A stretch of 64,000 bases of DNA. Source: Torpedo marmorata (lineage: Eukaryota). Below, piece by piece: positions 1 through 64,000 of the stretch; the stretch's first letter is position 1, and each line of letters begins with the position of its first letter. The stretch covers positions 190,402,001-190,466,000 of the forward strand of contig OZ360225.1 in the NCBI GenBank assembly GCA_977017645.1, in the 5' to 3' direction. Both the position numbers and the translations under genes were made by a program. The notes under the pieces were generated by a model, which was not told the DNA's origin, ran no database searches, and saw only the letters and a list, made by a program, of their open reading frames with translations.

Positions 1-19
1 CCACACCAGGCATTTGCAT

Positions 20-125
20 ATTGGCATCCCTGATGAAGGGCTCAGCCCCAAAATGTCGACTGCCTATTGCTTTCCATGGATGCTGTAAAACCTGCTGAGT
101 TCCTCCAGCACTCTTTTGTATTGTT
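20..125 (+). mobile_element. Penelope-like element terminal-repeat fragment with degenerate hammerhead motif
   Basis: ccctgatgaagggctcagccccaaaatgtcgac...cctgctgagttcctccagca resembles the Penelope terminal repeats at 26519, 43348 and 52177. Confidence 0.65.
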
Positions 126-699
126 CTCAGAACCCTATTCAACCTGTTCAGGCTGCTACGAATGACCTAATTAAACTTAGTTAAATCTCACCTCATTCTT
201 CTTGTTCTAAAGAAGACTAAAGTTGGGGCGGGTGGGGGGGGGGGGTGAAATAAATAAATCTCATCACTTTCACTTTCCATGCTTGCAATGGAAATTCCAC
301 TTCCTAAAACATTTGGAGAGTATTAATAATTAAAATTTGAATTATTCAAGAGTTTGTAATAAATTATATGCTTACACAGTTGTATGCTAACATCATGTTA
401 ACTCATATATATTCCAGCCAAGAAACAGGATGGTTACATTAGTTTCCAACTAATCTTTTAAATATTTGCTGTTTTGTTAACAATTCTGCGTGTTGCGTTT
501 CTTTTTCTCACATAATGCAGGAATGGGCAAACTGTGACTTTCACAATATTCAATGGAACTTTCTGAGATGCTCACTGATGATTGATGCAAGTAAAATTAT
601 ACTTAAAAGCACATAATTAAAGAGGAAAATACCATTAACAAATAGCAATAATGGATTGTTTGATCAGCAATTTGAGAAGCGTAACTCATTAAAGGATAA

Positions 700-990
700 A
701 AATAATAAAGATGCGGTTGGGAATTTGACAGGATTTACATTTAGTGAGGGAGTTGAGAATTTTGAATCTCAGAATAAGGAGCCAGCCATTTAGATGATGA
801 GAAACCTTCTTGTTAACCTAGTGGGCTGCAGATGCTGAGCCACTCACCATTTTCAAGGCTGCGATGGATATTTGGATTAAAGAGGAATCAAGGGTTATAG
901 GAGAGTAGAATCAATTGATCAGATCAGCTTTATCTTATGTCATGGTGGAGGATTGGCAATGACCCTTTTCTGCTCTTATTTCTGATATTA
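700..990 (+). mobile_element. Highly decayed CR1 LINE 3' end
   Basis: Loose similarity to the CR1 3' end at 57618-58000 (gaatctcagaataaggagccagccatttag; ggaatcaagggttatagg). Confidence 0.4.
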
Positions 991-1514
991 TGTTCTGATG
1001 TTAATGGAGCATGGATAGTTAGAATTTTAACAATATTGAGCAGAGTATTTTAAATTACATTAACAATACATCATGCTTCAGTAACGTTTCCACATCAAAA
1101 GTTAATACAATATAATGGATGCAGAAGTATAAAAAAGGTTTTAAATAATTGAAGGTCCTGCTTAATCATAAAGACTACATTATTTGAACTTTTCTAATGT
1201 GTGTGATGGGCACAATAGGAATTCAGATATCCACTTGAATATTAGGGACATAGTTTACTGTCCAACTTTATACAAACTGATTAGTAAACCATGGTGGAAA
1301 TAAATGTTCTAAATTCCAACAATCAGCAATAGATAAGCCATGATTTTGAAGTCTGATTGCAGCATGCCCGCATTCTATGTTAGCTCGCGGACTCTGGCAG
1401 GTTCATTGCTTCTCTGTTTTAACATAGTGGCAATGGTACAACTCAGAAGCTTGCTGGGCCATTTCAGTGTGAATTTATGAATCAAGCATAATGTTTAGTC
1501 TGGAGTCAAATTCC

Positions 1515-1816
1515 ACTGAAACATCCCATCAGGGTGCATCACTGCTTGGTACAGGAACTGCTCCGCCCAAGACTGCAAGAAAATCAAGAGGGTTGTGAAC
1601 GTGACACAGTCCATCATATATAACCCTTTCCCTCATCAACTCCATTTATAACTCCTGTTGCCCTGCTAAAGCAACCAACATTTTACTAAAACTCATTCCA
1701 CCCCGGCCACACTCTCTTCACCACCCCCACCCTGCCCACCCCCTCCCTTGTCAGGAAGATGATTCGCAAGTGTGAGATCACGCACCAGCAGATTCAAGGA
1801 GAGTTTCTTTCCCACT
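1515..1816 (+). mobile_element. Rex1-type LINE 3' fragment, split by the Gypsy insertion; resumes at about 8413-8610
   Basis: gggtgcatcactgcttggtacagg...gagggttgtgaac...caccccggccacactctcttc parallels the Rex1 RT C-terminus at 40830-41130; ttcaaggagagtttctttcccac continues as gttaacagactgctaaatgaa after 8412. Confidence 0.65.
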
Positions 1817-2602
1817 TGTTGTTCTTTTTGTCATGCTGAGTAACGAGGCAAGTCGGTAGGTGATGTTAACCAAACAGTTTACTGAACATAGTATTACAAA
1901 TTCAAACCAGCAACGACAGAAGACACAATGCAAACGGGGTAAAATTGAAATTTATATTTATTAAAGACAATTAAACATATAATTTCACAACAATTAACCC
2001 CACTATAAACGTCTACAAACACTATTCTTATCTAAAGAGTGTGTGTGTGTGTGTGTAAAGCCCAGACCATTACAGTCTGTGCCCAACCCTCATGTAAAAA
2101 TGGCAAACCTTCCCCAAAACCCCCAAGCCAGTCATAAAAATAAGTCAGTCCCAAAAATACAGTCCACAAAAATCACTCTCTATGTTCAGGGTTCAAATTC
2201 AGCTCTGTGTGCTGGCACGAAGGACTTCTTAATGAACGTTGGAGAGAGGGACAATGACTGTTTAAGCTTACGAATGCTTGGCCTGCTTTTCTTCTCTGAT
2301 GACTTTCCCTTTTGGTAGGTACACGAGGATTGCGATTCCAAATCAGTTTTGATTGAGGCGTATACTTGGATCTCACAGCCTGTCTCATTGATCTCACGCC
2401 TGTTCTCCATGAAAGTTGTTTTAACTCAGGATTTTGCTGATACAGGAGGCCATGTGTTATTCTCCCAGCCTTTTCCCCTGGAATGCACAAGCCTGGATTT
2501 GGTGTTGTTGCTTCAATCTCTTGCAACTCAAAACTGAATGCTTTTTGCAGAGTTTAGCACCTGCTTTTGCAAAAATGCAACAAAGTATCTTTCCACAGCC
2601 TG

Positions 2603-2633
<31 letters not shown>

Positions 2634-2946
2634 TTCTCTGTGAGCACACCCAGTCCTGGGCAAGATAACTCTTTCAGTACCTGATCCCAGTGTGTACTCC
2701 AAAAGACTTCATCCTTCCTGCTGACCGTCTGCAGTCCAAATGGTCAGTCATGGTCCATAACAATAGCCATAGAGAGAAAGAGAGAGAGAGAAAGCCCAGC
2801 AGGCAGGCGTTTGCTCTCTGCAAGTACTTGATTTAAACTAACCCACCCTCACCAAGCTCGCGCATGCGCAATGCGCTCTTGCGAGTACGATGGCTGCAAT
2901 GCGATTGCAGCGGGTGCAGAGCAGCCGATAGGAGCAGCTGTCTACA
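1817..2946 (-). repeat. 3' LTR of the Gypsy element, interrupted at 1892-2762
   Basis: Matches 8157-8407 once the 871-bp insert is removed. Confidence 0.92.
1892..2762 (-). mobile_element. Solo LTR of the Gmr1-like Gypsy family
   Basis: Homologous to LTRs at 9976-10837 and 62334-62603; 4-bp TSD atag (1888-1891, 2763-2766); the empty site is visible in the 8157 LTR. Confidence 0.92.
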
Positions 2947-3378
2947 TCCCCTTTCTTGAGCGGCCCCTCACATATTACAGTTCAAACCAATTTTAAACAT
3001 TTGCAGACATTGATGAAACAGCCAACCCAGTTCAGTCCTGATATTTCGGGTTGGGTTTACAGATACGCCCAAAGCGTGTTCTGTAGTAGCCCTCTGTGGA
3101 TGTGGAGGCTTGGGGTGCCTCGTCCTGAGAATGTGTATTGTCCATTGTCTCCTTGTTGGTTTCTGGGGGAGTCCCGCCAATCTCAGGCTCGCATTCCAAA
3201 TTCTGGTATACAGTCTCTCTGTGGTTGGCCTGAGATGGGGGTGGCTCCCTTACTGGGAGGATGTGCCGTCTGTTCCTTCTGTACACCCTCCCCTCTGAAC
3301 GAACTAGGTATGATCTGGGTTCCTGGCAGCTCCTTTCGACTATCCCCGTGCGGTCGTAGCCCTGTGGAGTCTGCTTTC

Positions 3379-6058
3379 TTATGACCTACCCTTCTGCCAG
3401 TGGCTCGAGCGGTCGACTTGTTCTATCATAAGCCTCCTGTTCAGCAGCTGGGACTTGACTTCTTGTGGGTCTCTTAGTTGAGTTTCCAGAAGCCTCCTTG
3501 CTACCGGCAGAGTCGTTCTGGTCTGCCTTGACATTAACCGTTGCGCCGGTGAGCCCAGTGTGGTGTCGTGAGGGATGTTCCTCAGGTTTAGCAGGTTAAG
3601 TAACACGTTTGTCTTTTCTTTGTGAGACATCTCCATGAGCTGCTTTGCACTTCTTACAGCTCTCTCAGCCAGCCCGTTTGACTGTGGGTACTCTGGGCTA
3701 CTGGTGATGTGGGTGAAATCCCACACCGTTGCAAAGTCTCTGAATCTCTCGCTGGTGAACTGTCTGCCATTGTCTGATAGCAGAGTGTGAGGTGCCCCAT
3801 GCACCGCAAAGTGACGTTTCAGCTTTGTAATGACTGTGGAGGAGGTCTATCTCAAGCCATCCCGAGTACGAATCAACTAGTACCAAACATTGATCTCCTC
3901 GCCATCCTAAAATGTCTGCGGCCACAGTTGACCAGGGTAGGTCTGGTACGGGGTGGAGCTGTAGTGGCTCTTTCTGTTGGTGTGGCTTAGTGCTGTTGCA
4001 CACCGAGTAAGCCTGCACCCCTTGATGTCTTCTGTCATGCCTGGCCAGAAAACGACGTCCCTCGCCCTTCGTTTGGTCGCCTCCGCGCCTGGGTGTCCTC
4101 TGAGTAGGACATATGCGTTCTGTAGTGAGCTTGGGATTACCGCTCTTTGGCCCTTCATTACGACCCCTTCGCCAATGAGTAGCTTGTCATGGAAGGGAAA
4201 GTAGGGTTGCACGGCTGGTGGCAGGCTGCGCTGTTTGTTCAGCCAGCCGGCCTTGATAAAGGTGCCCAGGGTACTTAGAGTGCCGTCTTCCGCTGTGTGT
4301 TTTCTTAGTTCGTCCAGCCGGGCCGAGCATATATAGGCAACTGTCATCACATCTAAACTGTCTTCTTCTTCGACCTGCTGTACCGTGCATTTTCTGGGGG
4401 CGCGGGATAGCGCATCGGCTAAGTGTATTTCCTTACCGCACTTGTGCACCAGAGTGATGTTGTACTTCTGGAGTCTGAGCATCATTCGCTGTAGTCTCGC
4501 CGGTGCCGCGTGCATTGGTTTGTTCAGTATTGTCACCAAGGGTAGGTGGTCGGTTTCTATGGTAATCAGCGTACCGTAAACGTAATCGTTGAATTTGGAG
4601 CAGCCAAAAACAACTGCCAATAGTTCTTTTTCAATTTGTGCATACCTGGTTTCCACGTCAGTGAGTGACCTTGAGGCGTATGCCATTGGTTTCCCATCTT
4701 GCAGGCATGCTGCACCTAGGCCATACTGCGGGGCATTGCAGGTCAACATCACTGGTCTTCGTACGACGTAGTAGGACAGGACTGGAGGGCACGACATGTG
4801 TCTTTTTAAAGCGTCAAAAGCATTCTGCTGTTGTACGTGCCAAGTCCATTCTACGTCTTTGTGCGTCAGCTGCCTCAGTGGGGCTGTCAGTTCGCTTGAG
4901 TTGGGGATAAACTTGCCCAGGTAGTTTACTATGCCCAGAAATATTTGCAGGGCTGCCACGTCCATTGGCACCGGCATTTCGGTGATGGCCTTTATTTTGG
5001 AAGGGTCCGCCTTCAGGCCTTTGCTCGTGAACACATGGCCTACGTAGCTGACTTGGCCCAGTTGGAACCTGCACTTCCGGGGGTTAAGCCTCAGGTTCAC
5101 TTTTTGTGCTCGGTCGAGAACCTTCTTTAAGTATTCGTCATGTTCGTCTTTAGTTTTTCTGCCCACCAGTATTTCATCGACTATGATGGCGCAGGGGAAC
5201 CCGGCGAAGATTTGCTCCATGGACCTTTGGAATACTTCGCTGGCCGAATTGATCCCAAATGGCATCCGCAGGAACCTGTATCGACCAAACCCAGTGCTGA
5301 ACGTGGTCAGTAGTGATGATTTGTAATCGAGTGAGACTTGGCAGAATGAGTTTTTCGCGTCTGGGACCGAAAATTCCATCGCACTGGCCATTTGTGCAGC
5401 CACTTCTTCTACGGTGCGCATGGGGTGATGTGGTCTCTTCAGGGCGGTGTTGAGGTCTTGCGGGTTTATGCAGATTTGGATTTCTTGTCCGTCTTTCTTC
5501 TTGGCGGCCACCATGGAGGACACCCATTCGGTCGGTTCCGAGACTGGAGTGATTACGACCAAGCCGTGCATTCTGTCCAGCTTGGCCTTGACCTTGTCCT
5601 TCATTGCCACCGGAATGCGGTGTGCCATACGCACCACGGGTCGCACCTCCGGGTCGAGCCGCATGGAGTATGTCACCGGCAGCCTCCCCAGTTCGTCTGT
5701 GAAAAGCTCGCTATATTCGGAAAAAAATTTCTGGGACAAGTCGGCTTATCTGGTGTACCTCCCTGCTGAAAGAGACGAGTCCCATGTCCATGCACGCGCT
5801 CAGGCCAAGCAGCGGCACAACGTCCTCGCAGACTACGAAGAATGCTAGTATGTGTAGCCATCCTTGTACATGGCACCGTAGCCGCACTGTGCCGCTGGTC
5901 TGGATTCTACTGCCTCCGTACGCCACCAGGCTCGTTGGTCTGGTACATGGTTTAACTTGTTCCGCTTTTTTCAGCCGGTTGAATGTCTTCAGTGACATGA
6001 CGTTGCACTTCGCCCCTGTGTCTACCTTCACCTCCGCCACCTTGCCGTTAATTTTCAT
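3379..6058 (-). pseudogene. Gypsy pol: protease, RT, RNase H, integrase (frameshifted)
   Basis: VKVDTGAKCNV protease; RMPFGINSASEVFQ and IVDEIL (degenerate YxDD); ETRYAQIEKELLA RNase H; LSDNGRQF and YPQSNGLAER integrase core. Confidence 0.93.
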
Positions 6059-6061
6059 GGA

Positions 6062-7094
6062 CTAGATCCGGTGACTAGTGGTTGCCTCAGGGATCGGTAC
6101 TGGGTCCATTGTTGTTTTTCATATATATTAATGATCTAGATGATAGGGTGGTAAATTGGATTAGTAAGTATGCAGATGATACGAAGATTGGTGGTGTTGT
6201 GGACAGTGAAGAAGGATATCAAAGCTTGCAGGGGGATATTGGACAGTTAGAAGAGTGGGCGGAAACATGGCAGATGGAATTTAATACTGATAAATGTGAG
6301 GTGCTACATTTTGGTAGGATTAATCAGCAAAGGTAATACATGTTAAATGGTAGACAATTGAGAAGTGCAGTAGAACAGAGGGATTTAGGAATTCTGGTAC
6401 ATAATTCCATGAAAGTTGAGTCACACGTAGATAGAGTGGTGAAGAAATCATTTGGTATGTTGGCCTTCATAAATCAGAGTATTGAATATAGGAGTTGGGA
6501 TGTCATGTTGAAGTTGTATAAGGCATTGGTGAGGCCAAATTTGGAATATTGTGCGCAGTTTTGGTCGCCGAATTATTGGAAGGATATAAACAGAATAGAG
6601 AGAGTGCAGAGGAGATTTACAAGAATGTTGCCTGGGTTTCTGGGTTTGAGTTATAGGGAAAGGTTGAACAGGCTGGGATTTTATTCCCTTGAGCGTAGAA
6701 GGTTGAGGGGTGATTTGATAGAGGTATTTAAAATTATGAAGGGGAAAGATAGAGTTAATGTGGACAGGCTTTTTCCATTGAGAGTGGGGAAGATTCAAAC
6801 AAGAGGGCATGGATTGAGATTGAAGGGGGAAAAGTTTAGAGGAAACATGAGGGGGAATTTCTTAACTCAGAGGGTAGTAGGAGTGTGGAATGAGCTTCCG
6901 GCCGAAGTGGTAGATGCAGGTTGAATTTTAATGTTTAAGGAAAAGTTGGATAGGTATATGGACGAGGGAGGTGTGGAGGGTTATGGGCCGGGTGCGGGTC
7001 AGTGGGACTAGGTGGGAGAATGTGTTCGGCATGGACTAGAAGGGCCGAACTTGCCTGTTTATGTGCTGTAAATGTTATATGGTTATATGGTTAT
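6062..7094 (+). mobile_element. 5'-truncated CR1 LINE inserted at the gag-protease junction
   Basis: [42 protein letters not shown]; (atatggtt)n tail; atgga at both junctions; removal restores EAFVS-MKINGK in frame. Confidence 0.93.
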
Positions 7095-8062
7095 ATGGAT
7101 ACGAATGCCTCGTTGTTTCCTCTGATCCAGTTTTCTGCTGGGTTGTCTGCTGTCCGCGGGGTCAGCCCGTCAACATAGTACTCCTCACCGGGGTTGTCTT
7201 CCTCATGTTCTGGCTCTAGCTGGTTGATCATCCTTCTGGGTCTGGTCCGTGTGTTGGTTTGCTGCCTGGATCTGCAGCATCTGCTGTAGTGGTTCCACTT
7301 CCCGCAGGTCCTACACTGCTGGCCGAACGCCGGGCACCTCTCTTTTCTCGCCACGTGGTCTCCTCCGCAGTTGCCACATCCTGCCCTGGACGGAGGTGTG
7401 GGGTGGCCTGGCTGGCTCTTTCTTCTGGCCTCCAGCCACTGTCTGTTTGCTTGGATCGCGTCGATGCTCGTGGCCTGCTGCTGTGGAGAGGCCAACTTTC
7501 TGCTGTCTTCCTCGGTGGTTTCGTATGCCAGACAGGTATAGATGGCCTTTGCTAGCGTCAATTCGTTGTCGCGCAGGAGCGCCTTCCGCATACCGTCATC
7601 ACGAATGCCACAGACCATTCTGTCTTCAATTAATTCTTCGCAGAGCGTGCTGAAATTACAGGTCTTTGCCCTGATTCTCAAATCGCTGACGTATGAGTTA
7701 ATTCACTCGCCAGGCTTTTGGTTTCTGCAGTTAAATTTGTGCCGCTCCATCATTACATTTCGCTGTGGATTGCACATTTCTCTAAATTTGCATTTTAAAC
7801 ATTCGGGGTCCTCTCTTGACTCAGCCGGGCTGGTAACGAGGTTCCCTTCGCCGCGCACTTCGTCTGCGTATACGAACGCCCTTTCCTGTTCAATGGCTTT
7901 CGGGCCCGCCAAATTCAACAAAATGTATGCTCTCATGCGGGCAGACATGTCGCTGTGCGCTTCCGCAATAAATATGTAATATTCCTGCTCAAAAACGCGC
8001 CCGTTCTCTGCCACATTTCCTTCAAACACGATTGGGTCGGGCCGCCTAAATCTGTCCACCAT
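7095..8062 (-). pseudogene. Gypsy gag (frameshifted) with zinc knuckles
   Basis: ERHKFNCRNQKPGE, DRMVCGIRD, CGNCGGDH...C and CRTCGKWNHYSRCC. Confidence 0.88.
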
Positions 8063-8138
8063 TATGGCGACTGTTACAAACTTGGTTCTGGTTACTCACT
8101 GCGACCGATTGGAAGGCTTCAGGCTTGGGACACTGGCG

Positions 8139-8156
8139 ATCCCATTTCTGACACCA
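8139..8156 (-). promoter_or_regulatory. Primer-binding site, tRNA-Leu type
   Basis: TGGTGTCAGAAATGGGAT immediately inside the 5' LTR. Confidence 0.8.
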
Positions 8157-8407
8157 TGTTGTTCTTTTTGTCGTGCTGAGTAATGAGGCGAGTCGGTAGG
8201 TGATGTTAACCAAACAGTTTACTGAACATAGCCGTAGAGGGAGAGAGAGAGAGAGCCCAGCAGGCGGGCGTCTGCTCTCTGCAAGTACTCAATTTAAACT
8301 AACCCGTCCTCACCGAGCTCGCATATGCACAATGCGCTGTTGCGAGTACGGTGCCTGCAACGCGATTGCAATGGGTGCAGAGCAGCCGATGGGAGCGGCT
8401 GTCTACA
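8157..8407 (-). repeat. 5' LTR of the Gypsy element
   Basis: TG...CA ends, adjacent to PBS, homologous to 1817-2946. Confidence 0.93.
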
Positions 8408-8615
8408 CCACAGTTAACAGACTGCTAAATGAACCCCAAAATCGTAAAATTATGTTGCCTTTGCTCAGTACCAACTGATCTGTCTGTAACTCTGTACTTT
8501 TATACTGTGTCTTACTTTTTGTACAATGTATGGGATGTCTACTGGCCTGCTTGTAAAACAACAATATCTATCACTGCATTTTAATACATGTGACAAGGAA
8601 CTTGAACTTGAGGCT

Positions 8616-8654
8616 GGATGAGGTAAGGATGAGGTAAGGATGAGGTAAGGATGA
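8616..8654. repeat. 11-bp tandem repeat (ggatgaggtaa) x3.5
   Basis: Directly visible. Confidence 0.9.
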
Positions 8655-8884
8655 TAGCTTTTTATCCCTGAAGGACAGCAGTGATTTTTTTTTAAAGTGA
8701 AATTCAAGTAGTTTTCTTGTCACTGTTTCTAAATTTCAAATGCTTCCTTGCGAACCTTTCTGCAAGTGTCAATTTATTTCAAGATCAGTGACCACACTGC
8801 AGTACAACTGCTGCTACTTCACTTGCTTCAAGCTGATATCAGCACACAACTCTGGGCAATAACCACCATAATAAAAAAAAGAAT

Positions 8885-9075
8885 TGTCTGATTCACTGAT
8901 CCCCTTCAGAATAGGAAACCTAGCATCCTTACTTGGTCTGGCCTATATGTGACTTCACACCCTCATGGTTGACTCTAAACTTTTCTCTCAGGTGGCCTAG
9001 AAGTCACTCAGTTCATGCTGTCTGGATGCTGCCGTTATTTGTGATGCCCACACCCTGTGAATGCATAACATTAAA
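8885..9075 (+). mobile_element. Ancient Deu-domain SINE fragment (SacSINE1/AmnSINE1-like)
   Basis: ggaaacctagcatccttacttggtctggcctatatgtgact...ggttgactcta...tggcctagaagtcactcagtt resembles the DeuSINE core as recalled. Confidence 0.6.
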
Positions 9076-9975
9076 TAAAAATAACTGAAATCAGAACACG
9101 GAGGTCAGGTTCAAAGATCATATATCTTGACAATATCTTGAAATCCTGCTGTGATCAGTCCACAAAGCAGCTCTGAAAAAATACAATTTGTACCATTTAC
9201 TGATGACATGATGGTTTGAATGCAGTGTGTCCACTAAATACATTGGTACAACTAATGAAGTTATGTCACCAAACACAATTTTAAAGGACGTCAGGGAGCG
9301 TTAAATTAAAATCCATGCCAGTATTCAAATAATTTACTGTAGAATGTAGACAAAAATAGAGCCATGGTGTCATTGGTCTACTGGAGAGTATAAGGATTGA
9401 CTTTTCTTCAGTCATCTGTTATTGAGGGACATCTTCAGTATAGCCATATACATTTGCTGAAATTTTAAAATATCAATAGTGAAGTTATTTTAGACATTCG
9501 ATTCAGTTTGAAAAAATGTAACTAGGGAATCCGCATATCTATTCTTCAAAGGGAATGCAATATCTAAGATAATAAACAAATTTAAGTCTTGCATCATTTG
9601 ACATGCAGATGCTATAAGTGATGAGAACTATACTCAATTATCTCAGTATGTCCAATCATGAACAGACAGTTCCATTATACAAGAGACTGCCATGGATTTG
9701 GACAATAACCTAAGTGATAAAGTAATATTGTAGAAAATTACTCAGTATTGACAAAAACAGCTCTTAACAAATTTTGGGAGATCAGAGAAGGAATAATTAA
9801 TTACCTTTAAAAAAATTCAATAGATGCATGATATTTACTTATGTATTTCAATGTCTCCATTAAAATAGCTATAAAAGAAATTTCAGAAGATTATATTCAT
9901 AAATAGTAAGCCACAGATCTTTGTTACTAAAACTGAAATTTGACAATAAAAGCAATAAAACAATAAAAAGGCTAT

Positions 9976-10684
9976 TGTTACAGAATCAAACCAGCAACGA
10001 CAGAAGACGCAATGCAAAAGGAGTAAAACTGAAATTATTATTTATTAAACACAAGTAAACATATAATTTCACAACAATTAACCCCACTATAAACGTCTAT
10101 AAACTCTATCCTTATCTAAAAGGTGTATGTGTGTGTGTGTAAAGCCCAGACCATTACAGTCTGTGCCCAACCCTTATGAAAAAAATGGAAAAACTTTCCT
10201 CAAAAACCCCAGGTCAGTCATAAAACAACAAGTCAGTCAAAAAAAAGATAAACAGTCCACAAATTTACTCTCTAAGTTCAGGCTTCAACTTTTCCTCTGG
10301 GTCTGGTAGAAGTACTTCTGAATGAACGTTGGAGAGAGACAAATGACTGATTATGCTTACAAATACTTGTTTTCTTCTCTGATGACGTCCCCTTCTTGTA
10401 GGTTCATAAGGATTGCAAGTTCCAGATCAGTACACCACTGATTTAGGCGTATGCTTGAATCTCACAGCTAGTCTCGCTGATCTCACGCCTGTTCTCCACA
10501 GAAGTTGCTTTTCTCAGAATTTTTCTCTGAGACAGGAGGCCATGTGCTATTTTGCCAGATTTTCTCTGACTGCACACACCCCTGGATCTGGCTCTTCTCT
10601 GTAGCCTTTGCAACTCACAACTGTCTGCTTTGCAGAGATCTGCCCCTGCTTTTTGCAAAAGTGCAACAATGTATCTATTCCACA

Positions 10685-10716
<32 letters not shown>

Positions 10717-12415
10717 GGGTACACCAAGTCCTGGGGAAGTTAACTTTTTCAGTACCTGGCCCCAGTGTATACTCCAAAAGAATTCATCCTTCCTGCTGAC
10801 CGTCCGCAGTCCAAATGGTCAGTCATGGTCCATAACACTTCCCTCCCTCAAAGGAAATTTTGGTCTGCATGAACAAAATTTAGGAAAGTAAGTGAGGTGT
10901 CAGAATATAAACAAAATCTACAATGTTTATCCACAAATACAAAATATGAACTATTTTCATTAATAAAGTTTAACATCTAGAAAGACAATCAGCAATTACA
11001 TTATCTCTCCCTTTTATATGAGTGATTACCAAATTATATTCTTGCAAAATTAGACTCCAATTCAACAACCGTCGATTCTTATTTTTCATTTTACAAAGAA
11101 AAACCAATGGATTATGGTCAGTATACACTATGAGTGGTTTTTGAGCTGTACAGATATACACATCAAAATGTTGTAGAGCCAATACAAGAGCCAACAACTC
11201 TTTCTCTATAGTTGAATAATTCCTTTGCTGATCATTGAACTTCTTTGAGAAGTAGGATACCGGATGTTCAATGTCCTCTTCGTTCTTCTTCTGTAACAGC
11301 ACCGCACCCACAGCTTCATCGCTCGCATCCACGGCTAAAGAAAACGACTGTTCTAAATTAGGTGACTTAAGCACAGGTTGGTGGCATAACATGGCTTTCA
11401 ATTTGACAAATGCTTCCTGACAACCTGTAGACCATACAAATTTCTCTTTCTTTCTAAGCAAATTTGTGAGAGGGAGCGCAAGATCAGCAAAGTTTTTACA
11501 GAACTTGCGGTAGTAGCCAATCATTCCCAGGAACCTCCTCAGAGTTTTCTTACCAGTTGGAACAGGGAACTCGGAAATAGCGACAACCTTTGCCTCTACT
11601 GGCGCCAACTTCCCCTGTCCTACAACATAACTCCAAGAATTAACAGTCCCATGACCCTCTCTGAAACTGGTTTTATCTGTCTCCTCCTTACCCCTGTCAA
11701 TAACCAGTACCTCTGGTAAATTTTCAGTCCCTTTGTGAGGCACCTGTTCAAAATATGGCTTAATCATATTCACATGACAGACCTGTGTGTCTCGTCTGCG
11801 ATTAGGTGTTTCTATGACATAGGTGACCTCATTAATTTTTGACTTAACTCTATAGGGTCCTGAAAATCTAGCCCTAAGAGGATTTGAATGGATGGGAAAC
11901 AGAACTAATACGTTCTCACCAGGTTTAAAAGTTCTCATCTTCGCCTTTCGATCATACCAAACCTTCATTTTCTGTTGAGTGGCCTTTAAATTCTCCTTTG
12001 CCATCTCACAAGCCCTATGTAACCGATCCTTAAATTTGGAAACATAATCTAACAGATTTAAATGCACATCACGATTAATCCACTGTTCTTTTAATAATCT
12101 TAAAGGACCTCTCACCTCATGTCCGAAAACTAACTCAAATGGACTAAAACCAAGCGAATCTTGGACAGACTCCCTCGCTGCAAATAACAACAAATGAACC
12201 CCCTCATCCACTTTCTCATCAACACCCCATCTTTTTCATAATACCCTACTGGCACCTTTTTAATCTCTTCTTCAGAGAGAACCTTATCCCTCACCTCAGC
12301 AAGATCCGGATCGTCTTTTTGCCTTGCTATTAACTCCTGTCGGGATAGTGACAAATCTGTGCCTTTAGGTGTCTTATCAGTGGATGGGCGTAACATAGGA
12401 GATTGCTCAACCTTT
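9976..12415 (-). mobile_element. 3' part of a Gmr1-like Gypsy element with internal deletions
   Basis: 3' LTR 9976-10837, PPT 10838-10850, integrase C-terminal part upstream of RT end and RNase H. Confidence 0.9.
10970..12415 (-). pseudogene. Gmr1-like pol remnant (INT C-term, RT C-term, RNase H)
   Basis: LLFAARESVQDSLGFSPFELVFG and FSGPY (INT), RRFLGMIGYYRKF, LAVDASD, YSTIEKELLAL, KGRDNVIADCLSR; INT core and RT core missing. Confidence 0.88.
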
Positions 12416-14433
12416 TAATACAATTTACCCTTCCTATTAAAGTATAGGTAAATCCTTCCAACTCTCTAAATCTTTTTTAATTTTCATAAACAATGGTAAA
12501 TAATTTAATTTATACAAATTAACTAATTTTGTATCAATCTTTATTCCCAGATATTTAATTCCTTCTTTTGACCACTTAAATTGTGTAATTTCTTTACATT
12601 TACTATAATCCCCTTGCGTTAATGCCATAATTTCACGTTTATCAGAATTAATCTTATAACCAGATATTTCCCCATATTCTCTCAATAAAGCAGTCAATTG
12701 TATTAAAGAAGTAACAGGTTTTGACATATATATCAATACATCGTCTGCAAATAAACTAATTTTATGCTCTTCCCTTCCAACTTTAATACCTACAATCTTA
12801 ACATCTTGTCTAATTAATTCTGCCCAAGGTTCTATCGCTAAAGTAAACAATGCTGGTGACAAAGGACATCCTTGTCTAGTTGACCTAGTCAGAGGGAATT
12901 TTGAAGAAATTTGTCCATTTGTAACCACTTTAGCAGATGGTTCTTTATATATAGTCTTAATCCAGTTAATAAATGTAATTCCAAAACCAAATTTCTCCAA
13001 TACCTTAAATAAAAAATTCCACTCTAATCTATCAAAAGCCTTTTCAGCATCTAACATTAATACTAATGCTAAATCTTCCTTCTTTTTATGCACATTAATT
13101 AAACTAATTAATCTAGCTATATTATCCTTTGAATATCTATTTTTAATAAACCAGCTTGATCTACATGGATTAAATCTGGTAGATAATTAGCCACACTATT
13201 TGCAAAAATTTTTGCCATTATCTTATAATCCACATTTAGCAATGAAATAGGTCTATATGATTCTATTTTCAACACATCTCTATCTTTTTTAGGTTTAACT
13301 GTAATTATTGCATTTGAAAATGTATCCGGTAACGAATGAGTTTCCGTATTTGTTTCAACACATCCATATATGGAGGTATCAATAAATCTTTAAACTCCTT
13401 ATAAAATTCTGATGGAAAACCATCTTCCCCTGGAGATTTACCACTCGTTAAAGAAGTAAGAACCTCATTAACTTCCCTCATTGAGAAAGGCGAGTCCAAA
13501 GATTCTTTACTTTGAGTATTTAATCTAGGTAACTTAATTTTAGATAAAAATCTATTAATTTTAGAATCATCTTGATCAATCTGAGATTTATATAAATTCA
13601 AATAATAATCTTTAAAAGAATCATTTATTTCTCTAGGTTTATGCGTTATTTTCTTAGAATTCTTTTTTATAGCATTTATAGTTCTAGAAGTTTGATCTTT
13701 CTTTAACTGCCACGCCAACACTTTATGTGCTCTTTCTCCCAATTCATAATATCTTTGTTTAGTTCTTTCAATTAACTTTTCCATTTTATATGTTTGTAAC
13801 AAATTATAATGCAATTTTTTTCCAACTAAATTATTCCTTTTTTCTTCTTATCTCTTTTTTTGCAAATCCTTCTCCAAATATTCAATCTCTCTCTACAAAT
13901 TATCCACCTCTCGAAGATAATCCTTCTTAACTTTTGCTGAATAACTTATTATTTGACCTCTTAAATAAGCCTTTAAAGCTTCCCAAATGATAAATTTATT
14001 ATCAGTCGAATTAGAATTTATTTGTAAAAATTCCTGAATTTCCCTTCTCATATAATCACAAAAATCCTTTCTTTTTAATAAAGAAGAATTAAATCTCCAG
14101 CTTTATATAGTTTTTTTATTTTTCCGGAATTATACAAGACGTTAATAAAGGTGAATGATCAGAAATTATTCTCGCTTTATAAGATGCTTGTGTTATTCTT
14201 TCTTGAACTTGTGAAGACAATAAAAACAAATCTATCCTAGAATTTGAATCATGTCTAAAATAATAAAAAGGATAATCTTTTTCTCTAGGATTCAATTTTC
14301 TCCAAATATCTATTAAATTTAAGTCTTTCATCAAAGTAAGAACTCTTTTAGCAGTTTTAGTTTTAGCAACTGATCTTGATGTTTTATCCATTATCGGATC
14401 TAAACAGCAATTAAAATCCCCACCAATTAAAAT
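12416..14433 (-). mobile_element. L1-clade LINE ORF2 segment (EN C-half to RT), 3' end lost
   Basis: ILIGGDFN, SRIDLF, ISDHSPL, KSPGEDGF, LDAEKAFD, RQGCPLSP, FADDVL. Confidence 0.93.
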
Positions 14434-16539
14434 GATGGCGTAGGACGGAGACGTTGAAATACACCTCTCCCCACGGATTTAATTAAAAATCGTATATATG
14501 AAACTTTATTTAGCTTAAAAATAGATTAAAAGTCTCTACTAAAAGTTTAACAATGACCTCAAGAAAAATGAAAGAGCAAAAAGTAAAGAAAGCAATGTTC
14601 CAACAAACTTTACTTCAAGAAGAAGAACGGCCTACCTGTGTGATGGAGCCTCAGCTTCAGGTAATCCTCCCTCCCAAAACAGCACGAACGAGAGCGGCGA
14701 GATCGACTGCAGCACCCAGGGAGCTGGGGAAGATGGTGCCGGTGCTCGAAGAAAAACTACAAGACTGCAGATTTTGACGGAACAACCGCGCATGCGCGCC
14801 GTTTCGCGCATGCGCGATAGACAATGGGAGCTGTCAGATAAATCTGACAGCAAAAGAGACGTCCCACAAACATTACAATATGTTGTGGGACCTGAAACCT
14901 CTTCAGATTCAGATGACAAGATGAAAGAGAAGAAAGGAATGATAGAACAAGAAATGGGAGAAATGGAGGGAGAGGCTGAGGACTCAACTGATGAAGAACT
15001 TCCAACAATGCAAACTCAACAAATACTTAATGCTATTTCAAAAATGGAATCTCATTTGGAACATAGACTTAATGAAGAAATGGTGGATTATAAGGATAGA
15101 GTTGATAAAATAGAAGACTCATTTACAGGTTGGGAACAACAAAGAAATGAACTTTTACAAAAATTGGAAGTATTGGAAAATCAAAGCCGGAGGAATAATA
15201 TTAAAATTGTGGGACTTCCTGAAAATTTTGAAACTTACGACACAACTGAATTTTTCCAGAAATGGATTTTGGAAAACTGAATTTTTCCAGAAATGGATTT
15301 TGGAAGTTCTGGGTTTAGGTAATGAAGTGGAGTTAGAGAGAGCGCATAGAATTGGAAGACAGAATCAGTATGCGGATCAGTTTTGATTAAATGTCTTCGT
15401 TATCCGGACAGAGAGAAAATATTAAAAGCAGCTATCCAAAATGCTAAAACATATAAGTCTCCACTGATGGTTAAGGGAAACAGAGTTTTCTTTTATCCTG
15501 ATTTAAGTTCAGCTATAGTTAAAAGACGAAAAGAATTTAACCCAGCAAAAGCGATTTTTTGGAAAAAGGGATATAAGTTTTCTTTTAGATATCCTGCGGT
15601 TTTGAGGGTTCAGTCTGAAGAAAATCAATCTCGTTTTTTTACGGATTGCCAACAAGCGTTTCAATATGCAAATTCTCTTCCTTATTTGAAGAAAGATCAA
15701 GATTTGATGGATCATCACCAAGTTCAAGAGATTTCACCGTCGCAAGTTTCTTTGCCAAGTACTTCAGGAAAAGAGGAGGAGGCCGAGGTCGAGATTGATG
15801 AAGATCAAGTTCTTAAGGACCTTGAAGAAGCTAAATGAAGTTATGATAATAAATGCTGTGTAAAATCTGTTGGGGGGAGGTGGACTTTTTGTTTCTCCTT
15901 CCTAGCCACATACCACCTTAGTGGCGAGGGCCACTTCTCGAGTAATGGAGGGGGGTAATACTGGGGTAACTTCACAGTATTTTATTTATTGGGGTTTTGT
16001 TTCTTTTCTATTTTCCTATTTTCTTTTTTTCTTTTTAAGGAGATGTCAAATAGATTACGATTTTGGAGGAAGGTGCTGGTAGATTTGATGGAGAGAGATT
16101 TAACAAAATTTAGTAATGATGGATAGTAAAACAATAAATGTAGTAATTATTAATATAAAAGGGCTAAATAACCCGATTAAAAGGAAGAGAACTTTAGCGC
16201 ATATTAAAAAGTTAAATGTAGATATAGCTTTCTTACAAGAGACACATTTGACAGATTTGGAACATCAGAAGTTAAAGAGAGAATGGGTTGGTCAAGTGGT
16301 TGCTTCATCATTTAATTCTAAAGCAAGAGGAGTTGCCATATTAGTTAATAAAAAGTTACCTTTTAAAATACAATCTGTGGTTATAGATGTGGTAGGTAGA
16401 TATGTTTTAATACATTGTCAGATATACTCGGAATTTTGGACACTTATGAATATATATGTACTAAATGCAGATGATGAACAATTTATTCAAGATTCTTTTT
16501 TGCACTTGTCAGAAGCTAATGATAATATTTTAATTGGTG
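14434..16539 (+). mobile_element. Inverted 5' part of the same L1: 5'UTR, ORF1, spacer, ORF2 EN N-half
   Basis: Begins gatggcgtagg; ORF2 starts 16116 (NIKGLNNPIKR, FLQETHL, RGVAIL); ends at attttaattggtg, where the minus-strand segment resumes. Confidence 0.92.
14553..15838 (+). pseudogene. L1 ORF1 (Transposase_22-like RNA-binding protein), frameshifted
   Basis: LENQSRRNNIKIVGLPE, ELERAHRIG, FFYPDLS, RYPAVLRV; a 31-bp tandem duplication at 15244-15305 shifts the frame. Confidence 0.88.
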
Positions 16540-18690
16540 TCAATGCATCTTGATGTATGTGCACAAGTGTACGTTCCTGCCTGTATGGTCATCTTCATAT
16601 CTGGTCTGCCTTTTCGCTGCATCAAGGCTCATATATGTTTGGAACATAGAACATTATAGAATTTGTTCGCCTTAACTTTCTTGGATATTTTTGGCCCAAG
16701 GGCTTTAGTGGAGCTTGTTTCAAGGAAGCAATGGCCTCCCCAATGTTCAGTTCCCCTCAACATTTTGTCACAATTGACATTGTTATCTTGTGACCGGGAT
16801 TTAATCAGTCAAGTGCCAGGGTATGGAATGAGAGAGTATTATGATGTTGCCAACAGCATGACCACACAAACACTTTAGTTCTCTAATAATCGGATTTGAA
16901 GATTGTTCACAGAAATCCACAAGATTTTTCTTTGCACTTGGTGACAAGCAAGAACCTCAGCAAATTTCATTTGTCATCAGCTCAGTAATTTTCCAGTAGA
17001 AAGTAAACAAAATACTTTGGACAGGTAAAGTGATTTGCCTGGAGCTTGGATATTCTGGACCAATGTTTGACAATCAACTTCAGACATTGTGCATCCAACT
17101 TGAGCAAGTACAGTAATAACATCTTATTGTCATATCTCATTATGATTGCTCAGCTGAAACCTAATTTCCAGTGTCTTACAGTGTATCATCATTTTCAGAG
17201 CGCCCAGTCGCCTTGCCGTAACCTTTCATATGTCCCTTCCCATTGCCAATAGGCTCAATGCACACTGATTGGCGATGCTGCTGGAGCTGCTGTAACGGCA
17301 GCACTGCCGGTGCTGCAGACCCAGGAGAGCGGAGAGCAGAGACACAGCCCTGCTCTGAAGATTTCAACTGCCCTGTCCTAATGCCAGTGACTCTGTACAG
17401 GCTTTCATGGCCTGTTAGAGAAGCCAACAGCGTTTTTAAACTAAAATCCTGCAACTGCGGGGTCTGTGCCCAAGATGGCTTGGCAGCGGCCATGAGGGTT
17501 AGCAGACTCCAGGGAGCAGCGGACTGGAGCAGGGTACCAAAAACAGGAACAACATTCCCCATTGAGAAGGAGAAGCGTGTGAGACGACCCTACAGGACGG
17601 TGACCACGGTGGCGGACTAGTAAGGGGGCTCAGTGGCTGAGGGACCCACACAGGCTTTGGGCGACTTGCGATCGGCGGACCCACAAGGGCTCTCGGCTGC
17701 TGGAGACTGGCTCATGGGTACAAAGTATCAGAGCCGGGTGTAAGAGCCATAGGCTTGGTTACCAACCTTCATCGCGGTGTTCCAATGGTCCCAACGGGTG
17801 TCGGAGGAGTCACGGAGAATAGTAGGCCGTGCTAGGCCTATTGAGTACTCTGCGCATGCACGGGAGTGCAGACGGGCGCATGCGCGTTAATCAGAGAAGA
17901 AGCATATAAGAATATGGCGACCTGGAGGAGGGTGAGTGAGATCGCCATAGATTTCATTGACCGTTTAAAGGAGCGTTAGAAAGAATCGTTGTAAAAGAAC
18001 ATTTTAAAGGAAGTTTAAAGACGTTTTAAAGAATCGTTATTAAACATCGTTATCAAGAATTGTTTATATTTCGTTAAAGAAGATATTTAATTCATTGAAG
18101 ATTGCTACAAGTCATCGTATGTTAATAAAGTTTTTGAACCTATTGGACTTTTTAGTAAATTAAATGAAACGCTCATGAACAAGTGTCTCACCTAGCCTCC
18201 AAGTGACTATTTGTTGTATTGAAGTCACTATATTTTAGTCAATTAAAGATTATTGTTTGGAACAGAAAATTGAAGGAAAGAAGATAGAATAACCTCTCTA
18301 TGCTTTGGACTGATATTTAAAATAAAATGGCGGCCATCTTGGAAATGCCTCGAGTTAGGGGCAGTTTGTAATCCACATCCATCTGCCATGAGTAACAGCC
18401 AGAGAGGGATATAGAGCTTTAAATCTTATAGTAAAGTGTCCTATAAATACGTTGGAGAAACCATTTCTTGAAAATCAGCGATATTATTGATGGATGCTGT
18501 GGTGGAAACTCGTTTGTGAATAGCAGCACATTAAAGTCATCTGAAGTGGTAGGCATAAGTCTGTGGACTCCTTCTGTGTATCTTTGGCAAGTTTGAACAC
18601 AGATTGGATTTACTGCCGCTAGTCCATTGGGGACTGTTGATTTGGCTAGTGTTGTGTATGCTCGAAGTACAGTGGAACAAGACGAGTAAA

Positions 18691-18835
18691 ATGGCCACAG
18701 CAGCCGCTGATGTTGCTGTTGAGGAACAAAGTATTGAAGACATGAAGGTTGTGGATCTCAAAGAAGAATTGAGGCGACGGAAACTAGATACAAGTGGAAA
18801 TAAAAAGGTTCTCATTCCAAGACTGAAGCTGGCAA
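18691..18835 (+). pseudogene. SAP-domain coding segment (SAFB/SLTM-like) at the start of BEL gag
   Basis: MATAAADVAVEEQSIEDMKVVDLKEELRRRKLDTSGNKKVLIPRLKLA fits the SAP pattern LxVxxLKxELxxRxLxxSGxKxxLxxRL. Confidence 0.75.
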
Positions 18836-18922
18836 ACGTGAAGAACAGGCGGCTTCGGTTGATGGGAATGAAGAAATTGCAAACTCATTGCAAAAGACAA
18901 CGACGAACATGAACACAGCAAT

Positions 18923-21400
18923 GTGGAAATGGCTGAAAATGTGTCACCAAATGATGAAGAAAACGAAGAGGATGAAGCTACAAAGGATGTACAATTCGAA
19001 TTGCAGAAAGAGGTAAGTAAGAAGACAACATCAGACCTGCAGGATGAAATACAAGCATGTGACAGTGTCTTAAATGTTGAAAGCAGGAGAAGCAAACGAA
19101 GTTCTGGTTCGAGCTCCAGAGTTTCTCGTACTTCAAGTTCTGCATCGTCACGTACAAAGGTTGAAGTTGACTTGGCCACTCTTCTTGCACAACAAAAAAT
19201 GCTAAAGGATAAACATATTTTAGAAGGACAGGAGGAGCAGCTAAGGCAAAAGGAGGAGCAGCTAAAGCAGCAGCTAAGGCAAGAGGAGGAGCAGCTAAGG
19301 CAGAACCAGGAGCAGCTAAGGCAGAGAAAGTAGCAGCAGGATCTGGAAGCAAACATTACTATTGCCAGGGCAAAAAAAAAGGTACTAGAAGGCTCAATGG
19401 TATCTGGTGCTCAGAGTAAATTATCGAAAGTGTGCGATGATAAGAAGTTATATTTTATAAAGGAGCCACAGGAAAAGAAACCAACCAAAAAGGTAGATAT
19501 TTTAGTACCAAGGGTACAAGACATGCAAATACAAGGACAAATCCTTCAAGAGCATGGTGTTATCGAGTCACATGTACCAGTGGTAACATCCAAAGACAAA
19601 GCTGCGGCTTGGGTTCGGTGAAACGATGCAGCTCCCTTGGCATTCGAGTCAAGCATCAGAAATACAGGAGAAACTACACCAGTGAGGTTTCCAGATACAT
19701 TACCTGCAACAAGAGGCGGTGAACAGAGCAATGTATTGTCATCCACAGGAAGACAAAATGAAATTGCTGCATCATTGATTCAGTTACAGTCTATCTCTTC
19801 TTTGCCCAAGAAAGAGATTCAAACTTTTGATGGTGATCCACTTCAGTACCAAGCGTTCATGAGATCATTTAGATGCAGTATTGAAAATAAATGCCAAGAC
19901 CCTGTTGAAAGTCTTTATTATTTGGAAATATTCACAAAGGGACAGCCAAAAGAACTTTAAAGAGTTGTCAACATATGTCCTCAGAAAGAGGATTAGACAG
20001 AGCTAAGTCTTTACTGGAACAACATTTTGGCAACAAGCATCGAATTGCTTTAGCTTATATGGATAAAGCTCTTAAATGGACATCAATAAAACCGAATGAT
20101 GTAAAGGCTCTACAAGCATACACTCTCTTTTTAAGAGCATGTTGTAATGCCATGGAAGATATCGATAATATTCGTGAGCTTGACGTGCCTGGTAATATGC
20201 GAATCATCTTAGATAAATTACCTTACAGGTTGTGGGATAGTTGGAGAAATTTGGCTTGTGATTTACAAGAAAATTACGGTCAAAGAGCTACCTTAAAGGA
20301 TATGGTAAATTTTCTTGAACAACAGGTGTACATTGAAACAGATCCAATATATGGAAATACCAGAGACAACTCAATGGGGAACAAAGATGTAAGGAGGTCT
20401 TACTCACAGCCTAGTCTGAAATTGAAAAGGAGTACTTTTGCTACTAATGTTTCAGTTATAAATAAAGAAAAAGATAAAGTAAATAAGGAAAAGGAAAGTT
20501 TGCCTAATGAGAAGAGTTGTTTGTTCTGTAAAGGTGGACATGCTTTGGAAATGTGTTTACGGTTGGAAAAGAAGGAACATAATGAGAAGATCGCTTCCTT
20601 AAAGGAAAATGGAGCATGTTTCAACTGTCTGTGTAAAGGGCACATCAGTAAAAACTGCGAGAAGCAAATTAACTGTAACATATGCAATTTGAAGCATCCT
20701 AGAATGCTGCATATCCATCAAAGAAAGAAGGAATTAGAAAAGGAGCAAACAGAAACAAAGGAAACAACAGAAAACAATGTTATAACCTCAGTTCAGACAA
20801 GTGGTCTTACCGGGGCCGGTGTGGATAACTGCAAACTTTCAATAGTGCCTGTACAAGTCAAGACCAAGAAAGGGGATGCAACAGTACATATATATGCATT
20901 TCTTGACCCAGGCAGCACTGCATCTTTTTGCACGGTGGGACTAATGAACAAACTTAATATTCAGGGAAGAAGGTCAAGAATTATGTTGAAAACCATGGGA
21001 CAAGAAAAGGTAGTTGAAACCAGCATTGTTTCAGGCTTAGAGTTTGCTGGATTGGATTACAAAAAAATTTGTATTCTTCCAAGTTTATATACTCAGAAGA
21101 CTATGCCTGTGCACGAAGGAAACATTCCGCATGAAAATGATTTCTATCATTTGTCTTATCTGTGGAAGGTTTATTTACTTGAAGTTAACTATGAGATAGA
21201 AATGCTGATTGGTTCAGATGTGCCAAAGGTTTTGGAACCACTAGAAGTAATACGGAGTAGAGGGAATGGACCTTATGCTGTTAGAACCAAGCTTGGTTGG
21301 ACAATCAATGGACCATTGGAAAGAAATAATGATATTGCACAGGAACAGTTAGCGATAAATGTTAACAGAATTTCGGTTGTGAAAGTTGATGAGTTAAGGG
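18923..21400 (+). pseudogene. BEL/Pao gag-protease (stops and frameshifts)
   Basis: SLPKKEIQTFDGDPLQY, CLFCKGGH, CFNCLCKGH, CNICNLKHPRMLH knuckles; YAFLDPGSTASF protease; PYAVRTKLGWTINGPL. Confidence 0.9.
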
Positions 21401-21831
21401 AAGAGCAAAAGACTGTGAATAAGAAAGTCATTTTTGAAGAAAAGAAAACAGATCAATGTGAAAATAAATCAAAGGTATTTAAAACAACATTGAAGCAATT
21501 ATTTTCATCAGAAATTGATAAAAATGAAGTATTAGAAGATATTGCAAATAATACTAATGATTATTCCTGTGTAATTGAATCAGCGGCAGGATTAAAACAA
21601 GTGACTGAGAACAAATTTGAAAGTAGATTTTGTAGTTCAGAGGTTACAACAGACAAAGTCAATGAAGAAATGTTGCAACGTGATGTAAAACTGGATAACA
21701 CAGAAAATTGTGCTGATGGAATGAAGAAGAATGTGAATGATAATTTAATGCAATTGAATTCAGAGAACAAAATGTTGAAAGGGGAATTGGAAATATTGGA
21801 TAATCATGAAAACAGTAAACAGAAAGATTTA

Positions 21832-22180
21832 ATTGTAAATAAAATTCGCAAAGTCAGAAAGCGGAAGAAAAGAATGACTGCTGAAGAAATAAATACAGTT
21901 ATTGAGGAAAGAGTTTCAGCATTATCGAAATATAAAAGGTTGGAGGAAGAGATTCATATTTTGAAAGAGATTGTTATTGGTTAATAACACAAAACAGTTG
22001 ATTATAGAAAACAATCAAGAATGTAAATTGAAGGTTCAGCTATTAACAATGCAGAAAGAAAGTGATATTGCATTGCAGCAATGTAACAAGCAAGATGAAG
22101 AAATTCAAAAATTTCAAGTTTACCACAGCAGGGTTGACAATGTATCACATGATATTTTCACTTCAGATCAAGTTATTAAT
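21832..22180 (+). pseudogene. Captured MIPOL1-like coiled-coil fragment within the BEL element
   Basis: KRMTAEEINTVIEERVSALSKYKRLEEEIHILKE...NNTKQLIIENNQECKLKVQLLTMQ...ALQQCNKQDEEIQKFQVYHS resembles vertebrate MIPOL1 as recalled; one frameshift, no introns. Confidence 0.7.
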
Positions 22181-23936
22181 TTCTCGGAAGGAACTGAGAC
22201 TGAATTGAAAGTTGCAAAATTGGATTTGGAATTGCAGGAAAAGGCAATAGAAACCAGAGTGGTTAAAGAGACTCGTTTATTAAAATCAAGAGGATCAGAT
22301 AAATATTCAAATTCTAGTTCTAAGAGATTAAATTCTTCATATGAGAAGTGGTATGCTGAAGAAAGGAATAAAGTGAAACGACATGCTGAAGAAGTACCTC
22401 GTGTTAAATTCAAAAGAAAAACTAGCTATTTTGTCTGAGGAAGATTTAAGGTTTACTGGTCGACGTTTTAACTCAAAAATTCTGGAGATAAAAGAACTTT
22501 GATAAATACAAACTGACTTTATTTTGTTGTGTTGTATACTACATAGGTTACAGACTTTTATTGATCCAGAGTTATGGTAAACTCTGGTCTTATGAAGAAA
22601 GAAGATTTGTATATGGTTTGAATGTTATATGGTTATTGTTATTTGTAATTGATTGTGTAATTATTATTTAAGAAGTTGCGTCTCGTTATAATAATTAGAG
22701 GCCGGTGTAAGAGCCATAGGCTTGGTTACTTACATTCATCGTGGCTTTCCAATGGTCCCAGTGGGTTTCGGAGGACTCACGGAGATTAGTAGGCCGTGCT
22801 AGGCCTATTGAGTACTCTGCACATGCGCGGGAGTGCCGACGGGCGCATGCGCTGTGGGGAAGTGGCTGGAGCATGCGCGGTGGAGTATGTTCGGTGGAGT
22901 ATGCGCGGTGGAGCATGCGCATTAATCAGAGAAGAAGGATCTAAGAATATGACGACCTAGAGGAGGGTGAGTGAGATCGCCATAGCTTTCATTGACCGTT
23001 TAAAGGAGCGTTAGAAAGAATCGTTGTAAAGGAACGTTTTAAAGGAAGTTTAAAGACGTTGTAAAGAATCGTTATTAAACATTGTTATCAAGAATTGTTT
23101 ATATTTCGTTAAAGAAGATCTTTAAGTCATTGAAGATTGCTGCAAGTTATCGTGTGTTAATAAAGTTTTTGAACCTATTGGACTTGTTAGTAAATTAATT
23201 GAAACGCGTCATGAACAAGTGTCTCACCTAGCCTCCAAGTGACTATTTGTTGGATTGAAGTCACTATACCGGGATTCAAGAGGGTGCTGAGTGCAAAAAG
23301 GGCTCCCAAAGGGCCTCGGGTGCTGAGGCTTCCTAAAGGTATCGGAGGTTTGGATCTGGAGCTCGGGTTGCCGATGGATCGAACAGCAGTCGGTGTGGCT
23401 GCAGAGGCTGTAGGAGCGCTGGAGATGAATCCATGGGCATTCAGTGTCTCTGAAGGGACACTCTTCTGCTTCTCTTTGTCCTTTTGTTAGGGGAGCCGGG
23501 CAATGCTCATGGTGACTTGTTGTTTTCCTATGGCAGACAAAAGTTAAAGTATATCATGTTCGTTACATTTTTTATCTATTATTACGTGACATTAAAAGGA
23601 ATCTTTAAACTTGAACTTTGATCAAAGTACACTCCCAATCACCTCATTTTGATCGTACAAGTCCACCAGTTCAAAATCAATTAGCCTGCGCTCTACACAA
23701 ATCCATTTTCATTCATTCAGTACTTTTTCCAAACTAAAGTTATGTGCCTTCTTGTCTTGATCCACAGTAACATCAATGCCTCGCTCTCATTTTCTTCACA
23801 TGATAGAACTAAATAATAATCCCCACCAATTTCAGAGTTTCCTCTGTATATCTTACAAATTAAAACTCTACAGGGAGCACAACATTTCCATAGAAAACCC
23901 CAGCACAAAGTTTCCATGGACAACCCTAGTGATGTG

Positions 23937-24360
23937 TGTTACAACTCAAACCAGCAACAACAGAAAACGCATTTCAAAAGGGTTGAATTTTAACTCTATA
24001 TTTATTAATGACTATTAACAATATAATGTCTCAACACAATTAACCCCACTATAAGTATCTATGGCAAATATACGGATATCATATATTTATAAACAGTGTG
24101 TACGTTAAAAAAAAAATACCCAGACCATTACAGTCTGTGCCCAATATTCAAAAAGGAAAAATCCCCAAAACCCCAGGTCAGTCAGTCAAGTCAGTCAGTC
24201 CAAAAACACAGTCCACAAAATTCAATCTCAAAGTTCAATGTCCAATTTCAGTTCTTTAACTGATAACAAAGGATGTCGTATTGAATGTTGGAGAGAGAAA
24301 TGACTGATGTTACGTTGCAGTAAGGTGACAAATCCTTTTTCAGGCTTCCTCAGATGACTT
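23937..24360 (-). repeat. Partial LTR of the Gmr1-like family (second subfamily), truncated at the Penelope element
   Basis: tgttacaactcaaaccagcaac... closely matches 56016-56433. Confidence 0.88.
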
Positions 24361-24463
24361 AAAACATGAAATTCTGTAGACACCGTGGTTGAAGTAAAAA
24401 ACACAAATGCTGGAGAAACTCAGCAGGTCAAACAGTGTCTTTTATGTAGCAAAGGTAGAAATA

Positions 24464-24504
24464 CATAACTGACGTTTCGGGCTTGAGCCCTTCATCAAAG
24501 TATG
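24464..24504 (-). ncRNA. Minimal hammerhead ribozyme motif
   Basis: Minus strand catactttgatgaagggctcaagcccgaaacgtcagttatg: (U)UGAUGA, stem II gggc/gccc, GAAA, GUC. Confidence 0.65.
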
Positions 24505-24691
24505 AGAAAATGCCGGCAGGTGTCCGAACAAAAGAGTGAGGGGGGGAGGGGGGGGGGTGGCAAAGGCGGAAGATGATAGGTGGAGAAAAGAGGGAGGGGA
24601 CAGCAGCAAAGAGGGGGAGGAGGGATGGCTGGGTGGGTGGAAAAAAACAGGAAGGACAGGTGAGGGGGGAGGGGAAGGAAACGACAAGCAG

Positions 24692-26334
24692 TCTCCAACA
24701 CCATCTCCAACCTCATCACCTTCTGTCACCTCCCCCACACGGCCACCAACCTCATTCTCTCCCACGCCTGCACTGCCCGTTTCTACCTTCTACCCAAGAT
24801 ACACAAACCCAACCAACCGGGCAGACCCATTGTTTCTGCCTGCTCCTGCCCCACCGAACCAGTTTCATCTTACCTTGACTCTATCTTTTCTCCCCTGGTC
24901 CAATCCCGCCCCACCCACATCTGTGACACCTCACATGCCCTCCATCTCCTTAATGACTACAGATTCCCTGAACCGGACCACATCATCTTCACAATGGATG
25001 TCCAATCCCTTTACACCTCTATCCCCCACACAGAAGGTCTGAAAGCACTTCGCTTCATCCTGGACCAAAGACTCGACCAGTCACCCTCTACAACAACCCT
25101 CCTCCGCCTGGCAGAACTTGTTCTCACTCTCAATAACTTCTCCTTTAATTCATCCCACTTCCTACAAATCAAAGGAGTAGCCATAGGTACCCGCATGGGT
25201 CCCAGCTACGCCTGCCTGTTTGTGGGCTTTGTGGAGCAATCCATGCTGCAAGCCTACACAGGCAAGACCCCTCATCTCTTCCTCCGGTATATCGACGACT
25301 ACATTGGGGCTGCCTCATGCACCCACGATGAGCTTGTCAACTTCATCCACTTCACATCCAACTTCCACCCTGACCTCAAACTCACCTGGTCCATCTCCGA
25401 TAGCACTCTCCCCTTCCTGGATCTCTCTGTCTCCATCTCGGGAGACAAGCTTTCCACCGACATATACTACAAACCCTCCAACTCCCACAACTATACTTCC
25501 TCACCCCCTGTCCCCTGCAAGGATTCCATCCCCTTCTCTCAATTTCTCCGTCTCTGCCGCATCTGTTCCCAAGGTGAGGTCTTCCAGTCCAATTCTTCTG
25601 AAATGTCTGCTTTCTTCCACAAACTTGGCTTCCCCTCCACCACCATCAACTCAGCCGTCACCCGCATCTCCTCCATTTCCTGCTCATCTGCCCTGGCCCC
25701 CTCTGCCCCCAGACGCCACAAACATAGAATCCCCCTCATCCTCACCTACCACCCCACCAGCATCCACATCCAACATATTATCCGGGGGAATTTCCGGCAC
25801 TTACTACAGGATCCCACCACCAGACACATTTTTCCTTCTCCTCCCCTCTCGGCCTTCCGCAGGCACCGCTCCCTCCGCGAATCCCTCATGCACTCATCCC
25901 TCCCCACCCATTGCACCCCAAGCCCCTTCCCCTTTGCCCGCAGGAGGTGCAACACTTGCGCCCACACCTCCCCCCTCACCACGGTCCGGGGCCCCAAACA
26001 GGCCTTTCAAGTGAAGCAACACTTCACTTGTACATCCAGAGAACTTATTTACTGCATCCGGTGCTCCCTTTGTGGCATTCTCTACATCGGAGAGACCAGT
26101 CGTAGATTGGGAGATCGCTTCGCTGAGCACCTCCTCTCCGTCCGCAACAACAGCGACCTCCCAGTAGCCAACCATTTCAATTCCGAGTCACCCTCCCACA
26201 CTCACATGTCTGTCCATGGCCTTATGTACTATCCCACCCAGACCACCCACAAATTGGAGGAACACCATCTTATTTTCCGTCTGGGCACTCTCCAGCCCGA
26301 TGGCATTATCATTGACTTTTCTGCTTTCCACTAA
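24692..26334 (+). pseudogene. Penelope RT plus GIY-YIG endonuclease (5'-truncated)
   Basis: MDVQSLYTSIP, GVAIGTRMGP, LRYIDDY, LPFLDL, CTSRELIYCIRCSLCGILYIGETSRRLGDRFAEH. Confidence 0.92.
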
Positions 26335-26518
26335 ACCTGCTTGCCTTTTCCTTCCCCTCCCCCCTTCCCTGTCCTTCCAGTTTTTCCACCCACCCAGCCA
26401 TCCCTTCTCCTCCTCTTTGCTGCTGACCCCTCCCTCCTTTCTCCACCTATCATCTCCTGCCTTTGCCACCCCCCTTCCCCCCCTCACTCTTTTATTCAGA
26501 TGCCTGCCGGCATTTTCT

Positions 26519-26559
26519 CATACTTAGATGAAGGGCTCAAGGCCGAAACGTCGGTTATG
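26519..26559 (+). ncRNA. Minimal hammerhead ribozyme motif (mutated)
   Basis: catacttagatgaagggctcaaggccgaaacgtcggttatg. Confidence 0.55.
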
Positions 26560-26939
26560 TATTTCTACCTTTGCTACATAAAGGACACTGTTTGACCTGC
26601 TGAGCATTTGTGTTTTAACTTCAACCACGGTGTCTAAATATTTTCATGATTTACTTCTTTCACCAACAGGCTTCAAAAAGTTTCTTCCCTGCAGTTACCA
26701 GGCTCCTGAATAAACCCCAATAGGGCTCTCATGCAGCCCTTGCTTGCTGCTAATTGATCTCCCTTTTCATTGTAATCCCATGTCTGTAAATTGAGTTCTT
26801 TACATGAACATACGAAATGTTAAAGATAATCTTTTAGCCTGCTCGCAGCAGAACCCTTCTCATTGCATGAGGTATTTTATGACAACTAATCTTAAACTTA
26901 AAACCTGAGTCAAGCAGAGAAAGATTGCAAGTTGGACCA

Positions 26940-27062
26940 TCCATAAAATATCAAAGATGTACGGGGTTAGAAAGTTAATTGGTCACATGGGTGTGTTGGG
27001 CAGCGTGGGCTCGTGGGCCGGATGGGCCTGTTACCCTGTTGTACCACTAAATTAAAATTAAC
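26940..27062 (+). mobile_element. 3' half of an HE1/V-SINE-like SINE
   Basis: gttaattggtcacatgggtgtg...gggcctgttaccctg tail, as in the SINEs at 51480 and 58478. Confidence 0.6.
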
Positions 27063-27494
27063 ATTTCACTATGTTCCTGCGCAGTGTAATGAATAAGGAT
27101 GTGACCATTATATCTATCAATTTATTGTTCCAATAAGATTTGATTATTAATAAACATTTCTCCTGGATTTACACCACAAGGGAGTATCTGTAAAGGCTGC
27201 TTAAAAGTTCTCTTCCTATTACTTTAACATTTCATTCAATGAAAATATTTTAAAATATTTGAATTTGGAAGGCCATGATGATGTTGCATCGCTCATTTTA
27301 AATGCATTATTTTTCATACACTAAAGTTATTTTGGTTCTTATCAAAATTTGGTTTGCTAATTTTGAGGCTGAATTCCTTTGTGCTTTTAATAGGTACACA
27401 TCAGTCTCCTGTGTGGTCTTTTATTTTAGTACCTTTGGTAATATGCTCACAGCTGATGTTCTATTTTTTGTCCCTGTGAATTTCACATCAGATT

Positions 27495-28225
27495 CTTGTA
27501 CCATGCAGAAGTTGACAATTTCATTAACTTAACTGTCAACTTCAAACCAGCTCTTTACCTGCACATTTTCTGTCATCTCTCTTCCCTTCCTCAACCTCTC
27601 TGTCTCCATCTCAGGGGACAAACTATCCACAGACACCTTTCACTAACCCCACCGACTCTCACATCTACCTAGTGTTTCCTGCAAGGATGCCGTCCCTTTC
27701 TTACAATTCTTTTACCTCCCCTGCATTTCCTCTCAGGGTGAGGCCTTCCGGTGTAGGTCACCCAAAATGTTTCTTTCTTTGCTAAGTGTGGATTTCCCCT
27801 TAATTTCATTGATAAAGCTCATATGCATAACTCTTCTGTTTCTCGAACTTCCCTCATTTCTCCCCAGGTAGGACAAGACCAGTGTCCCTCTGGTCCTCAC
27901 TTTTTACCCCTCCAGCCTCTTCTTCCAACATGTGGTCCTCCATCACTTCAGCTAATTTCAGCGCGATCCCACTATCAGCCACATCCTGCCACCCCTATCT
28001 GCTTTTTGAGGGGATGTATCTCCAAGACTCTCTAATCTGTGCAAAACTCTAACCCACCCTTCCAACCCCTCAGGCATTGTAATCAGAGAAAGTGCAAAAC
28101 ATATCCCTACATAAGGCCATAACCAAACCTTACAGGTGAGGCAGAACTTTACATGCTCATCGTCCAACTGAAACTACTGCGTTTGGTGTACTTGGTGTGG
28201 CTTTCTCTACATTGGTAAGACCTCC
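27495..28225 (+). mobile_element. Decayed Penelope ORF fragment
   Basis: ctctctgtctccatctcaggggacaaactatccac and caggtgaggcagaactttacatgc parallel 25420-26100. Confidence 0.75.
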
Positions 28226-28265
28226 CTTCTGGACAGACTGAACATCTTATACACACAATTCGAAA

Positions 28266-31200
28266 AGAACACAGAACATAGAACACTACAGCACAGTACA
28301 GGCCCTTCGGCCCTTGATGTTGTGCCGACCCATATATTCCTTTAAAAAAAATACTAAACCCTCCCTACCCCGTAACCCTCTATGTTTCTTTCATCCATGT
28401 GTCTGTCTAAGAGTCTCTTAAATGCCCCTAATGTTTCAGCCTCCACCACCATCCCTGGCAAGGCATTCCAGGCACCCACAACTCTCTGTGTAAAAAACTT
28501 ACCCCTGATGTCTCCCCTAAACTTCCCTCGCTTAACTTTGTACATACATATGTCCTCTGGTGTTTGCTGGTCCTGCCCTGGGAAACAGGTGCTGGCTGTC
28601 CACCCTATCTATGACTCTCATAATCTTGTAGACCTCTATCAAGTCTCCTCTCATTCTTCTACGCTCCAAAGAGAAAAGTCCCAGCTCTGTTAACCTTGCC
28701 TCATAAGACTTGTTTTCCAATTCAGGCAACATCCTGGTAAATCTCCTCTGCACCCTCTCCATAGCTTCCACATCCTTCCTATAATGAGGTGACCAGAACT
28801 GAACACAATACTCTAAGTGTGGTCTTACCAGAGATTTGTAGAGTTGCAACATGACCTCTCTACTCTTGAGCTCAATCCCCCTATTAATGAAGCCCAGCAT
28901 CCCATAGGCCTTCTTAACTATCCTATCAACCTGTGCGGCGACCTTGAGGAATGTATGGATTTGGACCCCAAGGTCCCTCTGTTCATCCACACTCTTAAAT
29001 AACCGACCATTAACCCTGTACTCAGTCTTCTGGTTTGTCCTTCCAAAATTCATCACCTCACACTTATCCGGATTGAACTCCATCTGCCACATTTCTGCCC
29101 AACTCTGCATCCTGTCTATATTCTCTTGAAAACATCGACAACCTACAGCTCCATCTACAATTCCTCCAACCTTCGTGTCACTGCAAACTTACTGACCCAT
29201 CGTTCCACCTCATCATCCAGGTCATTTATAAACATCACAAAGAGCAGGCGTCCCAGAACAGATCCTTGTGGTTCTCCACTAGTCACCGACCTCCAGGCAG
29301 AATACTTTCCTTCCACTACTACTCTCTTCTTTCTACCTGCAAGCCAATTTTTTATCCACACAGCCAAGGTTCCACTGATCCCATGCCTCATGACTTTCTG
29401 GATGAGTCTCTCTTGGGGGACCTTGTCAAATGCCTTTCTAAAATCCATGTAGACCACATCTACCGCCCTACCCTCATCAATTTCTTTTGTTACCTCCTCA
29501 AAAACTCAATTAGGCTCGTGAGGCATGACCATCCCTTCACAAACCCATGCTGACTCTCCTTGAGTAGACTGTACTTCTCCAAATGCTCATAGATCCTATC
29601 CTTAAGAATCCTCTCCAATAGTTTGCACACGACTGACGTAAGACTCACCGGTCTATAATTCCCAGGATTCTGCCTATTACCTTTTTTAAACAAGGGGACT
29701 ACATTTGCCATTCCCCAATCCTTCGGCTCCTCCCCTGCAGCCAAAGAGGATTCAAAGATCATAGCTACTGCCCCAGCTATCTCTTCTCTCACTTCCCACA
29801 GCAGCCTGGGGTATATTGCGTCCGGCCCCGGGGACTTATCAATCTTGATGTTTTTAAGAAGATCCAACACTTCCTCTTCCTTAATCTCCACATTGTCCAG
29901 CACACAGGCCTGTTCTATTTCGACCTCACCCTGATCAAGGTCCTTTACTCTTGTGAATACTGAAACAAAGTTTTCATTTAGGACCTCCCCAACCTCCTCC
30001 GCCTCCAGGCACATGTTGCCTCCTTTATCAGCCCCACCTTCATCCTCGTTATCCTTCTGTTCTTCATATACGCATAGAACGCCTGGGGTTCTCCTTAATC
30101 CTACATGCCAAGGTCTTCTCATGCCCCCTTTGAGCTCTCCTAAGTCCTTTCTTAAGCTCCTTCCTGGCTACCATATATTTCTCATGAGCCCTTCCTGTTT
30201 CCTGCTTCCTATATCTAACATATGCTTCCTTCTTCCTCTTGACTAATTGCCTCACCTGTTTCGTCAGCCACAGTTCCCATTTTTTCCTTGTTCCAGGGGG
30301 ACAAACCTATCCTGAACCCTGCACAAGTGGTCCCTAAACTTCCTCCACGTTACTTCTGTGCTTTCACCCTTGAACATCTGTTTCCAATTTACTCTCACTA
30401 GTTCCTGCCTCATCCTTTCATAATTAGCCCTTCCCCAGTTAAGCACTTTCCCATTTTGTCTGTTTTTATCCTTTTCCATAGCTATGCTGAAGCTAAGGGA
30501 GTTGTGGTCACTCTCACCAAAATGCTCCCCCACCGAGAGGTCCGCCTCCTGACCAGGTCGGCTGGTCCACATACTGTGTCAGGAATCCTTCTTGAATGCT
30601 CCTGACAAATTCAGCCCCGTCTATCCCTCTTGCAGTCAGGAGGTGCCAGTCAATATTAGGGAAGTTGAAATCACCCATAACTACAACCCTACATTTCCCA
30701 CACCATTCCAAAATCTGCCTGCTTATCTGCTCCTCGGTGTCCCGAGGGCTATTTGGGGGCCTATAGACTACTCCCAACACAGTGATAGCTCCCTTCCTAT
30801 TTCTGACTTCCACCCACACCGACTCAGTAGACACTCCCTCTGCAGCGTCCTCCCTTTCTATAGCCGTGATACTATCCCTGACCAGTAATGCTACTCTACC
30901 CCTTTTCTACCTCCCATCCTATTCCTTTTAAAACACTTAAACCCCGGTGGTACCTGCATCAGCCAATCCTGCCCTTCCTCCAGCCAAGTTTCAGTAACGG
31001 CCACAACATCGTAGTTCCACGTACTGATCTATGCTCTGTTCATCCCCTTTATTCCTAATACTCCTTGTGTTGAAATAGACACATTTCAACCCCCCTAACT
31101 GGCTATATTTATGTTTTGTCCCCTGCCTGTCCTTCCTCACCAACTCAGAACACATAGCATCATGCTTTTGTCCTTCTACCTTAATCTCTGCACTCACATA

Positions 31201-31870
31201 CTGATTCCCACCCCCCTGCAAAACTAGTTTAAACCTTCCCCAACAGCTCTAGCAAACCTGCCCGCCAGGATATTGGTCCCTCTCCAGTTCAGGTGCAGCC
31301 CGTCCTTTTTGTACAGGTCAGACCTTCCCCAGAAGAGATCCCAACGATCAAGAAATCTGAACCCCTGCCCCCTGCACCAACTCTTCAGCCACGCATTCAT
31401 CTGCCACCACTTCCTGTTCCTACCCTCTCTGGCGCGTGGCACAGGCAGCAATCCTGAGATTACCACCCTTGAGGTCCTGCTTTTTACCTTCTTTCCTAAC
31501 TCCCTATATTTCCTCTTCAGGACCTCATCCCTACTCCTATCTATGTCATTGGTCCCCATGTGGACCACGACATCTGGCTGCTCACCCTCCTCCTCCAAAA
31601 TGTTATGAACTCGATCAGAGACATCCCTGACCCTGGCACCAGGATGGCAACATACCATCCGGGAGCTCGATCTCATTCACCAAATTTCCTATCTGCTCTC
31701 CTAACCAATGAGTCCCCAATTACTATAGCACTCCTCTTCTCCCCCCTTCCCTTCTGAGCCGATGGGCCAGCCTCTGTGCCAGAGATGTGACCACCACGAC
31801 TTGTCCCTGGTAGATCGTCCCCCCCAACAGTATCCAAAACAGTATACTTGTTGTTGAGAAGAATAGGTTG
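28266..31870 (-). mobile_element. Near full-length decayed CR1 LINE with SGNH-esterase ORF1 and EN-RT ORF2
   Basis: IVIGDSLVR, VHMGTNDI, KDGLHLN (esterase); VVYRPPN, MGDFNFP, GESDHN (EN); NYRPVSLTS, DFRKAFDKV, LVRPHLEYC; (catagaa) tail. Confidence 0.93.
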
Positions 31871-31935
31871 ACCCAAAAGAAATCTCTGTTTCCCCCTGAA
31901 GATCAGGCCCCTTGCATAGATGCGGCCGAGTGCTA

Positions 31936-32540
31936 TCATATAACCATATATAACCATATAACAATTACAGCACGGAAACAGGCCTTTAGGCCCTTCTAGT
32001 CCGCACCGAACCAAACACTCCTCTCTAGTCCCACCTACCAGCACCCTGCCCATAACCCTCCACCTCCTTCTCATCCATATACCTGTCCAACTTTTTCTTA
32101 AATAATAAAATTGACTCTGCCGCCACTACTTCTCCCGGAAGCTCATTCCACACCGCTACAACTCTCTGAGTAAAGAAGTTCCCCCTCATGTTACCTCTAA
32201 ACCTCTGCCCCTTAACTCTTAACTCATGTCCTCTTGTTTCAATCTCTCCTACTCTTAACGGAAATAGTTTATCCACATCCACTCTGTCTATCCCTTTCAT
32301 AATCTTAAATACCTCTATCAAATCCCCTCTCAACCTTCTACGCTCCAAAGAATAAAGACCTAATCTGCTCAATCTCTCCTTGTACTCTACATGCTTAAAC
32401 CCAGGTAACATTCTGGTAAATCTTCTCTGCACTCTCTCCACTCTGTTGATATCCTTCCTATAATTTGGCGACCAGAACTGCACACAGAACTCTAAACTAG
32501 GCCGCACCAACACCTTATATAATCTCAACATCACTTCCCA
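31936..32540 (-). mobile_element. CR1 3' fragment
   Basis: LVRPSLEFCVQFWSP, SLERRRLRGDL; (aaccatat)n tail, as in the 6062-7094 subfamily. Confidence 0.88.
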
Positions 32541-32544
32541 CACA

Positions 32545-33110
32545 AGGCAGCAGGACCTGACCACATACCTGGTCGGGTACTGAAGGACTGTGCAGGCCAA
32601 TTGACGGAGGTCCCTAAGGACATCTTCAACATGTTTTTGCAGCAGTCCATTGTCCCCGCAGGGTTCAGCCACCATCATCCCAGTACCCAAGAGGGTACTC
32701 TTGTACACAATGCCTGGCCAATGAAGGCCAGCATGCCTTCTTCACCACTCTGTCTCCCTGTGCTACCACTTTCAGGGAACTATGTAATTATACTCCCAGG
32801 TTTCTCTGTCATTTACTGTGTTAGTGTTGCCTTGATTTAACTTCCAAAAGTGCAACATCTTGCATTTGTCTGAGTTAAATTCCATTTGCCATTTGATGGC
32901 CCAGTTTCACAGTTCTGCTCTAATCTTAGAGAATCATTTTCCATGTCCACTATATCATCAAATTTGGTTTCATCCCATACTTACCAACCATACTAATTAT
33001 ATTCTCATTCAAATCTTTTATATAGATGACAGTCAGCAGTGGACCCAGCACCAACTCCAATAGGACATCTCCAACCATAGGCCTCCAATCTGAAAAACAA
33101 CCCCCCACCG
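32545..33110. mobile_element. Short Rex1 fragment (+, to about 32695) followed by decayed CR1 (-)
   Basis: [20 protein letters not shown]; then ttgcatttgtctgagttaaattccatttgcc, the CR1 WQMEFN region in antisense. Confidence 0.65.
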
Positions 33111-34084
33111 CCACCCCCTAATGAGACATTAAATAAAGGCTTCATCCATTCTTTCAGATGGATGCAGAATTTCCCCTGGTGTGATTTTGAAGAAAAGTAG
33201 TAGAACTATTTCTGGCGTCCCAGTTATACCTTATCTCTCAGCCAACATCACAAACATAGAGTGGTTATTTTCATGTCGCTGTTTCTTGGAGGTTGCAGAA
33301 ATCAGATGCCTTATTTCTTAAATTACAATGATAACTATACTTCAAATAAATAAATGCCAGATTTTCACTTTTTTAAATTAATTTTAATGGACTGATATGA
33401 TACCTCCAGTGGGTGTAAGTGCGGATTTCTGAATTTGAGCTCTTCCACAGCATCCCTTTGCACTGTAAGCACATATTTATAAAATAGCCTCTCACAGCCT
33501 TTGGAAATGCTTTTTAAATGTTCACAATACTGCAAGTACAAAGAGAGATACTCCAGGGCTGTCTTACCAAGATATGTTTGAATTCCTGACAACCATAGCC
33601 AGCAAGTGTGGACGTCTGAACTCAAACCATCACTGTCCTTAGAGCAAGAAACCATATCAGCTTACCTTCAGGAGTATCACATCCAACCAGTCGAATAAAT
33701 GAATTCATGACTTGACAGTCATCCAACGATGAGCTCATCCATCGAGTCTATCCCATATTGTCAAAGTCTTGCTGTGTATTCTGCTGCTCATCATGTCTGT
33801 GGTCATTTGGACTGCCAGCACCTGGCCTGTGGTCTGGCAGACTGCTGCTCTTCAAGTGCACATCCATGTACATTTCAACTGCAATGTCAGAACTCGACAA
33901 ACTTCCACATTGATCAATCTTTTGAGTAGTGGGTTTCAGACCCTGATCACCCAATGAGTGAAAATAGAATCATAGAACCCCTAAGATCCCTTTTAAATCT
34001 TTCTGCTCTCACTTGAAATGTATGCCCTCGAGTTTTAGATTCCCTGCCCCTGGGAAAGAGACCATGACTATTTACCTCTCATGA

Positions 34085-34550
34085 GGTTGGTGCTGCGCAA
34101 TTGCACAGCAAAAGGAGGTGTAAGGCGCTCCTTTCATCCGATAGTCTAGAGGTCACCCTTGGGCAAGGTGTAATACCTTTTTAGCTTCCCAATCAGGGTC
34201 ACGTGAAGCCATGGATTGCAGATGGTGGATGGTTTATACAAGCAGATTCTACAAATTGGAATTTATGGTTGTGAAACTAAAAACGCTGGGCAGATGAATC
34301 TGCTGATCAATGGGCAGGATTACCCGTCCAGTATGGACACTGCAATTGAAGAAGGCAACGGGAAACCACTTCAGTATTTTTCCCTTGTATAATCATGAAC
34401 TCAACATCGACTACGGTCTCAGCTCAAAGATGGAGCCTTCACCGAAGGAGAACAGGGGAGGCAACAACTACAATTCGGAGGGTCAGAGATCGTGACGGAT
34501 GGAGAGACATGATCGCCCACGCCGAACGGCAAGGCACCTGAATGAATGAT
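34085..34550 (+). mobile_element. Unclassified SINE-like insertion inside a CR1 3' remnant
   Basis: Interrupts CR1 antisense sequence (33970-34080 and 34550-34640); ends in a tgaatgaatgatga tail. Confidence 0.4.
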
Positions 34551-34664
34551 GATTGTATAAACCTCTGCAAGGTCCCACCTTAGCCTTTAATGCTCCAGGG
34601 AGAGAAGTCCCAGCCTATCCAGTCTCTCCTTATAATTCAAAATTTCCAAACCGGTTAAAAAAAA

Positions 34665-37600
34665 TATGATGGCGTGGCTCCTTTCTATGGCGATTCTGCA
34701 TGCTTCTCTGATTGCAATCATCATATTCCCATTTAGAATTACTACGGCTGGGATCTTCAGTCACGGACACTGATACACCAATAAGCAACATTGTGTTAAG
34801 AGGGTTAAACAATCTATTGATCTTCAGAAACAGCAAACTCCAGACCGCAGATGATCCAGGAAGCCAGTGCACGTTCCCTTTAAGAAAGATCCAATCACAC
34901 GGACGCAGAGGGGGGCTACAGGTAAAACTAAAACACTGGGCCCTGAGGCCTCCACTCCCTACCATCTTCCTAGCTAATGAACAGTCTTTGGAAAATAAAC
35001 TTGACAAACTCCGAGCATGATTACAGCAGCAGAGGGACATCAGGGATTGCTGTGTGATGTCTTTCATTGAAATGTGGCTGAATGAAAGCATCCCAGACAC
35101 AACGCTGCAGCCCGAAGGCTTCATCTTCCATCATGTGGACCGGACACAGGCGTCAGGTAAAGGCAGCGGCATTTGCTTCATCATCAATTCATCGTGGTGC
35201 ACAAATGTAATGGATATGTCTCAGTCTTCGACCTGGAATGTCAGCCAATCAAGTGCAGTCCATTCTATCTGCCGACGGAGTTTTCTGCCATCATCCTGGT
35301 AATTGTGTACATTCCACCCAAGGCTAACAACAGGCTGGCATTGGAGGGGCTGACCACTGTGATCAGCAGCCATGAGACAGTACACCCTGATGCCTTCCCG
35401 ATCATTGTAGAGGACTTCAACCAGGCCAGCTTGAAGAGTCTCTGACAAACTGCTATCAACGTAATACCTGTGCAACCAGAGGAGCCAACATACTTGACCA
35501 CTGTTACACCACCATCAGGAAAGCTTATCGTGCCATCTCATGCCTGCACTTTGGCAAATCTGACAACCTGGCTGTATTCTACTCCCGGCAGACAAGCAGA
35601 GACTGAGGAGTGCAGCACCAGTGGTGAAGACGGTGAAATTATGGTTGAAGGATGTGAAGAAGCACCCGCAGGACTGCTTAAAATCGGTGGACTGAACCAT
35701 ATTCAAGGATTCACCTTCAGATTTGAACTTCATCAGGACTTGTGTGGATGCACGTGTGCCTTTGCGTTCATATCGAGAGTACCCCAAACAAAAACCGTGG
35801 ATGAACCAAAGGATTCACAGCCTGCTGAGGGCTAGGTCAATGACGTTCAAGACCGGTGATCCAGAACTCTATAGGAAGACCAGGTACAGAAGACTATCTA
35901 AACAACAAAGAAGCAATTCTGAGAGAAGTTAGAAACAGAATCAGATGCTCACCAGCTATGGCAGGGATTGCAGGCCATTAAGTCCTATAAGGCGAAGCCT
36001 AGCATCATAAATGGCTGTGATGCTTCACTCTCCGATGAGCTGAACACCTTTTATGCTCACTTTGAAAAGGAGGGTTCAACTGTGAGAATCTCCGCAGAAA
36101 CTGGTGACCCTGTGATATCTGTTTCAGAGGTTAACGTCAAAACATCTTTCAAGAGGGTGATCTCTTGTTAGGCGTGAGGCCCTGATGGCGTACCTTGCAG
36201 AGTACTGAAAATCTGTGCCAACCAACTAGCTGGAGTGTTCACAGACATTTTCAATCTCACTGCTGCAGTTGGAGGTTCCCACCTGCTTCAGAAGGGTATC
36301 AATCAACCAAGAAGAATGGAGTGAGCTGCCTCAATGACTATCACCCAGTAGCATTCACATCCACTCTAATGAAATGCTTTGAGAGGTTGGTCATCACAAG
36401 ATCACAAGATCACAAGATATAGGAGCAGAAGTAGACTCATTGGCCCATCGAATCTGCTTCGCCATTCTAATCATGAGCTGATCCATCCTCCCACTCAGCT
36501 CCACTCCTTGGCTTTCTCCCTGATGCCTTGACTAATCAAATACCTGTCAATCTCTGCCTTAAATACACCCAACGACCTCGCTTCCACAGCCATCTGTGGC
36601 AACAAGCTCCACAGACTCATGACCATCTGACTAAAGAATTTTTTACGCATCTCTGTTATAATTGACGCCTTTTTATCCTGAAATTAAGATTCAAGAATCA
36701 AGATTGAAGATTCAATTTATTGACATGTAATAAAGACAGTGCAATATTAAACAAAATTTGTTTTTGTTTGTTGTAAGGCAGACAGATTCGCCATTGGCAG
36801 AAATTGGCTGAAGCGCCTCTTACAGTCAGAGAAAGAGAAGCAAGTGTCCATGGATTCACCTCCAGTGCTCCCGCAGCCCCTGCAGCCACATAGTGTCCAG
36901 TCCAAACCATCAGCAGCCTGAGTTCCAGATCCGAACCTCGGACACGATCAGGAACCCTTCAGGGCCCTCGGCACCCTTTCTTGTTCTAGAATCCCCAACC
37001 ATGGGAAACATCCTTGTCAGATCTACTCAGGCCTTTCAGCATTCAAAATGTCTCTATGAGGTCCCCCCTCATCCAACGAGTACAGTCCAAGAGCCGTCAA
37101 TCGTTCCTCATATGCTAACCATTTTATTCCTGGTATCATTCTAGTAAATCTTCTCTGAGCCCTCTCCAACGCCCGCACGTCTTTTCTCAAATAAGGTGCA
37201 CAAAACTGTATATAGTACTCCAAGTGAGGTCTCACCAGTGCTCTATAGAGTCTCAACATTAAATACCAGCTCTTATATGCTATTCCTCTAGAAATGAATG
37301 CCAACATTCATTTGCCTTCTTCGCTACTGACTTATGGCCAGAATTAACTTGTACTTAGGCAAAGACCTGGACCAACTGCAATTTGCCTACCGCCATAATT
37401 GTTCCACAGCAGATGCAATCTCACTGGCTCTCCACACAGCCCTGAATCACTTGGACAGCTTCAATACCTACATCAAACTGATTTTCATTAATTATAGTTC
37501 AGCTTTCAACACCATCATCCCCCAGTACTGGTCAGCAAGCTTCAAAACCTGGGCCTCTGTACCTCCCTCTGCAACTGGATCCTTGACTTCCTCATCGGAA

Positions 37601-38198
37601 GACCACAGTCAGTGTAGATTGGTAACATCTCCTCCTCACTGACAAATAACACAGGTGCACCTCAAGGGTGCGTGCTTAGCCCACTGCTCTACACCCATGA
37701 CTGTGTGGCTAGGCACAATTCAAATTCCATCTACAAATTTGCCGATGACCCCACTGTTGTTAGCAGAATCACAGACAGAAATGAGGAAGCGTACAGGAGT
37801 GAGATAGATCAGATAGATGAGTGGAGTCACAACAAAAACCTTGCACTTAACATCAGTAAAACAAAGGAATTAATTATGGACTTCAGGAAGGGGAAGCCAG
37901 GAGAAGACAAACCAGTCCCCATCAAGGGGTTAGCAGTGGAGAGGGTAAGAAACTTCAAATTCCTGGGTGTTAACATCATGTTGATGGAATTATGAAGAAG
38001 GCACTCCAGCGGCTATATTTCGTTAGGAGTTTGAGGAGATTTGGTATGTCGCCAAAGACTCTTGCAAATTTCTACAGGTGTACCATGGAGAGCATTCTGA
38101 CTGGTTGCATCACTGTCTGGTATAGATGTGCCAATGCACAGGACAGGAATAGGCTGCAGAGGGTTGTAAACTCATCCAAGCCATCATGGGCATTACTC
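34665..38198 (+). mobile_element. Long decayed Rex1/Babar LINE (EN and RT), interrupted; resumes at about 42790-42870
   Basis: [61 protein letters not shown]. Confidence 0.85.
36393..37333 (-). mobile_element. CR1 3' fragment inside Rex1, itself containing a 3' piece (36686-36985) of the GC-rich element
   Basis: LVRPHLEYYIQF; (cacaagat)n tail; inner piece has an (aagattc)n tail and matches 55165-55470. Confidence 0.8.
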
Positions 38199-41100
38199 TG
38201 TAGCGGCTATATTTACCTGATATACACATAATCATAAGAATACACTCACTCGTTCAACAGTACAAATGGAGGCGACCACCTTTATTCCTCTCAGCCATAA
38301 CAATGAAATCTTCATTCCACCAAACACCACCCAGCCAAAACCCCCGACCTTCTCATTGGCTCTCTGCCACACGGGTGATCTCGACTCTCTCAATCTCCTC
38401 CTCCTGCGTCCGAGATCCATCACAGTGTATGAAGCCAACTGATATGACACGTGCATGCGCGCTACTACTACCACTCGTCGCCCCTGATACATCATCCGCG
38501 GTGACCAGCACCGCTCCCAACGCAGGTAAGTATACGACCACGACAGCCATGCAAGGAAGCAACTGATTAGAACTGTCCCACTACGTAATGGTCTGGAGCG
38601 CTGACAGTCCAGCCCAACCGCATACGATACTGCATGGTGAGCGATGTATGCTCCAACTGGCAGGGTGCAATTGTTCCTTCGACGTTAACAGCAACGCAGA
38701 ATACGGACCATCGATAAACACCGCCTTCAATCTGTCAATGGAGACCGTGTCAGTTTTCCCATTTCTGCGAATCACAAAACTCTTCGGGTGGCATTGTGTA
38801 ACCTCAAAAGGTCCGTCGTAAATGGGCTGAAGTGGTTTGCGAACAACGTCATGTCAAAGGAACACATGCGTACAGCGTTGTAAATCATCTGGTACATACA
38901 CTGCAGGTGATGCATGTCGCGTTGGTGTTGGTCTGAGCAACCGCATGCTTTCCTGAAGAGGGTTGACATAACTCGCTGGATCATAGAGGGCTGTACCCAG
39001 ACCTGGATTCACAAACTCGCCGGGCAGTGTCAGCATGGTGCCATTTACCATTTCTGCTGCTGAATATCCAAGATCCGCTTTTACAGCAGTACGTACGCCA
39101 AGGAGAACCATGGGCAAATGTTCACTCCACAGAGATGCATTGCCACCTGCTGTCAATGCTGCTTTCAATTGGCGGTGGAAATGCTCAACGAAGCTGTTGG
39201 CCTGCGGATGGTAAGCCGTGGTCCGAATGCGGGTGGTGCCCAAAAGATCAGTGAGAGCTCGGAACAACGCCGACTCGAACTGAGACCCTCAGTCCATTGA
39301 CGGAACCCAGCGATTAACAAAAGCCCGAGCGATGGTCTCCGCAGAGATGCAGTGACAGGAATGGCCTCCTGCCACCTGCTAGCCCGGTCCTCACATGTGA
39401 ACAGATAAGTGTATCCTCTGGATGGCAGAAGCGAACCCACCAAATCCATGTGCACGTGATGGAAACGGGAATCTGGAACAGCGAAATCTCCCAGCATGGA
39501 TTTTGTGTGACTGGAGACTTTAGAGCTTTGACACGGCAAGCAGGTTCTTGCCCATAATCCAACATCCCACTTAACGTGAGGCCAGGTAAAGCGTCCGTAA
39601 TCAGTTTGATCGATGCTCTTCTACCAGGATGAGACAGTTATGAAGAGCCTCGAAAATCCCTTGCCGCATTGCCGCTGGCACAAAAGGTCTAGGTCTCCCT
39701 GTGGAAAAGTCACAAACCAGTGATTCACCCGATTTATCCAGGCACACATCTTGTAGACGGAGATCTGTGTTGATCCGGCGATACTGGACGAGATTGGGAT
39801 CAGTGTGTTGTGCACGAGCCATGGCAGTGAAATCGATGGTAGGCGTCATATGTAAGGCCTCAATGTCGCGCATGGACAGGGCATCGGCCACGGCATTCGC
39901 CTTCCCTCAGATGTGCCGTATGTCCGAGGAAAATTGCAAGATGAAGTCCAAGTAGTAGTGTGTGCTGCCTCAATGACTACCGCCCAGTAGCACTAACTTC
40001 TACTGTGATGAAATGCTTTGAGAGGCTGGTCATGGCCAGAATTAACACATACCTAAGCAAAGATCTGTACCCACTGCAATTCGCCTATCGTCACAATCGC
40101 TCCACAGCAGATGCAATATCGCTGGCTCTCCACTCAGCTCTGGATCACCTCGAAAACAGCAATTCATACATACGGCTGCTCTTCATCGACTACAGCTCGG
40201 CCTTCAATACCATTATTCCCTCAGTGCTGGTCAAGAAGCTACAAACTCTAGGCCTCTGTACCCACCTCTGCAACTGGATCCTTGACTTTCTCATCAGAAG
40301 ACCACAGTCAGTACGAATTGGAAACAATGTCTCCTCCTCACTGATTATCAACACAGGCGCACCCCAAGGATGCGTGCTTAGTCCACTGCTCTACTCGTTA
40401 TACACCCATGACTGTGGGGCCAGGCACAATTCCAATGCCATCTACAAGTTTGCCGATGACACCACAGTTGTCGACAGAATCACAAACAGCAATGAGGAAG
40501 CGTACAGGAGGGAGATAGATCAGCTCGTTAAATGGTGTAATGACAACAACCTTGAGCTCAACGTCAGCAAAACCAAGGAGATGATTGTGGACATCAGGAG
40601 GAAGTCAGGGGAACACGACCCAGTCCTCATCGAGGGCTCAGTAGTGGAGAGGGTCAAGAACTTCAAATTCCTGGGTGTCACCATCTCCGAGGATCTGTCC
40701 TGGAGCATCCACGTTGATGCAATCACAAAGAAAGCTCGTCAGCGGCTATACTTTGTGAGGTGTCTGCGGAGATTCAGTATGTCACCGAAGACTCTCGTAA
40801 ACTTCTACAGGTGTACCGTGGAGAGCATTCTGGCTGGTTGCATGACTGCCTGGTATGGAGGCGCCAACTCCCAGGACAAGAGTAAACTCCAGAGGGTTGT
40901 TAACTCAGCCTGTGACATCACAGGCACCAAACTTCACTCCATCGAGGACATCTACATGAGGCGGTGTCTTAGAAAAGCAGCCTCTATCCTCAAAGACCCC
41001 CACCACCCAGGCCATGCCCTCTTCACTCTGCTTCCATCGGGAAAAAGGTACAGGAGCCTAAAGACGAGCACTCAACGGCACAAGGACAGCTTCTTCCCCG

Positions 41101-42787
41101 CTGCCATCAGATTCCTGAATAATCAATGAACCAAAGACACTGCCTTACTTTTCGTGCACTATTGTTTATAATTTTTTATAGTAATGTCGTAAGATGGTTA
41201 ATATGAATGTTAATTGCACTATGATGCTGCCGCAAAACACCGAATTTCGTGACTTGTTCATGACAATAAATTCTGATTCTGATTCTGATTCTGATTCTGA
41301 AGTGCCGAATTTCCCGTGGCGAGTAGAAATGCACGCTTGTATGTGCGGTATGCGTAAGAGACTGGTGGTCAGTATAAATGGGTAAAGGGCTACCTTCCAA
41401 TAAAAATCTGAAATGCTTCACTACGAGATATATGGCTAGGAGTTCTCGCCCGAATGTGCTATATTTTGCCTGAGCCGGTGACAGCTTGGCTGAAAAGGAC
41501 GACAGAGGTTCCAACTTCGCAACAACTCTTTGTTTTAACACCGCTCCTACGGCACTGACAGAGGCATCTGTGGTAAGAGAGAGCAAGGCGTTTGGCTTTT
41601 GGTGCACAAGCATCGTGGCATTCGCGAGCGCAGTTTTCACATCATTGAAGGCATGAACGGCATCATCTCCCAAACTCAATGGTCTTTTCGAAGTGGACAT
41701 ATTGGATCCTTTAAGTTGTTCGGTAAGGGGTAAGAGAGTCGCTGCTGCATTCGGCAGGAAATGGCGGTAGAAATTCATCAAATCTAAAAAACACTGTAAC
41801 TGGCCAAACGTAACTGATGTAGGAAAATCTCAAATTTTTTGCACTTTTGTTTCATCAGGCAATATACCGTGCCTGGTAACTCTATGTCCTAAAAATATAA
41901 GTTCAGCAGCACCGAAAATGCTTTTATTCGAATTGATCACAATGCCAAATTTATCAAGTTTCTGGAACAGTGATATAAGATGGTGCTTGTGTTCCTCTTC
42001 ATCCACGCTCGTTACAAGAATATCATCGATATAGATATATACAAAATCGAGGCCGCAGAGTACGTGGTCCGTAAACTGCTGGAATGTCTGAGCTGCATTC
42101 CGCAGACCGAATGGCATTCGAAGAAACTCAAACGTGCCGAAAGGAGTAATTACTGCTCTCTTGGCAACATCGGAAGGCTCCACCAGAATCTGATAGTAAG
42201 CACGCACCAGGTCTATTTTTGCAAATACACGTTTGCCGTGCAGGTTTGCTGAGAGATCCTGCAAATTGGGAATGTTGTATCGGTCAGGAATGGTGGAATT
42301 GCTGAGCGCACGATAATCACCACAAGGCCGCCAATCCCCAGGAGACTTCTTTGGAACCATATGCAATGGCGATGCCCAGCAGCTGTCAGATCTGCGAACT
42401 ATCCCCAGCTCCTGTGTGTAGCTGAATTCCGCTTTTGCGATTTTAAGATGATCCGGGGGTAATCTACGAGCCCGCGCTGCAACCAGAGGATCCCGGGTCT
42501 CTTTGTGGTGGGTTACTGCATGTTTAATGTCCCCATGGCGATACGATGGGGTTACTAGGTGAGGGAAATGCTTGAACAATGCTGGGAAAGGGCAGGAGCT
42601 AGGTTGGAGGCTCATCAGGCAGGTGACAACATTGGAGGGATGACAAATGCAGCCAACTTGCATACAAGTGCTGCGGTCCACAACACAGTGATGAACGAGT
42701 GAGTGTATTATTTTGATTATGTGTATGTCGGGTAAATTATAGCTGCTACAAGTGGTGACCCCAACGCAGGTAAGTATGCGACCGCGA
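38199..42787 (-). mobile_element. Decayed Gypsy element: 3' LTR, INT, RH, RT; gag and protease lost; 5' LTR end plus PBS inverted
   Basis: LTR 38199 to about 38519; TTAYHPQAN, DTVSIDRLK, YSTFGRELLA, WRPCGDYRAL, YIDDILV; 42694-42787 is the LTR end plus TGGTGACCCCAACG (tRNA-Trp-type PBS) on the + strand. Confidence 0.88.
39954..41299 (+). mobile_element. Young 5'-truncated Rex1 LINE with open RT frame (39960-41129)
   Basis: [35 protein letters not shown]; (gattct)n tail; aagt at both junctions; removal restores REIRH-LDFILQF. Confidence 0.93.
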
Positions 42788-42870
42788 AAAGTCTTCCCTC
42801 CATTAATGACATCTTTAAGAGGCAGTGCTTCAAGAAAGCAGCCTCTATCAAGGACTCTCACCACCCAGGC

Positions 42871-43445
42871 CTTCTCTACATCGGAGAGACTGGATGAGGA
42901 CTGGGAGATCACTTCGCTGAGCACCTTTGCTCTGTCCGCATCAGTGACAGGGATCTCCCAGTGGTTAACCATTTCAATTCTGCAGCACTCCCACACTGAC
43001 ATGAATGTCCATGGCCTCATGTACTGTCAAACCAAGACCACCCGTAAATTGGGGGAGCAACACCTAATTTTCTGGGCACTCTCCAACCGGATGGCATTAA
43101 CTTTGACTTCTCCGGTTTCTGCGAGCCTACTCCCTGTTCTCCCTCCCTTCCCATTCCCTCTGTCTTCTTTCCTCCATCTCTCTGCCCCCTTCTCTCTCCA
43201 TTCAGAGAGCCTTCCCCCTCCCCTTGTTTGCTGGTGTGCCCTCTCTCCTTTATCCACCTATAACCTCCTGCCTGTGGGACTGTGCACCTCCCTCTGTCCC
43301 TCCCCCCCCCCCCATCTCTTTGTTTGGGCAACTGCCGATATTTTTCTCATACCTTGATGAAGGGCTCAAGCCCAAAATGTTGGTTATGTACCTTTATCTT
43401 TGCTATATGAAGTACACTGTTTGACCTGCCGAGTTTCTCCAGCAT
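42871..43445 (+). mobile_element. Penelope 3' fragment with hammerhead motif at 43348-43388
   Basis: ctctacatcggagagac (LYIGET), ggagatcacttcgctgagcac, cataccttgatgaagggctcaagcccaaaatgttggttatg. Confidence 0.85.
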
Positions 43446-44282
43446 TAACTTACTAACGATGCTAACTATATTCTAATCCAATTCATTAATCTTTAATGAC
43501 AAACATCATTGATTCCTGCAGCACACCACTGGTCTCAGGCTTCCAATATGGCTAACAACCCATTACTTCCACTCTCTCGCCTCCTACCATCAGTGGATTT
43601 TGCAAACATGGACTTGTGTAAGGCATTTGACAAGGTCCCTTATGGTAGGGTGATTCAGAAGTTGCAGACACATGGGGTTCATGGCGAGCTGATTATTTGG
43701 ATATAAAATTGGCTGGCTCATAGAAGACAGGGAGTAGTGATGGAAGGCTGTTAGTCAGGCCTGTGACGAGTGTGGTACTGTTTGGATCCCTGTTGGCTTT
43801 CATTTTCATAAATGACTTGGATGAAAGAGGAGGTTCATGAGTTAATAAGTTTACAGATGATACAAAACTTGGTGGATTTGTTGTCAGTGTAGATGGTTAT
43901 CAGAAAATACAACAAGATACAGCTCAGTCACAGAAATGGGCAGAGAAATGGCAGGTGGAGTTTAATCTGGACAAGAGTGAGGTGTGGCAATTCGGGAGGC
44001 CAATATAAGGGGAATGCAAACAGTTAATGGTGGGGCTCTTAAAAGTATTGATGTGCAGAGGGATCTGGGGGCCCCAGTCCATAGCTCATTGAAAGTGCCC
44101 ACACAAGTAGATGGGATGGTAAAAAAGACATATGGTATACCTGCCTTCATACATCAGGACCTTGAATATAAGAGTAGGTAAATCATGTTGCAGCTATAAA
44201 ATACTTTAGCTTGGGCATATTTGTAATACTGTGTGCAATTCTGGTCACCCCATTACAGGAATGATGTGGAGGCTTTAATACT

Positions 44283-45055
44283 CAGAATCAGAATCAGAAT
44301 CAGAATTTATTGTCATGAATAAGTCATGAAATTCGGTGTTTTGCGGCAGCATCATAGTGCAATTAACATTCATATTAACCATCTAACAACATTACTATAA
44401 AAAAGTATAAACAATAGTGCACGAAAAGTAAGGCAGTGTCTTTGGTTCATTGATTATTCAGGAATCTGATGGCAGCGGGGAAGAAGCTGTCCTTGTGCCG
44501 TTGAGTGCTCGTCTTTAGGCTCCTGTACCTTTTTCCTGAAGGAAGCAGAGTGAAGAGGGCATGGCCTGGGTAGTGGGGGTCTTTGAGGATAGAGGCTGCT
44601 TTTTTAAGACACCGCCTCATGTAGATGTCCTCGATGGAGTGAGATTTGGTGCCTGTGATGTCACAGGCCGAGTTAACAACCTTCTGGAGTTTACTCTTGT
44701 CCTGGGAGTTGGCGCCTCCATACCAGGCAGTGATGGAACCAGCCAGAATGCTCTCCACGGTACACCTGTAGAAGTTTACGAGAGTCTTTGGTGACATACC
44801 GAATCTCCGCAGACACTTCACAAAGTATAGCCGCTGACGAGCCTTCTTTGTGATTGCATCAACGTGGAGGCTCCAGGACAGATCCTCGGAGATGTTGACA
44901 CCCAGGAATTTGAAGTTCTTGACCCTCTCTACTACTGAGCCCTCGATGAGGACTGGGTCGTGTTCCCCTGACTTCCTCCTGAAGTCCACAATCATCTCCT
45001 TGGTTTTGCTGCCGTTGAGCTCAAGGTTGTTGCCATTACACCATTCAACGAGCTG
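44283..45055 (-). mobile_element. Young Rex1 3' fragment
   Basis: Near-identical to 40520-41299; (agaatc)n tail. Confidence 0.93.
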
Positions 45056-45228
45056 AAGAGATTGACAAGAATTCTGCTTGGATTAGATTGTTTTCTCTGG
45101 CGTGTCGGAGGCTGAAGGAAGACCTGACAGAAATTTATAAAATTATGGGAGGAAAAGAAAGGGTAGAATCTTTTTTCTAAATGTAAGAGTGTCACATACC
45201 AGAAGGCATGCATTTAAAGTGAGAGGGG

Positions 45229-48200
45229 TGTGGTAAACCACTGTAAATACCTGTATATATGTTTATGGTCGTATGGACACGCCCCTTGCTGGCTGTATCT
45301 GTGGCTCCTCCCACAGACCCCTGAATAAAGGCTATTGTGCCACAGCTCCCTCCCCAGTCCAGTACAGATGACCACCAGGAATGTGCATCCATTCCAATGT
45401 GAATAAAAGCCTATCAGTTCTTGCTTAACTTCTAGCCTTTCAGAGTTATTGATGGTGCATCAATTTTATTCACATTGTTTTCGATAATGTATCAATACCT
45501 GAAACCTGAAAAGTTGGAGCTAGTCCCTCAATCACCCGAGGCATCCAACGGTTTTGAACACTGACTGCGTTGTTTCGAGGCATTCTTGAGGGCCTCTGCT
45601 ACTGTCGTTCAATCTGAGGACGACAAACTACAATTGCTACATTCCTGGTTCGGGCCCCAGGTGTACTCGATGATCAGGAACACTGAATCTTACCGGGAGG
45701 CCATGGACATGCTAAAAGGCCAGTACCTGAAGAAGGTAAATGAAGTCTAAACGACGCCATCTTCCCAACTCAGCAGCGCCGCGTGCGAACCATGGGGGCC
45801 GCCATCTTGGACGGAGCCATCTTGGACACCCAAACACCGCATCACCCCTACAGAACCCGACAGCAACTCAGTACTGGCCTCCATCACACTAGATCAAGGG
45901 AGTCCCCATCAACTGGCCAGATCGATGATGGACATTGAGGTGGATGCCACAAGACGAGCTGCCTCTTCGATAGTGGGAGCACGGAGAGTTTTATACACCC
46001 CGACATGGTGCAGCGTTACCGCCTCGCCGTAATGCCAGTAAGCCATAAAGTGTCCATGGCTTCCAAGTCCCACACAGCAGAGATACACGGTTACTGTGTA
46101 GTGACCCTGGCTGTGCTGGGCACAGAGTATGAATTTTTAAATTACTTGTCATGATACAGCTTTACGCGGAAGTGCTACTGGGGCTAGACTTCCAATGTCA
46201 CCTTAAAAGCGTGACGTTGGAGTACGATGGGCCCCATCCCCCCTTACCGTCTGTAATCCGCAGTTTGTAAACCGCCCATAGCAACTCACCCACAGAAGCT
46301 CCCCGGTTTCCCCTCCCATCGTGTCCAAACAGCGACCCACCGATTGCCCACCGTGCGCGCCTGCGGCCTTTCTACCCTCCGGATCACCCCCCCCCCACCG
46401 CTGTTCGCTAACCTTACCCCCAACTGCAAACCCATGGCCACCAAAAGTAGGCATTACAGTGCCGGGGACAGGGCCTTTATCAGGTTGGAAGTGCAGCGGC
46501 TGTTGAAGGAGGGGATTATTGAAGCCAGCATCAGCCCCTGGAGAGCCCAAGTGGTGGTGATAAAGAATGGGGAGAAGAAAAGGATGGTCATCGATTATAG
46601 TCAGACTATCAACCGTTATACGCAGCTGGACGCGTACCCCCTCCCCCGCATAGCCGACATGGTAAACCAATACCGGGTGTTCTCCACCATCGACTTAAAG
46701 TCGGCATACCACCAACTCCCCATCCGACCGGAGGACCGCCAATACACTGCCTTCGAGGCAGATGGCCGCCTATATCATTTCCTGAGGGTTCCCTTTGGTG
46801 TCACCAACGGGGTCTCGGTCTTCCAGCGGGAGATGGACCATATGGTTGACCAGCATGGGCTACAGGTCACATTCCCGTATGTGGATAATATCACCATTTG
46901 CGGCCATGACCGACAGGATCATGAAGCCAACCTCCAGAAATTCCTCCAGACCGCCAAGCTCCTCAACCTTACTTATAATAAGGATAAATGCATCTTTGGC
47001 ACAACACGCCTGGCTATCCTTGGCTGCGTCGTACAGGATGGAGTAATTGGCCCAGATCCAGACCGCATGTGCCCCCTGTTGGAACTCCCCCTTCCCCACA
47101 GCCTCAAAGCCCTGAAAACGTGCCTGGGCTTCTTTTCCTATTATGCCCAGTGGGTCCCCAATTATGCGGACAAGGCCCGCCCCCTCGTCAAATCCACCTC
47201 TTTTCCCCTGACGCCAAGGCTGCGATGCACGCTGTGGACGAATCCACCTCGTTCCAGGTGGAGAGCGATGCGTCCGCCTTCGCCCTGGCCACCACCCTCA
47301 ACCAAGCGGGCAGACCCGTAGCTTTCTTTTCCCGCACCCTCCAGGGCCCAGAAATCCGACACTCCTCTGTCGAGAAAGAGGCCCAAGCCATTGTCAAGGC
47401 GGTGCGGCACTGGAGGCACTACCTCGCCGGAAAACGATTCACCTTGTTAACTGACCAACGTTCGGTTGCGTTTATGTTCAATAACCAACAGCGAGGTAAA
47501 ATTAAGAATGACAAGATTCTGAGGTGGAGAATCGAACTTTCCACTTACAATTACGATATCTTGTAACGGCCCGGTAAATTCAATGAGCCCCCCGATGCCC
47601 TTTCCCGCGGAACATGTGCCAGCGCACAAATAGACCGCCTACAAGCCCTACACAGCGACCTCTGCCACCCCGGGGTCACCAGATTCTTCCATTTCATAAA
47701 AGCCCGCAACCTACCTTACTCCATCGAGGAGGTCAGGACCATGACCAGGAACTGGCAGATCTGTGCGGAGTGCAAACCGCACTTCTACCAACCAGACAGA
47801 GCACACCTGATAAAACCCACCCGCCACTTCGAACGCCTGAGCGTCGACTTCAAGGGACCACTTCCTTCCTCTGACCGCAACGTGTACTTCCTCAACATTA
47901 TTGATTTCCCCTGACTAGATCTACTAGACAAGGATGCCCTTTGTCACCAGCATTGTTTACTTTAGCGATAGAACCTTTGGCAGAATTAATTAGAAAAGAT
48001 GTTAAAATTGTAGGTATTAAAGTTGGAACGGAAGAACATAAAATTTGTTTATTTGCAGATGATGTATTGATATATATGACAAAACCTATTACATCTTTAG
48101 TACAATTGCCTGCTTTATTGAGAGAATATGGGGAAATATCTGGATATAAGATTAATTCTGATAAAAGTGAAATTATGGCATTAACGCAAGGGGATTATAG

Positions 48201-51153
48201 TAAATGTAAAGAAATTACACAATTGAAATGGTTAAAAGAAGGAATTAAATATTTGGGAATAAAAATTGATACAAAATTGTCTAATTTATATAAATTAAAT
48301 TATTTACCATTATTTATGAAAATTAAAAAAGGTTTAGAAAATTGGAAAGATTTACCTATAACTTTAATGGGAAGGGTAAATTGTATTAAAATGAATGTTT
48401 TTCCAAGAATTCAATATCTTTTTCAATCAATTCCTTATGAAATTCCTCAAAAATTTTTTAAAGATTTAAATTCAATTATTAGGACGTTTTTATGGAAAGG
48501 AAAGTTGGCAAGGGTAGGTATAGAAAAATTAACTTGGAATTATGAAATGGGTGGTTTACAACTTCCTAATTTTCACAATTATTATAAAGCAGCTCAATTA
48601 AAATTTGTTAATGAATTTTTTGATTTAACTAAATCTTCTGCTTGGATTAGAATAGAATTAAATAATATAGGACAAGATTCTAAAGAAGAAGTTATTTATA
48701 AGTGGGATTCTAAATTAATATCAACAAGAAGAAAAAATTCTCCTATTCTTAAACATTTGTTAGAAATAGGGAACAAGACGGATAAGGAAATAGGAGGAAA
48801 AGGATTGATTTCTCCAAAGATGCCTTTATATCAAAATGAACCTATTCCATTTACTATTAATAATCAATTATTTAAAATTTGGTTTCAAAAGGGAATTAAG
48901 AAAATAAATGACTGTTTTGAAGCTGGTAAATTTATTACTTTTCAAAGAATGAAAGATAAATTCAATATATTGGATAATACACTTTTTGCTTATTATCAAA
49001 TTAGAGCATTTTTGGTTGGGAAATTAGGTTATAGTTTGATCTTACCAAGACAGAATGAATTAGAATTATTAGTTACTAAAGGAGATGTAAATAAATTTAT
49101 TTCTCAAATGTATAGACTGTTTCAGAGAAAAATTCCTAAAATAGGAATTCATAAATCAAGATTAAAGTGGGAATTAGATTTGAATGTAACAATAGAAGAA
49201 AATCATTGGAAAGAATTATGTAAATTAAGTATGACGAAGATTATTAATGTTAGATATAGATTAGTACAATACAATTTTTTTCATCAGTTATATTTAACAC
49301 CTAAAAAATTAAAGAAATTTAATCCAACATTATCAGGTTTATGTTTTAGATGTAATAAAGAGGAAGGTTCTTTCGTACATTCTACATGTTTTTGTCCAAA
49401 AGTTTATGATTTTTGGTTGAAAGTTAAAAAATTTTTAGATAAAGTGTTAAAGATCACATTCCCAATGGATCCTATGATATTTTTGTTTGGAGATATTAAA
49501 AAAGTTAGTATTAAGATGAAATTAAATATGTATCAAATAGAATTTTTACGAATTGCTTTAGCTGTTTCTAAGAAATGCATTGCTATTACATGGAAATCTG
49601 ATGTAGATTTAGGGTTAGAAAGATGGCATGCAGAACTTCGTTCATGTATACCACTTGAAAAAATTACTTATAATTTACGTAATAAGTATCATTTATTTTT
49701 TAAAATTTGGAGCCCATATATGAAAGCTGTCGATTTAAGGATTTGAAGATCTCTGGACATCGGATCTACTGGCGAACCTGACCTCCATAATAGGATTAGT
49801 TTATAGATTTAATTTTTAGATTGACATTCTCCTTACTCTATCTTTTTCTTTCTTTTCTTTTATTTTTATTTTTATATTTTTTATTTTATTAGATTAGTAG
49901 GGATGGGAGGGTTAGGGAGGGGAGGGTGGGGGGGGGTGAAAATGTATCACAAGTATTTTGATAATTTTATATTTTACCTTATGTATTTTGTGATTTAAAA
50001 TTTTAAATAAAATATTTTAAAAAAAACATTATTGATGAGTACTCACGTTTCCCGTTCGCCATCCCCTGCCCGGACATGACCACGGCCACAGTCATCAAGG
50101 TCCTACGCAAACTTTTCACTCTGTTCGGGTACCCCTGCTATATCCATAGCGATCGGGGGTCCTCTTTTATGAGCGATGAACTGCGTCAGTATCTGCTGGC
50201 CAGAGGCATCGCCACGAGTAGGACCACCAGTTATAACCCCCGAGAGAATGGGCAGGTGGAGAGGGAGAATGCTACCATTTGGAAGGCCACCCTCCTAGCC
50301 CTAAGGTCGAGAGGTCTTCCAGTCTCCCGCTGGCAAGAGGTACTCCCCGAGGTACTCCATTCAATCAGATCACTCTTGTCCACAGCACATGAGAGAATGT
50401 TTTCCTTTCCTAGGAAGTCTGCTTCAGGGACCATGTTACTGTCCTGGCTGATATCCCCAGGGCCGGTCCTACTCCGGAGGCATGCGAGGAGCCATAAGCA
50501 TGACCAACTGGTCGAAAGGGTCAATCTCCTCCACGCCAACCCCCAATACGCCTACGTGACGTAGCCTGATGGGCGGGAGGACACGGTGTCTGTTCGGGAC
50601 TTGGCGTCCTCAGGAGTCCCTGACACCACTGACGACTGCCCTGCCCCCTCCCCATCTACCGCCACCCAAAATGCACCGTTACCATGGCAAGTGACCCCTG
50701 CTCCGGGGGATGGCTTGCCAGATCCTTCGCCGCCACGCATCCACCAAGATAGGGCCAACAACAACACACAGGTGGCACAATCAGGACTGGATGCAACAGC
50801 TGCGCCGCAGACGGTTCTACGACAGTCGCAGCGGCAGACCAGACCACCTGAAAGACTGAATCTGTAAGAACTTTAATTCACTTCAACCCGCAGGACTCTT
50901 TTTAAAAAGGAGGAGTGAATGTGGTAAACCACTGTAAATACCTGTATATATGTTTATGGTCGTCTGGACACTCCCCTTACTGGCTGTACCTGTGGCTCCT
51001 CCCACAGACCCCTGAATAAAGGCTATTGTGCCACAGCTCCCTCCCCAGTCCAGCACAGACGACCACCAGGAATGTGCATCCATTCCAATGTGAATAACAG
51101 CCTATCAGTTCTTGCTTAACTTCTAGTCTTTCGGAGTTATTGATGGTGCATTG
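45229..51153 (+). mobile_element. Gypsy element with 234-bp LTRs, partly deleted gag, decayed pol and a nested L1
   Basis: LTRs 45229-45462 and 50920-51153; gggg TSD; PPT 50904-50919; CLFDSGSTESF protease; DLKSAYHQ, YVDNI; SSVEKEAQA; IHSDRGSSF, NGQVER. Confidence 0.93.
47906..50024 (+). mobile_element. 5'-truncated L1-clade LINE (RT to 3'UTR) in the Gypsy integrase
   Basis: Open 601-aa frame with FADDVL and CFRC...H...CP; A-tail; 12-bp TSD aacattattgat (47894-47905, 50025-50036); same family as 12416-16539. Confidence 0.95.
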
Positions 51154-51479
51154 GGGGGGAATGTTCAAATAAGATGTGTGGGGAGTGGTGGGTGCCTGGA
51201 ACAGGCTACCAAGGGAGTGGTGGAAGCAGATATGAAAGCAGCATGAAACAGGCTACTAAAGGTAAAGGTAAAGGTTCCATTATTGTCACGTAGATAGGCA
51301 CGTGAATATCCAGGGAATGGAGGGATGGGTATAGATCACGCGCTCAGTTCAGGCGTCTTGTTCAAAAGGTCTATTCCTGCATTGCACAGTTCTACATTAC
51401 ATGTTCTATGTACTCCACTTTCTAAAAACCCACTTGATTAATTAACGTGCTTCAGGGAAGAAAATCAGTCAATCTTTTT

Positions 51480-51740
51480 TTTTAAAATTTTAAGGATACA
51501 GCTAAGTAACAGGCCCTTCTAATCTACGAACCGTGCCCCCCAATCACACTCATGTGACCAATTAACCTTCTCGGTCCCGTACGTCTTTGGAATGTGGGAG
51601 GAAACCAGAAAACCTGGAGGAAACCCACGTAGGTCACAGGGAAATTGAACAGATTCCTTATTGATAGTGGTGAATTCGAACCCAAGTTGCTGGCCCTGTA
51701 ATAGCATTGTATTAACAGCTACGCTAAACGTGCTGCCCTT
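51480..51740 (-). mobile_element. tRNA-derived HE1/V-SINE-like SINE
   Basis: Minus strand has a B-box-like gggttcgaattc, a V-domain-like gggtttcctccaggttttctggtttcctcccacattccaaagac and a CR1-like tail. Confidence 0.75.
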
Positions 51741-51979
51741 ATGTGGTTAGGGTTATCGACCCATCATTGTAGTTGACCCAACTGACCTCTGTAATAGCCC
51801 AGCAAGCCATGAGTTCAGGCGAAAGTTAGGGATGGACAATAAATGAAGGGAGCAAGGTTTGGGGGAGACATCAGGGGTAAGTTTTTTAGACAGAGAGTTG
51901 TGTGTGCCTTGAATGCATTGCCAGGGGTGCAGGGGTGGTGGTGGAGGCTGTAACATTAGGGGCATTTAACAGACAGGGA

Positions 51980-52323
51980 ACCTGCTTGTCGTTTCCTTCC
52001 CCTCCCCCCTCACCTGTCCTTCCTGTTTTTTTTCCACCCACCCAGCTATCCCTCCTCCCCCTCTTTGCTGCTGTTCCCTCCCTCCTTTCTTCACCTATCA
52101 TCTCCTGCCTTTGCCACCCCCCCCCACCCCGCTTCCCCACTTCACTCTTTTTTTCGGACGCCTGCCGGCATTTTCTCATACTTTGATGAAGGGCTCAAGC
52201 CCGAAACGTCGGTTATATATTTCTACCTTTGCTACATAAAAGACACTGTTTGACCTGCTGAGTTTCTCCAGCATTTGTGTTTTTTTCTTCAACCACGGTG
52301 TCTACAGATTTTAGTGTTTTACT
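51980..52323 (+). mobile_element. Isolated Penelope pseudo-LTR with hammerhead motif at 52177-52217
   Basis: Near-identical to the reverse complement of 24361-24691; ttgatgaagggctcaagcccgaaacgtcgg. Confidence 0.88.
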
Positions 52324-55300
52324 TTTGATTCTTGGACAGACTCCCTCACTGCAAATAAAAGCAAATGAACCCCTTCACCCCAATCCTTTTCACTCTCAAA
52401 ACAATAAGTTCTCATCATGATTTTCAGGGTCGAATGGAACCTCTACAAGGCCCCTTGACTCTCTGGATGGTATGCAGAAGATACAATCTGCTTAACTCTC
52501 AATCCATAAACCACTTGTTGGAATAAGTTGACATAAAATTACTCCCTTGATCTGACTGAATTTTTTAGGCAGGCCAACCAAGGTGAAAAACTTTAACAAA
52601 GCCTTCACAATTGCCTTTGCTTTAATGTTTCTCAGAGGAATGGCCTCCAGAAACCTTGTGGCTGCACACATAATTGTCAACAAATACTGATTCCCAGCTT
52701 TGGTTTTGGGAAATGGGCCAACACAGTCCACAATCACTTTCAAGAAAGGCTCACCGAAAGCAGGGATAGGTTGTAAGGGTGCCACCGGGGACCCTGATTA
52801 GGTTTACCCACCACCTGACAAGTGTGACAGGCCCGGCAAAGCTTACAACATCCTTTCTTAAACTAGGCCAATAAAATTGTTTCATTGTCTTATCCATAGT
52901 TTTCTTCACCCCAAGGTGACCGCCAAAGGGTGTGCTATGAGCCAAAGTTATTATTTCATCCCTATAGGCTTTAGGGAATACAACCTGCTGCCCTACTGCT
53001 CAATCTTCACTGGCAGGAACATCATGTGGTCTCCACTTCCTCATCAATAATCCATCTTTGACATAATAACCCATTGGCTCTTTATTAATCTCCTCGTCAG
53101 AGAGAGCCTTATCTCTCACCTCAGAAAGATCAGGATCCTCATTTTGCCTTGCTATCAACTCCTTTCTGGATAGCGACAAATCTGTACCCTTAGGTTTACT
53201 ATCAGTGCTTGGGTCTAATAAAGAAGATTGCTCAACCTTTACCAGGTCTTTTCCACTTGAATGATGTTTTTGATTATCACAGCCTTTATTTTCCATTAAA
53301 TCATTTTTCACAGCCTTATCTGCATTGACATTTTTTTTAGACATTGCCCTTGTCATAGCACAAGCTGAGTAAATATCAGAGTCCCTCTCTGACTCATCAA
53401 TGACTGGCTTAGCTGTCATTCGCACTGCAGGAACAACCTTACTCTCTGCCAAGTCATTGCCTAGCAACAGTGAGACTCCTTCCACTGGCAAATTTGACCT
53501 CACTCCTATTGTAATAGGTCCATTAACCAGGACTGATTTTAACACTATTCTGCGCAAAGGAATGGGCTCAGTATTACCCCTGATACCTCTAATCAAATTT
53601 ATTTCACCGGTGTCAGTTTCTTCACCAAATTCCAAAACACTGTCTAACACAAGTGACTGAGCAGCCCCAGTATCTCACAAAATTTTCACTGGCACTTGTT
53701 TTAACCCTTTTTTAACTGAAACCAAACCCTCAGTCACAAAAGGTTTGAATACTTCCCTAATTTTATCAGTAAATTTGGATCCTTCTTGGTTTTTATACCT
53801 CTTCTCACTTTAAATACAAGCATTCGGTGCTACCTCTTTTACTCTCTTCTTTTTCAGCACAGGACAACTTGCTATCACGTGACCAGCCTTCTTACAGTAG
53901 TGGCAAAGAGGACCCGAAGGTTTTTCCTTTACCAACTTCCATTCATCTTTACCCCTAATACTACTTCCAAATTTACTCTCCACCTTATTTAGATTATCCA
54001 CAGTGCACTTTTGAAAAAAATTTGCCAGACGTCCACTTAGGCTTATGTGTTAAAGCATATTCATCTGCTAACTTAGTTGACTCCTGCCAAGTTTTCATCT
54101 CCTTCTCATCCAAGTATGCTTCAATATCATCAGGAACACATCTTTTAATCTCCTCAATTATTATCAATTCTCTCAATCGAATATAATCATTGTTTACAGT
54201 CTTCGATGTGCACCACCGGTCAAAACACACAACCTTCTCATAAGCAAAATCTGTATAAGATTGGGTTGTTGATTTTTAAAAATTCCTGAACTTCTGTCTG
54301 TAAGCCTCTGGAACTAACTCATAAGCCTGGAGTATAGCTTTTTTCACAATTTCATAATTAGCAGCTTGCTCTGTGGTAATGGCAGAATAAGCTTGTTGAG
54401 CTTTCCCTTTAATTACACTTTGTAACATAAGAGACCATTGGTTTTGTGGCCAATTTAAATTCACAGCCATTTTTTCAAAATGCTGAAAATATTTATCTAT
54501 CTCAACTTCCTCAAATGGAGGAACCAACCTAACTTCTCTACTGGCCATAAACCCCTCACCATGACCAAGAATTTGATCTCGGTCTCTTCTTTTCTCCTTT
54601 CATTTTCCAGTCTAATCTTTTCCAGCTCATGTAGTCTAATTTTCTCCTCTGCCTCTAGTTCTAATATCCTCAGTTCTATTTACAATCTCTTTTGTATTTC
54701 GGCTGTCTCCAATTTTAATCTCTTCTGTTTCTCAGCTGCATCCAATTCTAATCTCTTTAATTCCAATTGTATTTTCTCAGGCGTTTTACCCTTGGGAAAC
54801 TGCTCTAACACTTACCTTCGTCTATGTAGTATTTTACAATTTTCCTCCCAATCTCCACCTTTGTCAGTTGTGGTTCTACTGAAGCAAATAGTCACTAACT
54901 CGTGCTTTTTAGCCTTTTTCAAATTCTCAAGAAAGGATAATGCCAAAAATCCCTCTATATCCATGGCTGCTGGTTTGTTGCTGTTGATTTCACACACACA
55001 TTAGTTTTTAATTATCTTTACCAAAGGAATTTCCTAGACCAGACTGGAATTCCATCAATCACCAAGCTCCATCTTAATTCAGACTCAGACGATTGATCCC
55101 TAATCAATCAACCTCTAAACTCCCAAATTTGTTCAGATCCCGGATGACGATCCCCCACTTTGTTCAAGATTCAAGATTCAAGATTCAATTTATTGTCACA
55201 GCAATACGACAGTGTCATATACCACGAAATTTCTTTTTGCCTGCTCCAAGGCAGACAGATTCGCCATCGGCAGAAACTGCCTAGGCGCCTCTAACATTCC

Positions 55301-56694
55301 TTACAATCAGAGAAAGAGAAGCAAAAGAGAGTCCCCCCAGAGTCACCAAGTGTCCATAGATTCGCCTCCAGCGCTTCCGCAGCCACACAGAGTCCAGTCC
55401 AAACGATCGGCATCCCGAGCTCCAGATCCGAACCTCCAACACGGTCAGGTCGCCCTCGGCACCCCCTCACATCCCGGTTCCGATACCTGGTACTCCTCCA
55501 GCCAGTTCGAGTCAACCTCCAGCAGTCCGCAGCCCATCGTGAGTCCCCCGACAGCAGTCTCCAGCAGCCCACAGCCTCCGCGGGTTCCTCGCTCGAGTCG
55601 CCAGCAGCCCGCCGCATGCACTGGTCCTTCAGCCTCAGAGACCCTCACCGGTCCGCCGCCCTGGTCACCGTCCCTTGGGTCGTCTCCTCCGCTTCTCCTT
55701 CTCAGACGGGGTGTGATCTTCCCGTCCTCTGGTGCCCTGCTCCAGTCCCCCGCTTCCCCGGAGTCTGCAGCCCCTCATGGCTGCTGCCGGTTAATAGGCG
55801 CTGCCATCTTGGGCGCAGACCCCGCGGTCGCGGGATCTTAAATAAAACCACCGTCGGCTCCTTTAACGGGCTGTTCAAAGCCCGTGCGGAACCGACGGCA
55901 GTCGACTGGGCGGCTGGACCCCGCGGGAGCGCTGTATCTCCGCTCCCACGCTCCTCGCGGGTCCGCACCAGCAGCAGCGCTGCCGCTACAGCGGCTCCGG
56001 CAGCGCGGCCATCTTTATTACAACTCAAACCAGTAGCAACAGAAGATGCAATTCAAAAGAGTTAAATTTTTAACTCTATATTTATTAATGACTATTAATA
56101 ATATAATGTCTTAACACAATTAACCCCTTATAAGTATCTATGGCAAATATATGGATATCATACATTTATAAACAGTTTGTATGTAAAAAATACCCAGACC
56201 ATCACAGTCTGTGCCCAATATTCAAAAAGGAAAAATCCCCAAAACCCCAGGTCATTCAGTCAAGTAAGTCAGTCCAAAAACACAGTCCACATAATTCAAT
56301 ATCAAAGTTCAATGTCCAAGGTCAGTTCTTTAACTGATAACAGAGGATGTCGTATTGAACATTGGAGAGAGAAATGACTGATGTTGCATTGCAGTAACCT
56401 TACGAATCCTTTTTCAGGCTTCCTCAGATGACTTCCCTTGGTTCTCAAAGTGTGTTTTTTTTTAACCCTTCCTCATTTATGAGGCATGTGCATTTCACAC
56501 AGCTCTCCAGCTGTTCTCTGCTGCTCCAACTGCCGTTCTTCTGCCGTTCCAACTGCCGCTCCAACTGCCGTTCTGCCGCTCCAAATTCCGTTCCATTGTC
56601 TCATGATGTCACAAGTCACACAGAGTTCTCAGCAGAATTCTATCCTTTATGATGACAGTCCACAGTCCAAAAAGGTCAGTCCATGGTCCATAAC
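52324..56694 (-). mobile_element. 5' half of a Gmr1-like Gypsy element (LTR, PBS, gag, protease, integrase)
   Basis: LTR 56016-56694; Pro-like PBS tgggggatcgtcatccgggat at about 55139-55158; VRLVPPFEE, YELVPEAYRQKF, CHYCKKAGHVIASC, DTGAAQSL, LLLGNDL, AHSTPFGGHLG, VDCVGP; INT follows protease with no RT between. Confidence 0.92.
55165..56012 (-). mobile_element. Complete GC-rich non-autonomous retroelement at the LTR/PBS boundary
   Basis: TSD ctttgtt/ctttatt (55158-55164, 56013-56019); 3' gacaataaa(ttgaatc)n tail; 5' gatggccgcgc. Confidence 0.8.
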
Positions 56695-56844
56695 NNNNNN
56701 NNNNNNNNNNNNNNNNNNNNNNNNNNNNNNNNNNNNNNNNNNNNNNNNNNNNNNNNNNNNNNNNNNNNNNNNNNNNNNNNNNNNNNNNNNNNNNNNNNNN
56801 NNNNNNNNNNNNNNNNNNNNNNNNNNNNNNNNNNNNNNNNNNNN
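56695..56844. other. Assembly gap (150 N)
   Basis: Run of N. Confidence 1.
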
Positions 56845-57617
56845 GAGGGCCTACAGGCCTGTACTGTGCTGTAGTCTTCTATGTTCTATGTTCTAAATGT
56901 TGGTTTTCCCAGTCACAGCCAAACACTGTGAATGAATAAAAAAAAACTTTTAGGTTTTTCAGCAAAAAAATAAAGAATTTATCAAGCTTGGGGCAACTGG
57001 GATATGGGATTAAATGACAATGCAGACAGAATGTTTGCAAGCTCAATCCAAAAAGTTCTGAAACCGCCTTCAACAATGTTGGCTTTTGGTGCAGGAAAAG
57101 GGACTTTAACTGATCTTTGTGCACAGCTTACACCACATGCTCCAATCAAATTTAAATCCCCATGAGATCTTATTTCTGTGAGCAATAGCAAAACGAGTTA
57201 CTGAATCTTATCACAAAACAGAAGAGCAATGTGAGTGTGAATCCAAGAGTATTCCTTATATATTGTGCTGTTTTATGGAAGAGTAAATTTAAAGGCAAAT
57301 ACAAATTCATATAAAACCGAGTATATAGTCTAACTACGGTAACTACAGGTATTTGAAAGGCTGGTGTGAATAAAATTCTGGATGATATTGCCCTTCAAAG
57401 CATTAAGCAGCGCCCTCTAGTGTTTCTGGAAGTGAGGAGGCTTTCAGCTCTTAATAGGAGACTGGTTGCTTTCCTCCAAAGTTTTTATTTGGAAGGAAAC
57501 AGACCATTAGATGAAAATAAAAGAAATTACAAAGATATTCACTTTCATCATACTCTATATACTCAGGGTAAGTAGTCAACTTTGAATAAAATAGAATGTC
57601 TCTTAGAATTGAATTAG

Positions 57618-58000
57618 ATTGAAACATATAAGATTATTAAGGGATTGGACACACTAGAGGCAGGAAACATGATCCCGATGTTGGGGGAGTCGAGAACCAG
57701 AGGCCACAGTTTAAGAATAAGGGGGAGGCCATTTAGAACGGAGTTGAGGAAAAACCTTTTCACCCAGAGAGTTGTGGATATGTGGAATGTTCTGCTTCAA
57801 AAGGCAGTGGAGGCCAATTCTCTGGATGCTTTCAAGAAAGAGTTAGATAGAGCTCTTAAAGATAGCGTAGTCAAGGGATATGGGGAGAAGGCAGGAACGG
57901 GGTACTGATAGTGGATGATCAGCCATGATCACAGTGAATGGCGGTGCTACCTCAAAGGGCCGAATGGCCTACTCCTGCACCTATTGTCTATTGTCTATTG
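57618..58000 (+). mobile_element. CR1 3' fragment
   Basis: SRTRGHSLRI, FTQRVVDMWN; (ctattgt)n tail. Confidence 0.88.
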
Positions 58001-58477
58001 AATATTACAAAGCAAATTCGGACAGGACTGTGTGAAAAAAAAGGATCTTCATTTCAGTATGACAAAGAATAGCTCAATTTTTCATGAGCCTTCCAGTAGA
58101 ATATTAATCTAATAAAGCTCACCACATTGTGATTTCTGCTTTATATGCACCTTGTTCTGTTATCATCCGTTCAAATGTACAATCCAACTTTCACATTCAA
58201 CCATTTATAATTTTTACCAAAAGAACAATGAATAGATAATTCCTGGAAAATAGCAGAAGAGAGAAGGTAATAATGTAAAAATTAGGAAAATCTGCAGTAA
58301 ATTAAAGAAGGCACAAAAATAATGTCAAACACAAGGGGAGTTTCTGGTGAAAAGAATGCAATGAAGATTAATTAAAAGGGAGAAAAGCAGCAGATAAATA
58401 TGGAAGAAAAGAGGAGAGATTTAAAAAAAATAAAGGGACAGAGAAGAAAAAGCAATGCCACTTTGGGAATTAAGAAT

Positions 58478-58712
58478 TTAATTTAATTTAGACATACAGT
58501 AGGGTAACAGGCTCTTCCAGCCCACGAGTGTGTGCTCCCAAATTCACCAATTAACCTACAACCCACGTACATTATTGAAAGGTGAGAGGACAAAGGAGCA
58601 CCCGGAAAAACCCTTGCAGGTCACAAGGAGAACATATGAACTCCTTACAGATAGCGCCAGATTCGAGCCGGGTGGTTGGCTCTGTAATAGCATTGCGCTA
58701 ACCACTACACTC
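58478..58712 (-). mobile_element. tRNA-derived HE1/V-SINE-like SINE
   Basis: Minus strand A-box-like tagtggttagcgc, B-box-like ggctcgaatc, gggtttttccgggtgctcc, (aaatt)n tail. Confidence 0.75.
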
Positions 58713-59038
58713 ACTCAAATATACCACAAAAACTTTCGAAGGTGCAGTGTAATGCTGTGAATTATTTTTCTTTCCTCTCTGTTGCACTGTCATCTTAGAA
58801 CACGGGATAGAACATAGAACATTACAGCACAGTACAGGCCCTTCCGCCCACAATGCCATGCTGACCTATGTATATCTACCAAAAAAAAAACATTGGGGGC
58901 AAACATTTATCCCCAGTTGCCAGCAATAAGCAGCTGCTGCAGTATTGGCCATGGTTTGTGTTCACTTCAACTCATTCATTTCTGCCAGAACTAATGGAAA
59001 TGAATGTGCTTCCAATGAGTACCATCGACCGCTGATAT

Positions 59039-59636
59039 CACTGGACAATGAAGCTTTTGCTTCCTGAACACTTTTGGGTGTATTTTATGGATTTTGTGCT
59101 GCCGATCATGAAAATCACCTTAAAATGTTACTATCACGTACCGTTTTTTAGATATAGCCTATTTTGTGATTTCCTGTCATATTTTAAGACAACTTCAAGC
59201 ATATAAAACCATGAAGTGGAACATGTCATTGAAAATTCATTTTCTGCATTCGCTGCTGATCTTGGTGCAGTCAGTGAATAACATGGTGTATGGTTTCACC
59301 AGGACATTGTGACCATGGAAAAGCGGTATCAGGGCAAATGGAATCTATCAATGCTGGCCAACTATTGTTGGACACTGACAGGAGAGGCAACAAATGCTGA
59401 GTACAAATGAAAATCTGCGGCAAAACATTTTTCGGTCAGTTGAACTAACGCAATGTGTCAGCATCATTATGTGATTAAACATGCAAAATTCAATAAAAGT
59501 TCATTTAATGTTTCTCCAACTTCCTACATGATACAGCAAATCTGAAATTATCTTTGTGCTCATCTTGAATTTATTTATCATAATCCCCAATTTTTTTTCA
59601 GGAAGCAAACCTTTTGAAAAAGTTTGTTGTCCAGTG
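59039..59636 (+). mobile_element. Internally deleted DNA transposon, Chapaev3-like
   Basis: Imperfect TIRs cactggacaa...ttgcttcctgaa / ttcaggaagcaa...ttgtccagtg; transposase C-terminus remnants MSLKIHFLHS, LGAVSE, FHQDI.TMEKRYQGKWN.SMLANYCWTL. Confidence 0.72.
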
Positions 59637-61074
59637 CACTTTTCATTTGCAACAAATTAGTCCCAAACCATTGTGTCGACTTCCAAACTATTGCATGATC
59701 TTGACTCTCCGTGACCACAAGGAAACTAAAGGGGCCAACATGACTGATTTTCAGAGAAGTTTGATGCTCAATAGATTCCTGTAACTGTTTTAAGTGGCTG
59801 TAAACAACTTGTTTTAAAATTTAAGAAGTAATATATTTTATCTTTTACAATTAGCTTTTCTTCTGTGTGCATGTACAGAAGTCGGTACAGACACTACCAA
59901 TGATAAATGAATGCAATCTGATTTACTGAAGCCTGATAGAGTAAACCACTTTTTCTCCAGATACAAGCACTACAAGGTGCCTTACCAAGCATTAAGATTT
60001 CAATAAATAATTTAAATGGGGTGAAATGTTGCATCTATCATGCAATGCAGTGCAAGTAATAAGCAGAAGAGAAGAAAGCCTACAGAGAGACTGCAATCAA
60101 AATATTTGTCCTTCTTCCCCTGATTTTTTTTAATAATATTTTGTGACATTGGTTAATGTAAATCCAAAGAATTTCACAATGAGTTTGTTGAAACGTATGT
60201 AGATATGAAACAGAAACAGATGTAGGTCAGGTTGGGTCTTGTTATTGCATCATTATGACTGATCCTTTGCCTTGATTACTTTCTCACCCTCTGATTTCCT
60301 TTGAATTCAATAACCTATCAATCTCATCCGTGAGTAGACTCAGTGATTGAACAGTGATTGAGGTATAGAATTTCAAAAACCTTGCATTTCCTCTGTGCAA
60401 AGAAAAGTCTCCTAATCTCTTCACTAAATGAGCAATGCCCAATCCTAGGGTATTATTTCTCCTGGTGTTTGTTGGAGGAAATGGCCTCTCAGCCTCCCAT
60501 ATCAATTCCTTCCAGAATCTAGCACCTTTCTTTGAGTGGTACAGTTCTGCAACAAGGAAACAGGCCTTCGGCCCAACTTGTCCACACTGACAAAACTAGT
60601 CCCAGTCTCCTGAATTCGGCCCATATCCCTCTAAACCTTTCTTATCCAGGCTACCGTCTAAATGCCTTTTGAATGTCCTTACTTCTACCACTTCATACTT
60701 CAAATTTATTTAATTAAATTCCAGCAAGAATAAGTCAATCTTACTTGACCTTTTTTCATTAGACAAATCCTCAACTAATAATCAATCTTATGAATCCATA
60801 CTCAATTGATTACGAGGCAAATATATCCTTCTTTCAGAAAACAAACTGAACTTAGCAGTCAATATGAGGTATTGCCAAACACAGTCCACTTTATTATTTT
60901 TCCTTCTGCAACAAATTCCAACATATCCTTTGCCTCTCCCAGCAGAACGTTTACTTCAGCTCATGAGCCAACGCACCAGGCCCCTTTATACACCGTTTAT
61001 TGGTTTGGGTACTTTTCTATTCCTGATCTGACAGAACACAGCCTCATAATATCCCATCTAGGTTTTCTTTCCAT

Positions 61075-61600
61075 CACATGGGGTTCAGGACATGTGCATT
61101 GGTGTCAGGGCCAGCATTTATTTCCTGTCCTCATATGCCCTTGAGAAGGTAATGTTGAGTCAGCTTCTTGAACCAGAGCAGTCCTGGTGAAGATACTCGC
61201 ACAGTGATTCTGGGTGGGATTTTGTGGTTTAGAAGGACAGTTTAATTATTTCCAAGTTAAGATAATGTGCACCTTGGACAGGCCCTTTCAGGTGGTGGTG
61301 CTCCAGGCACCTGCTGCTATTGTCCTTCTTGGTAGTGGAGTGGAGGGTGTTATTGGAGCAGCCCGAGCAAAGTAAGTGAAGTGCATTTTGTTCCAGATGA
61401 TACACACTGCAGCCATCATGTATGGCTAATGAGAGAATTAGTGTTTAGGGTGGTGGATGGGGTGCCATTCCAGTAAGCTACTTTGTGTTGGATGGTGTTA
61501 CTGGAGATGTTGTCATCCAGGCAAGTAAAGATTATTTAATTACATTTCTGACTTGCTTTGTAAATGGTGAAAAGGTCTTACATATCAGAAAGTGAGTCAT
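61075..61600 (-). mobile_element. Ancient LINE 3' end (Deu-SINE partner type)
   Basis: ggccagcatttattt...gcccttgagaaggt...cttcttgaacc, plus decayed RT C-terminal sequence. Confidence 0.45.
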
Positions 61601-61620
61601 TCATCAAAAAACATCAATAC

Positions 61621-61988
61621 ACCATAAGACCATAAGACTATAAGATATAGGGTCAGAAATAGGCCATTCAGCCCATCGAGTCTGCCCTACCATTTAATCA
61701 TGAGCTGATCCATTTTCCCACTCAGCCCCTCTGCCTGGCCTTCTCCCATATCTGTTGAAGCCCGAGTTAATAAAAAACCTATCAATCTCTGTCTTAAATA
61801 CACCAAATGACCTGGCTTGTACAACCTCCTAATGGCAAAAAATTCCACAGATTTACCACCCTCTGGCTGAAGACATTCCTCCGCATCTCTGTTCTAAGCA
61901 GACACCCTTCAATCCTGAAGTTGTGCCCTCTTGTCGAAGACTCTCCCACCATGGGAAACAACCTTGCTACATCTACTCTGTCCATGCA
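61621..61988 (-). mobile_element. CR1 3' fragment
   Basis: DRVDVARLFP, STRGHNFRI, FSQRVVNLWN; (ccataaga)n tail. Confidence 0.85.
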
Positions 61989-62333
61989 TTTCCTACTTGG
62001 GCCTTCTCATAACCAAAGTATTAATGCGGCTGGTCCAGTTGAGCTTCTGATTAAGGGTGACACTAAGGACATTGATGATAGGGGACTCAGCAATGTTCAT
62101 GTCAATGAAGTTGAAAAATAGGTGCTTAGACTTTCTCCAGTTAAAGAATATTGTATGGAAAAATAAGATCATGCCTGCATGCTGTATAGATTTTGCTGCA
62201 TAAAGGGTTAGATTGGTTTATTTGCTAAAGAATCGTAAATAGAATTGAACTTTGTGCCTTCGTGAGCAAACAGCCCTATGGGTTGGAATGATTGATCTCA
62301 AACAATCACATATATTTTCCTTTACGTAAGAAA

Positions 62334-64000
62334 TGTTATGGACCATGACTGACCATTTGGACTGCGGACGGTCAGCAGGAAGGATGAAGTATTTTGGAGT
62401 ACACACTGGGACAAGGTACTGAAAGAGTCTGGGCTTTACACACACACACAAACACACTCTTTAGATAAGAATAGTGTTTATAGACGTTTATAGTGAAGTT
62501 AATTGTTAATAAATTATATGTTTAATTGTCTTTAATAAATATAAATTTCAATTTTACCCCGATGCATTGCATCTTCTGTCGTTGCTGGTTTGAATTTGTA
62601 ACAAATTAGGGGCTCATCCAGGATTGTATCAAGCTCCAGTTTGGTAACTGAAGGAATCCCAGTCTGGTTTAAGACATTCTTTTTGTAAAGCTAATTAAAA
62701 ACTAGTGTGTGTGTAACAAAAACCAGCAACAATGGATGTAGAAATTTTTTTGGAATTACCTGAACCTGATACTTTAAAAAAGGCTGAAAAGGAACAGTTA
62801 GTGGCTATAGCAACAGAGTTGGGCATTGTTTCTGTAAAACCATCAATGCAAAAGGCAGAGATTGGGAGAAAAATTGCCAAATACTATATAAAAGGGAAAA
62901 AGTTTGAGGAGAGCGTGTTAGAGCAGTTTCACAAGGATAAACCTTCTGAAAAAATAAAGGTGGAACTAAAGAAATAAGAATTGGAATTGGAACAAAAGAA
63001 ATAAGACAGGGAATTGGAACAAAAGAAATTAGACAGGGAATTGGAACAAAAGAGATTAGACTTGGAGGCAGCCAGAGAACAAAAGAGATTTGAGAACGAG
63101 GAGAAAATTAGGCAATATGAGCTGGAAAAGATTAAGTTGGAAAATGAGAGGAGACAAGAAGAGCACCAAGATCAAAATCATGGTCCTGTTGAGAGGTTTT
63201 TGGCTAGTACAGAAGTTAGGTTTGTTCCTCCATTTGAGGAGGCGGAAATAGGTAAGTACTTCCAACATTTTGAAAAGGTGGCTGTGAAATTAAAATGACC
63301 ACAAGACCAATGGTCCCTTATGTTACAAAGTGTAATCAAAGGAAAAGCTCAGCAAGCTTATTCTACTCTTACCACGGAGCAAGCTGCTGATTATGAAATG
63401 GTGCAAAAGACTATACTCCAGGCTTATGAGTTAGTTCCAGAGGCTTATAGACAGAAGTATAGAAATTTTAAAAGATCAGCAACCCAATCTTAAACAGAGT
63501 TTACCTATGAAAAGGTTGTGTGTTTTGACCGGTGGTGCACATCTAAGGGGGTAAACAATGATTACAATCAATTGGGAGAATTAATACTAATTGAGGAGAT
63601 AAAAAGGTGTGTTCCTGAGGATATTAAGGCATACTTAGATGAAAAGGAGGTGAAAACTTGGCAAAATTCAGCTAAGTGAGCAGATGCTTTAACCCACAAG
63701 CCTAAGTGGACGTCAGGCTGAATTTTCCAAAAGGGCACTGTGGATTATTCCAAGCAAGTGGAAAGTAAATTTGGAAGTGGCGTTAAGGAAAGAGATGAAG
63801 GAAAGTGGAAAAGGGAAAAACCTTCGGGTCCCATTTGCCACTACTGTAGGAAGGCTGGTCATATGCTAGCAAGCTGTCCAGTGTTGAAAAAGAAGAGAGA
63901 AAAGGATGCAACACCTAATGCTTGTATTCAGAGTGAGAAGAAGCATAACACCCAGGAAGGAGACAAATTTACTGACAAAGTTAGGGATGTATTTAAACCT
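62334..64000 (+). mobile_element. 5' start of another Gmr1-like Gypsy element (deleted LTR 62334-62603, PBS, gag pseudogene from 62732), running off the window
   Basis: tgttatggacc...tttgtaaca LTR; taggggctcatccaggat (degenerate tRNA-Pro PBS, 62607-62624); VRFVPPFEE, CHYCRKAGHMLASC; several stops. Confidence 0.92.

What the first reader, a model, noticed from the sequence alone, without database searches (positions are those of the whole stretch)
18691..18920. SAFB/SLTM-like SAP DNA-binding domain at the N-terminus of the same BEL Gag
Seen: a good-context ATG (aaaATGG, 18691) opens MATAAADVAVEEQSIEDMKVVDLKEELRRRKLDTSGNKKVLIPRLKLA, followed after frameshifts by an acidic linker and BEL gag. 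Established: SAP domains bind AT-rich scaffold DNA. As recalled, the sequence resembles the N-terminal SAP of SAFB/SLTM. Inference: either a second host capture or a native chromatin-tethering module of this BEL lineage. With the MIPOL1-like insert it suggests an element that repeatedly collects host coding fragments.
Basis: partly seen in the sequence, partly recalled or inferred. Interest (0 to 1): 0.7.

Follow-up and report, generated by a model that had tools for sequence, protein, structure and literature searches.

The report
Retrotransposon captured host SLTM DNA-binding domain
In a ray genome, a jumping-gene family carries the intron-free start of the host gene SLTM fused to the front of its capsid gene in more than a thousand copies, likely kept because this small domain helps the element bind DNA or RNA.

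Summary
The SAP domain is real (Pfam 43.5 bits, cut-off 23.9). It is the N-terminus of Gag across a BEL/Pao LTR-retrotransposon family of this 6.2-Gb ray genome, including copies with RT and integrase. The window copy is a broken, non-autonomous member.

I found the donor, the host SLTM gene (G000:C68). The least-diverged subfamily carries 38 nt of SLTM 5' UTR, all of coding exon 1 and 16 nt of exon 2, without the 1,184-nt intron (30 of 30 copies). This points to capture from mRNA. SAP-core DNA identity to the host falls from 90-96% through 82-86% to 74% (window) and 55-69%.

The captured SAP sits where related BEL Gags have a different N-terminal domain. It shows moderate purifying selection (pN/pS 0.36-0.49, below 1 in 3 of 6 comparisons), while the adjacent linker looks neutral. 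A distant BEL clade has its own N-terminal SAP; a single origin is rejected (AU p=0.001).

Chromatin or RNA tethering is inferred, not shown. Insertion flanks are not AT-enriched. I found no report of this capture in the papers I could search.

The parts
17734..17738 (+). left target-site duplication (CCGGG)
   Evidence: same 5 bases at 23269-23273
17739..18232 (+). 5' LTR
   Evidence: direct repeats D1, D2, D4; 19 substitutions in 358 aligned LTR bases, 5.3%
18660..18690 (+). remnant of the captured SLTM 5' UTR
   Evidence: local match to host UTR, shuffle P=0.008 for the window copy; not significant in 4 other diverged copies tested
18691..18732 (+). start codon and Ala-rich leader, derived from SLTM exon 1
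   Evidence: same layout as host exon 1
18733..18831 (+). SAP domain core from SLTM exon 1
   Evidence: PF02037 43.5 bits; 22 of 33 residues and 74% of bases identical to host SLTM
18832..18849 (+). remnant of the first 16 nt of SLTM exon 2; the frame shifts here in this copy
   Evidence: D-type copies match exon 2 at >=14 of 16 bases in 30 of 30; window compared with sister copies
18850..19050 (+). acidic linker of element origin, evolving about neutrally
   Evidence: pN/pS 0.81-1.22, all intervals include 1; weak likeness to the ancestral N-terminal domain (P=0.003 for P0004; 18 comparisons made)
19050..21407 (+). BEL gag (Ser-rich and coiled-coil part, DUF1759 capsid-like domain, Cys/His region) and protease, broken by stops and frameshifts
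   Evidence: aligns with autonomous-type copies L027 and L197
21407..22480 (+). insert in place of RT, RNase H and integrase; part is MIPOL1-like
   Evidence: gap against L027 and L197; Atlas top hits MIPOL1, 0.95 and 0.94; donor locus not found
22706..23268 (+). 3' LTR
23269..23273 (+). right target-site duplication (CCGGG)

Best explanation
This BEL/Pao retrotransposon family carries the intron-free 5' end of the host SLTM gene fused in frame to the start of Gag, likely captured once from SLTM mRNA by template switching during reverse transcription, and likely kept because the SAP domain binds nucleic acid for the element. Shown: the donor locus; the 204-nt captured piece (38 nt UTR, 150 nt exon 1, 16 nt exon 2); the missing intron; the in-frame fusion in autonomous-type copies; a gradient of divergence from the host; nesting among SAP-less BEL relatives. 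Inferred (about 0.93): capture from mRNA in this ray lineage. Inferred (about 0.7): the domain was under purifying selection while the element replicated. Predicted (about 0.4): SAP stays on Gag, or is cut off by the element's protease, and tethers the particle or pre-integration complex to chromatin, as p12 does for MLV. The window copy is a broken, non-autonomous descendant and is not expected to make the fusion protein.
For: Host locus: CpG-rich first exon with splice donor, and exon 2 1,184 nt downstream. Narcine SLTM matches 11 collinear segments (residues 1-525) at 71-100% in 39.6 kb. 119 of the 120 listed hits of a D-type SAP are named SLTM, batoids first; the other is unnamed, with SAP and RRM. 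Five of 7 D-group copies aligned match the host at 87-89% over 164-190 nt; the other two match at 82% and 78%. 30 of 30 D copies continue into exon 2, not into the intron (mean 5.9 of 16), and stop matching after 16 nt. SAP-core DNA identity to the host: D 0.90-0.96, intermediates 0.82-0.86, A 0.72-0.75, E 0.65-0.69, B/C 0.55-0.69. 0 of 24 full-length homologues have SAP; the fish-type ones have another conserved N-terminal domain there. Trees nest the ray copies among SAP-less BELs, with D on short branches. Selection: SAP pN/pS D-A 0.44 [0.23-0.78], D-E 0.36 [0.20-0.61], A-B 0.49 [0.25-0.98]; linker 0.81-1.22. Neutral simulations with stops purged: P 0.0025-0.015 for A, E and C; P 0.012-0.030 for copies picked by capsid, not by SAP. 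The young subfamily E (median LTR divergence 2.2%, n=15) still passes the Pfam cut-off in 3 of 3 frames that hold the whole domain (25.6-34.5 bits). A distant BEL clade has the same SAP-first layout from a separate origin.
Against: No binding, expression or localisation data. The SAP pN/pS interval includes 1 in 3 of 6 comparisons (A-E, D-B, B-C), and subfamily B is borderline in simulation (P 0.01-0.057). The subfamilies share ancestry, so the tests are not independent. GC-to-AT drift of a GC-rich captured piece (GC 0.48 to 0.35) can inflate synonymous change. Most copy sets were chosen by SAP likeness. E scores lower on Pfam than the host exon (45.3 bits), which could mean decay. 5' flanks of 21 copies average 58% AT against 57% for the window, so no AT-rich targeting is seen (crude). 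Exon 1 and the intron end in the same 6 bases, so a DNA-level deletion could mimic splicing. Ray copies form one group only with weak support (RT 69/75; capsid 91, 75), and not in the reduced tree.
Confidence: 0.72

Rival explanations
1. Passenger: the SLTM piece was captured from mRNA but is kept only because it supplies the start codon and an open frame for Gag-Pol. The SAP domain has no role for the element and is slowly decaying.
For: The fragment does supply the ATG. Three of 6 pN/pS intervals include 1. E scores lower on Pfam. No AT bias at insertions.
Against: The simulations already purge stops and still fall short of the observed conservation. The linker and leader take indels while the 33-codon core stays ungapped in all 75 copies scored, although these were chosen by SAP likeness. 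In the capsid-picked set, 20 of 30 copies have an ungapped SAP, 1 scores just under the threshold, and 9 are interrupted upstream; none shows a clean SAP deletion within 1.5 kb. B and C score above the host on Pfam (50.5 and 58 against 45.3). A second BEL clade gained SAP at the same place.
Confidence: 0.2
2. Counter-defence: SAFB-family proteins repress transposon RNA, so an SLTM-derived SAP on Gag acts as a decoy or competitor that weakens this repression.
For: SAFB1, SAFB2 and SLTM bind L1 RNA and suppress retrotransposition, and their loss raises LTR/ERV expression in mouse cells (PMC10901741, passages). The donor is that repressor.
Against: The captured part is the SAP only, not the RRM or ER-rich parts (one search lists the architecture). 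The domain has drifted from SLTM towards a generic SAP (22 of 33 residues in the window, 13-18 of 33 in B/C), which argues against mimicry of SLTM itself.
Confidence: 0.08
3. Native module: SAP is an old feature of BEL Gag, inherited and not captured; the SLTM match reflects later gene conversion in one subfamily.
For: 11 of 174 BEL homologues hit a SAP profile, 7 of them above the Pfam cut-off. The shared A/B/C/E residues look like a generic SAP.
Against: Those SAP-bearing BELs are far away in the capsid tree, with strongly supported SAP-less branches between them and the ray copies; a joint clade is rejected, p-AU 0.001 (the group was defined after seeing the first tree). Their SAPs share only 10-17 of 33 residues with SLTM. 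Intermediates bridge D and A, and the window copy keeps UTR traces.
Confidence: 0.04

Closest known systems
LTR-mediated retroposition (Tan et al. 2016, PMC5131818; abstract and opening text seen)
   Same: A spliced host mRNA piece joined to LTR-element sequence, attributed to template switches at short similar sequences; reported from flies to fish and mammals.
   Different: There, young retrocopies are flanked by discontinuous LTR elements. Here a 204-nt 5' end is built into the start of gag of complete autonomous-type elements, passed to at least five subfamilies and conserved as protein.
SAP domains in Zisupton DNA transposons and in a Chlamys Penelope-like element (PMC8557442, one passage)
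   Same: SAP as an accessory domain of a mobile-element protein.
   Different: Other element classes and positions; that passage names no donor gene. Here the donor gene and intermediate stages are visible in the same genome.
MLV Gag p12 chromatin tether (Elis et al. 2012, PMC3531515; abstract and author summary)
   Same: A small module that tethers the pre-integration complex to chromosomes; a heterologous chromatin-binding module can partly replace it. That p12 is Gag-derived is recalled. It is the model for what this SAP may work like.
   Different: No homology; p12 function is shown by experiment, this one is not.
BEL/Pao LTR retrotransposons, fish-type (de la Chaux and Wagner 2011, PMC3118150; passages)
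   Same: LTRs with 5-bp target duplication, DUF1759 Gag, protease, RT, Peptidase_A17, integrase.
   Different: N-terminal SAP from SLTM in place of the usual N-terminal domain; 'SAP' occurs 0 times in that paper's main text. The superfamily (for example Suzu) was not assigned, for lack of named references.
SLTM / SAFB family (PMC10901741, passages)
   Same: N-terminal SAP and its Ala-rich leader.
   Different: No RRM or ER-rich region; fused to Gag.

Membership tests
SAP domain (PF02037) | HMM score above the curated cut-off | tested here: met
   43.5 against 23.9 bits
SAP domain (PF02037) | helix-extended-helix fold | tested here: inconclusive
   Alignment-based model has both helices and superposes on SAP chains at E>0.001. 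A single-sequence model of an E-type domain gave one long helix and is uninformative.
SAP domain (PF02037) | binds DNA (SAR) or RNA | not testable with these tools
   Reported for the SAF-A SAP (PMC12176297, one passage); net charge +1 to +4 in the element cores against +4 in the host
SLTM-derived sequence | closest proteins are SLTM | tested here: met
   119 of 120 listed hits named SLTM for a D-type query; an A-type query found 0 among 77 candidates
SLTM-derived sequence | DNA match to the host gene, including non-coding sequence | tested here: met
SLTM-derived sequence | closer to SLTM than to the paralogue SAFB of this genome | tested here: inconclusive
   Host SAFB was not found. Identity of 90-96% to SLTM makes SAFB unlikely as donor for D; later input from SAFB to A/B/C/E is not excluded.
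LTR-mediated mRNA capture | intron lost at the exact junction | tested here: met
   30 of 30; caveat of 6 shared bases at both splice sites
LTR-mediated mRNA capture | short similarity at the fusion points | not testable with these tools
   No pre-capture parent found in the genome with the P0004 N-terminal query
BEL/Pao retrotransposon | LTRs and 5-bp target duplication | tested here: met
BEL/Pao retrotransposon | DUF1759 Gag, RT, Peptidase_A17 and integrase in order | tested here: met
   In sister copies L021, L027, L087, L170, L197. The window copy lacks RT, RNase H and integrase.
Distant SAP-bearing BEL clade (P0228, P0255, P0195 and others) | one clade with the ray elements | tested here: not met
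   p-AU 0.00108

The most novel reading that the evidence does not exclude
A vertebrate LTR retrotransposon took the DNA-binding domain of SLTM, a host repressor of transposons, swapped it for its own N-terminal Gag domain and now uses it as a chromatin tether. The gain helped the family expand in a 6.2-Gb genome, and a distant BEL clade made the same swap independently, so SAP-first Gag is a repeated adaptive solution.
Probability: 0.3. Interest if true: 0.88.

Novelty: new variant of a known kind. Interest (0 to 1): 0.72.

Why it matters
Transposon accessory domains (SAP, PHD, chromodomain) are usually too old for their donor to be named. Here the donor gene, the spliced junction, a series of intermediates and a young subfamily are all in one genome. 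That makes it directly testable how a host domain becomes a transposon domain. It reverses the usual direction (host co-opting gag), it involves a known repressor of transposons, and it suggests that the N-terminal position of BEL Gag is an exchangeable nucleic-acid-binding slot.

Tried and rejected
SAP-only protein search with an A-type query: 0 hits among 77 candidates.
Family search of the genome with PF02037 was swamped by element copies. Two host SAPs turned up, hnRNPU-like (L043) and hnRNPUL-like (L088); these labels are recalled, and neither resembles the element.
Host SAFB was not found: the recalled motif gave 1,250 matches, of which the 20 fetched were all element copies.
No SAP-less parent was found with the P0004 N-terminus (0 of 56 candidates); this is not proof of absence.
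Host MIPOL1: one motif gave 0 hits; another gave 44, of which 40 were examined and all were element copies.
Sequencing runs for the host exon 1-2 region: no RNA holder listed. No reads were laid, so the transcript start and expression remain open.
The single-sequence fold was uninformative.
The idea that the linker is a decayed remnant of the ancestral N-terminal domain is weak: best P=0.003 among 18 comparisons, and the other low P values align elsewhere.
LTR dating does not separate D (6.0%, n=3), intermediates (7.5%, n=2), A (5.7%, n=15) and B (5.0%, n=7); only E is younger (2.2%, n=15).
JC-corrected dS for SAP is near saturation for D-E, so I rely on the uncorrected values. Capsid values may be raised by misaligned codons near frameshifts.
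Rows left out of trees: A, B, D and E were thinned to about 7 each. In one search only SAP-less proteins with an apparent N-terminus were kept (71). One search used 43 of those 94 rows.
Paper searches that found no report of SAP or SLTM on BEL Gag: (listings only, except the papers cited). Repbase and Dfam entries, subscription journals and supplements were not seen and could hold a description.

Full report
Observation. The ATG at 18691 opens a 48-residue stretch that scores 43.5 bits on Pfam SAP, cut-off 23.9, over residues 15-46. PDB sequence hits are SAP domains. The stretch lies in a 5.5-kb LTR element: LTRs 17739-18232 and 22706-23268, CCGGG target duplication, 5.3% LTR-LTR substitutions. 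The window copy has a frameshift just after the SAP and several later breaks. Against autonomous-type copies it lacks RT, RNase H and integrase, which are replaced by a 1.07-kb insert at 21407-22480.

The family. The genome has 6.2 Gb. The window SAP found 150 scored matches (the cap), at 88-96% identity apart from itself, among 30,456 first-look candidates; candidates are not copy numbers. One exact motif pattern alone has 1,250 matches. Natural copies hold SAP, linker and DUF1759 in one frame (L021, L022, L024). Copies with RT and integrase carry the SAP too (L021, L027, L087, L170, L197). I grouped copies into A (window type), B, C, D, D-A intermediates and E. B and C are not separate clades in the capsid tree. 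E is young (median LTR divergence 2.2%, n=15); the others are 5.0-7.5%.

The donor. A short recalled SLTM/SAFB motif gave 6 matches, all in a further subfamily, D. A D-type SAP search listed one match that ends at residue 49. It is a CpG-rich first exon with a splice donor at G000:C68. Narcine SLTM matches 11 collinear segments there, residues 1-525, at 71-100%, so the gene is SLTM and the host is most likely an electric-ray relative (inference from the nearest protein). Of 646 protein hits to a D-type SAP, 119 of the 120 listed are named SLTM, batoids first. The D leader agrees best with this genome's exon and next with Narcine, which points to capture within this lineage.

The junctions. D copies match the host from 38 nt before the ATG through exon 1: 87-89% in 5 of 7 copies aligned, 82% and 78% in the others. 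All 30 D copies checked continue into exon 2 (>=14 of 16 bases) and not into the intron (mean 5.9 of 16); the match ends after 16 nt (mean 4.9 of the next 14). The 1,184-nt intron is absent. Public SLTM proteins read straight across this join. The simplest reading is capture from spliced mRNA by two template switches, one 16 nt into exon 2 and one at or near the mRNA 5' end (inferred; the transcript start was not measured). A break inside exon 2 argues against splicing into an intronic element. Caveat: exon 1 and the intron end in the same 6 bases, so a DNA deletion could give the same join.

Descent of the window copy. SAP-core DNA identity to the host is 0.90-0.96 in D, 0.82-0.86 in intermediates, 0.72-0.75 in A (window 0.74; 22 of 33 residues), 0.65-0.69 in E and 0.55-0.69 in B/C. 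The window keeps a UTR trace (P=0.008); four other diverged copies do not reach significance. RT and capsid trees place all ray copies among SAP-less BELs, next to the unnamed P0004-P0006, with D on short branches. Support for the ray copies as one group is weak to moderate (69/75; 91; 75), and the reduced tree splits them. None of 24 full-length homologues has SAP; the fish-type ones begin with a different conserved domain of about 110 residues before the motif shared with the ray Gag. That domain was not found in this genome. So SAP stands where the ancestral domain stood. RT and integrase of D are about 75-87% identical to P0004; arrival by horizontal transfer is plausible but untested.

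Is it kept by selection? Uncorrected pN/pS for the 33 SAP codons: D-A 0.44 [0.23-0.78], D-E 0.36 [0.20-0.61], A-B 0.49 [0.25-0.98], A-E 0.55 [0.23-1.45], D-B 0.69 [0.44-1.10], B-C 0.68 [0.35-1.33]. The linker gives 0.81-1.22, the spacer 0.81-1.13 and the capsid 0.41-0.70. Neutral simulations from the host exon, with stops purged and GC/CpG bias, give P 0.0025-0.015 for A, E and C, 0.01-0.057 for B, and no signal for D. To reduce ascertainment I took 30 copies by capsid similarity: 20 have an ungapped SAP (4 with a stop), 1 scores just under the threshold, and 9 are interrupted upstream; simulation P 0.012-0.030. Pfam scores: host exon 45.3, window 43.5, B 50.5, C 58, E 25.6-34.5. The evidence is moderate: the domain is short, the lineages are related, and composition drift is a confounder. 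Against AT-rich targeting, 21 5' flanks average 58% AT against 57% for the window.

A second origin. Of 174 BEL homologues (150, 24), 11 hit a SAP profile at the N-terminus. Of these 11, 7 pass the Pfam cut-off, 3 fall just short and 1 has no Pfam hit. The 10 looked up are unnamed assembly proteins. They form a distant group in the capsid tree, share 10-17 of 33 residues with SLTM, and in several the SAP leads through a short linker into the same Ser-rich region. Joining them with the ray elements is rejected (p-AU 0.001; group named after the first tree). SAP-first BEL Gag has therefore most likely arisen at least twice.

Mechanism. I commit to this: mRNA capture put an SLTM start codon and SAP at the front of Gag-Pol; the domain was then retained as a nucleic-acid-binding module, most likely tethering Gag or the pre-integration complex to chromatin. 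The analogy is MLV p12, where a foreign chromatin-binding module partly rescues tethering mutants (PMC3531515, abstract). The SAF-A SAP binds SAR DNA and RNA (PMC12176297, one passage), so binding to the element's own RNA is an equally open variant. SLTM belongs to a family that represses transposon RNA (PMC10901741, passages), which makes a decoy role conceivable, but drift away from SLTM argues against it.

The second insert. The Atlas ranks MIPOL1 first for part of the insert (0.95). It is in frame with Gag-protease in young copies such as L192 and L187. No host locus was found, so serial capture is a lead only.

Comparison and verdict. Capture of spliced host RNA by LTR elements is known (PMC5131818, abstract and opening). 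SAP is known in Zisupton and in a Penelope-like element (PMC8557442, passage). A BEL/Pao survey does not mention SAP (PMC3118150, term search). Ten paper searches showed no SLTM- or SAP-Gag fusion; repeat databases and supplements were not seen. Earlier notes on this genome list first-exon captures by DNA transposons (unchecked); these are a different mechanism. Verdict: real, donor identified, a new variant of a known kind; interest 0.72.

Noticed in passing
window 21407-22480; L192, L187: A MIPOL1-like insert replaces RT, RNase H and integrase in non-autonomous A and E copies and stays in frame with Gag-protease in young copies (open frames of 1,186-1,250 aa). Donor locus not found.
   Followed up: partly
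P0228, P0255, P0195, P0189, P0274, P0202, P0241, P0245, P0246, P0265, P0212: A distant, unnamed BEL clade with its own N-terminal SAP; several have an acidic SAFB-like stretch after the domain (likeness recalled), so the donor may be an invertebrate SAFB.
   Followed up: partly
L187 (G000:C1:1493700-1503600) and neighbours: A tandem array of the young E element with a 4,964-base period, at least 5 units, 99.5% identical.
   Followed up: no
G000:C23, C154, C184, C187, C237, C566, C651, C782, C1158: B-type SAP matches with the same score and frame length on many small contigs, suggesting a segmentally amplified region; L087 is a complete-type copy from one of them.
   Followed up: no
P0004, P0005, P0006: SAP-less BEL polyproteins from unnamed assemblies; P0004 is about 75-87% identical to D copies in RT and integrase; possible horizontal transfer.
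   Followed up: partly
L043; L088: Host first exons with SAP domains, hnRNPU-like and hnRNPUL-like (names recalled).
   Followed up: no
window 10970-16553 and 24664-31676: Neighbouring decayed elements judged by eye: gypsy-type pol (10970-12235, -), L1-type pieces on both strands (12437-16553), a Penelope-like frame (24664-26334, +) and a CR1-type element (28532-31676, -).
   Followed up: no

Follow-up and report, generated by a model that had tools for sequence, protein, structure and literature searches.

The window, that is, the whole stretch of 64,000 nucleotides analysed here, contains an LTR element flanked by a target-site duplication (TSD), with the following features:

17734..17738, no strand: 5' TSD, CCGGG
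17739..18232, + strand: 5' LTR, TG...TA
18588..21408, + strand: BEL/Pao gag (SAP domain, zinc knuckles) and protease, 82-88% identical to intact relatives
21404..21832, + strand: BRCA1 fragment, in which a small exon (part) is spliced at 21517/21518 to the beginning of the giant exon; 350 of 420 bases match the host exons
21825..22128, + strand: MIPOL1 late exons G (part), H and I, spliced (junctions 21930/21931 and 22033/22034)
22128..22129, + strand: non-collinear junction of back-splice type, exon I donor to the proximal acceptor of exon C
22129..22261, + strand: exons C and D of early MIPOL1, lacking 81 bases in frame, a deletion common to 34 of 37 group B copies
22261..22480, + strand: Elongin A fragment, end of exon 4, then end of exon 5 and start of exon 6, with a 111-base deletion between; 192 of 225 bases match the host
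22483..22705, + strand: final integrase codons of BEL, ending in the native stop (22500-22502), then 3' untranslated region and purine tract
22706..23268, + strand: 3' LTR
23269..23273, no strand: 3' TSD, CCGGG

The sequence-only reading had reported paired LTRs with a perfect TSD, and a frame running from gag-protease through a PYAVRTKLGW motif into an insert devoid of reverse transcriptase (RT), RNase H and integrase. Both descriptions were borne out, the latter by the reading frame and by Pfam, which detected none of the three domains in the six window frames scanned. Compared with intact relatives, the element's own sequence ends at 21408 and picks up again at 22483; pol is replaced by a 1.07 kb insert in which BRCA1, MIPOL1 and Elongin A pieces follow gag-protease in one frame. 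The window element thus lacks the RT, Pao-type RNase H (Peptidase_A17) and integrase that follow the protease in an autonomous BEL/Pao element, but its paired LTRs and 5-bp TSD, together with the homology of its gag-pro, 3' end and LTR to an intact BEL/Pao element in this genome, mark it as a non-autonomous derivative. Its two LTRs differ by 32 substitutions over 494 aligned bases. Its gag-pro no longer reads through, with stops at 19331 and 19619 and the frame changing near 18640, 18840-18860 and 19956, and a 2-base deletion near 21971 breaks the frame in the MIPOL1 part. It appears to be one dead member of a large family of non-autonomous BEL/Pao elements.

The insert had initially been taken for a single MIPOL1-like sequence, collinear with the host gene. 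MIPOL1 does occupy 21825-22261, about 40% of the insert, but the remainder is BRCA1 and Elongin A, and collinearity holds up to 22128 only; the segment that follows is also MIPOL1, but from earlier exons. All three donor genes were located elsewhere in the same genome and their exon borders mapped; the three MIPOL1 junctions of the window fall on host exon borders, and 390 of 450 bases match the host MIPOL1 exons. At the protein level, a natural sister copy with an open frame, used as query, matched shark MIPOL1 significantly (62% identity, E 3e-29), while a PDB search gave weak vimentin matches only. A coiled-coil look-alike of MIPOL1 was ruled out, as group A copies have 95-96% DNA identity to the host exons.

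The exon I to exon C (I-to-C) junction pattern was found at 5,840 sites in the genome, with 0 for the control. The total family size is perhaps 10,000 copies, which we estimate at less than 1% of the genome. In three sequencing runs from three studies, the family was seen as contigs across all 30 bins, and no run recorded as RNA was listed for it. Among ten copies with both ends, nine had a TSD matching at 4 or 5 of 5 positions, and all TSDs were different; copy ends were set by motif here. The early proposal of a transducing, non-autonomous element is supported by these numbers, as is repeated mobilisation, and neither of the two outcomes that would have spoken against it, no significant MIPOL1 match or a later retrocopy confined to this copy, was observed. 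Intact BEL/Pao relatives of 2,043-2,134 amino acids have gag-pro and 3' end in common with the family; gag-pro identity was 82-88% to seven of the eight retrieved and 69% to the eighth, and RT, Pao-type RNase H and integrase were found in one of them, L125. In a gag-pro tree, the intact relatives nest at the tip of a ladder of groups A, I, B1 and B2. Many pol-less insertions, together with exchanged gag-pro and 3' ends, lead us to infer mobilisation in trans by a helper.

The 2-base deletion near 21971 was absent from all 40 other group B and I copies read there, none of them picked by likeness at this site. A frameshifted sub-lineage, hinted at by 22 of 30 loci (counted as 22/29 other top matches plus the window), was dropped: on a tree of 50 rows, from which copies without a long unbroken match were excluded, the deletions took two or more forms and were scattered, which indicates recurrent deletion enriched by the ranking.

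In the host, each MIPOL1 exon is single copy and the exons lie in linear order over 400 kb. In the element they are permuted, with the donor of a late exon abutting precisely the acceptor of an exon that comes earlier. Given the host arrangement, a late-to-early junction is the mark of a back-spliced circular RNA, and the MIPOL1 piece was likely copied from such a circle, known here from the junction and not from RNA. The junction was ungapped over 10 bases on either side in 88 of 92 loci (49 of 52 among loci not selected by the junction pattern). None of the 92 loci contained exon B or exon J sequence, and genome searches for exon J and for the MIPOL1 C-terminus found only the host gene. Candidate copies in linear order were sought among four matches that reached residue 437 at 44-46%; the one inspected, L032, turned out to be permuted. 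In one copy, L209, circle positions 454-780 are followed by 1-400, less than one turn.

A linear spliced RNA, produced by trans-splicing or from an ancestral tandem duplication of host exons C-I, would leave an identical junction at exact splice sites. We regard this origin as quite improbable: the host exons are single and linear, and the captured MIPOL1 never exceeds one turn and never includes the flanking exons, both of which a linear transcript could give. It could also be imagined that RT jumped backward on ordinary MIPOL1 mRNA, or that an internal duplication and deletion occurred, and that the junction fell on exon borders by chance. The ends of exons I and C do have three bases (AGC) in common, and elsewhere short shared stretches clearly mark where the element changed template. 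Yet only 3 of 13,855 in-frame backward joins with two or more shared bases, and 1 of 4,224 with three or more, lie on exon borders at both ends; this explanation is already disfavoured and we consider it extremely improbable. In the three sequencing runs, the host exon I stretch showed repeats and the exon only, apart from an I-to-C loose end in run X2, which is explained by element DNA; nothing in these runs bears on expression or on the circle.

We then come to the capture joints. Four of the five share 2 to 9 bases (about 9, 2 (4/5), 5 (7/8) and 6), as read against modern relatives and without a formal null; the fifth is an LTR end. Neither a poly(A) tail nor a TSD of its own was seen around the insert in the junction sequences which, with a junction present at thousands of sites, rules out a single later retrocopy. 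Capture of spliced host RNA, as first proposed, is supported by the spliced exon junctions and the short shared stretches. The idea of a host mRNA acquired by template switching had to be modified: the source of MIPOL1 was no ordinary mRNA, its exons being permuted at exact splice sites, two more genes were captured, and simple microhomology switching does not explain the precise LTR end.

At that fifth joint, 15 of 16 bases correspond to the start of the group A LTR, with 1 shared base only, on the MIPOL1 side. This exact terminus may point to nested integration, whereby a separate BEL element with Elongin A landed in the MIPOL1 segment of a copy with two genes; of its LTR, only the first 16 bases would have survived a later deletion. 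In two copies, L210 and L211, another Elongin A piece (start of exon 4) lies upstream of BRCA1, and in L210 the end of exon 3 stands before this piece, so that there seems to have been an element RNA with Elongin A. On the other hand, genome searches found no copy of the middle of Elongin A exon 4 besides the host gene and no element with Elongin A only, and run-off at the 5' end of plus-strand strong-stop DNA should also yield a precise LTR end. We hold nested integration tentatively, at somewhat less than even odds. It alters one step only, not the overall picture. Exact skipping of Elongin A exon 5 was ruled out, the deletion measuring 111 bases and the exon 115.

The copies fall into five structural groups, of which A0, A1 and I are based on 4, 5 and 7 copies, respectively. 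Along these groups the insert shrank stepwise by more than 40%, from 1,850 to about 1,070-1,110 bases. Groups I and B, which make up 40 of 40 position-sampled copies, are without the Pfam Elongin_A domain. L209 is a relic with two genes only; together with the five groups, it points to stepwise assembly followed by shrinkage.

Eleven lineage-level deletions are in frame, compared to 12 of 52 private indels, and no stop is fixed whereas 6.8 are expected (P about 0.001). The ratio of nonsynonymous to synonymous changes, fixed versus private, is 0.81 for BRCA1 (P = 0.68) and 0.94 for MIPOL1 (P = 0.84), compared to 0.24 for the protease (P = 1e-5). Purifying selection is not seen on the captured BRCA1 and MIPOL1 residues, which behave neutrally; Elongin A is borderline (0.28, P = 0.036, on 19 single-base fixed changes and uncorrected for six tests), with a dN/dS of 0.39. 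In-frame deletions in the insert body, the lack of fixed stops and drifting BRCA1 and MIPOL1 residues argue for selection on the open frame rather than on a protein; this frame is likely kept for RNA stability or translation-coupled packaging. Stops shifted near the insert end are exceptions to the rule: about half of 12 group B1 copies, the window's copy among them, have lost 2 bases about 75 bases upstream of the native stop, and the stop lies mostly 46-58 bases late in group A and mostly about 183 bases early in group B2. As the constraint on gag-pro may come from the helper by recombination, it is no proof that the chimera's own Gag is used.

Could the host-derived tail be a functional protein? 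Released by the protease or attached to Gag, it might, for example, serve co-assembly as a coiled coil or nuclear import through a basic patch of Elongin A; in early groups, a putative Elongin BC-binding box might recruit a ubiquitin ligase. A frame open across 1-1.9 kb, captured pieces all in sense and each in its own frame, and the Elongin A ratios would fit. Such a function is nevertheless unlikely, as BRCA1 and MIPOL1 residues change at a neutral rate and the stepwise losses include the Elongin_A domain itself in groups I and B.

We propose, with a probability of about 80%, that this is a non-autonomous BEL/Pao family whose pol was replaced by spliced BRCA1, MIPOL1 and Elongin A, MIPOL1 likely coming from a back-spliced circle, and likely by template switching in the particle of an intact relative. 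First, pol would have given way to BRCA1 mRNA and to a MIPOL1 circle of 780 nt, copied over about 93% of a single turn (the L209 type), with RT switching templates within that particle. Elongin A would have joined later, through the junction carrying the first 16 LTR bases, and the chimera would then have been copied with RT and integrase supplied in trans, swapping gag-pro with the helper lineage. The insert would act as a stop-free spacer, its amino acids largely free to drift, that holds the stop codon near its native place and so shields the RNA from decay or couples translation to packaging. It is probable that a BEL/Pao RT read the larger part of a single turn of a circular RNA from the germline and joined it in frame to pieces of BRCA1 and Elongin A, and that the resulting family, which would equal its helpers in number, carried one long Gag-protease-host frame through its series of subfamilies; a role for the Elongin A tail is possible.

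In the literature listings covered, mostly of open-access papers, no prior description of this family was found; in the passages covered, a preprint on shark and ray genome size (10.1101/2025.06.08.657570) has nothing on it. Both switch points of a captured back-splice fragment are readable and a relic intermediate exists, which supports template switching in an LTR particle. If true, this would make the mechanism of circular RNA retroposition readable and preserve back-splicing in a cartilaginous fish as a fossil record. It would also serve as a natural experiment on the need of an LTR element for a stop codon near its 3' end. An open frame set against drifting residues constitutes a large natural data set on RNA-level constraints in LTR elements. 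With BRCA1, MIPOL1 and Elongin A fragments present in their thousands, gene annotation could be led astray, and the family may yield putative small RNAs against the three host genes.

Transducing retroviruses carry gag-fused host genes. The family resembles them in that spliced coding sequence of the host takes the place of pol and continues the gag frame, and in its dependence on a helper; it differs in being an endogenous retrotransposon without env, and its mostly unconstrained captured residues give no sign of a selected host-protein activity.

LTR-mediated retroposition, in the part of Tan et al. (2016, PMC5131818) drawn on here, includes the Pao element BATUMI (two genes), a four-gene mouse locus and, cited there, maize Bs1 (three genes). 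As in those cases, intronless, partial spliced RNAs of several parent genes replace internal ORFs between both LTRs of one element, with short shared stretches at the switch points, no poly(A) tail or separate TSD, and further rounds as a non-autonomous element. Here, unlike in those cases, one donor is non-collinear, one junction is an LTR terminus, and there is a family of thousands with visible intermediates and a continuous frame under selection.

Among pseudogenes derived from circular RNA (Dong et al. 2016, PMC4897178), the main case is mouse circRFWD2: its 33 high-confidence copies show an enrichment of LTR sequence at their flanks, but the mechanism was left open. The family shares with such pseudogenes a non-collinear junction at an exact donor and acceptor, circle-resident exons only, no poly(A) tail and an association with LTR elements. 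Their parent circles are known from RNA, whereas ours is deduced from a DNA junction; here, in a cartilaginous fish, at least 5,840 copies carry the circle fragment inside a defined BEL/Pao element, in frame with gag-pro, and both of its switch points can be read. LTR-mediated retroposition and circular RNA pseudogenes are each known; this family links the two at the nucleotide level, at about 100 times the published copy number.

The window contains a single LTR element bounded by copies of CCGGG, among the following features.

3910-5745 (-), 10973-12235 (-), 39945-41126 (+) and 47905-49743 (+): long frames resembling, by eye, other retrotransposon pol or LINE reverse transcriptase (RT) fragments
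17739-23268: single LTR element, target site duplication (TSD) CCGGG
Within 17739-23268: BEL/Pao gag (SAP domain) and protease, both broken in this copy
24360-26653: element ending in inverted arms of roughly 300 bases
24664-26331: frame of 556 aa in the latter, by eye presumably a Penelope-type RT with GIY-YIG nuclease
56695-56844: the one N run

No tRNA genes were found in the 64-kb window. The paired LTRs of the element at 17739-23268, with 32 differences over 494 aligned bases, and its flanking CCGGG are as the sequence-only reading had described them. The host genome (6.2 Gb) also carries intact BEL/Pao relatives, with frames of 2,043-2,134 aa that encode Pao RNase H as well as RT and integrase; their LTRs are 97-100% alike. 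For seven of the eight relatives fetched, the match to the window copy (82-88%) extends as far as 21408 and picks up again at 22483; thus about 3.3 kb of pol was replaced by 1.07 kb, which bears out the claimed pol replacement. The element is not an autonomous BEL/Pao element. Autonomous copies L123-L128 and L130 are young, one having identical LTRs, and a SAP domain opens Gag in the one of them that was scanned. In L131-L140 compared with the window copy, the LTR termini are TG...CA for structural group A; for autonomous copies and group B they are TG...TA.

One natural sister copy, its frame open, matched shark MIPOL1 (62%, E 3e-29), and an Atlas search likewise ranked the MIPOL1 family first, so the suspected MIPOL1 similarity is significant at the protein level. 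In the window, 390 of 450 MIPOL1 bases match the host gene. Capture of spliced, intronless MIPOL1 had been proposed; host exons are indeed joined at splice sites, but their order is permuted. When shark MIPOL1 was compared with the host genome, residues about 218-347 preceded residues about 88-181 in many matches. The host gene has exons B to J single and in order (contig C40, 400 kb fetched), and in the elements the exon I donor is joined to an exon C acceptor, the proximal one of two in tandem. Exons C-I, computed as a circle, amount to 780 bases with no in-frame stop. The I-to-C junction was gapless over 10 bases per side in 88 of 92 loci, of which 40 had been picked by the junction pattern and 52 by other means; among the latter it was gapless in 49, the other three (including the window copy) having a gap nearby. 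Exon B or exon J sequence was absent from all 92 loci. Only 3 of 13,855 in-frame backward joins sharing at least 2 bases fell on exon borders at both ends. The simplest source of such a sequence would be a back-spliced circular RNA; a trans-spliced RNA could have supplied the same exon order, and DNA alone cannot separate it from a circle. Four family copies lie within introns of the donor gene (G000:C40:64340000-64500000), above the genome-average expectation.

MIPOL1 accounts for only part of the insert, which has two further donors, BRCA1 and Elongin A. An Elongin_A domain and a BRCA1 match (E 4e-70) were found in older copies, the best matches for both being from the electric ray Narcine, which makes the host probably a related ray; the donor genes were located on host contigs C61 and C41. 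Older copies hold four exons of BRCA1 and five of Elongin A, all in spliced form and 91-98% identical to the host; the window copy matches the host at 350 of 420 and 192 of 225 bases, respectively. In columns that distinguish the host from Narcine, group A sides with the host in 19 and with Narcine in 9 (BRCA1), and in 11 against 1 (Elongin A), which argues that capture probably followed the split of these lineages. In a subgroup, Elongin A occurs twice, the extra piece upstream of BRCA1 (L210:6236-7033, L211:5935-6622) being the start of exon 4, preceded in L210 by the end of exon 3. In a Narcine BRCA1 isoform (P0015), the first 185 or so residues contain no RING domain and resemble, by eye, a retrotransposon Gag, perhaps an annotation artefact.

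The stretch of exon E that ordinary copies lack, used as a query, returned the host gene and one relic (L208/L209). There, BRCA1 is followed by MIPOL1 circle positions 454-780, then 1-400, then directly by BEL integrase; 727 of 780 circle bases are retained, and Elongin A is absent. Overlaps at the capture joints, scored against modern relatives, were as follows.

RT-BRCA1: about 9 bases in common
BRCA1-MIPOL1: 2 bases in common, or 4 of 5
MIPOL1-integrase: 5 bases in common, or 7 of 8
Elongin A-integrase: 6 bases in common

The MIPOL1-Elongin A joint is unlike the others: it holds a 19-base piece that opens with an exact LTR terminus and matches the group A LTR at 15 of 16 bases. It could have been made by nested integration or by run-off at strong-stop DNA. 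Fifty-three copies (40 taken by position on contig C1, 12 selected ones and the window copy) sort into five structural groups, across which the insert shrinks. In a gag-pro tree of 42 rows, restricted to copies with an unbroken 800-base match, groups A, I, B1 and B2 form a ladder with seven of eight autonomous copies nested at its tip, and the integrase end is newer in group B2. We read this as repeated exchange of sequence, which would take place between the chimera and a co-packaged helper. One group B2 copy is nested, in opposite orientation, in an older group A copy (L211:4155-5844).

The genome search for copies sharing the junction, proposed as a check, gave 5,840 matches to a 20-base pattern and none to the reversed control. 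As the pattern recovered, from three sets of copies found otherwise, 20 of 30, 11 of 20 and 1 of 4, we estimate that this suggests a family of about 10,000 copies. In nine of ten copies with both ends read, the two TSD sequences agree at 4 or 5 of their 5 bases, and no two copies share a TSD, in keeping with the claim that the chimera was itself mobilised. End branches of about 0.03 and LTR pairs differing by 3-10% (six copies) indicate that most spreading is already past.

Selection among copies, also proposed for examination, proved two-sided: the open frame was kept, but BRCA1 and MIPOL1 residues were neutral. Eleven lineage-shared deletions are multiples of three (3, 3, 78, the pol-BRCA1 deletion, 3, 24, 120, 3, 111, 81 and 195), against 12 of 52 private indels. 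In no insert column was a stop the commonest codon, although 6.8 would be expected if the 145 fixed changes had produced stops as often as private ones do (P about 0.001). The ratio of fixed to private N/S was 0.81 for BRCA1 and 0.94 for MIPOL1, whose amino acids changed at the neutral rate, 0.28 for Elongin A (p 0.036, uncorrected), 0.5 for gag and 0.24 for protease. Counter to a strict frame rule, about half of the 12 B1 copies, including that of the window, share a 2-base deletion near the end. Thirteen small frame-breaking indels, each in 2-4 copies, are taken as recurrent events, site 21971 alone having been checked individually. Many copies (L001-L030, L167-L206) have acquired two-base deletions at the same dinucleotide sites in separate events, which suggests a mutational bias of this genome. 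Also against a strict rule, stops lie mostly 46-58 bases past the native stop in group A, and mostly about 183 bases before the new end in group B2. A need for a stop near the 3' end fits the pattern better than a need for particular residues. RNAs with long 3' tails decay (NMD); by extension to element RNA, such decay, or translation-coupled packaging, may impose the constraint.

The observation is real, and larger and stranger than at first reading; that the element is a captured gene under protein selection is not shown. In the literature listings searched (mostly of open-access papers), we found neither an account of this family nor, on such a scale, a circular RNA within a defined LTR element. 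The features of LTR-mediated retrocopies described in PMC5131818 are present in the element. At the DNA level it also shows the traits of pseudogenes derived from circRNAs (PMC4897178), a circle being the putative parent.

Follow-up and report, generated by a model that had tools for sequence, protein, structure and literature searches.

The window, a stretch of 64,000 nt from Torpedo marmorata, harbours a Ty3/Gypsy LTR retrotransposon at 45229-51153, recognizable by its TG...CA LTRs, its polypurine tract (PPT), its target-site duplication (TSD) and the order gag-PR-RT-RNase H-IN (Table 1). It is a dead, decayed Gypsy copy without a chromodomain: codon 26 of gag is a stop, about 550 nt are deleted, the reading frame is shifted in places and an L1-type element has inserted into the integrase. 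The 5' and 3' LTRs differ at 11 of 234 sites, one of which lies inside the 3' AATAAA. The last two bases of the 3' LTR (51152-51153) are TG instead of the family's CA, a pair of neighbouring changes equivalent to a two-base inversion; the reverse of this terminal change was seen at a left end in another copy (L420). An AT-rich L1 tail like that of the LINE in the window also adjoins other copies of the clade (L192, L392). Three further decayed Gypsy elements, all on the minus strand and distant from this clade, occupy 1889-10837, 38854-43026 (which we take to be CsRN1-like) and 52492-55004 (presumably Gmr1-like).

Table 1. Features of the Gypsy element and its flanks, in positions of the window
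Feature	Position	Strand	Basis or remark
Left target-site copy AGGGG	45224-45228	+	Right copy GGGGG at 51154-51158; 4/5 match
5' LTR, 234 nt, TG...CA	45229-45462	+	LTR comparison within the window
Upstream AATAAA, second hexamer in the 5' LTR	45324-45329	+	Sequence; also kept in sister family B
Initiator-like CCATTCC directly before the arm (putative role)	45389-45395	+	Sequence
Arm 1, predicted self-primer; AATAAA at 45402-45407; predicted cut 45408/45409	45395-45408	+	Complementarity
Inner helix (45409-45416 with 45450-45458), predicted to stack directly on the primer helix	45409-45458	+	RNA fold
Spacer, single A; predicted first templated base	45463	+	A in 20/20 families with pairing
Arm 2 = PBS position, exact complement of arm 1, no TGG	45464-45477	+	Complementarity
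Gag start; deletion near 45750	45487-45750	+	ORF/homology
End of protease, then RT, RNase H and the start of integrase; with frameshifts	46139-47905	+	Homology
L1-type LINE insertion, 12-nt target duplication, splits integrase	47906-50024	+	Homology
Rest of integrase, no chromodomain	50025-50867	+	Homology/domain search
Polypurine tract	50904-50919	+	Sequence, family alignment
3' LTR; arm reads AATAAC, end reads TG; no PBS after it	50920-51153	+	LTR comparison

The inverted repeat at the 5' LTR and its clade

The original prediction had placed, one base after the 5' LTR, an exact 14-nt reverse complement of an LTR segment containing AATAAA, and had noted that no TGG-type PBS is present. All three statements proved correct. 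It had mentioned neither the second AATAAA at 45324-45329 nor the dead state of the copy. The segments 45395-45408 and 45464-45477 are 100% complementary over 14 nt and lie 55 nt apart, the PBS position is separated from the LTR by A45463 alone, and it begins with TTT instead of TGG. The LTR end at 45462 had been set without use of the pairing and is independently supported by the family, 26 of 30 3'-LTR copies of which end in ...CATCA. By chance, a complement of 14 nt would occur somewhere in the 234-nt LTR with a probability of about 8e-7. Folding of the RNA between 45380 and 45500 gave -27.9 kcal/mol (z = -3.96), a value that none of 200 shuffles equalled. Furthermore, all 14 pairs were intact at 26 of 29 scored 5' junctions of the family, a biased sample consisting of the copies closest to that in the window. 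A search of 45150-45600 against Rfam returned no match, and ARAGORN detected no tRNA in the window.

The family to which the element belongs is abundant, with 2879 first-look candidates in the 6.2-Gb genome. Named relatives of its Gag were found in sharks and rays, Trichinella, Nematostella, molluscs and crustaceans, and those of RT-RNase H additionally in flatworms and moths; the hosts of the clade are animals, from cnidarians to cartilaginous fish. Among the viral contigs searched, no relatives of the clade appeared, and a search of the ESM Atlas returned eukaryote Gag clusters only, none of them named. One unbroken relative (L073) contains a single ORF of 1177 aa. Relatives with both LTRs measure about 4.0-4.2 kb and are flanked by 5-bp target duplications, as read by eye. 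The chromodomain PF00385 was absent at E 0.1 from the integrase end of the window element, from L061 and from the 1177-aa polyprotein of L073; none was listed among 120 relatives, and a PDB search with the C-terminus gave no match at E 10. The same genome gave 15 chromodomain matches, none of which adjoined pol sequence, and there was no sushi-like element among them. Judged by this chromodomain test, the window element appears not to be a Tf1/sushi chromovirus. Its RT found its best PDB match in Ty3 RT. The clade RT, with 120 bits against Ty3 RT, was no closer to Ty3 than an unrelated Gypsy element of the window, with 123.5 bits; these figures serve as a proxy only. In an RT tree of the clade and two outgroups from the window, the clade formed one group.

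Covariation across and within families

A set of 165 loci was compiled, to which the window's family contributed 30, metagenome contigs 75 and two gag searches of the genome 60. After removal of 11 loci without a gag start and of L026 and L183, the remaining 152 fell into 27 gag clusters. For 20 of these, among them 16 of the 23 metagenome clusters and all four from the genome of the window, the best copy showed unbroken pairing over 12-18 bp, with the first pair located precisely one base past a CA. Only 4 of 380 cross-family pairs reached 10 bp, all from two pairs of families with a shared arm, as did 4 of 2700 shuffles. The original prediction had named covariation among relatives as a test and loss of complementarity as an outcome that would speak against it. 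The complementarity was not lost: the pairing is clade-wide, and the 20 paired clusters maintain it with different sequences.

The helix is strict in composition and in position. When G-U pairs were admitted and each family was represented by its first qualifying copy, Watson-Crick pairs filled 230 of the 231 cells at positions 1-11 (21 families), and three or four pair types occur at each of positions 5-12. In none of the 20 families does pairing extend to the two positions before the PBS. No PBS of a paired family starts with TGG (0/20), the spacer after the LTR is A in all of them, and the arm is followed by R-C in 20/20. At its 3' end the arm carries AATAAA in seven families, ATTAAA in nine and AGTAAA in one, and three families have no hexamer; in L068, ATTAAA lies outside the arm. 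A helix starting right after the arm was present in 13 of 20 families, versus 130 of 600 shuffled loops. Among the seven clusters below threshold, three had little upstream sequence, three had one or two breaks in a layout as in the paired families (L109, L117, L130), and one had nothing. A member of the clade, L074, has a TGG one base after a CA and 80 nt before gag, on a contig that cuts both LTR ends; this member may be tRNA-primed.

The closest families illustrate the pattern. Family A (that of the window) and families B and C have most of the LTR in common, including the initiator-like CCATTCC, whereas the seven bases that follow it, just before AATAAAA, differ; each PBS matches the seven variable arm bases of its own family. 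Since the PBS follows each family's own LTR, priming by a half-tRNA or tRNA fragment appears unlikely. In one locus (L171) the LTR resembles that of families A/B and the RT groups with family D, and this element is probably a recombinant with its own matched arm and PBS. Counted from the 3' end of the arm, position 10 is G in 18 of 20 families and position 11 is A in 16 of 20, after a T-rich run; these bases may act as an initiator or be recognized by a protein. A primer of 11 nt, beginning at the conserved A11-G10, was not adopted because position 12 is paired in 20/20 families with four pair types.

Within a single genome, the pairing could be followed in family B, a sister family whose arm varies between C and T at one site and whose PBS varies between G and A at another. 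Across the genome, the arm/PBS combinations numbered 1548 for C/G, 1867 for T/A, 60 for the T/G wobble and 50 for the C/A mismatch, giving a linkage of r2 0.88. Discordant copies (3.1%) were in line with decay after insertion. Wobble copies, which an RNA helix should tolerate, were not in excess over mismatch copies (p = 0.39). A sample of 120 concordant copies was drawn from those listed first on contig C1, 60 of each type. In this sample, the PBS allele was unlinked to sites 29 nt before it (r2 0.04) and 13 nt after it (r2 0.05), and these two sites were linked to each other with r2 0.81. All four three-site types were common, with 39, 28, 26 and 17 copies. In family B, the PBS allele thus goes with a site 71 nt away rather than with the sites next to it. 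On a tree built without the two sites, T/A occurred in two lineages, of 17 and 41 copies, and required three changes compared with 40 in shuffles, the tree being a quick one with weak inner support. The double change has therefore arisen at least twice, by mutation or recombination, without an amplified intermediate. Such a coupled switch would be what recopying of the PBS from the primer predicts; the alternative is strong selection on the RNA helix, which can also produce tight covariation. An allele that follows a distant site rather than its neighbours provides a test for primer recopying that needs sequence only and is usable on other families.

The hexamer in most arms invites another explanation, namely that the helix serves to hide the 5' poly(A) signal and that priming is left to something else, e.g. 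a tRNA fragment binding elsewhere. The masking helix could then be likened to the 5' poly(A) hairpin of retroviruses. Such a role would suit the 17 of 20 arms that end in AATAAA, ATTAAA or AGTAAA, the fact that the helix can form at the 5' LTR only, and a transcript start upstream of the arm, which is possible. It would require neither the fixed register one base after the LTR nor the near-exclusion of G-U (1 of 231), however, and the wobble class of family B should not then be as scarce as the mismatch class. Moreover, pairing is perfect in the three of 20 families without a hexamer, L068 has its ATTAAA outside the arm, and no other primer site is evident, gag starting 10 nt after the PBS. 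We consider this explanation unlikely. Because three families keep the helix without the hexamer, masking is not the reason for the helix; as a side effect rather than the main job, hiding of the 5' copy of the signal, the second role that the original prediction had given to the helix, is plausible, if still somewhat short of even odds.

Fold-back junctions

Genomic copies also contain junctions in which U3 and the arm are joined to a reversed LTR end. A search with this pattern returned 56 matches, versus one for the control, and 13 of them have the arm of the window element. In 53 of the 56, exactly one T follows the arm, the complement of the spacer A, and 53 of 55 examined junctions were derived from the family. 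The reversed copy extends over 11-60 nt and in many cases leads back to the forward strand or into gag-pol; 21 fold-backs reach or come near the LTR start, and in one the loop is cleanly inverted. A PPT precedes four of the fold-backs, which places these four at a 3' LTR, where genomic DNA is normally without a PBS. The reciprocal junction gave five matches. Symmetric switching at an inverted repeat would be expected to give both junction types equally; the tenfold asymmetry is rough, because the reciprocal search used a slightly longer pattern and failed to detect at least one known case (L423). A scripted search of 32 full-length fold-backs, in only five of which the left terminus was located, found no exact 5-bp TSD.

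These junctions show that arm and PBS pair in some intermediate and that an end at the arm can be extended in the register in which the minus strand would be initiated. As proof of normal priming they do not suffice, since template switching at any inverted repeat can yield such junctions. In three loci (L391, L416, L417) the PBS is followed by 6-9 reversed U3 bases and then by a jump into gag, which replaces the normal leader; a plus strand that continued for a few bases beyond the primer helix may have left these traces.

That fold-back errors do happen at the repeat might also be taken to mean that the inverted repeat itself is a functionless by-product, generated when errors of reverse transcription or replication copy the LTR into the PBS position. 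This idea appears largely refuted by the conserved register, which is kept in 20 families whose RTs differ widely and which have no other primer site, and we regard it as highly improbable.

A more specific question is whether the arm acts as primer in trans or with a long leader, supplied by short 5' or solo-LTR transcripts, or by the 3' end of a second packaged genome, and trimmed to the arm end. The fold-backs do have U3 joined ahead of the arm, four of them with a PPT, and in five of 55 the U3-side stretch breaks off 38-41 nt upstream of the arm, close to the initiator-like site at 45356. At least three of these five stops run on into other element sequence, however, and look like template switching; the use of these stops as a map of the start site was rejected as unproven. 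The 56 junctions also stand against 3525 normal ones counted for family B alone, and the pairing ends sharply at 12-18 nt, so that we would give a primer in trans or with a long leader little chance.

Proposed priming and comparison with known systems

Taken together, we favour a Tf1-like self-priming of the element from its own RNA, with the PBS probably recopied from the primer in each cycle, and assign this reading a probability of about 0.75. Self-priming as put forward in the original prediction is well supported by the covariation, the Watson-Crick strictness, the coupled switches and the fold-backs; the cut that it placed after AAUAAAA we only infer. In the proposed cycle, the transcript would begin at or shortly before the arm, which would pair with the PBS, as is possible at the 5' LTR only. 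The RNase H of the element would cut right after ...AAUAAAA (45408/45409), at the junction with the second, stacked helix. RT would extend the cut end, copying the spacer A, the CA of the LTR and U5 back to the cut, and would then transfer to the 3' end of the RNA, where a short segment separates the cut position from the poly(A) site. The primer would stay attached and plus-strand synthesis would copy it into a new PBS; arm and PBS would therefore be re-matched in each cycle.

For the predicted cut, the RNase H of the element, the enzyme that makes it in Tf1 (PMC7175516), is a likelier agent than the poly(A) machinery. The window element includes an RNase H domain with putative cleavage activity, and the poly(A) machinery cuts 10-30 nt downstream of an unpaired hexamer. 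Three candidate transcript starts were noted in the window, at 45395, 45391 and 45356; the last would provide the primer with a 39-nt unpaired leader and would be a poor fit to copying of the primer into the PBS. Across families, no TATA box was found at a fixed distance before the arm. The upstream AATAAA is possibly TATA-like, lying 32 nt before the initiator-like CCAGTCC (45354-45360), and on the self-priming model it must be inactive as a poly(A) signal. LINE-processed, polyadenylated copies, which were sought to map the poly(A) site, numbered zero. Three small-share runs of RNA contigs yielded neither transcript starts or ends nor poly(A) tails.

If self-priming is true, a second and very widespread animal lineage would have dispensed with tRNA, and tRNA independence would have arisen more than once in Gypsy elements. 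The clade would presumably also be out of reach of control through tRNA fragments. The pairing rule may aid the annotation of many "PBS-less" animal Gypsy elements. Our most far-reaching proposal remains tentative, and we would sooner bet against it than for it in its entirety: a large, animal-wide Gypsy clade would have evolved self-priming independently of Tf1/sushi with a poly(A)-signal segment as primer, one helix would both stop premature polyadenylation in the 5' LTR and start reverse transcription, recopying of the PBS would let the pair drift freely and yet match perfectly, and the genome would hold dozens of fossil priming intermediates.

Our literature search, with Repbase, GyDB and subscription journals outside its coverage, brought up no earlier account of a non-chromovirus animal Gypsy clade that primes itself. 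Named animal clades of this kind include Cigr-1, MolGy1-16, Mag and CsRN1 (PMC6238403), and the clade described here probably corresponds to one of these names because relatives occur in molluscs; PMC6238403 contains no mention of a PBS. Self-priming is known by experiment from fission-yeast Tf1 only, and has been predicted for chromovirus relatives and some plant copia elements. Among plant elements, predictions concern the chromovirus Tcn1 and the Ty1/copia elements TAR, Houba and Osr-1, for which PMC6317226 required a complementary run of 10 bp or more that begins 0-5 bp downstream of the LTR. Self-priming outside Tf1/sushi has therefore been proposed before. Our clade resembles these elements in that self-priming is predicted by an equal complementarity criterion and differs from them in lineage and host; an overlap with the poly(A) signal is not mentioned for the plant elements in the available part of that source.

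The closest system is that of the Tf1/sushi chromoviruses, with Tf1/Tf2 of Schizosaccharomyces pombe and Tj1 of S. japonicus (PMC7175516, PMC4600332, PMC5341516, PMC11042837, bioRxiv 10.1101/2022.12.06.519325). As described in these sources, Tf1 uses an 11-base primer released by an RNase H cut (PMC7175516), PBS sequence is present on cDNA 3' ends (PMC11042837), primer retention is indicated by a title cited in PMC6317226, and the RNA adopts a three-duplex "pretzel" (bioRxiv 10.1101/2022.12.06.519325). In tests for side duplexes at z < -2, one of 20 families of our clade was positive on the downstream side and two of 20, including that of the window, on the upstream side; by these folds, the three-duplex pretzel is not general in the clade. 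Tandem copies sharing one LTR were observed at L052, G000:C22:17643025-17655627, G000:C1:217408135-217412423 and L073, recognized by copies about 4.1-4.2 kb apart or by a 3' LTR followed directly by a PBS; that at L073 may be an assembly collapse. Tf1 tandems of a similar kind are attributed to integrase-independent insertion at PBS homology in PMC11042837.

Like Tf1/sushi, our clade lacks a tRNA PBS, its 5' LTR is closely followed by a sequence complementary to a short segment within the LTR, its domain order is that of Ty3/Gypsy, and an extra helix adjoins the primer duplex. Unlike Tf1/sushi, it lacks a chromodomain, its primer helix measures 12-18 bp compared with 11 in Tf1, the arm usually ends in a poly(A) hexamer followed by R-C, and its hosts are animals, ranging from cnidarians to cartilaginous fish. 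The mechanism of Tf1 has been established by experiment, whereas that of our clade is inferred.
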